Part shown: positions 1-35,573 of the stretch, one piece after another
How positions within the stretch are numbered: position 1 is the first letter of the stretch
How the letters are laid out: every line of letters begins with the position of its first letter
DNA from: a virus
Lineage: Duplodnaviria; Caudoviricetes
IMG/VR virus record: IMGVR_UViG_3300037882_002449
Coordinates: 1-35,573 of that record
Length of the DNA: 35,573 nt
Reading direction: 5' to 3' (one strand)
Program-made: the position numbers and the translations under genes
Notes under the pieces: model-generated
Database searches by the model: none
The model's input: the letters and a program-made list of their open reading frames with translations, nothing else
What the model was told of the DNA's origin: nothing

Positions 1-11
1 ACGCCGTTTTT

Positions 12-356
12 ATGACACCGCTAGAACAAGCCGCCGCCGTGTATCTGCGCGAGCCGTGCAAGGGAAGCTTTTATTCAGACATAAGAGCTCACCAATTCAC
101 GGGCTACGTGATAGACGAGCCGGATTTTTTTGCTATGGGCAGGCCAGTGCCCAGATGCGCGGATGAATCCCTAATCCTCGACCCCTGGCACGCTTTCGAG
201 TTGGCTGAGTGTGACGCTTGGCTAGTCTGGCTAGTGGCTGGCGATGCGGCCAAGGCATGGCAAGCTTTCCCCTATCCTTTGCCTTGGGTGGGCTACGAGC
301 GGGAAAACAAACTCAGGTGGAAAGAGTGGGCGAGGCTCGCTAGAATAGCGGCATGA
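12..356 (+). CDS. Hypothetical protein (possibly GNAT-like, typical of terminase-portal interval)
   Basis: 114-aa ORF with ATG, Trp-rich C-terminus (AWLVWLVAGD...LPWVGYER); position upstream of the portal module. Confidence 0.6.
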   Translation: MTPLEQAAAVYLREPCKGSFYSDIRAHQFTGYVIDEPDFFAMGRPVPRCADESLILDPWHAFELAECDAWLVWLVAGDAAKAWQAFPYPLPWVGYERENKLRWKEWARLARIAA

Positions 357-457
357 GGACCGAAGAACTAGAGCCGTCCTGCCTGTGGCCAGCAGCAAAG
401 AAGCTAGCGCAGTGGCTAGCTTGGGCGGCGGCGTTGCTTTATCTGGTTTTGTATTGA
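353..457 (+). CDS. Small single-TM protein (34 aa, MRTEELEPSCLWPAAKKLAQWLAWAAALLYLVLY)
   Basis: Translated by hand; ATGA overlap with the stop of 12..356; hydrophobic C-terminus. Confidence 0.45.
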   Translation: MRTEELEPSCLWPAAKKLAQWLAWAAALLYLVLY

Positions 458-516
458 CGCCCTGAAGGCTGGCTTCTTTTCACTTGCGCTCAAAGCGTTT
501 GGCGTAGTGGTTGACC

Positions 517-900
517 ATGACTTGCGATCTTGGTTTTCCCATTCCCGGCCCTCACTTTGAGCGTGGGCTTTTCCAGCACGGCACGCTAGCCCGCCTGCAC
601 AAAGGAGGCGACAAGGGAGCAAGCGCACGATCTGAGGCGCTAGCTAAGCAGCAGATGAAGCAGCAGGCTAGCCAGCACAAGCAAAGCTTGGAGCTGATGC
701 AGATGCAAATGGAGCTAGCAAACCAGCCCGTGCCCACACCGGAGCCAACGCCGCCCCCTGTAGTGGAGACAGCCGCAGACGTGGCGCAGGCAGAAGACTC
801 TCTGCGCGACAAGCTTAGGAAGAAGAGCGGAAGGCGCACGGTTTACGCCGGACTTGGTGGAATAAATACCGCGCTGGGTAACGTAGGAAGCGCCGCCTAA
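517..900 (+). CDS. Putative virion assembly protein upstream of portal
   Basis: HKGG motif, Gln-rich coiled coil, Pro linker and basic tail (RKKSGRRTVYAG); stop overlaps the portal ATG; synteny with BPP-1/T7-like phages. Confidence 0.6.
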   Translation: MTCDLGFPIPGPHFERGLFQHGTLARLHKGGDKGASARSEALAKQQMKQQASQHKQSLELMQMQMELANQPVPTPEPTPPPVVETAADVAQAEDSLRDKLRKKSGRRTVYAGLGGINTALGNVGSAA

Positions 901-2522
901 TGATCGCAGACGCCAAAGCCATCTCTGACAAGTGGGAAACGCTTGATGGTTTTCAAGCAACATGGCGTCCACGCTGGGACGCTATCCGCAGGCACACCCA
1001 CCCCAGCCACGTAGTTAGCGCCAGCAAGCCAGCAGGCAGCAGCCCAAACGAGCCGCCCCGTTTATATGACATGACGATGGCTCACAGTCTGGTTGAGCTT
1101 GCCGCTGCCTTCATGCACTGGCTCTGCGATCCAAATGACCAGTGGTTCACGCTATCCTCCCCCATTGACGACCCGCAGGCTAAAGCTTGGTGCGATGGGG
1201 CCGGGGAATACATGCGCGATGCTCTAGCCACGTCGAATTTTTACGGACGCATTCACGAATGCTTTCTTGAAGGCTGCGGCCCCGGCACTACGGCTATCGT
1301 GACCGGACTCGACACCAGCCTTGAGTTTGAGAGTTGGCGTTGCGGAAGCTTCGTTTTTGAGGAAGACGCCAAGGGAAATCTTACGTGCATCATCTGGAAG
1401 CGCAGCCTTTCAGCTAAAGCAGCCTATGCCGAATATGGCGACGAGCTGCCGGAGAAAGCGCGCATGGACGCGCAGGACGTGCAGCGCCAAAACACAAAGC
1501 ACACCTTCCTTACTGCAATCTACAAGCGCACGCCTGAAGAACTAGCCAAGGTCAGCCAAGAAGCAGCAGAGGCAGGCAGTGTTTATGCCCTGCCCTACGC
1601 TTTGGCCGTGCTACACAAAGACAGCAAAACCATAGTGAGGGAAACGGGATACCATGCAATGCCCTGCTCTGTGTGGAAATACGAGACATGGCCAGCAGAT
1701 GAGGAGTCAGATGAAATGTATGGCTATTCCCCGGCTTGGCTAGCCTTGCCCGATGCGCGGAATGCTAACTATCTGCGATGGACTCAGCTAGAGCTTGCCA
1801 GTATCGCCAGCGGTCCCCGCCTGCTAGTATCCACCGACCATCAAGGCCCGGTTGATCTACGTCGAAACGGGATAACCAGAGTGGAAAACATGGCCAACGC
1901 GCCACGAGAATGGGCAACAGTGGCTAACTACCAAATCGGTGAAGACTCTTTGCAGCGTTGCGTGAGCGCGATTGAGCGCGTGTTTCAAAGTCAGTTGGTG
2001 CGGCAGTTTGGCCGGACGGACAAGGCAATGACCGCAACGGAAGTAACGGCCAGGATGCGCGAAACGCTCGCCATCTTTGCGCCCGTGGTGAACCTCTGCA
2101 TGACTTCTTTCCTGAAGCCAATCCTAGAGAGCGTGTTCACGCAGCTCTATTACAAGGGACTTCTCTCACAACTGCCTAAATCAATGGCCGCAGCAGGGCA
2201 AGCCCCACTCGTGAAGTTTTCCTCTCGCCTAGTGCAAGCACTGGAGGCAATGAAGGCAGACGGCTTTATTGAGATGGTGAACCTAGGTCTATCCATGCAG
2301 CAGGCAGGGCTAACCGTGATTGACAACCTCGACCTTGACCAAGGATTCCGCGAAAGAGCTCGAGTGCTGGGAGTATCCAACGACACGATAGTTCCCGAGC
2401 AGGAACGAGACGAGCGCAGAGAGCAGGCCGCAGCAGCAGCAGCAGAGCAACAGCAGCAAGCAATGATGTTGGAAGCCGCTAAAAATCCAGAGCTTGTCAA
2501 ACAGGTTTCGGCCGCTATGTAA
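900..2522 (+). CDS. Portal (head-to-tail connector) protein
   Basis: 540 aa; YGYSPAW and MTATEV..R motifs of the T7 gp8/Bbp21 portal family; Gln/Ala-rich C-terminus. Confidence 0.92.
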   Translation: MIADAKAISDKWETLDGFQATWRPRWDAIRRHTHPSHVVSASKPAGSSPNEPPRLYDMTMAHSLVELAAAFMHWLCDPNDQWFTLSSPIDDPQAKAWCDGAGEYMRDALATSNFYGRIHECFLEGCGPGTTAIVTGLDTSLEFESWRCGSFVFEEDAKGNLTCIIWKRSLSAKAAYAEYGDELPEKARMDAQDVQRQNTKHTFLTAIYKRTPEELAKVSQEAAEAGSVYALPYALAVLHKDSKTIVRETGYHAMPCSVWKYETWPADEESDEMYGYSPAWLALPDARNANYLRWTQLELASIASGPRLLVSTDHQGPVDLRRNGITRVENMANAPREWATVANYQIGEDSLQRCVSAIERVFQSQLVRQFGRTDKAMTATEVTARMRETLAIFAPVVNLCMTSFLKPILESVFTQLYYKGLLSQLPKSMAAAGQAPLVKFSSRLVQALEAMKADGFIEMVNLGLSMQQAGLTVIDNLDLDQGFRERARVLGVSNDTIVPEQERDERREQAAAAAAEQQQQAMMLEAAKNPELVKQVSAAM

Positions 2523-2528
2523 TGACAC

Positions 2529-2819
2529 ATGGCTTCGCTAATTGACGCGCTAGAAAAAACCCCCAGCTGGGAAGAAGCGGCTTCATCTTGCCTAGCAACT
2601 GAGGCTGGAATGAAGATGCTGGAGATTATGTGCCAAGTAGCGCACCCTCTGGCTAACCCTTTCACGGTTAGTAAAGACAGCACAGAAGCAGCCGTCATAG
2701 CCGGACGCCAAGAAGTTGTTGCCGCTCTTTTTAGACAAAGCCCCACTCAGAGAATACCATGCCCACCATCTCATTCCTCCCCGAAACAGGCGTCATCACG
2801 AAAGACGGCGAGCAAATAG
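2529..2819 (+). CDS. Bbp19-like small protein
   Basis: Immediately after portal; T.AG.K.L and GRQEVV motifs resemble the conserved post-portal gene. Confidence 0.65.
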   Translation: MASLIDALEKTPSWEEAASSCLATEAGMKMLEIMCQVAHPLANPFTVSKDSTEAAVIAGRQEVVAALFRQSPTQRIPCPPSHSSPKQASSRKTASK

Positions 2820-3175
2820 CCCATGCCAGCGGCTCGACAGTGACAAGCTGCAAGGTTATCGCGCCTCGCCATAAGTCAGAGATCAAAGGGCTGATGGGCG
2901 TTGAGTCCATCACTTGGCAAGTTCTGGAGCCGGAAGAGTCACCGCGTGAAGTGGCAATAAGCTGCGACTACACGGAGCCGGAGCCCGTGGCAGGAGCCGT
3001 GCTCGCTAAGCTCGATGAACCCAAGCCCAGCGCAGAGACACCACCACCACCGCCGCTAGACCCGCGCCTAGGCTGGCATACTCCCGGCTACCCAGAATGG
3101 GCCAAGGCACACGCGCCGGAGATATGGGCCAAAATGAAACTTGCTTCACCCTGCACCTACGGAGGTAATGAGTAA
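2759..3175 (+). CDS. Hypothetical protein
   Basis: 138-aa ORF between Bbp19-like and scaffold; Pro-rich segment PPPPPLDPRLGWHTP. Confidence 0.6.
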   Translation: MPTISFLPETGVITKDGEQIAHASGSTVTSCKVIAPRHKSEIKGLMGVESITWQVLEPEESPREVAISCDYTEPEPVAGAVLAKLDEPKPSAETPPPPPLDPRLGWHTPGYPEWAKAHAPEIWAKMKLASPCTYGGNE

Positions 3176-3181
3176 TCGACT

Positions 3182-4096
3182 ATGGACACGACCACAACAC
3201 CAGAGACACCAGCAGCAACGCCGCTTGAGGGCAGCATTGTTTCCCAAATCGCAACGCCAGAGGCAGCGCCAGCACCCAGCGCCAAAAGCTGGGGAGATGT
3301 ATTTGACGCAAGCAATGGAGCGCTGAAAGAAGGCTGGGAAAACCTAGTCGATGAGAAACACAGGGGGCTAGTCAAAGACACCCGCGACCTACCCACATTG
3401 GTGAAGCGCCTGCACGACACCACGACCAGCCTACGAGGGAAGCAAGAAGGGCTAGTCAAAGTGCCAGGAGAAGGTGCAACACCGGAAGAAATCGCAGCCT
3501 TTCACAAGGGCTTAGGCGTACCGGAGAAACCCGAAGACTACGACTTCACCCCACCAGAAGGAGCTGATTGGAACACCGATTTAATCGACCAGTTCAAGCC
3601 CGTTTTTCACAAGCTGGGAGTGCCGCCCAAGGCCGCGCGTGAGTTAGCGGCAATGCACGAACAACTAGTAGGCGAGCAAGTAAAGGCTGGCCAAGCCAGC
3701 GCCAAAGAATGGCTATCCAGCCAAACGAACGAAGTGATTCAACACTTTGGCGGCAAGCCGCAGGCACTAGAGACAGTGCGCGCTATCCTCGCCGATGGGG
3801 AAAAATACGGGCTCACCCCCACCAATACGGACTTTCTCCCGGCCAACGTGTGGAAATACGCAGGCGACCTGGTAAAGGAGCGTAACGACTTACGCGCTCA
3901 GGTAGAGGCACTGCGCGACCCAACCAAACCCACAGGCCAGAAGGCAGGGGCGGGCAATGTGTCAGCCCTGAGCGTAGAGCAGTTGAAAATGGAGGGAGCG
4001 CAAGGCTTAGCGGATCCGCGCTATATGTCTGACCCCACCTTCAGAGCAGCGATTGACGCCAAGTTCGCCGAAGCCTCGCGAAGAATGGCTCGCTAG
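3182..4096 (+). CDS. Capsid scaffolding protein
   Basis: Low-complexity N-terminus, VKVPGEGATPEEIAAFHKGLGVPEKPEDY motif, C-terminal DPRY..DP.F; directly before capsid. Confidence 0.85.
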   Translation: MDTTTTPETPAATPLEGSIVSQIATPEAAPAPSAKSWGDVFDASNGALKEGWENLVDEKHRGLVKDTRDLPTLVKRLHDTTTSLRGKQEGLVKVPGEGATPEEIAAFHKGLGVPEKPEDYDFTPPEGADWNTDLIDQFKPVFHKLGVPPKAARELAAMHEQLVGEQVKAGQASAKEWLSSQTNEVIQHFGGKPQALETVRAILADGEKYGLTPTNTDFLPANVWKYAGDLVKERNDLRAQVEALRDPTKPTGQKAGAGNVSALSVEQLKMEGAQGLADPRYMSDPTFRAAIDAKFAEASRRMAR

Positions 4097-4118
4097 CCTG
4101 CCACCACCACACCAAGAG

Positions 4119-4145
4119 AAGCGAGGCTAACCCCTCGCTTTTTTT
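4119..4145 (+). terminator. Rho-independent terminator
   Basis: AAGCGAGG-CTAACC-CCTCGCTT followed by a T run. Confidence 0.75.
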
Positions 4146-4306
4146 GTGATTTTCCGCTTGCTTCAAAAACTTTTGGCTTAGCCTTCCCCCATTAGCAGAC
4201 CGTTCCGCGCTTCCCTGCGACGCTACGCTCCCCCTGTGCGGCCCTCTGAAGAGGCTTCCCGTGTCACAAGAGCCCCCTTGTTTCACTCATTCCTCTTCAC
4301 AATTAT

Positions 4307-5227
4307 ATGGCTTCACAAGCAATCCCCGCCGATTTCGGCATTAAGTTCGCTTCCTCTTGGGAGTTGCAACAGCAACAGATGCAGTCTAAACTGGCTGGCA
4401 CTTTCGTCACTGACTCCGCCATCGGAGATGGCGTAACAGAGCGCTGGGTCAAAGACCTCACCGGAGATTTCGCCTTCGCGGAAAACAACGGACGGTTCGG
4501 GGAACTGAACGCAACCGAAGTGACCAGCGAAGACCGCCGATTGGTTATTCGTTCCTTTGAGTCTGCAAAGAAGTTCGACAAGAACGACCGCGTAAACTTA
4601 GAGAACGCATACCTACCGCAGTCCGAAACCATGCAGAGCCTACAGGCTTCATGGGGTCGCCGCCAGGACCAAATCATCATGGCCGCGATTTCCGACACGG
4701 TTTATGTTTCGCCGCGTGAGGCACCTGTCGCCACCACCCTTCCCGCGTCTCAGACGATTGCAGTGAACTACGTGCTCCCCGGCCAGACGGCAGCTAACAG
4801 CGGTCTCACCCCTTGGAAAATCCAAGAGGCTTTGCGCAAGCTAAAGACTGCCGAAGTGGACGTGACCGTCGAGCAGCCCGTTCTTGTCATCTCCCCTGCA
4901 CAAGAGCGCGACCTTCTCGTCTATGTATCCACGGCGCCTAACAACGTGTGGGCAACGATGATCTCGAAGTATTTCGAGAACCCGATGGGCGGCTTGATGG
5001 GCTGCAAAGTTATTGTGAGCAACCTGCTCACCGTAGCGTCAAACGTTCGTGACTGCCTGCTCTATACCCCCAAAGGTATTTTAGCAGCTCAGAGCAAGTT
5101 TGAGTTCAAGGTGGACGAGCTGCCTACACAACGGCACGCAATCCAACTGAGCGTTTATGCTCGCTTCTCCGCAATTCGCCGCTGGGACAGTCGCGTCACC
5201 CTCATTAAGTGCGACGAAACCCCATAA
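4307..5227 (+). CDS. Major capsid protein
   Basis: 306 aa; QQ..SKL N-terminus, GRRQDQII, GLMGCKVIVSNLL and C-terminal IKCDE typical of Bbp17/T7-like capsid; synteny. Confidence 0.9.
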   Translation: MASQAIPADFGIKFASSWELQQQQMQSKLAGTFVTDSAIGDGVTERWVKDLTGDFAFAENNGRFGELNATEVTSEDRRLVIRSFESAKKFDKNDRVNLENAYLPQSETMQSLQASWGRRQDQIIMAAISDTVYVSPREAPVATTLPASQTIAVNYVLPGQTAANSGLTPWKIQEALRKLKTAEVDVTVEQPVLVISPAQERDLLVYVSTAPNNVWATMISKYFENPMGGLMGCKVIVSNLLTVASNVRDCLLYTPKGILAAQSKFEFKVDELPTQRHAIQLSVYARFSAIRRWDSRVTLIKCDETP

Positions 5228-5277
5228 CCAGTCACCCTAGCAAGGTAAAGACAGAGACATCTAACTAACCAGGCACT

Positions 5278-5745
5278 ATGGCTAACTTCCCTTCCACCTA
5301 CTACACAGCCCAAACCGCAGTAAGTCCCCGCAACAACGCTCCCAGCGCTGATTCGGTAGACCAAAGCACCGAAAACGCTGTGCTCACCGTGACCATTCCA
5401 ACAGGCTCAACCATCGCCGCAACGGACTTTGCTCCGCTGATGCGGATTGTTAAGCCAGGGATGCAGGTCATTCCAGAAAAGTGCCGCATCCGGTGCAGCG
5501 TAACAAGCAACGACCTCAAATGGACTCTGCAATACATAGACACCGCAGGCACTGCAACCAACCTATCAGCGGAGTCTGGAGCAATGACGAACGCCGTCAT
5601 TACTCTGGCTTCTCCTTCCGCAACAACCCTGCCCCCTACTCTTGCAGTAGGCGGCTATCTGCGGCTTGACCCTAGCTCTGTGACCACAGGCGCGGCAGCT
5701 ACCTACCAGGTAGAGCTTGAGTTTCGTGTAGCAGGCGGGCACTAG
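5278..5745 (+). CDS. Capsid decoration/cement protein (Bbp16-like position)
   Basis: 155-aa Thr/Ala-rich beta protein immediately after capsid. Confidence 0.65.
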   Translation: MANFPSTYYTAQTAVSPRNNAPSADSVDQSTENAVLTVTIPTGSTIAATDFAPLMRIVKPGMQVIPEKCRIRCSVTSNDLKWTLQYIDTAGTATNLSAESGAMTNAVITLASPSATTLPPTLAVGGYLRLDPSSVTTGAAATYQVELEFRVAGGH

Positions 5746-5761
5746 GTTCACCCCTAACAAG

Positions 5762-5799
5762 GCCCGCGCTTTGCAGTGATGCAGGGCGCGGGCTTTTTT
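5762..5799 (+). terminator. Rho-independent terminator after capsid genes
   Basis: GCCCGCGCTTTGCA-GTGA-TGCAGGGCGCGGGC then TTTTTT. Confidence 0.9.
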
Positions 5800-5809
5800 G
5801 ATAACCGTT

Positions 5810-6622
5810 ATGACTGAAACAGACGTAGCAAACTTAGCGCTTTATCAGCTAGGCGACCACGGGGCTCTTGTTAATCTAGCCACCGACACCACGCCGCAGG
5901 CCCGTAAAGTGCGGCTATTCTACGAGCCCCGCAGGGATGCTTTGCAGCGCATGTTCCCCTGGAACTTCTGCATTGCTCGCTCCTACCTTACGCCTGTATT
6001 CGTCGCCATCACATCGCTCACGAACAGCAGCGGCAAAGTGTTAGTGACGCACAACAGCCACGGCTTAAACACGGGTGACAGGGTGACAATCAAGGACGTG
6101 GCGGGCATCACGGCAAACGGCACTTGGAGAATCACAGTTCTCACTAACCACACCTACACCCTCGACGGCTCAGCCTTTTCTGGTACAGTCACCGCCACGG
6201 GTAGCTACCACGTAGCGCCTAACAGCAAGTGGGCTTATCGTTATCCCAAGCCAAACGACTGCCTACGCGTCCACCAAGTGAACGGCAATTACGCCAGCGT
6301 GAGACAGCCCGACTTTGACCTTGAAGGCGACTACATCGTGACTGATGCCGCCACGGTGGAGTTGCGCTACACAGCCAAGCAGGACGACCCAGAAAAGTGG
6401 GACGCTCTTTTTTTGCAAGCCTTCGTTCACGACCTCGCCGCAAGTCTCGCTATTCCGCTGAGCCAATCAACCGCGCTACGCCAAATGATCGAGTCCGACC
6501 GCGACAAGATCATTCAGCAAGCCAGGGCTTCAGACGCTTTTGAATCAGAGAGTTGGGTGATTTTGCCCAGCCAAGACACAACAACCGCAGACGTGAGAGC
6601 CGGATTATGGGACGCCGTTTAA
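5810..6622 (+). CDS. Tail tubular protein A (adaptor) with inserted beta domain
   Basis: DVANLAL..LG, PWNFC, WAYRYPKPNDCLRV and WDALFLQAFVHDLAA motifs of T7 gp11-like adaptors. Confidence 0.88.
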   Translation: MTETDVANLALYQLGDHGALVNLATDTTPQARKVRLFYEPRRDALQRMFPWNFCIARSYLTPVFVAITSLTNSSGKVLVTHNSHGLNTGDRVTIKDVAGITANGTWRITVLTNHTYTLDGSAFSGTVTATGSYHVAPNSKWAYRYPKPNDCLRVHQVNGNYASVRQPDFDLEGDYIVTDAATVELRYTAKQDDPEKWDALFLQAFVHDLAASLAIPLSQSTALRQMIESDRDKIIQQARASDAFESESWVILPSQDTTTADVRAGLWDAV

Positions 6623-9393
6623 TATCTTCATTCAACGGGGGCGAGATGAGCCCGCTACTTTCTGCGCGTCTTGACACGGAGCGCAGCCTGAATGGCTGCC
6701 GCATCCTGAAGAACTTCATTCCAAAGACGCAGGGCGGGGCGATTCAGAGGCCGCCGCTTCATTACGTTGGAATATCTCATAACCAATCATTAGGGGAAAG
6801 CGCCCTTTTTCCATTCCAGTTTTCCACCTCTGCCAGGTATGTTCTAGAGATTGGCACAACAAACATTAAAATCTGGTCAATGGACGGCACAGAGACAAGT
6901 GTGATTTTTCCAAGCGGAGTATATCACTACATGGTCAACCCAAGACAGTTGCAGTTTTTCCAAGAGAATGACGTGCTGTGGTTTGCAGGAAGCGATATTT
7001 ACCCGTTTACCATCACCCGTGAAGAGTCAGGCTGGATTTATCGCTGGGTTTCCCCAGAATGGCCAGCGCTGGTCATTGACACGTTTGCCGAAAGCTCGGG
7101 AACTAGACCTTTGTATGGTGTAGTTTTTTCAGGCTCGCTAGCTAGCACCAACACGACTGCCGCTTTCCAACGCCAGTATAAAGACTTGGAAATCAGAACA
7201 ACAGGAACCGCGTTTGTTGGAACTATACAACTTCAACGCAGAACCCCACAATACACAGACGCGACAGGAGCCGTCATACCTGCATCCGCATACGTTACTG
7301 CCACAACTGTCACAAACGCATCATTAACAGATGAGCTAAGGGCAACTTACACGCACGATATAACAGCGGCCATTGTCTTGTCAGATAGTAACGTCGTATT
7401 CCCAGAATATCGTCTAGTAATAACTAGAACAAGCGGTTCTGGCACTGTCAATGTTCAAGCAGTGGGAGCATTTCCAAGCCGCACGATTGGAGGCTCATTC
7501 CAAGTTAGCGCAGTCTCACCAATAAACGGCTTTGCGGTGGCAAAATGGAGTCATGGCGGCATCATGTCCAATGAATGGGCTGGCCTTGGCGGCACGGGGG
7601 AAAATAACGCTGCCATGATCCAAGTGCGGCACGCGCGAGACACCGCAAAGCTCGCTCTCGGGCTTTCCGCTAGTGGCACAAGTTCAACCATTCAAATTAC
7701 TGGAGAGGTGTCCCTTGTTACGGTGGGAACTTGGCATGGGACAGTCAACCTTCAGCAGTTAGATGAAGTTAGCAATACATGGGAAACCCTGCAATTCTGG
7801 GATGGCAGCGGCAACCGCAATGTATCCGCCACGGTGGATATTGAAGGAAGTGACCGCTCATTAAGGCTTAATTTTGTTGATGCCGCAGGCACTCCCAGCG
7901 GAACCCCCACCGCTTACTTGCAGGCCATAGAAAGCAAGGCAACGGGGCTTGTTCGCCTTCACCGCCAGCCTGGCTGGCCACTTCTTCAGCCGCCCTCAAT
8001 GGCTGACTGGTGCGTTGTTAGAATTCTGAAAAGCCCCTACGCCACAACGCCAACCCGCTATTACAGCTACAACGCATGGAGGCCAGCGCAGGGCTACCCT
8101 AGGGCAGTCACCAAACATGAGCGCCGTTTGTGGTTTGGAGGAACTACTTTGGAACCGCAAAACCTATGGGCCAGCGAGATAGACGAGCCCCAGAACTTTA
8201 GCCTTGGCAACGACGACAACTCCCCATTGTCCATTCAGCTAAGCTCTAACAATTTCAACGAGGTGCAATGGATTCTGAGCCAGTCGGACGGCTTAGCAGT
8301 CGGAACCCGTGGCGACGAATGGGTGATAACTGGAGGAGACGCTAGTAAAGCTATAACTCCATCCAGCGTCATGGCTAGAAAGCAAAGCAGCTACGGAAGC
8401 GCTAGCATTGGTGCTATCAGCTTTGATGATGTTGCCTTATTCGTCCAACGTGGGGCGCAGAAAGTTAGGGAGTTTTCATATTCTTTTGAGAACAACAAGC
8501 ATGTATCAGTGGATTTATCAGTGTTTTCCGAGCATCTGCTAAGGGCCGGAGTCGTAGAGGTAGCTTATTCAAGCTCACCTGATGGCGTGCTTTATTGCGT
8601 TTTAGCAAACGGCACAATGTCTTGCATGACTTATGAGCGGGCTCAGGGCGTAGTTGCTTGGTTCACCGTCGAAACCACAGGAGGGCTTTTTGAATCTGTG
8701 GCGGTAATCAACGGGGAAGATGGACAGTCAGACGAAGTATGGGTGATAATCAACCGAGGCGGCACGCGCACAGTAGAACGCTACCGTTCTAATTGGTGGG
8801 GCTTAATCAACGAAACAGCAGGAGCTAGTACGGTCTATCTGGACGCCATGCAGACCATTGTTTTAACGGGGCTTATTAACCCGACGCTGCCAGCCGCCGC
8901 ATGGATGGAAGGCCAGCAAGTGCGGGTGATAGGGCTAAGCAGCGCGGGAGTTCGCACAGACTACGGGCTAAAAACCGTATCCTCTGGACTCGTTACCATT
9001 GGCAGTATTAGCAACCCTCAGCCTAATGGCACTTACTATCTAGGCTACACCTATGAGGCAAGGTTGAAAACGATGCCGATGGAGGCACAGCTGCCGGGAG
9101 GCTCTGCCCAAGGGATGCGCTGGAGAATCAGCCACCTCACCGCAGAGATTTTCCGCACAGGTGCAGGACAGTATAGGAGCAACAGCTCAATGTCTTGGGA
9201 GGATTTGCCCATCTCAAGCCAAGAGAGTTTGGAAGTCTCCCCAAACACCTACGGCCTTTTGAAAACAGGCAAAGTGCAAGCCTACGTCCCCGGCAGCTAC
9301 GTGCTAACTGTAGACATGGAATTTCGCAACGACTCGCCGCTGCCCTTGAATATCCTCGCGGTGACGCCTATCGTGGAACCCTATGGAAGCTAG
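6607..9393 (+). CDS. Tail tubular protein B (nozzle)
   Basis: SFNGGEMSP.L..R.D N-terminus, GYPRAV..HERRLWFGG, LFVQRG..KVREFSY motifs; start taken at ATG 6607. Confidence 0.9.
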   Translation: MGRRLISSFNGGEMSPLLSARLDTERSLNGCRILKNFIPKTQGGAIQRPPLHYVGISHNQSLGESALFPFQFSTSARYVLEIGTTNIKIWSMDGTETSVIFPSGVYHYMVNPRQLQFFQENDVLWFAGSDIYPFTITREESGWIYRWVSPEWPALVIDTFAESSGTRPLYGVVFSGSLASTNTTAAFQRQYKDLEIRTTGTAFVGTIQLQRRTPQYTDATGAVIPASAYVTATTVTNASLTDELRATYTHDITAAIVLSDSNVVFPEYRLVITRTSGSGTVNVQAVGAFPSRTIGGSFQVSAVSPINGFAVAKWSHGGIMSNEWAGLGGTGENNAAMIQVRHARDTAKLALGLSASGTSSTIQITGEVSLVTVGTWHGTVNLQQLDEVSNTWETLQFWDGSGNRNVSATVDIEGSDRSLRLNFVDAAGTPSGTPTAYLQAIESKATGLVRLHRQPGWPLLQPPSMADWCVVRILKSPYATTPTRYYSYNAWRPAQGYPRAVTKHERRLWFGGTTLEPQNLWASEIDEPQNFSLGNDDNSPLSIQLSSNNFNEVQWILSQSDGLAVGTRGDEWVITGGDASKAITPSSVMARKQSSYGSASIGAISFDDVALFVQRGAQKVREFSYSFENNKHVSVDLSVFSEHLLRAGVVEVAYSSSPDGVLYCVLANGTMSCMTYERAQGVVAWFTVETTGGLFESVAVINGEDGQSDEVWVIINRGGTRTVERYRSNWWGLINETAGASTVYLDAMQTIVLTGLINPTLPAAAWMEGQQVRVIGLSSAGVRTDYGLKTVSSGLVTIGSISNPQPNGTYYLGYTYEARLKTMPMEAQLPGGSAQGMRWRISHLTAEIFRTGAGQYRSNSSMSWEDLPISSQESLEVSPNTYGLLKTGKVQAYVPGSYVLTVDMEFRNDSPLPLNILAVTPIVEPYGS

Positions 9394-9793
9394 CTGGAAC
9401 GTCCGAGCCGCAACGGCTGAAGATCACGCGATTTTCTCCGAGTGGTTTGACGCGCACAACGAACCGCGCCCTCCCATGAATTTTCTTCCACCTGACTGCT
9501 ATATCGTAGAGAGAGACGGTGAGCCAGTGCTTACCGCCTCGTTTGCTCTCACCTTAGCAACACCCGTTGCGTATGTGGACTACGTGTGCAGCAGGCCAAA
9601 GACAAGCGGGCTTCTCGTAGCCAAGGCGGTGAAAAAGGCTGTGGCATTTTTTTGGGAAAACCACGGCGGGCCGTATGGGATTATCAGAGGATTAGCCAAA
9701 GGCCCACTAGCCAAGGCAGTGAAGAAAACAGGCGCAACCGTAAACACCAACCCCTCAAACGAAGTCTTTTTTTTATGGCATGGCCAATCGTAA
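9383..9793 (+). CDS. GNAT-like protein (T7 gp13 position)
   Basis: VRAATAED N-terminus typical of GNAT folds; follows nozzle. Confidence 0.6.
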   Translation: MEASWNVRAATAEDHAIFSEWFDAHNEPRPPMNFLPPDCYIVERDGEPVLTASFALTLATPVAYVDYVCSRPKTSGLLVAKAVKKAVAFFWENHGGPYGIIRGLAKGPLAKAVKKTGATVNTNPSNEVFFLWHGQS

Positions 9794-10491
9794 TTGCAGC
9801 CGCATCACTTGCTACAGGCGTAGCAGGCGTGGGCTATAACATCTACCAAAGCAACAAAGCCGCTTCAGCCGCCGAAAGCCAAGGACGCATTCAGCAGATG
9901 CTAGGGCTACAGGCTGCACGCCAGCAGGCCGAGAGCGGCAGGATGCAGAGCCAGATTGCTCTTGCCCAAGCGGAGACGCAGAAACGCGCAGGCATGGCCG
10001 AGGCCGAAAAGCTCCGAGCTGATGCGCGAATCAATGCCGAGATGAGCGTTGAGGAGCAGCGCCGCCAGCGAATTGTTGACCGCAAGTTGCAAGCCTCACA
10101 AGTCGCAGCACAGGCAGCAAGCGGGCTTTCCACCGTGGGCACGCCGCTGGAGGTGATGGCCGAGACTGCTGGGATTCAGCAGCTCCAAATTGTGGAGACT
10201 GCACGACAGCGGGAAGTGGAGCGCAGACAGATTCTCAACCAAGCGCAGGCCGCAGAATACGGAGCTAGCCAGATGGGGGGAACAGCGATTGACGCACAGC
10301 TGCAAGGCATCGCTTCCATAGCTCAGGCGAATCAGACCCGCTACAACGCCATGTTGGCACCGATACAAGCCAAGCTCCAAGGGGCCCAATACAGGGCGCA
10401 GGCTATCGGCTCCGCGCTGTCTGGCATCTCCAGCATGGCAGGCAGCGCTTACCAATTCGGCAGACAAGGCGCATTTACCCGCACAAAATGA
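9775..10491 (+). CDS. Internal virion (ejection) protein, gp14-like
   Basis: Hydrophobic N-terminus MAWPIVIAAASLATGVAGVG, Ala/Gln-rich coil, QAASGL...GTPL motif. Confidence 0.75.
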   Translation: MAWPIVIAAASLATGVAGVGYNIYQSNKAASAAESQGRIQQMLGLQAARQQAESGRMQSQIALAQAETQKRAGMAEAEKLRADARINAEMSVEEQRRQRIVDRKLQASQVAAQAASGLSTVGTPLEVMAETAGIQQLQIVETARQREVERRQILNQAQAAEYGASQMGGTAIDAQLQGIASIAQANQTRYNAMLAPIQAKLQGAQYRAQAIGSALSGISSMAGSAYQFGRQGAFTRTK

Positions 10492-12305
10492 TTCCCACAC
10501 TACAACGCGCTCAGGTGCAGCAGAGCAACGCTATAGTCCCGCTCAGTAATAGCCGAGCGCTACAGCCCTACCAGTCAAACCAAGCCGCCGCCACTTCCCG
10601 CGAGGTGAACGCGCCCATCGAAATTCTCGACACCGCGAGGACTCAGTATCAGAAGGGGCAGGCGATAGGCCAAGGGCTTCAAGAAGCAGGCTCTAATCTG
10701 GCAAGAATCGCCATGGCCGGACTGGAAGCGAAGAACTACGCGGACCTGCACGAAGCCAAGACCAAGGCCGATTCAGTCATGGGCGAGCATCTGGAATGGC
10801 GGATGAAACACCAGGGCGAACCGGGGCGATGGGCCAAAGATTTTGAGGAGCGATTCACGGCTGCACGTGGAGCACTCGACGCCAAGCCTTTTGCGCCCGT
10901 AGTAAAAGACCAGCTGAAGCTTGACCTTGATTCCATGTTTCAGGCGGGGAGAACGCGCACTCTGTTAGATGCTACGAAAGCGGAGGTTGACCGGGGTGTT
11001 GCCGTGGCTGATGCCGTGGTTCAGACCGGAGTAAGGAACGGGGATATGGCGCAAGTGGAAGAAGGGCTTGCTTCTTTCTCTCAATTCACCGGAGAGCCCG
11101 CCGAAGTGACGGAGAACCGTAGACAAATCTACGCTGGCAAGGTGGGGGCTTCCCAGCTCCAGGCCGCCGAAGCAGAGCTTGTGATCTTTAAAACCAACCG
11201 AGACTTTGGCAATGCTGCCGGATTCGTGGAGGGCATTGAGAAGCCGGAAGGCGTGCCAGAAAAAGACTTTGACCTGTGGAAACGGGGGCAGTTGGCAGAG
11301 CTGAAGCTGAGTGAATCCGCAGACCGGGCAGACCAGATCATGAGCGCGAGCCCTAGCGAGTTCTTAACAAAGGCCCAGCGTGGAGAGTTTGACGCGCTGC
11401 CTAAAACCGTGCAACTAGCCAAGATCAAAGAAGCCGAGCAGTTACGCGAAACCTTGGCAGGCAACGAAACCGTGGAGGCTCGCAGGATGATAGAGCTAAG
11501 CGTTGCCAACGAAAACATTGACAGCGTGAGCATGGAAACGCTATCGCCAATGCTCAAAGAGGCTACCCCGTGGCACCGTGAGCAGGTCAGAGAACAACTA
11601 GAAATTGCCAAACTCAAAGGGCCAGTAGGCAGTAAGCAGGCGATTGCTAAGCTCTACTCCAAGCAGGAGGCCTTAATGCTTCAGGCCAAGACCTTCCAGC
11701 CAACGGGAGACGCAGACGCAGACAATATGAGGGCGAGCCGTATCAGGCTAGCGGCTTCATCACTACCCGCAGACCTAGCCAAGCCTATTGACGATGCCCT
11801 AACCTCTATCATGGATGGCGACCCCGTGGCAGTCTCCAACGGTGCAGCAATGGCCGTAGTGAAACAAAACATAGAGCTTGGCGGATTAGGTCCGCGCACC
11901 GTGCCAGTGCTAAGCGCAGACGGTAAGCAGATCATGCGCGAGGCTAAGGAGGTGGGAGAAGTGAAAGGCTTCATTTACGATACGGAATACTACGAAAGCG
12001 CAGAAGGCCCGCCGATTACAGAGCAGGGAATGATTCCCCTCACTGAGCTGAACCCCGTAGTGGTGGCCAAAGAAAAAGAAGTGATGCAGAAGATAGAGAA
12101 GGAACTGAACAAGCAGCTAGCGACAAAGCCGGACATGACAGAGCAGGAGAAAACAGCGCTCGCTCTAAAAATCTACACTGCCAATGGGGGCTCTTTGAAG
12201 ATGAAGCCACAACTAGAAAGCCCCCTTTTCAGAACACCTGCATTGAATCAAAACCGCACCTCGCTAGACTCCGCGCTCGAAACGCTTTACAAATATGCCA
12301 AGTAA
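10488..12305 (+). CDS. Internal virion (ejection) protein, gp15-like
   Basis: 605-aa helical protein, AIGQGLQEAG..LA motif; synteny. Confidence 0.65.
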   Translation: MIPTLQRAQVQQSNAIVPLSNSRALQPYQSNQAAATSREVNAPIEILDTARTQYQKGQAIGQGLQEAGSNLARIAMAGLEAKNYADLHEAKTKADSVMGEHLEWRMKHQGEPGRWAKDFEERFTAARGALDAKPFAPVVKDQLKLDLDSMFQAGRTRTLLDATKAEVDRGVAVADAVVQTGVRNGDMAQVEEGLASFSQFTGEPAEVTENRRQIYAGKVGASQLQAAEAELVIFKTNRDFGNAAGFVEGIEKPEGVPEKDFDLWKRGQLAELKLSESADRADQIMSASPSEFLTKAQRGEFDALPKTVQLAKIKEAEQLRETLAGNETVEARRMIELSVANENIDSVSMETLSPMLKEATPWHREQVREQLEIAKLKGPVGSKQAIAKLYSKQEALMLQAKTFQPTGDADADNMRASRIRLAASSLPADLAKPIDDALTSIMDGDPVAVSNGAAMAVVKQNIELGGLGPRTVPVLSADGKQIMREAKEVGEVKGFIYDTEYYESAEGPPITEQGMIPLTELNPVVVAKEKEVMQKIEKELNKQLATKPDMTEQEKTALALKIYTANGGSLKMKPQLESPLFRTPALNQNRTSLDSALETLYKYAK

Positions 12306-15300
12306 CCTCATTCCCGAGGCTGACGCCTTCCTCATAAGCCAGCATATAGACCAGATGCCGGAGGAGAAAAAGGCGCAAGCTGCGGACGTGCTGGGAAGGT
12401 ATCGGCGGCAGCAAGATCGGCTTGGCGTTCCGCTTTTTCCCAATGAGCAGCGCAAGCAGTGGGATGAAACCAAGAGCTTTCTTGGCAGCTTTAACGACCT
12501 CGACGCACTGGACAAGGAAGACGGAATTTATGCTGAGTCTGAGCGACTAGCTCCCGGCACTGGCGTGTCGCTGAAAAAGCAGACGCGGCTAGGGCAGTTC
12601 CTTTCCCGGCGCTACGGAGTGAGTAGCGTTGAAGCGCTCACCAACCCGCTCTACAAAGCCGATTACGCAAACAAAAAAGGGCTCAGCTCTTTCACAGACG
12701 ACACGCTTTTCGACAAAGCGAACGAGGACGTGACGCAGGAGAACAACACGCTGAGCTTCCGCCGTGATCTTCTCAACAAAGCTTATCAGTCAGCCTTCAC
12801 CACGGACAGCACAACGAATGCAGTCTTGGCATGGCAAAACGAAAACAAGGAGCAACCCGGCTACAATGGCGAGCGTGTGAGCGAGTTCATGTCAGCGCAC
12901 ATTCGCGCCCGTGACGTGATGTGGAAAGTAGACGCGGAAGAAGTAGTGAAGGCACTGGCTACGTCAATGCAGGACTCGACAGAGTATGGAACGCCGGGGT
13001 TTCCAGTTGAGGGGAAAGAAGAAGCCGCTGCCAAGATAGAGCAGTTCAAGCGACAGCTACTCACCCTAGACGCCGACGAACGCGCCCTTGCAATCCAAGG
13101 CATCGCGATCAAAGCCGAGGCGCTAGGCAAAGTGGAAGGCGCAGACAAAGACTATATCCAACAGGGAGCAGAAGGCTTTGCGCGTTTGTTCACCGACTTT
13201 GAGGGAAGAAATAGAGAGGTTGCTATTTCCAAGATTGACCCTGCCGCCATAACCCTAGGCACCGAAGAAGTGAAGACCTTGGAGCAGGCCCGTGAAATCT
13301 TGCTGAGCCGCGCAGAATCCGCCGAGCCCATTCCATTCTTACCAGGGAGAGAGTTGCTTGGTGGGGTGAAGAGCGGGCGCTTGCCCACTGAAGCCGAGGA
13401 AGACCTGCTGGCGCAGGCCCAAGCCGAAGAGCTAAGGATGCGCGACATTGAGCTGGAGATAATGTCAGCTCAAGAAGCCGCCGACCCTGTAGGACTAGAC
13501 ACCGCCGGAAAAGTAGCAGCAGGGCTAGGCACTAGCCTTGGACTCATGGCCGGAACTCTAGCCACACGTGGCGCAATCGTGCCAGTGTGGGCTGAGGCTT
13601 TCAGCGCAAACAACTACCGCGAGTTAAGACGTAGCAATCCAGAGATACCAAGGGAAGCCGCTAAGCTAACGGCAGACACCGCAGGAGCGCTAGAGGCAGC
13701 GCTTGAACTCATTGACATTCCAATTGCTAGTAAACTACTAAACGTCAGGCAATTAGTAAAAGGGGGGCTCACTAAGGCGGTGGCCACGCAAGCGGCTCTA
13801 AAGCTTGGAGCAAGCTACGCAGCGGAGAACGTGCAAGAAGCCGTTCAAGACTTGATGCTTCCGCTAATGAAGCAAGCCCTCGCCTCAGACGTGCCGGGGG
13901 TGGACTTTAGCACCGATCTTGACCAATGGGCAAAAGGGCGCGGAATCGTAGCCCTCACCACTATTCCCCTCACCATGATAGGCGCAGGGGTGGCAACATT
14001 CGCAGACTACCAGACAGGCCGCGACCTTGGCAGGCTGGCCGAAGTGCTAGCTCTGAAAGGCGCAAAGCCGCAACTCCAAGAGGCTATTGTGAGCCTAGTT
14101 CAGCAAGGGAAAAGCCAAGAAGCAGACACGCTATGGAAAGCCCAGCAAGAGAACCTTGACAGCGGCATTGCAGACGCCGCAGCGCTGAAATACACCGAGC
14201 TTGCGGATACGATCAAGCAAACTGCGGACGCCCGCAAACGCGCCCAGGAGAAGCTAGTCAGCCGCATCGACTATGACGGGAAGCAGTGGGCTATAAAAAT
14301 GATGGACGGCAGCACCGTGCAAGCCGACAGCATTCAAGCCGTGGACGCCCTGCTGAATGAAGTGGGGCTAGCTCGCAGGCAGGAGGAAGCGTCAATTCTG
14401 ATTGAGGCCGCGCAGTCTGGCCAGCAGCTAGCGTCAAAGGATGAGCGCGTGCAGGCTGAAGTTAGCCTACGCCCAGAACTATTCCGCCTCATGCGGGATG
14501 GCTATATCTCCGTGTATGATCCACGGCTTGGCATGGAGGTCAGCCGTATGGATGCCGCCGGACAGGTGGCCGAGGCGAACGAAGAAGCCAAGCTTCTACC
14601 AGCAGGACAAGGCGGGGACATTCTAGGCGCGATCAACGGATTCACCGAGGAAGAAGCCATTGCCAAAGTAGGAAACGCCACGAAGTCAGTCCTTCGTAAA
14701 ATGTCAGTAGCCACGCCGGGGGATGGCGTTAGGCCGCAAGCCATCACGCTAGCTCACGAAGTGGTGGAGCCCATAATGGTGCAGATGGTCAGAGACGGGA
14801 GAATGACAGAGGCAGGAATGAGGCAGGCCGCTCTTTCCCTCTCCAAGTTCGTCAACCCTGCCCAAATACGCGACAGCGCAGAGAAACAGTTAGCCGAGAA
14901 CCTGCACGCCGTGGCGAAAGGAGAAGGTAGCTGGACGATGCTACGCGAGACGGTGACAGAGTTCATGGTGAGGGATATTCTAGGCCGAGGGAAGAGCGGC
15001 ATCGCCAAGCCGGGGAGCTTTGAGGCTCTGATCTACCAAGCAACAATGGCCGCGCAGACGAAACAGGAAGCGCAAGAGCTTACCAAGCTAGGCAGGCTGC
15101 TAGCAGCGACACGCCGATTCCTAGCGAACATATTCAGGACTGTGGCGATGGTGAACAAAGCCCGCAGATCAGGGCAGGCGGACGACTTCTTTGCCATTAC
15201 CGATGCAGTGCTAGGCACCACAGAGCAGGCTCAATTTGAGCAGGAAGTGAAGCAGGAGCTTGTGCAGGAAATCGAAGGGCTGGACGCAGACCCGTTTAGC

Positions 15301-18300
15301 GTTACGGCACCACGCGCCACGCCGCAGGATGTTAGCAACGTGATACGCCTGCCGGACGGCGCGGAGATGATAGGGCCGACTCTGTTCAGCGTCACCGCCT
15401 ACCACGGCACCCCGCATAAAGTCGATAAGTTCAGCCTTGAAAAAATCGGCACGGGCGAGGGCGCGCAGGCTTACGGGTGGGGGCTTTACTTCGCGGAGAG
15501 CGATGAAGTGGCAAGAACTTATGCCAAAGAAAACACGGCAGCTAGCGGCTACGCTCAAATGGCGTTAGACTTCAAGGGCTCGGCAAAGGAAGCTATCCAA
15601 TATTTGAAATCCGATTCTTGGGATCAATCAAATCAAAGTGTTCAAACAGCTATCAGGCTTTTGCAAACCACTGGAAGCAGTGAAGGCAACCTCTACACCG
15701 TAGAGCTTCTTCCCGATAAAGAAGACTTCCTTGATTGGGACAAGCCGCTGTCAGAGCAGAGTGAGAAGGTGAAGGCTGCGATTGGTTTTGATAACGAGGC
15801 CGCTGTAAAATACAAAGAAATTCAAGCTCGAATGGCCGACCTTATGCGGGAGACGGGAGGGCTTGATTCCGAAGAATGGGACGCGCTTAAACAAGAGGCG
15901 CAAAATATTCGTTCCACAAAAGGGGGGACGCCTCTTCGAGAGGGTTCTGATTTTTATCGAGAACTAGGCGACGCTGAATCAGCGTCTAAAAAGCTCGCAT
16001 CACTCGGCATCTCCGGCATTCGCTACCTAGACGGCAGCAGCCGAGGAGCAGGAGAAGGCACCCACAATTACGTAATCTTCGACGAGAAGCTAGTCAAGAT
16101 CATCGAGGAGAATGGGCAGAAGGTGGAGGAGAGTAGATTTACCGCCAGCATCTCCCCCGCGCAAGACTCCGCTTATCTCGACGCTGTGAAAGCTGGGGAC
16201 ATGGAGACTGCCCAGCGGATGGTGGACGAGGCGGCGAAGGCTGCGGGGTATGATCGAATGCTCTTTCACCAGACGCACAAGAAAAACGTGCCGAAGATTT
16301 ACGCAAAGGGATTTGACCTGAATATCCTCGGAGCGCGTGAATCTGACAATGAAATGCCAGATGGTGTCTTTCTCAAGCCTGACGAAACAAATATTAGAGT
16401 CGGAGCCGCAGACGCAAAAGACATAAGCCAAATGCGGCTTTACGCTCGACTGGAAAACCCGCTGATTTTCAACAACCGCAAAGAGCTGTCTGAGTTCGTT
16501 CAATCGAAAAACCCTGCCTTTGGAAAGACGCAGGCCGAATTTACGAAATCCGACAAGGCAATCGTTGCGGACGTTGATAGACTTGAGGCGGAAGCAATAG
16601 CGTTGCCAAAAGGCAAAGAGCAAGACGCAGCATGGGAGCGATACTTCGCCGAAAGCGACATCATCTTCGAAAAGGGCCGTGCGTCGCTCAACGAGATTGC
16701 CGCGAGAGCGCGAGCAATCGCGACAGCAGCAGTGAGAGCAAGTGCGGACGGGATTATTGTTTACAATGACGCTGGCAGCTTCGGCAGGACTACAACAACG
16801 GTGGTTGCGCTGAATCCATCACAAATAAAATCCGCCGACCCCGTCACCTACGATGAGAACGGCCAAGTGATTCCTCTGAGCCAACGGTTTAACGAGCAGA
16901 GTGACAATATCAATTATAGCATTTCCCCCACCAGCACGCTAGAAAGCCTCAGCTCAGTTTTGCGGTCCAAGCTCGACCGCAACCCAGAGAAGAAGCGGGA
17001 GTATGCCAAGGAAGCGGCTAGACGACTGAAGGCACAAGCCGACAAGTGGAGCACTGACCGCTGGACGCCCAAGGGGGATTTGATTAGACCGCTGAGTGAG
17101 AAGCTGAATAAAGGCGAGCTTGATAAAGAGGAGGCCCGCCGCAGAAAGGCTTTGCGTGAAGAGAAAGACAACATCTTCACGGGAGAGGTGGAGGCGCGCT
17201 TCCAAGGCATTGAGCAGCTTGACCCGAAACTCTGGAACCACACGCTAGCTAGCTACGTGTTCCGCAGGGCAGGAAAAGGGCTACTGCGTGGTAAGATAAT
17301 TAGCCCGCAGAAGTGGAGAGCCCAGCAAGAAGAGCGGGTAATGATGGGTGAAGCTAGCACCATCCCCGGCGACTATGACGGAGCGCAGGACTTGCCCGCT
17401 TGGTTATTCGGTGGAGACGTGGACGCCAACCGAGTTGCAGACACGATATGGAACGACCAAGAGCAGGGCTTACTTTCTCAGCGGATCCTCGCCGAGAACG
17501 ACCCCAATGCACTTTGGGCGGCGATGGCTGACATGCTCAGCACCGTAGAGGGCAACCGTGAGCAGTGGAAGGGATACAGCGAGGAGCTACGCGAGGCTAG
17601 GAACAATGCAGCTACCCAAGCCCGCGAAGAAGCCGCCGCATGGAGAGCCGAGCAGGAAGCGATGCAGGCCAAGAACTGGAGCCCGATGGAAAGCCTGAAG
17701 CGCGACCTGAAGGCCCAAGAGCTAATGCTTGCTGCATTCCCTTCCGCCGTGAGGGAGAAAGCAGGACTTGGATGGGCTAGCCTTGCTGCCTTGAAAAGCG
17801 AGAAGAGCAGGCACAAGGAGCTTTTGAAGCGAGCCGAAAAGCTGGCGGATGCGGTGGAGAGTTATCTGAGGGAAACTTACCGCGAGCAGATCGAAGCCCT
17901 TTTCAACGCAGCCGCTCCAAATAAAGAGGCAGGCAAGAAGCCAACGGCCAAGATAGACGCCACCGTTGGCGACCTCGTAGAAGCGGCAAGGGCCAGCATG
18001 AGCCTAAACCAAGACGAGACGGACGGCAGCCTGGCAGAGCTAGACACGCGCCTAGCTTCCCCAGACATTACGCTGGAGGATGAAGTGAGGCTGCTGGCTG
18101 AGCGGAATCTGGTTGAGCTATTCGGCAACTCCAACCGCATCACCGAGGACACCGGACGGAAGGACAAGAACGGGAAGCCCATCTACCGCACAGCCTACGC
18201 CGGGGCAGATTCCGCGCAGCTAGAGGCCGCGCACGATGCCCTTTATACGTTGGTTGAGCACGGGCTAGCGCTATACCGCGCCAAGACCGAGGCGATACGC

Positions 18301-20304
18301 GCACGCCGCGAAGAGAAGCGGACTAAGTTTAAGGCTCTCACCAACCGCAAAGGCTGGGACTCAGAGGCCGACGAGCTAGCCAAAAACGCCGCTCAGTTTG
18401 GTAGCCGCGCCTTTGACTGGATGCTGGACGGCTCTAGCTTTGAACAGTGGATGTTCTACACTTTCGGAGAGAAAAGCCAGCTAGTACAGGACATCGTGGA
18501 CGAAGAACGCCGCGCATCCTACCAATACGAGGATGCAATTCAACAGGCCCAAGAGCGTATCTCAGATTTATTCACCAAGCTAGCAGGCGGATATGTGCAG
18601 GGGCAAAAACTCCGCTGGGAAATGTCACGCAAAACCGTTGAGGCTACGACTGAGCGGCACGGCACGCGCCAACTAAGCCAGCTAGAAGCTATTCAAGCCT
18701 TGATGATGTGGGCACAGGAGGATGGCAAGCGGCACATGATAGGCAAGGTGGACGAGAACAACCAGCCCGCAGCAGATGCTGGCTGGCATTATGGCCAGCC
18801 GTTTATTGACCAACTAGAAGCCGCTTTAACACCAGAAGCCCGGCAAGTAATGGCGTTTCTACGCGCCGAATACAACGCCGAGCATCCCGTATTGGATGCC
18901 TACTATCGCGAGCGACACAACATAGGGCTTCCTCAGCACGCCAACTATGCGCCTCTTACCGTTGCCCCACAGCAAGCCAAGGCTGGCCAAATGGTTGACC
19001 CCGTAAGCGGAATGAGTTCTAGTAGCTCAGTCCTAACGCCGGGAGCCCTACGAAGCCGGAACAAGAAGGCTTCAGCTCAGCCAGATTTTAGAGACGCCCT
19101 TGTGACCTTCATAGGCCACAATAAGCAAATGGAATACTGGAAGGCTTATTACGACCTAGCCACTGAAGCCCAAGCTGTGTTTGGCTCATTGCCTGTGCGC
19201 AATTCTATTGAGGCTAGAGGAGGCAAACAAATGCTAGCCGTGCTAGATAAATGGCTAGACGTCTTTGCTAAAGGCGGACAGGTGGACACCGCCGCAGGCT
19301 TAGCGATGGCCCAAGACATTAGCCAGATGCAGAGCTTAGGCTCAGCTATGGCCTTGTTTGGCAAGGGCTCCACGCTGCTAGTGCAAGCCACCCAACTAGG
19401 AGCGGCAAGCGTCACCATGCCTACAGCAGCCTACGTAAAGCGGCTTGGAAAGCTGCTCACTGGTAATCTTGGTTGGAAGGACGCGGTTAACTCGCCATTC
19501 ATCCAACGCCGCATAAAGTCCGGCCCGCCTATCATCCGGCAAATCATGGGGCGCTTAGCTACTGCTACCGAGCCTAATCAACTCAAAGAGCTCATGCACC
19601 GCGCAGGCCAAACGCTGAGCGCAGCAGACGGTATTTTCACAGGCGGCACATACGCCATCGTTTACGACTACCAACTTGAGCAGGCGAAGGCCATGCAGAT
19701 AGTTGACCCTGAAGACTACGCGCACAAAGAAACCGAGCGGATAGTTGAGCGCATAGCTCAGCCTACGCGCAAAGCCACGCGCTCCATTTTCGAAGTTGCG
19801 GCAGTTGGCCCAGGGTGGAGCACTGCCCTAGCTTTCGGCTCAGAGGCCCGCCAGAAGTTCGCTCTGTTCTCATGGGCTGCTTACAATGCGAAGAAGAATC
19901 CCGCTCAATTTGCGAAAGTTGCGTTCCTCGCAGTGGTTCTAAACGGCATAGGCTCCCACCTGCTGAAGTCACTTTGGAAAGCTCTGATCGGCAAAGACGA
20001 CGACGAAGTTTTGAGCCCTTCAACGCTGGCGCTAGCTGGAATCAATGGCCTAGCTGGGGGTATGCCAGTAACCAAGCTGCTATTCGGGGAAGACTCCGTG
20101 CTTGCATCGTTTGGCCGAGGCAAGGAAGCCATCCAGAAAATAGCCAAGGGAGACGCGGAAGCAGAAGACGCTTGGCAGATCGTGCAGGCCATCCTTGCAG
20201 CGGCAGGCTTATTCAACGAGAATGCCGCGAGCCTGAAAGTATTGAGCCAAGCGGGGCACGAAGGCTCTTCAATTCTCCTACCAGATAAAAACCAAAACAA
20301 ATGA
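12295..20304 (+). CDS. Giant internal virion / large polyvalent protein with two ART-like domains
   Basis: 2669 aa in the gp16 position; AYHGTPH..F....IGTGEGAQAYGWGLYFA and YLDAVKAGDMETAQRMVDEAAKAAGY..FHQT...QIKSADPVTYD motifs. Confidence 0.85.
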   Translation: MPSNLIPEADAFLISQHIDQMPEEKKAQAADVLGRYRRQQDRLGVPLFPNEQRKQWDETKSFLGSFNDLDALDKEDGIYAESERLAPGTGVSLKKQTRLGQFLSRRYGVSSVEALTNPLYKADYANKKGLSSFTDDTLFDKANEDVTQENNTLSFRRDLLNKAYQSAFTTDSTTNAVLAWQNENKEQPGYNGERVSEFMSAHIRARDVMWKVDAEEVVKALATSMQDSTEYGTPGFPVEGKEEAAAKIEQFKRQLLTLDADERALAIQGIAIKAEALGKVEGADKDYIQQGAEGFARLFTDFEGRNREVAISKIDPAAITLGTEEVKTLEQAREILLSRAESAEPIPFLPGRELLGGVKSGRLPTEAEEDLLAQAQAEELRMRDIELEIMSAQEAADPVGLDTAGKVAAGLGTSLGLMAGTLATRGAIVPVWAEAFSANNYRELRRSNPEIPREAAKLTADTAGALEAALELIDIPIASKLLNVRQLVKGGLTKAVATQAALKLGASYAAENVQEAVQDLMLPLMKQALASDVPGVDFSTDLDQWAKGRGIVALTTIPLTMIGAGVATFADYQTGRDLGRLAEVLALKGAKPQLQEAIVSLVQQGKSQEADTLWKAQQENLDSGIADAAALKYTELADTIKQTADARKRAQEKLVSRIDYDGKQWAIKMMDGSTVQADSIQAVDALLNEVGLARRQEEASILIEAAQSGQQLASKDERVQAEVSLRPELFRLMRDGYISVYDPRLGMEVSRMDAAGQVAEANEEAKLLPAGQGGDILGAINGFTEEEAIAKVGNATKSVLRKMSVATPGDGVRPQAITLAHEVVEPIMVQMVRDGRMTEAGMRQAALSLSKFVNPAQIRDSAEKQLAENLHAVAKGEGSWTMLRETVTEFMVRDILGRGKSGIAKPGSFEALIYQATMAAQTKQEAQELTKLGRLLAATRRFLANIFRTVAMVNKARRSGQADDFFAITDAVLGTTEQAQFEQEVKQELVQEIEGLDADPFSVTAPRATPQDVSNVIRLPDGAEMIGPTLFSVTAYHGTPHKVDKFSLEKIGTGEGAQAYGWGLYFAESDEVARTYAKENTAASGYAQMALDFKGSAKEAIQYLKSDSWDQSNQSVQTAIRLLQTTGSSEGNLYTVELLPDKEDFLDWDKPLSEQSEKVKAAIGFDNEAAVKYKEIQARMADLMRETGGLDSEEWDALKQEAQNIRSTKGGTPLREGSDFYRELGDAESASKKLASLGISGIRYLDGSSRGAGEGTHNYVIFDEKLVKIIEENGQKVEESRFTASISPAQDSAYLDAVKAGDMETAQRMVDEAAKAAGYDRMLFHQTHKKNVPKIYAKGFDLNILGARESDNEMPDGVFLKPDETNIRVGAADAKDISQMRLYARLENPLIFNNRKELSEFVQSKNPAFGKTQAEFTKSDKAIVADVDRLEAEAIALPKGKEQDAAWERYFAESDIIFEKGRASLNEIAARARAIATAAVRASADGIIVYNDAGSFGRTTTTVVALNPSQIKSADPVTYDENGQVIPLSQRFNEQSDNINYSISPTSTLESLSSVLRSKLDRNPEKKREYAKEAARRLKAQADKWSTDRWTPKGDLIRPLSEKLNKGELDKEEARRRKALREEKDNIFTGEVEARFQGIEQLDPKLWNHTLASYVFRRAGKGLLRGKIISPQKWRAQQEERVMMGEASTIPGDYDGAQDLPAWLFGGDVDANRVADTIWNDQEQGLLSQRILAENDPNALWAAMADMLSTVEGNREQWKGYSEELREARNNAATQAREEAAAWRAEQEAMQAKNWSPMESLKRDLKAQELMLAAFPSAVREKAGLGWASLAALKSEKSRHKELLKRAEKLADAVESYLRETYREQIEALFNAAAPNKEAGKKPTAKIDATVGDLVEAARASMSLNQDETDGSLAELDTRLASPDITLEDEVRLLAERNLVELFGNSNRITEDTGRKDKNGKPIYRTAYAGADSAQLEAAHDALYTLVEHGLALYRAKTEAIRARREEKRTKFKALTNRKGWDSEADELAKNAAQFGSRAFDWMLDGSSFEQWMFYTFGEKSQLVQDIVDEERRASYQYEDAIQQAQERISDLFTKLAGGYVQGQKLRWEMSRKTVEATTERHGTRQLSQLEAIQALMMWAQEDGKRHMIGKVDENNQPAADAGWHYGQPFIDQLEAALTPEARQVMAFLRAEYNAEHPVLDAYYRERHNIGLPQHANYAPLTVAPQQAKAGQMVDPVSGMSSSSSVLTPGALRSRNKKASAQPDFRDALVTFIGHNKQMEYWKAYYDLATEAQAVFGSLPVRNSIEARGGKQMLAVLDKWLDVFAKGGQVDTAAGLAMAQDISQMQSLGSAMALFGKGSTLLVQATQLGAASVTMPTAAYVKRLGKLLTGNLGWKDAVNSPFIQRRIKSGPPIIRQIMGRLATATEPNQLKELMHRAGQTLSAADGIFTGGTYAIVYDYQLEQAKAMQIVDPEDYAHKETERIVERIAQPTRKATRSIFEVAAVGPGWSTALAFGSEARQKFALFSWAAYNAKKNPAQFAKVAFLAVVLNGIGSHLLKSLWKALIGKDDDEVLSPSTLALAGINGLAGGMPVTKLLFGEDSVLASFGRGKEAIQKIAKGDAEAEDAWQIVQAILAAAGLFNENAASLKVLSQAGHEGSSILLPDKNQNK

Positions 20305-20513
20305 CAGGCTGGTTCAGCACCCTAGGCGCACAGAGTCTGCACTACCTGCAAGACGGCAAACCGCTATGCAGCGAGATTAGTGAGACGCGCTGGACCGTGT
20401 GGCTGGGAGTGAAGCCGGACGACATCGACCACACCAAATGCTGCCGTAAGTGCAAGGGGCTCTACCGCCGCCCGTCGATCTTCGCAAGAAAGCGTTTGCA
20501 CGGGAAGGGTTAG
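20301..20513 (+). CDS. Small Cys/His protein (possible Zn-binding)
   Basis: ATGA overlap; HY....KPLC...CCRKC. Confidence 0.55.
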   Translation: MTGWFSTLGAQSLHYLQDGKPLCSEISETRWTVWLGVKPDDIDHTKCCRKCKGLYRRPSIFARKRLHGKG

Positions 20514-20528
20514 GCGTAGGCTTGCACC

Positions 20529-20765
20529 GTGAACCTTTATACTTGCACACCAGCCGACACCCTGCCCTCTCGTCAATGCCGCGAGGTTAGCGTCCTGAAC
20601 AACTCTGGAGCCCCGCTCACCTTGAGTTTTGGCGCTGTAGTTGGCAACGACTACGGCGAGCTTCAAGACGGGCAAAGCGTGGTTTTGGAAGTTCAGAAGA
20701 ACCTGAACGAAATTACGATGTCCGGCTCTGGAGCTGGAAAAGTTACTTTTGTAACCGCGATTTAA
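20529..20765 (+). CDS. Small beta-rich structural protein
   Basis: 78 aa, GTG start, TAATG coupling to the next gene. Confidence 0.55.
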   Translation: MNLYTCTPADTLPSRQCREVSVLNNSGAPLTLSFGAVVGNDYGELQDGQSVVLEVQKNLNEITMSGSGAGKVTFVTAI

Positions 20766-21640
20766 TGAACGCTACACGCTTCAATCGCCCTCTCTTCCAC
20801 AGAAGGCCGCGCTTTAACTTGAGCGCTGCCATTCCATCTAGTGGGCCAAGCGGCCCTCCCGTAGCGCAAAACGTCCGCGCCCGGGGCATGCTGAATAGCC
20901 ATGTCCTCATGGAGTGGCAGGGCTCGGGGCTGTGGGATGTGTATGAGCTAATCTCTGGAGGCTCCATCACCCTGATCACCACAGAGCAAGCTGGTGGAGG
21001 TGGTGGATGGAGCTACTATCCTACCACCACAGGAGAGGACACCCGCTACTGGGTCCTTGCCGCAGGGTCCCCAGCCCCCACCGACGAAGCGAGCTACATG
21101 GCGCGCATTTTGGGTGTGGCCGCTGGCCCAGTGAATATGCCCAGCCCTAGCGTAATTACAGGCACCAGCTCGTTATCTGCTGAGGTTACAGGAGGATTAG
21201 GCATCCCCGAGTTGTGTTGGGTGTATGTCTCCTACGCTTCAGGGGCAAACCCGCCTGACCCGCAAGCATACACTGGCAGCACTAGAACCTGGAGCTGTGC
21301 GCAAAATGCAGGCAGCGCCACAGCGAGCCTATACATATCCCTGGTGTGTGAGGAATGGGGAGCATGGCCGAACCAAAGTCTTCTTGCAGAGGCCTGGATT
21401 GACTACGCCGGATCGATGAACAGCTACTGCGAAGGTTTTGACAAAATCTATGTCGAGGCCAGTGGCTACGGTCAGACTGCCGAAACGGGGCGTGACGTGA
21501 ATTCAACCGAGTGCGGATACACCCCACCCGATGAGCCTCCACCAGAGCCTCCTGTAGACCCAGACAATGACGGTGACGGAGTGCCCGCCAGCAGCGACCC
21601 CGACGACAACGACCCTAACAACCCTAACGGGCAGCCATGA
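20765..21640 (+). CDS. Putative tail/receptor-binding or surface protein with acidic Ca-binding-like C-terminus
   Basis: G/S/T/W-rich beta content; C-terminal DPDNDGDGVPASSDPDDNDPNNP. Confidence 0.5.
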   Translation: MNATRFNRPLFHRRPRFNLSAAIPSSGPSGPPVAQNVRARGMLNSHVLMEWQGSGLWDVYELISGGSITLITTEQAGGGGGWSYYPTTTGEDTRYWVLAAGSPAPTDEASYMARILGVAAGPVNMPSPSVITGTSSLSAEVTGGLGIPELCWVYVSYASGANPPDPQAYTGSTRTWSCAQNAGSATASLYISLVCEEWGAWPNQSLLAEAWIDYAGSMNSYCEGFDKIYVEASGYGQTAETGRDVNSTECGYTPPDEPPPEPPVDPDNDGDGVPASSDPDDNDPNNPNGQP

Positions 21641-21722
21641 CCATAGACGCCATCAACGCGCTTTAACAATTCGCAGTTGCCCTAGCCACCAAGCTAGGAC
21701 TTAATCCGCCCCCAGCGTAAAT

Positions 21723-22250
21723 ATGCAACTCACAGAAGGTCAAATTCTATACGGACTAGGAGGGCTTGTCGGCGCTCTGGTTTTCATCTGGAAGCTCATG
21801 GATTCCAGGCTTGAAAAACGTATAGAAGCCTTGGAAGCAGCCCTAGAGGAGAAGGACGCTCAGCTTGAAGAGCTACGGAAACAGGTGAACGAGCTAAGCC
21901 CGAAGGCCGCGCTGCTCACTCTCTGCCCAGAGAAGAGATGCCCCATGAAACCCCCCGGCCAGTGGACGGGGGCAGTGGGGAAGGCGGGCGTTGTTCTTCT
22001 GCTTTGCTTCCTCTCTTCATGCGTTGGCTACCGGAAGACAGCGAGCACTGAAACGCTAGTAGGTATCGGCATGGACGCGGATAAAGTGGAGCTTGCCAGT
22101 GGCGCCAGCATCACGGGCATGAACACCAGCCGAGCCATGAAGGACGGGGCGCAAGCCATCAAAGACCTCACACGTATGAGGCTTAACACCAACATAGTCA
22201 CCAGCGGAATCAAAGCCGCGCAGAACGTGACAACGGACGCAGTCAAATAG
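21723..22250 (+). CDS. Membrane protein: N-terminal TM + coiled coil + internal lipoprotein-like signal (lysis accessory/spanin-like)
   Basis: TM aa 8-23, coiled coil aa 28-58, VVLLLCFLSSC lipobox-like motif at aa 90-100. Confidence 0.55.
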   Translation: MQLTEGQILYGLGGLVGALVFIWKLMDSRLEKRIEALEAALEEKDAQLEELRKQVNELSPKAALLTLCPEKRCPMKPPGQWTGAVGKAGVVLLLCFLSSCVGYRKTASTETLVGIGMDADKVELASGASITGMNTSRAMKDGAQAIKDLTRMRLNTNIVTSGIKAAQNVTTDAVK

Positions 22251-22440
22251 CACTAGCGGAAATTCAAAGGATGCTTAGAATGCAAACGCGGACTCCTCAG
22301 CAATGGCGAATGGAACAAACCGCACCCCCTCCAATGCTTTATTCTTGGGGCAAGATGGGCAGTAACAGGGGCTTCACTTTCTTATGAGCCACCCTTTCCA
22401 GTCAGATTCAGTTAAGCGACCCAAACACCCCGTAACAGCT

Positions 22441-22662
22441 ATGACCCTCATTGAAACACTTGTCTCGACGCATAAAGGATGGATGGCACGGCAGGTGCTG
22501 AAATACGCCACCCAGGGCGGGGTGTGGCTCACTGCTTACTTGAGCGGCCTCGGCTTGCAGCTCGACAGGCCGGAAGCCATCGCCGCGGCAGCTGGCACAC
22601 TAGGCGTTGCCCTGCTGGAGATGGTGCTTTCTAAGGCCGCGAGTAAAATCGCCGCTCGATAG
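22441..22662 (+). CDS. Putative holin
   Basis: 73 aa from ATG 22441, two hydrophobic segments, basic tail; inside the lysis cluster. Confidence 0.5.
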   Translation: MTLIETLVSTHKGWMARQVLKYATQGGVWLTAYLSGLGLQLDRPEAIAAAAGTLGVALLEMVLSKAASKIAAR

Positions 22663-22663
22663 T

Positions 22664-23158
22664 ATGGTCATCACATGGAGATTGGACGTCCAAAGTGTGC
22701 CGGAGCAATACCCGGCTCAGCTTGTCCGATCTCGCATGGAAGACTGTCTGCGCAGGCTCAGCCGCTCCACACACTGGCGGCTAAGGTTTGCGTATGGCCC
22801 AAGCTCTCCATTGGCTCAAAGGGATGTTGTTTTTCGTTTCGCCGAGCTACCAGAGCAGCGCGCAGCTTATACGCAGAAAGTGGCGGACTGGGCCGCATTG
22901 GTGAGCTTTAGCACGCTGAAGCGCTGGGACATTACCACCTTTCAGCGCTGGCTTAACTCAGGCACGAACTTGGAAACGTTCGTCCTGCACGAAATGGGCC
23001 ACGTGGTGGGCTTGCGACACACCCAGAACACGCGCTCCATCATGGCGGCTCACCCGCCCCTAACAAAGGAGCTTCACAGTTCAGATGCGGCAGTGTGGCG
23101 CTCATACATACGAAAGCTTGACGGGCAGGCTAGGACAACGCAAGGGCTCATCGCATGA
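22664..23158 (+). CDS. Matrixin-like (M10 metzincin) metalloprotease
   Basis: HEMGHVVGLRH zinc motif followed by SIM Met-turn. Confidence 0.88.
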   Translation: MVITWRLDVQSVPEQYPAQLVRSRMEDCLRRLSRSTHWRLRFAYGPSSPLAQRDVVFRFAELPEQRAAYTQKVADWAALVSFSTLKRWDITTFQRWLNSGTNLETFVLHEMGHVVGLRHTQNTRSIMAAHPPLTKELHSSDAAVWRSYIRKLDGQARTTQGLIA

Positions 23159-23757
23159 AGAAGCCAACAGCTAACGAGCTAGCCAAGTCCCTCCTAGCGA
23201 AGGCTTCCGCCTTCGACGGCATGAAGGAGATAGTCTCAAATGCCCACTGGGACGACCCTTTAACAAAGGCCCGCGACCAAGATAGAGACGTGTGGCTGAG
23301 AACCCGAATGCGCGAGGTGAAAGGCTGGACCCCCGGCGCTCCATACTGCGCGGCTTTCGTCGGTGCTGTAGTGTGCGCGGTGGCTGAGGAGCACGGGCTA
23401 AGCGCCAAAGCTTTTTTGAGCCTCTGGACTGCCCATTGCATGACCAACTTTCGAGGTTTTCTGAAGCGTGGGCTCATCCACACTTACCCGGTGCCGGGCT
23501 CGATCTGGCTTTGTCAGCAGGGGGCCACTGACTCAGGGCACACGGGTTTCGTGGAAAGCGTGAGCGGGTTTAGCCCGTATTCGTTGGCCACAATAGAGGG
23601 CAACACCTCAGACGGAAGCACGGACAACACCGGGGATGGCATTTGCCGAAGGAAGCGGCACCGGGAGAAAAACGGCAAGCTCAACACCCGTGGCTTCATC
23701 CACACTGAGCACCTTCTCAAATTGCTTGCGCCAGCAGGGAAAAGCACGACACTGTAG
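23155..23757 (+). CDS. CHAP-domain endolysin
   Basis: PYCAAFV (catalytic Cys), GHTGFV (His), TIEGNT. Confidence 0.88.
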   Translation: MKKPTANELAKSLLAKASAFDGMKEIVSNAHWDDPLTKARDQDRDVWLRTRMREVKGWTPGAPYCAAFVGAVVCAVAEEHGLSAKAFLSLWTAHCMTNFRGFLKRGLIHTYPVPGSIWLCQQGATDSGHTGFVESVSGFSPYSLATIEGNTSDGSTDNTGDGICRRKRHREKNGKLNTRGFIHTEHLLKLLAPAGKSTTL

Positions 23758-23806
23758 CAGCGTGTTTCCGGTGTCATGGCCGGAGAGTTGGCGCTCGACA
23801 CGCTAG

Positions 23807-23837
23807 GAGCTGCCCCCAAAAAGGGCAGCTCTTTTTT
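23807..23837 (+). terminator. Rho-independent terminator ending the late operon
   Basis: GAGCTGCCC-CCAAAAA-GGGCAGCTC then TTTTTT. Confidence 0.9.
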
Positions 23838-23858
23838 GTGCAAATGTTTCTTTTTCGC

Positions 23859-23886
23859 TTGCGCCCTTCTCATTCGTCACTACATT
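23859..23886 (+). promoter_or_regulatory. Putative early promoter
   Basis: TTGCGC-16 nt-TACATT just after the terminator and before the early genes. Confidence 0.5.
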
Positions 23887-23915
23887 GGCGTTGCCCAGCC
23901 AACGGGCTTTTTACC

Positions 23916-24500
23916 ATGACAACACTCGACGAATACAAGGCCGTTTTAACGGCAGACCTCGCCACTCTTAACGAGCAGGCAAGAGGCACAGAAGACTACT
24001 TCAAAGGAGAAGTCAAAGTCTCCTATGATGAAAAAGGCAATGAGACGGCGGAAGCCGCTCTTCTTATTTACTGGCAGGGCCACGGACCAGACGAAAGCGT
24101 TTACTTGGAGGCTGCGCCAAAAGCCCAGCACTACAAACACCACCTCTGGGAATGGGAATGGAGACGCTGCCAGCTAAGTCTAAAGCTTAACGGAAGGCAG
24201 ATCGTGTCTTTTGAGGACACAATTTCAGGCGGCATGAACGATGGAGAGGAGGCCGCAAACTTGCTTGAGGCCACCACCCTCCGTGACCTCTGGGAGCTCG
24301 CCGCTTTGCGCATCGCCGAGAGCGAGGAAATGGGGCCAGACTATGCCGACTGGCTCATTGAGCAGAGCCATGAAGAACTTAGCCCCATTCCATACGATGA
24401 GCTTCTTCTTCCAGACGATTTAGAGACTAGAGATCATCTTTACGGCGCTCTTTACAATGAGTTGAGAAAGCAGAACAGACCCCATAACTACAACGACTAA
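23916..24500 (+). CDS. Acidic hypothetical early protein
   Basis: ORF from ATG 23916, very D/E-rich. Confidence 0.6.
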   Translation: MTTLDEYKAVLTADLATLNEQARGTEDYFKGEVKVSYDEKGNETAEAALLIYWQGHGPDESVYLEAAPKAQHYKHHLWEWEWRRCQLSLKLNGRQIVSFEDTISGGMNDGEEAANLLEATTLRDLWELAALRIAESEEMGPDYADWLIEQSHEELSPIPYDELLLPDDLETRDHLYGALYNELRKQNRPHNYND

Positions 24501-24501
24501 C

Positions 24502-24711
24502 ATGCACCCGCTAACCATCATCCTTCCTATCGTGTTTGTCCTGCTAGCCTGCTGGCTAGTCTGGACAAGCCAGACAGCGCAAGACGCCTTGCACACAGCG
24601 CGAGTCAACCGCGCAGCTAAACGCCGCCGCTTGCGTCTCCTGGACGCCCGCGCTCTCCGCGCTCAGCTCATCATCACCACCATTGCTAACACACGCCTTC
24701 CCCTAAACTAA
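24502..24711 (+). CDS. Small membrane protein
   Basis: N-terminal TM LTIILPIVFVLLACWLVW, basic tail. Confidence 0.6.
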   Translation: MHPLTIILPIVFVLLACWLVWTSQTAQDALHTARVNRAAKRRRLRLLDARALRAQLIITTIANTRLPLN

Positions 24712-24713
24712 CC

Positions 24714-25502
24714 ATGAACGAACTAGCCAAGCCCTCAGCTCTGGCCACACTTGCAGCCCGCTTTAACATGGAGCCGATGAAGCTCCACAACACGCTAAAG
24801 CAGACCGTCTTCAAAGACTGCCGCTCTGATGAAGAGTTTGCAGCCTTGGTTATTGTAGCCAATGAGTACGGGCTCAACCCACTCACAAAGGAGTTGTATG
24901 CCTTCCCAGCCAAGGGGGGCGGCATCGTTCCCGTGGTGAGTGTGGACGGATGGATAAACCTCATGAACTCACACCCGCAATTCGACGGCATAGAGTTTGA
25001 GGACGCATTTACGGAAGGAAAGCCGTTCTCAGTGACAGCCACCGTTTACCGGAAGGATAGGACGAGGCCAACACGTGTGACGGAGTATTACTCTGAGTGC
25101 AGCCGAAACACAGACCCGTGGAAGACAGCGCCCTGCCGGATGCTGAGGCACAAAGCGCTGATCCAGTGCGTACGCGTGGCTTTCGGCTTCTCTGGCATAC
25201 ACGACGAAGACGAAGCGCGCTCCATCGCAGGCCGAGTCATTGAAGCGCAGCCAGTGCCTGCGCAGGTCCCCTTGTTCCAGGAGCCCTCAGCGGTAGCCAA
25301 GCCACAAAGCAAAGCAGACATGAAAGCTCAGCTTCTGTCCGCTATTGAAGCTTCAGGAACAACGCTTCCGGCTTTCTCCGCAGTCTGCCGCGAAAATGGC
25401 ATCTGGAGAAACGATTGGGAAAACCTCACCGGCCAAGAGCTGGCCGATTCGCTAGAGAAAGTTGCCGAGATCGTTCAACTCACAGGGGAGGGCGCGGAAT
25501 GA
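24714..25502 (+). CDS. bet: Single-strand annealing recombinase, Red-beta/RecT family
   Basis: ANEYGLNPLTKELYAFP, IVPVVSVDGW, RMLRHKALIQCVRVAFGFSGIHDEDE. Confidence 0.95.
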   Translation: MNELAKPSALATLAARFNMEPMKLHNTLKQTVFKDCRSDEEFAALVIVANEYGLNPLTKELYAFPAKGGGIVPVVSVDGWINLMNSHPQFDGIEFEDAFTEGKPFSVTATVYRKDRTRPTRVTEYYSECSRNTDPWKTAPCRMLRHKALIQCVRVAFGFSGIHDEDEARSIAGRVIEAQPVPAQVPLFQEPSAVAKPQSKADMKAQLLSAIEASGTTLPAFSAVCRENGIWRNDWENLTGQELADSLEKVAEIVQLTGEGAE

Positions 25503-25891
25503 TCGACCTGCCCGCTATACAATCGCAAGTGGCATCTGCCCTGCAAATGAGCCCTCTAGTTCTAGCTACAGGCGGGAGCTGGATGGCTCGTAGGGGCCGC
25601 GCCGTAGTATCCTGGCTACTTCACCACTGCCACGGAATGCGCTATGTGGACATTGGCAGACTGTGCGGCATCTCATGCCAACTGGCGAGGATGCACTGCG
25701 TTAACATCGTCCGCGAGGCTAACCGCAACGAGGAGCTTCAGAAGCAGCTGGCTGGGCTTGCCCTTGACTCGAAGCCCAAGACCAAGACTGACTTGGAACT
25801 TATGTTCTACGCCGCCCAGCCACAGGCCGGAGAAACCTCGGAAGACGCGAAGAAAAGACTTGTTTCTTTGTTTCTTTCGTTTAACTTCTAG
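25499..25891 (+). CDS. HTH protein resembling DnaA C-terminal domain
   Basis: ATGA overlap; R.RAVVSWLL....GMRYVDIGRLCG. Confidence 0.5.
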   Translation: MIDLPAIQSQVASALQMSPLVLATGGSWMARRGRAVVSWLLHHCHGMRYVDIGRLCGISCQLARMHCVNIVREANRNEELQKQLAGLALDSKPKTKTDLELMFYAAQPQAGETSEDAKKRLVSLFLSFNF

Positions 25892-25915
25892 CTGCCAACT
25901 CAACCACCGATTACC

Positions 25916-27067
25916 ATGACAGACCCACGTAGAGGCTTGCCTAGCGCGAGCAGTATTCACAGACTAGAGAAGTGCCCCGGTAGCTGGGCGTTTTGCCAAG
26001 GCCGGACGAGCAAAGAAACGGAAGACGCAAGCTCTGGAACCCGCATACACGCGGCCCTAGAGAGTAACGACCCAAGCCAGCTTTCCGCTTCCGAGCGGGA
26101 GTCGTTTGACATGTGCGGCAGAGGTGCGGGCAAAGTGCTGAGCAAATGGCTGGACGAAAGTCCTATTGGCGCAATTGCCGAGGCTAGAGAAACCCGCCTT
26201 GGCCTTACCGCCTTAGGCGGAGTAGTGGAGGTGAAACCCGACACTACAGCCAAGCTCGTTTTCACCGGACAAGCGGACGTGATAATAAGCATGGACGCGC
26301 ACGCCTTGGTCATCGACTACAAGACAGGCAGGGGAGATTACGACAGCGCGGAGACAAACAGCCAGCTAAGAGCCTTGGCTTACCTAGTCCACAAGCACCT
26401 CAGAGTGGATTCTGCACGCGTTGCCCTTGTTCAGCCTTGGGTAGGACAGCCCACAGTCGCAGACTTTGACGCCGAGACGCTGAAGCAGGCTGGCCAATAC
26501 TTGCACCACGTCCTGGCCGAGAGTCGCAAGCCAGACGCCCCCCTGATAGCAGGCGACCATTGCAAATTCTGCCCCGCGCTGGCAGATTGCCCAGCAGTGA
26601 GGGAGAAGGCAATCGGCATAGCGCATCGCCACGCTAGCGGCTTGCCGGACACGCCGAAGGAGGCACGCGCCAAGATGTTTGGCCGCGCAATGCACCTTCC
26701 AGCAGCGGAGCACGCGCAGCTTGTGAAAGAAATGAAGCTTCTGGAGTTGTTCCGTGGTGCAGTGCTCGACGCAGCAAAGGAGAAGGCCGGGTCTGATCCA
26801 GAATTTCAGCAATTCTACCGACTGAAAAAGGGCGTAGTGCGCGAGAAAGTGACCAACGTGCAGCTTGTCTTTGAGAGGCTGTCAGCTATGGGCATCGACG
26901 CCCCAGCTTTTGCAGATGCCTGCACAGTGACTAAGGACGCATTGAAGGAGCTTCTAGCCGATAGGCTGGGGCTCAAAGGGAAAGCGCTAACCGATGCAAT
27001 GTCTTTAGCGCTAGACGGAGCCACAGAGAAAACAGAATCAGCTCAACAACTGGAGGAAGTAGAATGA
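25916..27067 (+). CDS. PD-(D/E)XK Cas4-like exonuclease (DUF2800-like)
   Basis: SASS..R..KCPGS, GTRIHA, GQAD...IDYKTG, QL..LA, GDHCKFCPA...CP. Confidence 0.88.
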   Translation: MTDPRRGLPSASSIHRLEKCPGSWAFCQGRTSKETEDASSGTRIHAALESNDPSQLSASERESFDMCGRGAGKVLSKWLDESPIGAIAEARETRLGLTALGGVVEVKPDTTAKLVFTGQADVIISMDAHALVIDYKTGRGDYDSAETNSQLRALAYLVHKHLRVDSARVALVQPWVGQPTVADFDAETLKQAGQYLHHVLAESRKPDAPLIAGDHCKFCPALADCPAVREKAIGIAHRHASGLPDTPKEARAKMFGRAMHLPAAEHAQLVKEMKLLELFRGAVLDAAKEKAGSDPEFQQFYRLKKGVVREKVTNVQLVFERLSAMGIDAPAFADACTVTKDALKELLADRLGLKGKALTDAMSLALDGATEKTESAQQLEEVE

Positions 27068-27411
27068 AAAAACGAGCCGTTAAATTTGCGCTGAAACGCG
27101 CAGCGGCGCCCCAGATTGGCACACTGTTTGCCAAGCTCCTCGCTCACCACGGCCTGCCTTTGCCCGAAGCAGAGCATCGCTTTTGCGAGCGCAGATGGCG
27201 TTTTGATTACGCTTGGCCAGCCCAGAAGGTGGCCCTTGAAGTGGAGGGCGGAATTTACACGCGAGGCCGACACGTGAGGCCCAAGGGCTTCCTTAACGAC
27301 ATGAAGAAATACAACCGCGCCACGGTGTTAGGCTGGCGGCTAGTGCGCTGTACGCCTAGCGAGCTATGCGGCATGGAGACACTGGAAATGCTAAAGGAGA
27401 TACTGAGATGA
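27064..27411 (+). CDS. Restriction-endonuclease-fold nuclease (DUF559/Vsr-like)
   Basis: EHRF...RWRFDYAWP..KVALEVEGG....GRH...D..KYN.A...GW. Confidence 0.85.
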   Translation: MKKRAVKFALKRAAAPQIGTLFAKLLAHHGLPLPEAEHRFCERRWRFDYAWPAQKVALEVEGGIYTRGRHVRPKGFLNDMKKYNRATVLGWRLVRCTPSELCGMETLEMLKEILR

Positions 27412-27623
27412 ATCCCTTTCTTGAAGAGCTAAAGAAGCTCTCCGAAAAATGGAGAAAGGACGGCTTAGCCCATGCTAAGCTTTTCCCCACGCCAGAAGGA
27501 TCAAGGCCTAATGAACTAACCGCAGCCCAGCTCTCGGCAGGATGCGTTTGCTCGTCGCTCCGAGTGTGCGCCCATGAATTAGAGCAGGCAGTCAGCAAAG
27601 AGGAAAAAAGATTAAAGCTATGA
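27408..27623 (+). CDS. Hypothetical protein
   Basis: ATGA overlap with the upstream stop; helical 71 aa. Confidence 0.55.
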   Translation: MNPFLEELKKLSEKWRKDGLAHAKLFPTPEGSRPNELTAAQLSAGCVCSSLRVCAHELEQAVSKEEKRLKL

Positions 27624-27857
27624 CACCTGAAGAAGAGATTGAATTTTTGCAGCAGTGCGGATGGAAGCTATTGGGTCACTACGACCCCCCACCCGAGCCG
27701 CGTTTATTACGCGCGGATCAACAGCCGACGAGGCCGCATTTCGCCTGCACAACCATTGCCTTCCTCCCAAGCTGGAGGACGTGCTAGCTTGCGTCCCACG
27801 CCTGCTTGCCGCTTGGGAGGCAGTCGCCAATTTCCCACACCCAACCGCCCCCACACC

Positions 27858-28235
27858 ATGCCAGGACTAAGTATCTCAGTTGAACTCGACAGCATTCAAG
27901 GATTCACCGCGAAACGCGGATGGGTAGCCTTTGACCTCAGCAAAGCCCGCATCACCATTGGCAGAAACGGCAAACACTACCTAAGCCTTGACGCCATCGA
28001 GAAGAAGCAGCCCGACGATTGGGGCAACACCCATTTCATCAAAGAGGCATCTACCAAGGATGAGCGGACGAACAAAGTGGAGCTGCCATTCTGCGGAAAG
28101 GGGAAAGCTTTTGGCAATCAGCAACAGCAGCGCCAGCAGACTGCCCCCCAGCAGCGCAGCCCCCAGAAGGCTATGCAGCGCGGAGGCTGGGAAAAAGACG
28201 AAACAGCAAACGACGACTCGGAAATTCCCTTCTAG
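27858..28235 (+). CDS. Single-stranded DNA-binding protein (phage type)
   Basis: Beta-rich core, Gln-rich linker, acidic tail DDSEIPF; start at ATG 27858. Confidence 0.75.
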   Translation: MPGLSISVELDSIQGFTAKRGWVAFDLSKARITIGRNGKHYLSLDAIEKKQPDDWGNTHFIKEASTKDERTNKVELPFCGKGKAFGNQQQQRQQTAPQQRSPQKAMQRGGWEKDETANDDSEIPF

Positions 28236-28239
28236 CCAT

Positions 28240-28551
28240 ATGCCTCATTACCTAAACACGCCCACGCACTGGCAGCGCTGCGAAGTGCGGGCCATGATGC
28301 TGCCGCTTGCCCGTGTTGCCTACATCACGCCGGAGGGGAGGCGAGTAGTGGAGGAGGTGCAGGCTAGGCGCATCATCGACGCCGAGCGCTACCCGCAGCC
28401 CACCAAACACCACCTGCTCGCCTATCTGGAGGCTCTGGAAGGGGGCGCCCAGCGCATCCTGCACACTGTGGGCAGTCGCCCTTCAGCTATCTGGCAGGCT
28501 AGGCTTGACCTTGAGCACGTTGAGGAGCTGAGGAATAGCATTAACACTTGA
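28240..28551 (+). CDS. Hypothetical protein
   Basis: ATG 4 nt after the SSB stop, 103 aa. Confidence 0.55.
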   Translation: MPHYLNTPTHWQRCEVRAMMLPLARVAYITPEGRRVVEEVQARRIIDAERYPQPTKHHLLAYLEALEGGAQRILHTVGSRPSAIWQARLDLEHVEELRNSINT

Positions 28552-28575
28552 CCGCAACCCGTAGCCTTGTAGTCT
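28548..28575 (+). promoter_or_regulatory. Putative promoter for replication operon
   Basis: TTGACC-16 nt-TAGTCT. Confidence 0.55.
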
Positions 28576-28595
28576 GCCCTTGTTATCAGCGCGCC

Positions 28596-28687
28596 TGAAT
28601 CCCGCCCTGCTTACCGTAAAACTCTTTGCCGCTCTGGTGCTGTCTTCTTTGGGAGATGGCGGATTCAACCAGAGCGGCCTTTTTTTT
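28596..28687 (+). promoter_or_regulatory. Structured leader / attenuator-like element
   Basis: GCCGCTCTGGT (28628-38) pairs ACCAGAGCGGC (28668-78) followed by T8; internal hairpin; alternative pairing 28596-606 with 28658-67. Confidence 0.6.
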
Positions 28688-28691
28688 GTGC

Positions 28692-28835
28692 ATGAAACTA
28701 GAGAAGATAGAAACAGGCTACGCGCTACCTGCTCAGATGGGTTTTAGCGTAGAGGATACCATTGTTTTCCATGAGTCAGAGGCCGGAAGGTTTATGGAAG
28801 CTCTGAACCTAGTTGTTAAGGAGGGGTTGAAATGA
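28692..28835 (+). CDS. Small hypothetical protein (47 aa)
   Basis: ATG 28692; ATGA-coupled to the replication gene. Confidence 0.55.
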   Translation: MKLEKIETGYALPAQMGFSVEDTIVFHESEAGRFMEALNLVVKEGLK

Positions 28836-29776
28836 GCTGGGTGAAGTTTAACAGCACGTTACTCACGTCACCAAAGGTGTCACGCATTCACCAACTCGTT
28901 ACGTCACGCGTTATAACGACCGTTACAGATGGCCGCAACACGCGTTACAATGAGCCCATAACGCGTGATAACATCGTTATAGGGCTGATGCGGTTTTGGC
29001 TCACCTTGAACGAGCATATCAGGGGTGAAGTGTTACACCACGCGTCACGCGTTACGGCGGATGAGTGGAGCCAGATAACAGGCATGGGCGAGGCCATGGA
29101 AGCCGTGGGCTGGCTCAAGCAAACCACTGATGAGAATGGAGCGCAGCGCCTTGTTTTTCAAGGGTTTGGCGAGCACAACACGTCTTCAGAAGAGAGGGCT
29201 AAAACGACCGCAGCGGAGAGGCAGAAAGCCTACAGGGAAAGGAAGAAAAAGGAGGCTCAGCATTCTTCCCCTGATAACGAAGCGTTACATAACAGTGACG
29301 TAACGCGTAACGTAACGGTCGTTACGAAAAGTGATGTAGATAAGAGAAGAGAAGAGAAGAATAGAATAGACAACAATACTGATCCACACACACAACGCGC
29401 AGGCGCGCACGTGCAAGAGGTCATGTTTCCCGATCCAAGGGAATACCCGACCTTGGCCGAAGTGGAGCAGTGGGCAGAGTCAACCTTGACGCCCAAAGAG
29501 TGCGCTGCCAAATGGCACGCCAGCCACGAGGCTAAGGCCAGCCCTTGGACTGACAACCAAGGCAAGCCGCTCACTACTGACAAAGCTCGACTGCGGAACC
29601 TGTTTGCCACCTACGCCACCGCATGGAAGGCAAACGCCACAAAGGACAGAACGCCCAACGGAAGCAGCTACAAAACCCCACCACCCGACGACAGAGGAAT
29701 CAACTGGAGAACGCCCAGCTTGGAAGACATACGGAAAATGACCCCAGAGGAAAAGAAACGCATTAGCCAATTTTAG
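28832..29776 (+). CDS. Replication initiator (lambda O/DnaT-like)
   Basis: MSWVK...L..SPKV, GLMRFW, AMEAVGWL, AERQKAYRERKK, DKRREEKNRID linker; followed by DnaC-like gene. Confidence 0.85.
   Translation: MSWVKFNSTLLTSPKVSRIHQLVTSRVITTVTDGRNTRYNEPITRDNIVIGLMRFWLTLNEHIRGEVLHHASRVTADEWSQITGMGEAMEAVGWLKQTTDENGAQRLVFQGFGEHNTSSEERAKTTAAERQKAYRERKKKEAQHSSPDNEALHNSDVTRNVTVVTKSDVDKRREEKNRIDNNTDPHTQRAGAHVQEVMFPDPREYPTLAEVEQWAESTLTPKECAAKWHASHEAKASPWTDNQGKPLTTDKARLRNLFATYATAWKANATKDRTPNGSSYKTPPPDDRGINWRTPSLEDIRKMTPEEKKRISQF
29273..29326. repeat. Iteron-like cluster (putative replication origin)
   Basis: GATAACGAAGCGTTACATAACAGTGACGTAACGCGTAACGTAACGGTCGTTACG followed by an A-rich tract. Confidence 0.65.
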
Positions 29777-29778
29777 CC

Positions 29779-30591
29779 ATGAGTGAACCAATCAGATTAT
29801 TCAGCCGGGGCGACTTTGACGCCAAACACAAAGCTATGGTAGCAGTTATTGACGCCAAAGAGCGGAGGCTAGACGGCTTCCCCGCTGCCAGCGTATGCCC
29901 TGAGCACGGAGTAACAACTGTGCTTGACCGTGACCGCAGCCTGCACAGCGATTTCCCCATTTACACGTGCAGCGCCTGCGTTGAGCAGGACAGGGGGCGT
30001 AGGCGCGACGAATTGAAAATCGCAGCAGGGATACCGGAGGACGTGTTGAGCGCCACGCTAGACGCCTTCCAGACGCAGCGCGGAGGCATTGAGCTGGGAA
30101 GCCCAGAGGATTTTTTGAGAAAAGCCAGAAGACTAGCCGCTGGCGAGATACGCAACTTGATACTCTGCGGAAGCCCAGGTATAGGCAAGGGGCACATTGC
30201 CGCAGCCATCGCCGGCGAACGGATAGCGAGAGGGCGCAGCGTTCGCTGGGTGTCATGCAGCCAACTTTTTAGGCAGTGGCACAGAGCCTACCCTACCAAC
30301 AGCAATGACGCGATAGCCGAGCGTTACGGCTCATGCTCGCTGCTAGTGCTCGATGAGTGCGGGCTGAGGGAGCTTCCAAAAGACGGGGAGGAATGCCTGT
30401 TTGAGATTTTTGACATGAGGCAGAAACGAGGGCTTCAGAGCATTTTGCTAGGCAACATGCAGCTGGAAAGCTTCAAGACTTGGATAGGCGAGCGGATACG
30501 CGACCGCTTAAACGTGGGCAGCGTAGCGTTTTCCTATGGGGCATGGGACAGCTTCCGGCCATTGCAAGCAGACGCAGAGAACCGCATCTAG
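29779..30591 (+). CDS. DnaC/IstB-like AAA+ helicase loader
   Basis: CPEHG...CSAC Zn motif, Walker A GSPGIGKGH, Walker B LLVLDE, GERIRDRL. Confidence 0.9.
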   Translation: MSEPIRLFSRGDFDAKHKAMVAVIDAKERRLDGFPAASVCPEHGVTTVLDRDRSLHSDFPIYTCSACVEQDRGRRRDELKIAAGIPEDVLSATLDAFQTQRGGIELGSPEDFLRKARRLAAGEIRNLILCGSPGIGKGHIAAAIAGERIARGRSVRWVSCSQLFRQWHRAYPTNSNDAIAERYGSCSLLVLDECGLRELPKDGEECLFEIFDMRQKRGLQSILLGNMQLESFKTWIGERIRDRLNVGSVAFSYGAWDSFRPLQADAENRI

Positions 30592-30631
30592 CACGTATTG
30601 ACAACCTAGAGAACTCATGCAACTTACCCGC

Positions 30632-30787
30632 ATGGCAAAAGAAATCAGGACCACGTGGCTTCAAGTGCGGATGAACACCGCAGAGAAGGCCCAGCTACGC
30701 AAAGAGGCGCGCAGAGAGGGCGTGAATATGAGCAAGCTGGTATTGCGGAGAGCGCTTGCGGAACCTGCACAGGAGCATTTGAAATGA
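30632..30787 (+). CDS. Ribbon-helix-helix DNA-binding protein (51 aa; not in the ORF track)
   Basis: Hand translation MAKEIRTTWLQVRMNTAEKAQLRKEARREGVNMSKLVLRRALAEPAQEHLK; ATGA-coupled to terS. Confidence 0.75.
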   Translation: MAKEIRTTWLQVRMNTAEKAQLRKEARREGVNMSKLVLRRALAEPAQEHLK

Positions 30788-31311
30788 AAACCGGAGTTAA
30801 AGGCCAGCGCCACAGGCTGCACGAATGCGAGGATGGAAGCGTCCCGGTTCAGTGGCCGGAGTTTGAGCGCTACTGCGTGCTTATAGCTAAGGGGGAAATG
30901 ACCGACACCGAGGCTTACAAGCAAGCGGTTGACCCGGCAGCAAACCAAAAACGGCTTTCGTCCATGACGAGCCGTTACAAGAAAATCTACGCTAAACGCA
31001 TTGAATGGCTACGCGAAAGGCTGAACGAGCTAGCGGCTCAGCACGCAGATGAAGAGCTTCTTTCTGTGGTGGAGAAACGGAAGTTCTGCGCCCAAGTAGT
31101 CCGCGCCAAAATTGGCGAGCTAGACGGCAGCTCAAACTTGGTTGAAGAATACTCAGAAGGAGAGAGCGGCACGCGTGTTAAAATGCCTAGCAAGCTGGCC
31201 GCCATTAAAATGGACAACGATCTCGCAGGCGAAGGAGCCGAGGCGGAAAGCCAGAAGGCTGGAATTGATTCTCTAGCTGAACTTTTGAGAGCTATCAGGA
31301 GGAAAGCATGA
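30784..31311 (+). CDS. terS: Terminase small subunit
   Basis: ERYC..IAKG...TEAYKQA HTH-like region, RIEWLR, KMPSKLAAIK; upstream of terL; start at ATG 30784. Confidence 0.75.
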   Translation: MKTGVKGQRHRLHECEDGSVPVQWPEFERYCVLIAKGEMTDTEAYKQAVDPAANQKRLSSMTSRYKKIYAKRIEWLRERLNELAAQHADEELLSVVEKRKFCAQVVRAKIGELDGSSNLVEEYSEGESGTRVKMPSKLAAIKMDNDLAGEGAEAESQKAGIDSLAELLRAIRRKA

Positions 31312-31652
31312 GCCTAGACCCAAAAGGCGAAGCAGGCAAAAGGAAGGCTCAGCTCCAACTGCTGCCGCCAGTCTTCAATTCGGCTACGGCCAAGGCTCTA
31401 GAAAATGGAGCCGCCAAGTATGGCCCTTGGAACTGGCGCGAGTCAGACAAAGTGAGCGCCCTAACCTACGTGGGAGCAATCCGCCGACACCTCGACGCAT
31501 ACCTAGACGGAGAGGACATTGACAAAGAAAGCGGAGCGCCCCACTTGGGCCACATCGCTGCTAACTGCGCCATTTTACTGGACGCCCAGGAACACGGCCC
31601 GCTTCACGACGACAGACCACAACGCAAGACACCAAGGAAGGAAAGCCTATAA
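31308..31652 (+). CDS. dATP/dGTP diphosphohydrolase (DUF5664-like)
   Basis: K..L.LLPP, GAAKYGPWNWR, AIRRHL.AY.DGEDID.ESG.PHLGHIAAN..IL. Confidence 0.9.
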   Translation: MSLDPKGEAGKRKAQLQLLPPVFNSATAKALENGAAKYGPWNWRESDKVSALTYVGAIRRHLDAYLDGEDIDKESGAPHLGHIAANCAILLDAQEHGPLHDDRPQRKTPRKESL

Positions 31653-31729
31653 AGCCTAGCGCCCTCACATCCAGCGAGCTAGCCGAGTGGCAGCAGAGGA
31701 CGGCCAGAGACAGGCCGTTCGCTGAGGCT

Positions 31730-33232
31730 ATGGCAGACCCGCTATGGAGAATTTCTTGGCTCTACAAGATCAAAGACGAGCGGGGAAAGGTGATAGCTTT
31801 TGAGCCTTCTACTGAGCAAGTCGTGGTGATATGCGTGGTGCATCTGAGGAAGTGGAGAAGGGTGCTGATTCCCAAGGCCAGACAGCTTTGGATGAGCACA
31901 GCGCTAAGCGTCATCTGCCTAGACCAGTGCTTATTTCAGGAGGGCTTTGCCGCTGCCTGCATCGATAAAACAGCAGAGGACGCCGCCAAAAAGCTGCGGG
32001 ATAAAGTGTTGTTAGCATGGGAGCAACTGCCCGCCCCGCTAGTTAGTCAATACGAGTTACCCAGCGGCTACGCGCCAAAGGGCATAGGCTGGAAAATCCA
32101 CGGCTCAGAGGAAGCGCCCAGCTCATTCAGTGCAGGCGCTTCCTTCCGTGGTGGCCAGCTCCAATTTCTTTGGATTAGTGAATGGGGGGCGATCCAGATG
32201 GAAGAGGCGAAACGCTCAGAAGAAATCCTGACTGGCTCATTGCCAGCAGCAGAGCAGGGAACGACCGTAATTGAAACCACTTGGCGCGGAGGCAAGGGGG
32301 GCGACCTTTGGCCTATCGCCGAAGAGGCTATGCAGCCGGAGGAGCAGAAAGGCCCGACTAGCTGGAGACTTCTTTTCTTTCCATGGTGGATTGCCCCGAA
32401 ATACTCCCAGACGTGGGGAGCGATCGACGAACTTTCTGCCGCTTACTTTGCCAAGCTCGAAGCGGAGGAAGGCATAAAGCTAAGCCAAGAGCAAAAGCTG
32501 TGGTATGCCGGACAGCGCAGGACTAACCCGCGAAAAGTGAAAGAGGAATATCCTAGCACTCTGGCCGAATGCTGGGAGGCACCAGTTGCAGGCGCGATCT
32601 GGGGCGACCAAGTGGCGAAGGCTCACGCAGAAGGGCGCGTTGCCAACTTTCCCGTTGACGGGAGAGTTCCGGTTCATTGTTCATGGGACTTGGGTAGCTC
32701 TCTCAACACCGTGGTGTGGTATTTCCAGAGGATGCCAAACGGCTTCACGCGCTTCATTGACGTGGATTACAAGTTAGAAATGACCCTGCCCCAGCGAGCG
32801 GCTTGGATGAAGGCCAAGGGCTACAACTACGGCACTCACTACCTGCCACACGATGCCAACCAGGAGAGGCACGGCACCACCTTCTTCAAGGACTGGCAAG
32901 CCATAGCCCGCGAGCACGGCATAGGAGGGGCGCGAGTCGTCCCTGTGACGCTGGAGAAATGGCACGGCATCGACTACACTACGCAGCTTTTCCCCTCGTT
33001 TGAATTCAGGCTTCCGGCCTGTGAGAAAGGGCTAGAAGGGCTAGCGGCCTACCGCAGACAGCCGCAGAAAGCTAATGGGGTGATAGTGGACGAGCCCGTT
33101 CACGACTGGGCATCTCACACCGCAGACGGCTTACGGACGATGGCGGAGGCAGACAAAGCTGGGCTTGTCCAAGGCTTCCGCAACTCGCCAATGCAGGTTC
33201 AGAATAATATTGTATTGACAAATTGCGTATAA
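31730..33232 (+). CDS. terL: Terminase large subunit
   Basis: DP.WR...LYKI, IPKARQLWMST, LWISEW, IETT, FFPWW, WDLG, HYLPHD, PVHDWASHTADGLR. Confidence 0.95.
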   Translation: MADPLWRISWLYKIKDERGKVIAFEPSTEQVVVICVVHLRKWRRVLIPKARQLWMSTALSVICLDQCLFQEGFAAACIDKTAEDAAKKLRDKVLLAWEQLPAPLVSQYELPSGYAPKGIGWKIHGSEEAPSSFSAGASFRGGQLQFLWISEWGAIQMEEAKRSEEILTGSLPAAEQGTTVIETTWRGGKGGDLWPIAEEAMQPEEQKGPTSWRLLFFPWWIAPKYSQTWGAIDELSAAYFAKLEAEEGIKLSQEQKLWYAGQRRTNPRKVKEEYPSTLAECWEAPVAGAIWGDQVAKAHAEGRVANFPVDGRVPVHCSWDLGSSLNTVVWYFQRMPNGFTRFIDVDYKLEMTLPQRAAWMKAKGYNYGTHYLPHDANQERHGTTFFKDWQAIAREHGIGGARVVPVTLEKWHGIDYTTQLFPSFEFRLPACEKGLEGLAAYRRQPQKANGVIVDEPVHDWASHTADGLRTMAEADKAGLVQGFRNSPMQVQNNIVLTNCV

Positions 33233-33242
33233 TGGCTAGGGT
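33215..33242 (+). promoter_or_regulatory. Putative promoter heading the cassette array
   Basis: TTGACA-16 nt-TAGGGT, also TATAAT at 33228-33; ATG at 33250. Confidence 0.55.
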
Positions 33243-33249
33243 GGGGTCT

Positions 33250-33480
33250 ATGAGCGAAACATTCACCCGCCCCTGCCCCAACTGCGAGGACTGGCGGTAC
33301 GTCCCAGACCCAACCGAGCGCGAAACCTGCCCGCTGTGCAAAGGCGATCTGTATCAATGCACCGTGTGCGAGCTGGGTATCACAGATTGTGACTGCGATC
33401 ACGCAGGGATGGAGCTTGAGATGGTGAACGATTTAGCGCACTCACAGAAGGGGCGGGAGCAAGGCACTGACAACACTTAA
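33250..33480 (+). CDS. Cys-rich Zn-finger-like protein (first array gene)
   Basis: CPNC...CPLC...CTVC...CDC; tail VNDLAHSQKG encoded by the first attC-like site. Confidence 0.7.
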   Translation: MSETFTRPCPNCEDWRYVPDPTERETCPLCKGDLYQCTVCELGITDCDCDHAGMELEMVNDLAHSQKGREQGTDNT

Positions 33481-33551
33481 GACTAAGTCTATGGAAAACA
33501 ATATCGAAAACTCATCGGCCCCTTCTGTTGATCTGCCGCGCCTTGTTCGCA
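33423..33551 (-). mobile_element. attC-like recombination site A
   Basis: + strand GGTGAAC..GCGCA..CACAGAAGGGGC pairs GCCCCTTCTGTTG..TGCCGC..TTGTTCGCA. Confidence 0.75.
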
Positions 33552-33745
33552 AATCTTCGTACGTTGTGATGAAAATCATTCAAGGATGGCACGATCATTG
33601 GGATATTCATTGCGTCTGCGAAGACCAAAAAACTGCAAAAGCTGAATGCGATCTCCGAAACACAAAGGCGGTATCCAACCGATACTTTGTGACGAGGGTT
33701 CCTTTTATTGCGAACGCCACAGCGCAGACACAGCAGGGGCGGTAG
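33491..33745 (+). CDS. Cassette gene, hypothetical protein
   Basis: Leader ...LPRLVR, tail ANATAQTQQGR; body bounded by GTTCGCAA (33545) and TTGCGAAC (33708-15). Confidence 0.75.
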   Translation: MENNIENSSAPSVDLPRLVRKSSYVVMKIIQGWHDHWDIHCVCEDQKTAKAECDLRNTKAVSNRYFVTRVPFIANATAQTQQGR

Positions 33746-33754
33746 AACATACTT

Positions 33755-34279
33755 ATGAAAGACCTGCATACTCCAGTCGAGCCAAAGCAACTTCACCCAA
33801 TGTTGCTGGACGACGCGCAAATCGGCAACATTGTCGCCTTCGACTGCCGCGAAAGAATGCTTACCGTCCAAGTTGACGAAATGCCCAGTGGCATCTTGCC
33901 AGGTCACAGACTCGGAGCGCGGGCAATCCTAGTGTTTTTACCGAAGAACGGCCATTCAACACCGAAGCCAAAAACCAATGAAGTGCCGCCAGCCAAGGCG
34001 GTTGACCCTGCGACACCCTTGTTCGGCACTTGGCAGCCCATCGCTACCATACCGGATGGGGTGGAAGTCCTCGCAACCTGCGGCGGCATCTGTAGCCCTG
34101 CGGTGGTACTATGGAGCGAGTTGGAGCAATGCTGGATAGATGGCGATAATGACGATCGAAGGACAGAGAGAGATGATTGGCCGCTTACGCACTGGATGCC
34201 GCTACCTGATCCGCCGAACGTCCAAGCTCACGGCGATGCCGGGGGCGAGAAACCAACAACGAACGAATCAAACCCATGA
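33755..34279 (+). CDS. Fused cassette gene; C-terminal DUF551-like domain
   Basis: WQPIATIP...THWMPLPDPP; internal degenerate site about 33943-34027. Confidence 0.75.
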   Translation: MKDLHTPVEPKQLHPMLLDDAQIGNIVAFDCRERMLTVQVDEMPSGILPGHRLGARAILVFLPKNGHSTPKPKTNEVPPAKAVDPATPLFGTWQPIATIPDGVEVLATCGGICSPAVVLWSELEQCWIDGDNDDRRTERDDWPLTHWMPLPDPPNVQAHGDAGGEKPTTNESNP

Positions 34280-34343
34280 ATCAGAATCCACCAGATAGTA
34301 CCACTACGCCCCGCTCTGTTGACCAGCAGCAGGCTTGTTCGGC
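34213..34343 (-). mobile_element. attC-like site D (hybrid arms)
   Basis: GCCGAAC...TTGTTCGGC; loop and right arm nearly identical to site E, left arm poorly complementary. Confidence 0.65.
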
Positions 34344-34605
34344 TTTTTGGACGCCCGCAACAACCAAGCCGGGAGGGTGGGAACGAAAGGTTCTTTGCTG
34401 GGTGGTCTGGCCGGAATGCGGCTGGCCTTCACCGCCAGAACCGATAATCGGATGGTGGAAGCATGGGCCGGAATGCTTTGCTGTGGAATCGGTAGAGCAC
34501 GCAAACCATCTCGTTACGCACTGGGCCGAGATACCGGAGCCGAACGTCCCTGCTCTGGCACAGAGCGGGGGAGAGAAAACATCAACAAAGGAATCAGACT
34601 CATGA
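34276..34605 (+). CDS. Cassette gene, DUF551-like
   Basis: WTPA...VLCW...VTHWAEIPEP; bounded by GTTCGGCT and AGCCGAAC. Confidence 0.75.
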   Translation: MNQNPPDSTTTPRSVDQQQACSAFWTPATTKPGGWERKVLCWVVWPECGWPSPPEPIIGWWKHGPECFAVESVEHANHLVTHWAEIPEPNVPALAQSGGEKTSTKESDS

Positions 34606-34669
34606 ATCAGAATCAACTCAATGATGCCACTGCGCCCCGCTCTGTTGTCCAGCAGCAGGCTTGTTCGGC
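34539..34669 (-). mobile_element. attC-like site E
   Basis: GCCGAAC GTCCCTGCTCTGGCACAGAGCGGGG pairs CCCCGCTCTG(T)TG(T)CCAG(C)AGCAGGCTT GTTCGGC. Confidence 0.85.
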
Positions 34670-34862
34670 TGCGTTTATTATATTTTACGCAGAACGTTCC
34701 TGCTCTGGCGACGGAGGGATATTCACCTCGCTGGAGGATTTCATTCCATATCGTCGGCAAGGATGGAGCGGCACCCAAGAGGCCAATGCCGCCGCTGACG
34801 CAATGATTGTGGCGATGGACGAGGCGAACGATCAAGCGCAGCCAGCGCGAGCACATGAGTAA
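34602..34862 (+). CDS. Cassette gene, hypothetical (probable deletion fusion)
   Basis: ATG 34602 overlapping the upstream TGA; AAADAMIVAM motif; contains site remnant at 34689. Confidence 0.6.
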   Translation: MNQNQLNDATAPRSVVQQQACSAAFIIFYAERSCSGDGGIFTSLEDFIPYRRQGWSGTQEANAAADAMIVAMDEANDQAQPARAHE

Positions 34863-34913
34863 ATCAAACACACAGGAGCCAGCCGAGCGCTTGGCTGCGG
34901 TGCCTTGTTCGCC
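34823..34913 (-). mobile_element. attC-like site F
   Basis: GGCGAAC..CGCAGCCAGCGC pairs GCGC(T)TGGCTGCG..TTGTTCGCC. Confidence 0.8.
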
Positions 34914-35160
34914 GACGCCCGCAGCAGAGGCGAAGCGGGAAATGACAATGATGACATGGATGGCCACAGAAGGCGGGAGGAAGTGCCCAGCGTGCGGCAA
35001 ATACGCGAAGGCCGAGCATCTCGGTTTCACGGGCGGCTACTCCAACATAGGAGGCTCTGTCGTGCATGTCAGCTCCTACGGGCATCTTCCTGGCCACGGA
35101 TGTAATCAGTCGGCGAACGATCAAACTCTGCCGACCGAAGGGGCGGCGCAAGACTCATGA
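34855..35160 (+). CDS. Cassette gene, Zn-ribbon-like protein
   Basis: CPACGK...H...C; bounded by GTTCGCCGAC and GTCGGCGAAC. Confidence 0.75.
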   Translation: MSKSNTQEPAERLAAVPCSPTPAAEAKREMTMMTWMATEGGRKCPACGKYAKAEHLGFTGGYSNIGGSVVHVSSYGHLPGHGCNQSANDQTLPTEGAAQDS

Positions 35161-35214
35161 AAACAGAAACGACTACATCCGCCCCGAAGGTTGGCAGCAG
35201 TGCCCTTGTTCGGG
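35112..35214 (-). mobile_element. attC-like site G
   Basis: GGCGAAC..ACTCTGCCGACC-GAA-GGGGCGG pairs CCGCCCC-GAA-GGTTGGCAG(C)AGT..TTGTTCGGG. Confidence 0.85.
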
Positions 35215-35474
35215 CTTTTAGGGTGGACGTTGCAGACTGGCCCGAGGCCACTGGCATCGTCCGCACAACCAGCCCGGCAAAAGCAAAGTTTGCAGCGTGG
35301 AGAGGAGCTAAAGATGCGGGGTATGATCTGCCCTTCGCTCGCTTCAAAGCACGGCGAGCACCCGAGTATGACGGCAACACGGCGCTCATCGCTGGCCGCA
35401 ACTACGATCTCGAATACGCCACGGCGGCGGATAGCCCGAACGACAAAGGCCAGCCACGGGCGGATAAGACATAG
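35157..35474 (+). CDS. Cassette gene, hypothetical protein
   Basis: Leader ...VGSSALVR, body with AKAK...RRAPEYD, tail PNDKGQPRADKT; bounded by GTTCGGGCT and AGCCCGAAC. Confidence 0.8.
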   Translation: MKTETTTSAPKVGSSALVRAFRVDVADWPEATGIVRTTSPAKAKFAAWRGAKDAGYDLPFARFKARRAPEYDGNTALIAGRNYDLEYATAADSPNDKGQPRADKT

Positions 35475-35522
35475 ATTTCAGACAGGACGTTGCTGCCCGT
35501 TGGCTGCGCCGACTTGTTCGAC
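35435..35522 (-). mobile_element. attC-like site H (terminal)
   Basis: CCCGAAC..GGCCAGCCACGGGCGG pairs CTGCCCG(T)TGGCTG(C)GCC..TTGTTCGAC. Confidence 0.85.
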
Positions 35523-35573
35523 CCCGAGCGGAGGGCTTCCGCAGTAACCGTATAGACCCAAGACAATGACAAC

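What the first reader, a model, noticed from the sequence alone, without database searches (positions are those of the whole stretch)
33423..35522. attC-like sites are inverted relative to the genes and are themselves coding: tail, stop, start and leader in one site
Seen: read on the minus strand the sites look canonical (e.g. GCCGAAC-AAGCC-TGCTGCTG...CAGAGCA-GGGAC-GTTCGGC), so genes run antisense to the usual cassette orientation and the crossover should be at the + strand AA|C. That AAC is an in-frame Asn in all seven gene tails (VN-DLAH, AN-ATAQ, PN-VQAH, PN-VPAL, AN-DQAQ, AN-DQTL, PN-DKGQ). The GTT-side core is read in all three frames (LVR, LFG, CSA, CSP). The loops hold the stop and next start, often overlapping (ATGA at 34276, 34602, 35157; ATGAGTAA at 34855). 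Inference: a cassette brings its own start and leader and borrows its C-terminal tail and stop from whichever cassette follows, so any order gives a gap-free, translationally coupled operon. This differs from classical integrons, where attC is largely non-coding and downstream of a complete gene.
Basis: partly seen in the sequence, partly recalled or inferred. Interest (0 to 1): 0.92.

Follow-up and report, generated by a model that had tools for sequence, protein, structure and literature searches.

The report
Backward, protein-coding integron sites in phage
This phage keeps small genes between integron-type recombination hairpins that face backwards and are in frame with the genes, so each gene's predicted protein ends with a tail and stop codon supplied by its neighbour; other phages carry the same genes swapped exactly at that point, likely by an integron integrase that some of them encode.

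Summary
Confirmed in its core. The window is a podophage record with no integrase. Bulges put the recombining (bottom) strand on the coding strand, and AAC is an Asn codon in 8 of 8. Homologues diverge exactly at that Asn; one cassette recurs at 93% identity, AAC to AAC, in another phage, where an unrelated gene gains nearly the same tail. In other viral sites AAC is in frame in 64 of 78 and a frame-0 stop lies inside 88 of 93; Verrucomicrobiae chromosomal arrays with the same site family are canonical. Some phages with such arrays encode IntI behind an attI-like site that also supplies tail and stop. Overstated: 'gap-free, coupled' (4 of 6 junctions overlap; 13 of 42 ATGA elsewhere), fixed leader-body pairing (leaders are swapped and reused), and 'classical attC is non-coding' (13 of 34 host genes read into theirs). 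Not found in 8 paper searches; this scan has reported the same layout on other DNA. Recombination itself is untested.

The parts
33250..33480 (+). Resident 76-aa gene just after terL; not a cassette, but ends in S1 (N|DLAHSQKGREQGTDNT*)
   Evidence: other genes precede S1 at exactly 33426 in four runs
33423..33551 (-). S1, attC-like site (top strand minus); AAC 33427, GTT 33545; stop 33480, ATG 33491
   Evidence: (arm score 23, bulges on right arm, z -1.1)
33491..33745 (+). Cassette gene, 84 aa, unknown function
33709..33808 (-). S2a, hybrid site: S1-type left arm, unrelated right arm; AAC 33713, GTT 33802
   Evidence: own arms -1.5; left arm vs S1 right arm 25; contigs change partner at 33748
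33755..34279 (+). 174-aa ORF: two cassette bodies fused in frame through decayed S2b; second body DUF551-like
33943..34027 (-).
   Evidence: other strains carry an S1-type left arm after 33954
34213..34343 (-). S3, hybrid site; right arm near-identical to S4's; ATGA overlap at 34276
   Evidence: own arms 8; S4-left vs S3-right 31; joint 34306>34633
34276..34605 (+). Cassette gene, 109 aa; family has cassette and bare forms
34539..34669 (-). S4, best-formed attC-like site; bulges C, T, T on the + strand right arm; ATGA at 34602
   Evidence: z -5.0
34602..34862 (+). Cassette gene, 86 aa, unknown function
34823..34913 (-). S5, attC-like site; ATGAGTAA overlap at 34855
   Evidence: z -2.8
34855..35160 (+). 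Cassette gene, 101 aa, CxxC (zinc-ribbon-like) family with 64 homologues
35112..35214 (-). S6, attC-like site; tail N|DQTLPTEGAAQDS*, leader MKTETTTSAPKVGSSALV; ATGA at 35157
   Evidence: (z -2.5)
35157..35474 (+). Cassette gene, 105 aa; the unit 35118-35440 recurs in L008
35435..35522 (-). S7, attC-like site; tail N|DKGQPRADKT*; no ATG in the loop
   Evidence: (z -2.3)
24714..27067 (+). RecT/Bet-like annealing protein and exonuclease; candidate for the homology-type exchanges
   Evidence: role inferred

Best explanation
The array is a phage-borne set of integron cassettes of inverted polarity: each attC-like hairpin lies in front of its gene with its bulges on the coding strand, and cassettes are likely moved by an integron integrase cutting that strand at AA|C. 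The mobile unit is C + whole hairpin + body + AA (shown by junction mapping). The hairpin's left arm encodes a short tail and a stop in the AAC frame for whatever gene lies upstream; its loop and right arm encode the start and a leader of about 15-20 aa for its own gene (shown in sequence; translation inferred). A gene either enters the next site in the Asn frame or stops on the AA itself, so shuffling keeps every gene terminated and near the next start (frame rule shown; selection inferred). New cassettes likely enter at an attI-like site at the 3' end of the operon, which also supplies a tail and stop and is followed by a co-oriented intI in some phages (shown in G001/G006 and six others). 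This record has no integrase, so the enzyme would come from its missing end, a co-infecting phage or the host. A second, likely RecT-mediated route through near-identical arms swaps leaders and leaves hybrid sites.
For: Polarity: extra bases on the right arm of the + strand, C then T; in 93 viral sites the next bulge is a same-arm T in 63; EHB position sets the strand and its identity matters little (PMC2727003, passages; PMC5027507, passages). Anchor: chromosomal Verrucomicrobiae arrays with the same site family have genes on the other strand (14 of 15 pairs; 34 of 43 sites). Crossover: 6 of 7 homologues of ORF 35157 end similarity at SPN| with six different tails; window 35115-35441 = L008 2071-2397, 93%, AAC to AAC; two more pairs likewise; 9 of 10 listed matches end at AAC +2..+4. 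Same tail on unrelated genes: DQTLPTEGAA in window, L008, L533. Circle-form R-box pairing 3.65/4 vs 2.31 in situ (35 higher, 3 lower, n=49; p=0.0002), as in host cassettes (3.62 vs 2.69, n=13). Frame: 64/8/6 in 78 viral sites vs 6/4/4 in 14 chromosomal; 8 of the 14 exceptions stop at the AA; frame-0 stop in 88 of 93 vs 43 and 35; control 24/22/25 of 28. IntI: G001 354 bits over cut-off 265, best PDB hit IntI4 2A3V; G001 and G006 share intI and attI and differ from the AAC leftwards.
Against: No tyrosine recombinase in the record and no clear attI (motif search at chance, 20 vs 21.75). Only 7 of 51 viral records with such sites have an over-cut-off IntI (2 of 9; 5 of 42); 1 of 6 near-complete ones has any match. 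Three of eight window sites cannot fold. The only clean deletion seen in a near-identical strain (34306>34633) lies in a 15-nt arm repeat; no clean AAC-to-AAC skip was listed in 8 runs. Three matches begin 20 nt before GTT rather than at the upstream AAC. Bottom strand is not more stable than top in viral sites (44 of 93 lower; mean +0.18 kcal/mol) and shows no purine excess (0.496). R boxes deviate from RYYYAAC (CGAAC). 9 of 49 viral pairs have more ORF cover on the top strand; one (L158) looks like a real canonical gene. The search patterns fixed GAACG and the C bulge in anchor sites, so those two features are not independent counts.
Confidence: 0.8

Rival explanations
1. The sites are integron relics in this phage: the array was built by IntI in an ancestor, but present-day exchange runs by homologous recombination (phage RecT/exonuclease) between similar arms.
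For: RecT and exonuclease present, IntI absent; hybrids S2a, S3 and decayed S2b; strain deletion in a 15-nt repeat; same body with different left arms and loops.
Against: Five sites keep full EHB geometry; 93-100% identical units bounded AAC to AAC in other phages; partner changes at 33426, 34541-34542, 35116-35119 in several runs; the record is cut 51 nt after S7 and about 10% is missing. This rival leaves the anatomy unchanged.
Confidence: 0.13
2. The top (minus) strand is recombined at R'' (G|TT on the + strand), so leaders rather than tails would be borrowed.
For: The same hairpin precedes different bodies, with similarity ending 0-7 nt after GTT; first bulge on the + strand is C, not the usual G.
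Against: Circle-form pairing points to AA|C; attI junction at AAC; host arrays also have C on the bottom strand (26 of 28) with canonical genes; shared attC on different bodies is also what a family of related sites gives. It may still contribute to making new cassettes.
Confidence: 0.04
3. The + strand ORFs are antisense shadows of ordinary canonical cassettes, or the hairpins are terminators or chance repeats.
For: Long minus-strand ORFs exist (e.g. 34281-35030).
Against: + strand proteins have 7, 64 and 32 homologues with conserved bodies, including bare forms with no hairpin; frame-locked stops; all annotated phage genes are on +; terminator scan at chance.
Confidence: 0.03

Closest known systems
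CALINs in phage genomes (Qi et al. 2023, PMC9892861; read parts 2-4 of 7 and a term search of its supplement)
   Same: attC clusters without integrase in phages, small unknown genes and DNA methyltransferases; five of six such sites recombined with IntI1, bottom strand better.
   Different: The parts read do not describe genes inverted relative to attC or borrowed stops. I fetched their example TJE1: the one site my detector scored highly (1020-1069) is canonical, with the gene on the top strand ending inside its own attC.
Classical integron cassettes and attC (Bouvier 2009 PMC2727003; Nivina 2016 PMC5027507; passages only)
   Same: AAC/GTT cores, 5-6 nt spacers, bulges on one arm with a last T, cleavage A|C on the bottom strand, R''/R' pairing in the circle, intI pointing away from the array.
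   Different: Gene lies on the bottom strand and behind its own attC; start and leader inside attC; tail and stop come from the next cassette or attI; genes run towards intI, so no Pc-type promoter near attI can serve them.
Sedentary integrons of Verrucomicrobiae MAGs (L408-L415, L434-L438; G052-G056)
   Same: Same site family (AACAAG spacer, C bulge, second T) and IntI in 5 of 5 genomes; 13 of 34 genes read into their own attC.
   Different: Canonical orientation; no frame bias on the bottom strand; phage IntIs are 30-48% identical to the chromosomal ones and five form their own branch (support 88/89, not starred).
ORF-11 of attI1 and short ORFs in attC (review PMC8876359, passages)
   Same: A peptide spanning the crossover takes its stop from the incoming cassette and couples translation.
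   Different: There it is a leader peptide at attI only, on the top strand; here every cargo gene does it, on the bottom strand.
Synthetic coding attC sites (Nivina 2020, PMC7439510, passages)
   Same: attC can encode peptide and still recombine.
   Different: Engineered; these are natural, with stop and start built in.
Inverted-integrase integrons (mentioned in PMC13323075 and 10.1101/2022.02.06.479319, passages)
   Same: intI is co-oriented with the cassette genes.
   Different: There intI is flipped relative to attC; here intI-attC geometry is standard and the cargo genes are flipped.

Membership tests
attC site | Inverted AAC/GTT cores, 57-141 bp, 5-6 nt unpaired spacer | tested here: met
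   Eight core pairs, 85-131 bp, spacers 5/5 or 6/5
attC site | Complementary L arms with extrahelical bases on one arm, last one T | tested here: met
   Met for S1, S4, S5, S7 (C/T pattern; S5's first bulge is ambiguous) and S6 (C only); not met for S2a, S2b, S3
attC site | R box consensus RYYYAAC / GTTRRRY | tested here: inconclusive
   Triplets invariant, flanks deviate (CGAAC); host sites of the family share GAAC
attC site | Recombined by IntI as folded bottom strand | not testable with these tools
   Needs the conjugation assay; only comparative evidence here
Integron gene cassette | Unit bounded by the A|C crossover, R'' pairs with own R' in the circle | tested here: met
Classical gene cassette | Gene on the top strand, upstream of its own attC | tested here: not met
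   All window genes on the bottom strand; 37 of 49 viral pairs vs 0 of 15 chromosomal
Complete integron | intI next to the array | tested here: not met
   None in this record, which is linear and about 90% complete; met in G001, G006, G013, G025, G029, G040, G048
Complete integron | attI | tested here: inconclusive
   No motif above chance; weak candidate at AAC 35546; attI-like AAC-AG(T/A) motif upstream of intI in 8 phage records
Complete integron | Pc promoter reading the top strand | not tested
   Consensus scan only; not applicable to inverted genes
CALIN | Two or more attC without a nearby intI | tested here: met
   Five intact sites, no PF00589; caveat: contig ends 51 nt after S7
Homology linkers for modular phage exchange (recalled; from no call) | Exchange points spread within shared repeats | tested here: inconclusive
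   Seen for some events but most mapped ends sit at AAC

The most novel reading that the evidence does not exclude
Phages run their own mirror-image integron system, with their own IntI and attI, in which attC doubles as translational punctuation. Inversion works as a firewall: host cassettes (many anti-phage) that land in the phage array are antisense and silent, and phage cassettes caught by the host integron are silent too. Because bare 67-73-aa ancestors of cassette genes still exist, with the attC leader grafted at GTT and the tail at an in-frame AAC, these arrays record how cassettes are first made.
Probability: 0.35. Interest if true: 0.92.

Novelty: new variant of a known kind. Interest (0 to 1): 0.76.

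Why it matters
Integrons are seen as bacterial devices whose polarity exists to put genes under Pc, and recently as stores of anti-phage genes. A phage version with reversed polarity, frame-locked stops and its own integrase turns the same chemistry to the phage's side and makes protein C-termini depend on gene order. It gives a named mechanism for the mosaic clusters of small phage genes, explains low-complexity N- and C-terminal extensions on many phage proteins, and offers natural coding attC parts for engineering. Pairs of bare and cassette forms of one gene make the origin of cassettes (an open question, to my knowledge) testable.

Tried and rejected
Relatives of this phage via terL: none in viral or metagenome contigs, so the missing right end could not be read. 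blastn of the array against 50,697 GenBank phages: no match. One-arm pattern: most of 120 loci had no hairpin; L010-L136 were left out and only those with sites were added. The crude inv/can label is noisy and was not used. attI motif in the window: at chance. Promoter and terminator scans: uninformative. No RNA holder listed; this says nothing on expression. Parts without contig cover prove nothing. The L008 resident gene got no HMM hit; 'small terminase' is by position only. IntI tree (16 rows; L131, L132, L530 dropped as duplicate, frameshifted or mis-called): phage label needs 2 changes, so no single phage clade is shown. Rctr41k sites were of ambiguous polarity and were dropped. Top-strand insertion of ordinary cassettes was rejected: it flips gene and attC together. 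bioRxiv supplements are closed and most subscription papers are not searched; a description there cannot be excluded.
Full report
Context. The window is the whole of a linear IMG/VR virus record, about 90% complete. Pfam and PHROGs on 44 ORFs give a podophage: portal, capsid, tail tube and nozzle, RecT and exonuclease, replication initiator, DnaC-like loader, terminase large subunit at 31730-33232. No PF00589 recombinase is present. The array starts 18 nt after terL and runs to the contig end. Near-identical sequence is in freshwater metagenome runs (the best holder may be the source sample). The host is unknown; the site family is shared with Verrucomicrobiae chromosomes, so that phylum is likely (inference).

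Observation. There are eight AAC...GTT junctions. AAC is an Asn codon in 8 of 8, GTT is read in all three frames, and the four overlaps are as stated. Five sites have complementary arms, with extra bases on the right arm of the + strand and any 6-nt spacer on the left arm; S4 shows C, T, T bulges. By the published rules (bulge arm sets the strand, first bulge identity matters little, last bulge is T; PMC2727003 and PMC5027507, passages) the + strand is the bottom strand. S2a and S3 are hybrids, S2b has decayed and lost its stop, fusing two bodies; S1 and S2a have 10- and 9-nt gaps; S7 has no ATG.

Homologues. For ORF 35157, 7 proteins passed among 20 candidates; 6 end their similarity at SPN| with six different tails, all 7 have a related leader, and P0007 ends earlier. 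For ORF 34276, 32 homologues: 8 with a CSA-type leader all have the Asn and 8 different tails; 14 are bare 67-73-aa genes (Asn in 3); 10 are other (Asn in 4). For ORF 34855, 64 homologues: an Asn 3-10 residues after the last motif in 27 of 39 long-leader and 10 of 25 short forms, a loose count; three close ones share the body to QN| and differ after. So tails change at the Asn; leaders follow the body only over short distances.

DNA junctions. Window 35115-35441 matches L008 2071-2397 at 93%, from one AAC to the next. In L008 the cassette sits behind a resident gene (no HMM hit; probably small terminase by position), which gains the tail N-DQTLPTEGAAKDS, while the cassette gene takes N-S* from a sequence matching the attI-like site of L517. 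The homologous resident gene in G001 has no cassette behind it. L145/L163 (98.5%) and L178/L207 (100%) are also bounded AAC to AAC; 9 of 10 listed matches end at AAC +2..+4, a list filtered for an end near a site and away from locus edges. Against a single route: three of those matches start 20 nt before GTT; L533 has the S6 hairpin (91%) on an unrelated body; a strain in run X1 lacks 326 nt with the joint in a 15-nt right-arm repeat. Contigs in eight runs change partner at AAC (33426, 34541-34542, 35111-35119) and just after GTT (33547-33550, 34339-34346, 34665-34667, 35210); only the best-supported rows were shown.

Statistics. The detector found 223 sites in 1.72 Mb against 2 in 0.16 Mb shuffled. 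Of 93 distinct viral sites, 8 were at edges and 78 had an upstream bottom-strand frame of 45 codons or more: AAC in frame in 64, other frames 8 and 6, and 8 of those 14 stop on the AA itself; chromosomal control 6/4/4. A stop lies between the cores in frame 0 in 88 of 93, against 43 and 35; control 24/22/25 of 28. An ATG lies in the site in 54 of 80; GTT frames are 18/43/19. Between adjacent same-polarity sites the bottom strand has more ORF cover in 37 of 49 viral pairs (top 9, equal 3) and 0 of 15 chromosomal pairs. The four bases after GTT pair with those before the cassette's own downstream AAC (3.65 of 4 against 2.31 in situ; 35 higher, 3 lower, 11 equal), as in host cassettes. Spacing: 13 of 42 ATGA, 32 of 42 within -11..+12 nt, up to 93 nt. 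Sites are not independent lineages, and anchors were selected for GAACG and a C bulge.

Integrase. IntI over the TIGR02249 cut-off is in 2 of 9 and 5 of 42 viral records with such sites; most records are fragments. G001 is complete, and its IntI aligns to IntI4 (2A3V) over 9-316 including the IntI-specific insert and catalytic motifs. In 8 records intI lies downstream of the genes on the same strand, 33-58 nt after an AAC-(A/T)G motif that gives the last gene a tail and stop; G001 and G006 are identical from that AAC rightwards and differ leftwards. Thus intI-attI-attC geometry is standard and only the cargo is flipped. The window's own enzyme is not identified.

Mechanism. Shown: anatomy, unit boundaries, frame rule, reuse of tails, IntI beside such arrays. 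Inferred: IntI catalysis on the coding strand, translation of tails and leaders, coupling, RecT-type exchange. Reasons for inversion are hypotheses: co-orienting intI with a one-way operon; more single-stranded bottom strand on the lagging template (principle from review PMC8946536, passage) or in transcription bubbles; or silencing of host defence cassettes (10.1101/2024.07.02.601686, search listing only).

What is known. Qi et al. 2023 (parts 2-4 of 7, supplement term search) report phage CALINs; the TJE1 site I could score is canonical. Borrowed stops are known for ORF-11 at attI1 (PMC8876359, passages) and coding attC as engineered parts (PMC7439510, passages); off-target attG insertion is described in 10.1101/2022.09.11.507474 (passages). 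Canonical host genes also read into their own attC (13 of 34), so 'coding attC' alone is not the novelty. Eight searches showed no paper on arrays with genes inverted relative to attC; closed supplements and subscription journals were not seen. This scan has noted the layout on other DNA many times (146 notes hold the search words; two describe the borrowed stop); these are unchecked notes and not support.

Verdict. A real feature; new variant of a known kind; interest 0.76.

Noticed in passing
window 35517-35573: After S7 a 30-nt stretch with a small hairpin (GCGGA-GGGCT-TCCGC) ends at AAC 35546, followed by CGTATAG and an ATG at 35566; it may be a ninth junction or the attI remnant. Run X9 changes partner at 35513 and 35543.
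   Followed up: partly
P0084-P0104 vs ORF 34276: Bare 67-73-aa homologues with no leader or tail exist beside cassette forms; three have Asn at the junction position, a possible capture site.
   Followed up: partly
L008 2071-2403: A single cassette sits between a probable small terminase gene and a 664-aa gene, with an attI-like end and no IntI found in that fragment; a core gene takes a cassette-encoded tail.
   Followed up: yes
L515, L516, L521 upstream of intI: The last cassette gene reads through the attI-like site and stops 2 nt before, or overlaps, the intI start, so intI itself may be coupled to the array.
   Followed up: partly
G003 (L132): IntI otherwise like G001's is split in two frames; frameshift or assembly error.
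   Followed up: no
L527, L531 (G054, G055): Chromosomal IntI-like genes that group with phage IntIs L519 and L521 (100/99); possibly prophage-borne.
   Followed up: no
L158 3783-4512 (reoriented): A viral array with what looks like a canonical top-strand cassette gene.
   Followed up: no
L535 (KX853513) 8419-10095: Virus Rctr41k has an IntI-like gene annotated xerD and four similar attC-like sites among small genes and methyltransferases; polarity ambiguous.
   Followed up: no
window 12295-20304: 2669-aa protein with an ART-PolyVal domain, a polyvalent-type protein.
   Followed up: no
window 33215-33233: TTGACA and TATAAT only 7 nt apart at the end of terL, just before the array; not a standard promoter spacing.
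   Followed up: no
L001 2771-4042: The two cassettes nearest attI in G001 are DNA methyltransferases.
   Followed up: no

Follow-up and report, generated by a model that had tools for sequence, protein, structure and literature searches.

Clusters of attC sites lacking an integrase gene (CALINs) are defined as at least two attC sites within 4 kb on one strand without intI (PMC4889954). CALINs in phages have already been published. Qi et al. (2023, PMC9892861) list 17 CALINs in 10,705 phage genomes, none reported as of Verrucomicrobiota type in the available part of that paper; five of the six phage attC sites tested recombined with IntI1, and a host IntI was proposed. According to the accessible portion of Bouvier et al. 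(2009, PMC2727003), it is the arm carrying the extrahelical bases that sets the recombined strand, a change of G16 to C costs only 2.7-fold, base identity is called non-essential, and the choice of strand normally puts the gene under Pc. Translation has also been connected with these sites: the downstream gene of a class 1 integron is aided by ORF-11, which lies in attI1, and by short ORFs located within attC (PMC8876359, available part). Cassettes can land at a bare GWT triplet, termed attG (bioRxiv 10.1101/2022.09.11.507474, available part), and Verrucomicrobiota are named as an integron-bearing phylum in the parts at hand of PMC4889954 and PMC8618304.

We analyzed a DNA of 35,573 nucleotides, here called the window (IMG/VR record IMGVR_UViG_3300037882_002449, positions 1-35,573; Duplodnaviria; Caudoviricetes). 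Near its right end is a row of small genes with complementary ends, which, to judge from their sequence, are swappable integron-type cassettes set back to front. Five intact sites of the same polarity lie within 2.1 kb without intI, as in a CALIN; they were found with a custom detector whose false-positive rate, measured on shuffled DNA, is about 0.009 sites per kb. Directly established for this array are the offset complementarity of cassette ends, the asymmetry of the hairpin arms, the boundaries of the units, the reading-frame rule and the lack of a detectable integrase. We consider it quite probable that this is an array of attC-type hairpins in which each unit is a hairpin plus its downstream gene, broken at AAC, that the complementary ends were likely left behind when an integron integrase inserted folded single-stranded circles, and that a Verrucomicrobiota host probably provides this IntI in trans.

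All features of the array lie on the + strand. Its left boundary is a small ORF of 76 aa (33250..33480) that follows the terminase gene and translates the AAC of site A as Asn; site A supplies its stop codon and its final 16 residues. Site A (33423..33551) is an intact attC-type hairpin with extra C, C and T in the 3' arm and a loop holding a stop and the next ATG (33491). The + strand of site A is the bottom-strand-like one, and its hairpin family recurs in another locus (L101) at 84%. Different DNA is joined to site A exactly at 33426 in other contigs (loose ends in X3 and X5). The predicted unit, C..AA, of cassette A is 286 bp (33429..33714), comprising hairpin A and an 84-aa ORF (33491-33745), with ends GTTCGCAA and TTGCGAAC. 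Then come two damaged junctions. Site B1 (33709..33745) keeps the A-family left arm and has lost its right arm; site B2 (33943..34027) has a GAAC core at 33946 and a right arm ending in GTTC at 34021, its left arm being deleted. An intact site with a right arm like that of B2 is present in L265. Across B2 runs a fused ORF of 174 aa (33755..34279), in which an upstream gene ending at the AAC at 33947 is joined in frame to a DUF551 cassette gene (Pfam PF04448). Around this ORF, one X3 contig has 27 more letters at 33950-33975 and an X1 contig runs into a hairpin arm after 33954.

Site C (34213..34343) is chimeric: its left arm pairs with no right arm, its right arm is of the D family, and its loop has an ATGA stop/start overlap (34276). 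Cassette C (34219..34544, 326 bp) carries a 109-aa ORF (34276-34605) and ends in GTTCGGCT and AGCCGAAC. Site D (34539..34669) is intact, with extra C, T and T in the 3' arm and an ATGA overlap at 34602; its family occurs at 84-90% in L002, L003, L005, L006, L007 and L008 beside different neighbours. From loop D an ORF of 86 aa (34602..34862) passes through remnant E into site F, in an interval that fails the end-complementarity rule; it is likely a fusion left by a deletion. Remnant E (34689..34720) is a decayed D-family left arm only. Site F (34823..34913), intact, has a loop with a stop at 34860 and an ATG at 34855, and belongs to cassette F (34829..35117, 289 bp), whose 101-aa ORF (34855-35160) contains Cys and whose ends are GTTCGCCGAC and GTCGGCGAAC. 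After 35119 an X3 contig continues into a different arm. Site G (35112..35214) is intact, with an extra C in the 3' arm and an ATGA overlap at 35157, and its family is also found in a prophage-like Luteolibacter contig (L175). Cassette G (35118..35440, 323 bp), hairpin G plus a 105-aa ORF (35157-35474), is a mobile unit with AAC at both ends. Intact site H (35435..35522) has extra C and T in the 3' arm and a loop with the stop of ORF G and no ATG. The body of the next cassette (35516..35573) is cut by the contig end; its first 30 nt are common to an L265 cassette whose closing core is complementary over 9 bp. In total we counted 9 AAC and 7 GTT cores. The arms of A, D, F, G and H pair with scores of 20-31 over lengths of 88-131 nt, and in the arm-score matrix four of the nine junctions do not pair and count as damaged: only the left arm survives at B1 and E, only the right arm at B2, and C has a left arm that finds no partner.

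The array shares several features with attC as described by Bouvier et al. (PMC2727003, available part). There are inverted AAC and GTT end cores, paired L boxes, an unpaired spacer of 5-6 nt and a length within 57-142 nt, as well as extended R-box pairing, an A/C crossover and, in one of the arms, extra bases that roughly match positions G16, T20 and T24. A fully paired R box, often 9-11 nt in attC, is obtained only from a cassette's own two ends, with 7-10 bp in five of six intervals of the window. This offset is a textbook property of attC. The first-pass annotation had reported it for five intervals between 33545 and 35441, and the quoted end pairs are indeed exact reverse complements of 8, 7, 8, 10 and 9 bp, the 7-bp pair being GTTCGGC at 34021 and GCCGAAC at 34213-34219. 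Its list of matching intervals holds for these five; it had omitted a sixth, from the GTTC at 34663, which gives a run of only 4 with the next left core (34692) and of 5 with the following one (34826). The mismatches it quoted between facing cores of the same site, at A (GGTGAAC/GTTCGCA), G (GGCGAAC/GTTCGGG) and H (CCCGAAC/GTTCGAC), are correct; it had left out C, D and F, which are complementary inside the site too (7, 8 and 7 bp). Hence, within the window, the contrast depends on A, G and H together with the broken B2.

When the five right and five left cores are permuted, the true pairing alone reaches the observed summed run length (1/120); scoring by the count of matches over 3 or 6 bases gives 2/120, and adding the sixth interval gives P = 4/720. 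Outside the array, none of 45 GTTC..GAAC pairs 100-300 nt apart reaches 7 bp. The annotation would have abandoned its reading if complementarity within cassettes were no better than shuffled pairings across related arrays. In 149 viral loci other than the window, 123 of 172 intervals are perfect over 4 bases beyond GTT and 49 are imperfect, against 16/229 within sites and a shuffled mean of 8.8 (maximum 21 in 5000); shuffling within arrays gives a mean of 38 and a maximum of 59 where 110/156 are observed. A relative 98.9% identical to the window, L267, obeys the rule in all three intervals (8, 8 and 10 bp). The offset is what cassette insertion leaves, so the integron reading is supported.

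Complementary ends alone would look alike in tiny elements with terminal inverted repeats, and hairpins might also be terminators or REP-like repeats. We give such explanations next to no credence. The hairpin that lies upstream of GTTC belongs to the mobile unit, so that the unit boundaries already contradict an element bounded by its inverted repeats; the ends differ between cassettes beyond GTT, and no transposase was seen among 60 ORF scans. A terminator search gave 2 hits against 3.1 expected, neither of them a full site, no site scored as a terminator, and there was no Rfam match (E up to 5) over 30000-35573. The earlier preference for site-specific recombination over terminators and repeats is borne out.

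Where does one unit end and the next begin? The proposal to circularize each cassette in silico at AA|C and fold it was carried out, and most sites do gain stability, but circles made at G|TT gain likewise, so the offset is blind to polarity and cannot assign a hairpin to a gene. The arms can say more. At all five intact sites (A, D, F, G and H) the extra bases are in the 3' arm on the + strand, which is the gene strand, and therefore the sites face backwards. The extra-base arms of neighbouring sites agree in 160 of 172 viral intervals and disagree in 4, with one side unclear in 8. The canonical order, in which a top-strand gene precedes its own attC, is thus reversed: the gene lies on the bottom-like strand with its own site before it. 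An attC site's bottom strand folds more stably than the top. In the window it is the more stable strand at six of six sites (five of six and a tie with longer flanks), and so it is at 32 of 38 bacterial sites; such a bias is absent in the viral set (105 vs 117 of 227), and a coarse measure of ORF strand over 170 viral intervals gave bottom 67, top 12 and tie 91.

Shared cassettes are what assign the hairpin: they point to AA|C and to the upstream hairpin. In all five informative pairs from different arrays (three cassette groups) the upstream site is shared (0.83-1.0) and the downstream one is not (0.60-0.66; background 0.61), and the same pairs diverge within a few bases of AAC. Cassette G is found in an unrelated phage, L150, at 93% over 330 nt, with homology running from the GAAC of G to the GAAC of H and including the upstream hairpin. 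Seven of eight homologues share the leader and the body up to SPN, after which come eight different tails.

These data also bear on another alternative, namely ordinary bacterial cassettes in normal orientation, with a gene, then its own attC, and a crossover at G|TT on the gene strand. The genes do run GTT...AAC between sites, G|TT circles also fold better for G and H, and a CALIN of such type, TJE1, has been published (PMC9892861); when checked here, TJE1 indeed has its sites after the genes, and on the gene strand it is the 5' arm that carries the extra bases. In our array, however, the other arm carries them, host arrays of the same family have their genes in the reverse direction, and an upstream hairpin that travels with the gene (cassette G in L150; the homologues with differing tails) already contradicts this arrangement, which we regard as extremely improbable.

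In other details too the back-to-front array differs from the attC described in the available part of PMC2727003: it has C as first extra base, GTTC as core and the gene on the bottom strand downstream of the site. The first extrahelical base is C, not the near-universal G, at A, D, G and H, the four sites where it could be read, and the core is not GTTR or GTTRRRY. GTTC is common to Verrucomicrobiota integron sites, and the first extra base in host (bacterial) arrays is C at 15 and G at 8 of 40 sites.

The inverted placement goes together with a rule of reading frame. Each folding site in the window array precedes its own gene and usually contains that gene's predicted start codon. At eight of the nine junctions AAC is an in-frame Asn codon (the AAC of E is the sole one out of frame), while GTT falls in all three phases. 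Among the viral loci, 165 of 170 intervals have a stop in the AAC frame within the site downstream, compared with 80 and 80 for the other frames; the whole body is open in the AAC frame in only 83 of these 170, and 72 of these 83 start with an ATG available in the upstream site, which is part of an ATGA overlap in 45 cases. With AAC fixed as an Asn codon, a gene would read into any following hairpin, meet the stop in its loop and pass the ribosome to the next ATG, often through an ATGA overlap. With such a hand-over at each site, reordering should keep the operon translatable; the start codons and the coupling in the array are predictions from sequence. Translation across recombination sites is a feature shared with class 1 integrons (PMC8876359, available part), but there the short ORFs are separate and the genes normal, whereas here a hairpin encodes the N-terminus of a protein, the next hairpin its C-terminus, and the frame of the crossover codon is fixed.

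No PF00589 match was found in G000, and an IntI-profile search gave no match in the window or in L267, which lie on either side of an unsequenced gap inside the array (between 35573 and position 1 of L267); the intI beside the array that marks a complete integron was thus not detected. The far end of the array is known from L267, separated from the window array by that gap, and has methylase and Mom cassettes, an attI-like junction and no intI. Among 153 viral loci 18 (17 contigs) have IntI-like genes; in 16 of 17 the gene sits where predicted, on the attI side and in the corresponding strand, L058 being the one that does not fit. A guess based on those 16 cases, that intI lies just beyond the contig end, is refuted for L267. 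In a tree of 24 IntI proteins, built from hits of at least 190 bits and at least 300 aa, viral IntIs are in several groups (one of 7 rows has 6 viral, 100/99), so a single phage IntI clade is unsupported.

The hairpin-less ends of L267 and L150 carry the motif AACAGT, which also occurs in bacterial L255 and, of 12 ends examined in IntI-flagged loci, at 7; this attI-like end is absent from the window itself, and its copy in L267 is a putative attI. Insertion at attG could likewise seed arrays in phage genes, but compared with what the available part of 10.1101/2022.09.11.507474 describes, the phage ends share a longer AACAGT-type motif with intI-adjacent ends and are more attI-like. We dropped the idea that L150 is a random attG insertion because its end shares this motif. 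The genes read towards the attI-like end, so a Pc at attI could not express them; a promoter scan of the array gave no convincing site. Searches for related DNA gave little: a terminase search of the viral contigs found no relative, blastn against 50,697 GenBank phages returned 24 records, all with just a 29-34 nt piece of the DUF551 gene, and a metagenome scan with the 30 nt after site H found one short contig with a different array and did not extend ours.

An array without its own integrase might be a relic, built by IntI in the past and now altered solely through deletions and homologous recombination, with no integrase acting on it. Consistent with this are the lack of intI both in the window and at the far end seen in L267, damage at four of nine junctions, a population variant with a homology-type joint and the encoded Bet-like protein and exonuclease. 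Still, F, G, H and three sites of L267 are intact with matched ends of 8-10 bp, cassette G is 93% identical to its copy in an unrelated phage with AAC-precise ends, and X1, X3 and X5 have loose ends at 33426, 34542 and 35119. We consider the relic possible and rather doubtful. The first-pass statement that the pattern is the footprint of integration from excised circles stands for past insertion and is no proof of circles at present: no circle junction or precise excision was seen in assembled contigs of 4 runs (of 24 listed, none of them RNA), and assembly drops rare variants.

The joints in those 4 runs are all skips, and the best supported, from 34306 to 34633, falls within homologous sequence instead of at AA|C. 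One X1 contig lacks a 326-nt unit, its joint being inside a 15-nt identity of two right arms, which means that part of the array was rearranged by a route other than AA|C. It could be argued that the hairpins are portable modules of homology and translation shuffled mainly by Red-like recombination, with no site-specific recombinase, as the X1 joint, the chimeric site C and the recurrence of hairpin families at 84-91% identity would suggest. Shared cassettes, however, break at AAC where their neighbours share only about 3-6 bases, and Red-like shuffling gives no reason for ends 170-230 nt apart to be complementary over 7-10 bp, nor for attI-like ends or for intI genes next to arrays. We think it improbable as the main route. 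The array is better read as an integrase-less, inverted, frame-locked attC array, likely using a host IntI in trans and also reshaped by homologous recombination.

The host is probably one of the Verrucomicrobiota, judging by the likeness of attC sites. Arrays of this attC family were seen mostly in Verrucomicrobiota records, with TIGR02249 above cut-off in 7 of 11 chosen genomes. The genome scan gave 85 hits, mostly chance, 14 of them with at least two sites; the bacterial set (11 chromosomal-type and 7 prophage-like or short-IntI loci) was hand-picked from these hits and 15 fetched contigs. Like the phage array, the sedentary chromosomal integrons of Verrucomicrobiota have a right arm ending in CTTGTT, C, G or T as first extra base and the offset rule (24/27 intervals), and in L255 an AACAGT-type junction, there beside intI. 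Unlike it, they carry an adjacent intI and top-strand genes: the gene is on the other strand in 19 of 27 intervals and on the phage-type strand in 4.

How might the system work? In the circle, the two ends of a cassette would combine into a single, fully paired R box; after cutting at AA|C, IntI would place the unit in the attI-like junction at the array's right end or in some other site; older sites would decay or be rejoined by homologous recombination, probably via the Bet-like protein and exonuclease that the phage encodes. The phage CALINs of PMC9892861 resemble this array in being attC clusters without intI and in their DNA methyltransferase cargo, but the available part of that paper reports no uniform inversion, loop-borne starts or fixed Asn frame, and a literature search, thin on subscription journals and preprint supplements, found no report of uniformly inverted, frame-locked phage cassettes. 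A wider suggestion, which we favour slightly, is a mirror-image integron system in phages of Verrucomicrobiota and other hosts: a phage-only cassette pool with the gene on the attC bottom strand, an Asn-codon crossover making every hairpin and attI a plug-in stop/start coupler, a phage IntI in some genomes, and integrase-less phages borrowing IntI from the host or a co-infecting phage to gather genes against restriction, such as methylase and Mom, at an operon's far end.

The offset complementarity matters because it says that the phage hairpins went through integron-type recombination, and the follow-up adds that they are wired backwards. The array illustrates how protein-coding sequence can run through a structure-defined recombination site, and makes strand preference, the crossover base and the use of host versus phage IntI directly testable. 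If the system is active, it would be a site-specific route to phage mosaicism, by which unrelated phages could swap small accessory genes, DNA-modifying anti-restriction genes included, with translation kept, and it would account for why many small phage proteins have leaders in common but tails that vary.

The two ends of each cassette were proposed in the first-pass annotation to be complementary as a footprint of integration from excised circles. All five end pairs that it quoted are exact, and the observed summed run is reached by only 1 of the 120 pairings of these five; a 7-bp run is absent from comparable pairs outside the array (0/45). Left cores (GAAC, n = 9) lie at 33426, 33712, 33946, 34216, 34542, 34692, 34826, 35115 and 35438, and right cores (GTTC, n = 7) at 33545, 34021, 34337, 34663, 34907, 35208 and 35516. 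The interval from 34663, missing from the annotation, breaks the rule (run of 4 or 5), and P becomes 4/720 once it is included. Sites C, D and F are also complementary within the site, on which the annotation was silent. Hairpins are intact only at A, D, F, G and H; B1 and E have kept just a left arm and B2 just a right arm, while C is chimeric. The observation stands, and the interpretation is supported with qualifications: the offset is blind to polarity, and as a footprint of past insertion it does not prove that circles form today.

The annotation had staked its reading on within-cassette complementarity exceeding that of shuffled pairings, and in related arrays it does so by far. Three pattern scans of viral contigs, with patterns derived from the window sites and from the related contig L018 and fixing at most one base beyond GTT, gave 149 loci. 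From these, a symmetric hairpin detector that reported 2 false sites when given 40 shuffled loci returned 172 unique intervals, spread over 61 loci, the window being left out. The four bases beyond GTT are perfectly complementary across 123 of the 172 intervals (shuffled mean 8.8, maximum 21 in 5000), as against 16/229 within sites. Under within-array shuffling the mean is 38 and the maximum 59, compared with 110/156 observed. The match fades by about the seventh base beyond GTT, in agreement with the 9-11 nt pairing of attC described in PMC2727003. L018:1270-4623, with 10 intact sites in a row and matched ends at 9/9 intervals, is a cleaner model array than that of the window.

The offset cannot assign a hairpin to a gene, because in silico circles joined at either core fold better at most sites. 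Polarity is decided by four other lines of evidence. Unpaired extra bases lie in the 3' arm on the + strand at 5/5 intact sites (C near position 3-5, T near 10-12). PMC2727003 places the extra bases of attC on the R''-L'' arm, where their position sets the recombined strand and a G-to-C change costs 2.7-fold; it follows from site layout that this is the 3' arm on the bottom strand. Therefore the + strand, which is also the coding strand, is bottom-like. Secondly, when a cassette is common to several arrays, its upstream site stays with it (identity 0.83-1.0) but its downstream site does not (0.60-0.66; background 0.61). This holds in 5/5 informative pairs from three groups, a sixth pair being left out as the same array twice; at either end, divergence begins no more than a few bases from AAC. 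Cassette G, named by its upstream site, recurs in the unrelated phage L150, where the 330 nt between GAAC in site G and GAAC in site H are 93% identical. Of its 8 homologues, 7 have in common a leader encoded in the loop and a body as far as Ser-Pro-Asn, after which the tails differ. In L150 (1469-2403) a lone cassette is lodged within the final codons of a core gene, whose end is now a hairpin-encoded tail, and the cassette gene terminates Asn-Ser-stop at an AACAGT junction.

Thirdly, the same attC family is present in Verrucomicrobiota records, where six contigs have TIGR02249-class integrases beside it. Across 27 intervals from 11 hand-chosen loci of chromosomal type, the gene strand is opposite to the phage arrangement 19 times, matches it 4 times and is tied 4 times; the corresponding counts for 13 intervals from 7 loci of prophage-like or short-IntI type are 0, 6 and 7. 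Finally, IntI-like genes, found in 18/153 viral loci (17 contigs; three matches are weak fragments), lie on the side and strand predicted by inverted polarity in 16/17. Most viral IntI-like proteins whose sequence was displayed carry what we take to be the IntI-specific insertion. In a Luteolibacter contig (L263:1405-1853, = L229), the place next to an inverted array where intI usually lies is taken by a truncated integron integrase, which matches TIGR02249 at positions 2-106. In the Verrucomicrobiota integrons L252 and L254, which group together in a tree, intI faces the array (inverted-integrase type). Likeness of attC suggests a Verrucomicrobiota host. Against the integron reading, bottom-strand folding bias, seen in 32/38 bacterial sites, is absent from viral ones (105 vs 117).

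AAC is an in-frame Asn codon at 8/9 window junctions (all except remnant E), while the GTT phases are 0, 2, 1, 1, 1 and 0, as one would expect of exchange at AAC with GTT inside the unit. Each window ORF stops in the next loop, which at A, C, D, F and G also contains the following ATG; stop and start overlap as ATGA at C, D and G. Among 170 viral intervals the AAC frame has a stop inside the downstream site in 165, compared with 80 for each of the two remaining frames. Counting against the rule, the AAC frame is open across the body in only 83/170, about half; in 72 of these the upstream site contains an ATG, which is part of ATGA in 45. Start codons and translational coupling are predictions from sequence. 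The gene piece at 33755-33949 is from a phage gene that is widespread and whose last codon, for Asn, serves as a junction; it is several-fold deeper than flanking phage DNA in the assembled contigs of runs X1, X3 and X5, and has a different upstream neighbour in all four runs. A short stem, GCGGA-GGGCT-TCCGC (35525-35540), opens the cassette after site H and recurs in a cassette of contig L265, whose gene starts inside the body, not the loop.

The far end of an array is seen in the relative L267, which is 98.9% identical to window 1-10519 and has 1,934 nt ahead of window position 1. This DNA holds three further sites of the same polarity (matched ends 8, 8 and 10 bp) and cassettes for a DNA methylase (PF01555) and a Mom-family protein (PF25680); no intI was found at this end. 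The final cassette ends AAC + AGTATGATATGA, where AGTATGATATGA supplies the stop and shares bases with the ATG at which the following core gene starts. We read this hairpin-less junction as attI-like because AACAGT also opens those of L150, 7/12 ends of IntI-flagged loci and the bacterial integron L255. Damaged sites are concentrated in the array half most distant from it, a pattern consistent with growth at the attI-like end. In a circularly permuted genome, the array would have the terminase region on one side and the head genes on the other, and would have broken the assembly; the array of L267 may differ from the window's own.

Against present activity, the assembled contigs of four runs (of which X1 may be near the source population and is not independent) showed neither a circle nor a precise excision. 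The best joint there, a loss of 326 nt between 34306 and 34633, falls within 15 identical bases of two right arms and is a mark of homologous recombination. Loose contig ends at 33426, 34542 and 35119 coincide with left cores.

The record (35,573 bp, linear, about 90% complete) encodes portal, capsid, nozzle, CHAP endolysin, Bet-like annealing protein, exonuclease, replication initiator, DnaC-like loader and a terminase-like gene (31730-33232). Nearly all phage genes are on the + strand, and the array forms the final 2.2 kb. The phage lacks a detectable tyrosine recombinase (no PF00589 match at E up to 1; the control was positive in 14/14 genomes), and an IntI profile built for this analysis gave 0 matches. 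GTATTGAC occurs four times (0.35 expected), at 451-458, 30595-30602 and 33212-33219 (+) and 32046-32053 (-); the + copies directly precede gene starts, one of them preceding the array, and it may be a phage promoter element. A polyvalent protein of 2669 aa (12295-20304) has an ART-PolyVal ADP-ribosyltransferase domain at residues 1035-1095. The N-terminal domain of a dATP/dGTP diphosphohydrolase (PF18909; 31308-31652) adjoins the terminase and, with the methylase and Mom cassettes of L267, hints at modified DNA. Long inverted repeats and TAACG/CGTTA repeats in the replication initiator gene (28897-28926 and 29301-29338), where the detector reported one isolated false site, are probably the origin.

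The array works like an integron cassette array and, by our own detector, is a CALIN (an attC cluster without intI); it is not a complete integron, nor are its cassettes of the canonical layout. Phage CALINs are known already, 17 being reported by Qi et al. (PMC9892861), whose TJE1 CALIN had normal orientation when checked here, unlike the inverted array of the window. We found no report of uniformly inverted, frame-locked phage cassettes in the literature searched, which included few subscription journals and no bioRxiv supplements. Array structure, unit boundaries, reading frames and the lack of intI are observed here, and the enzyme, the circles, present activity and translational coupling belong to a mechanism that we infer. 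In its most likely form, the host supplies an IntI in trans, which would fold the + strand, excise hairpin-plus-gene circles and insert them at AA|C, either in the attI-like end or in another site. The matched cassette ends would be the two halves into which the R box of the circle is split on insertion, and older sites would be eroded by homologous recombination and deletion. The fixed Asn frame would keep the operon translatable whatever the reordering.
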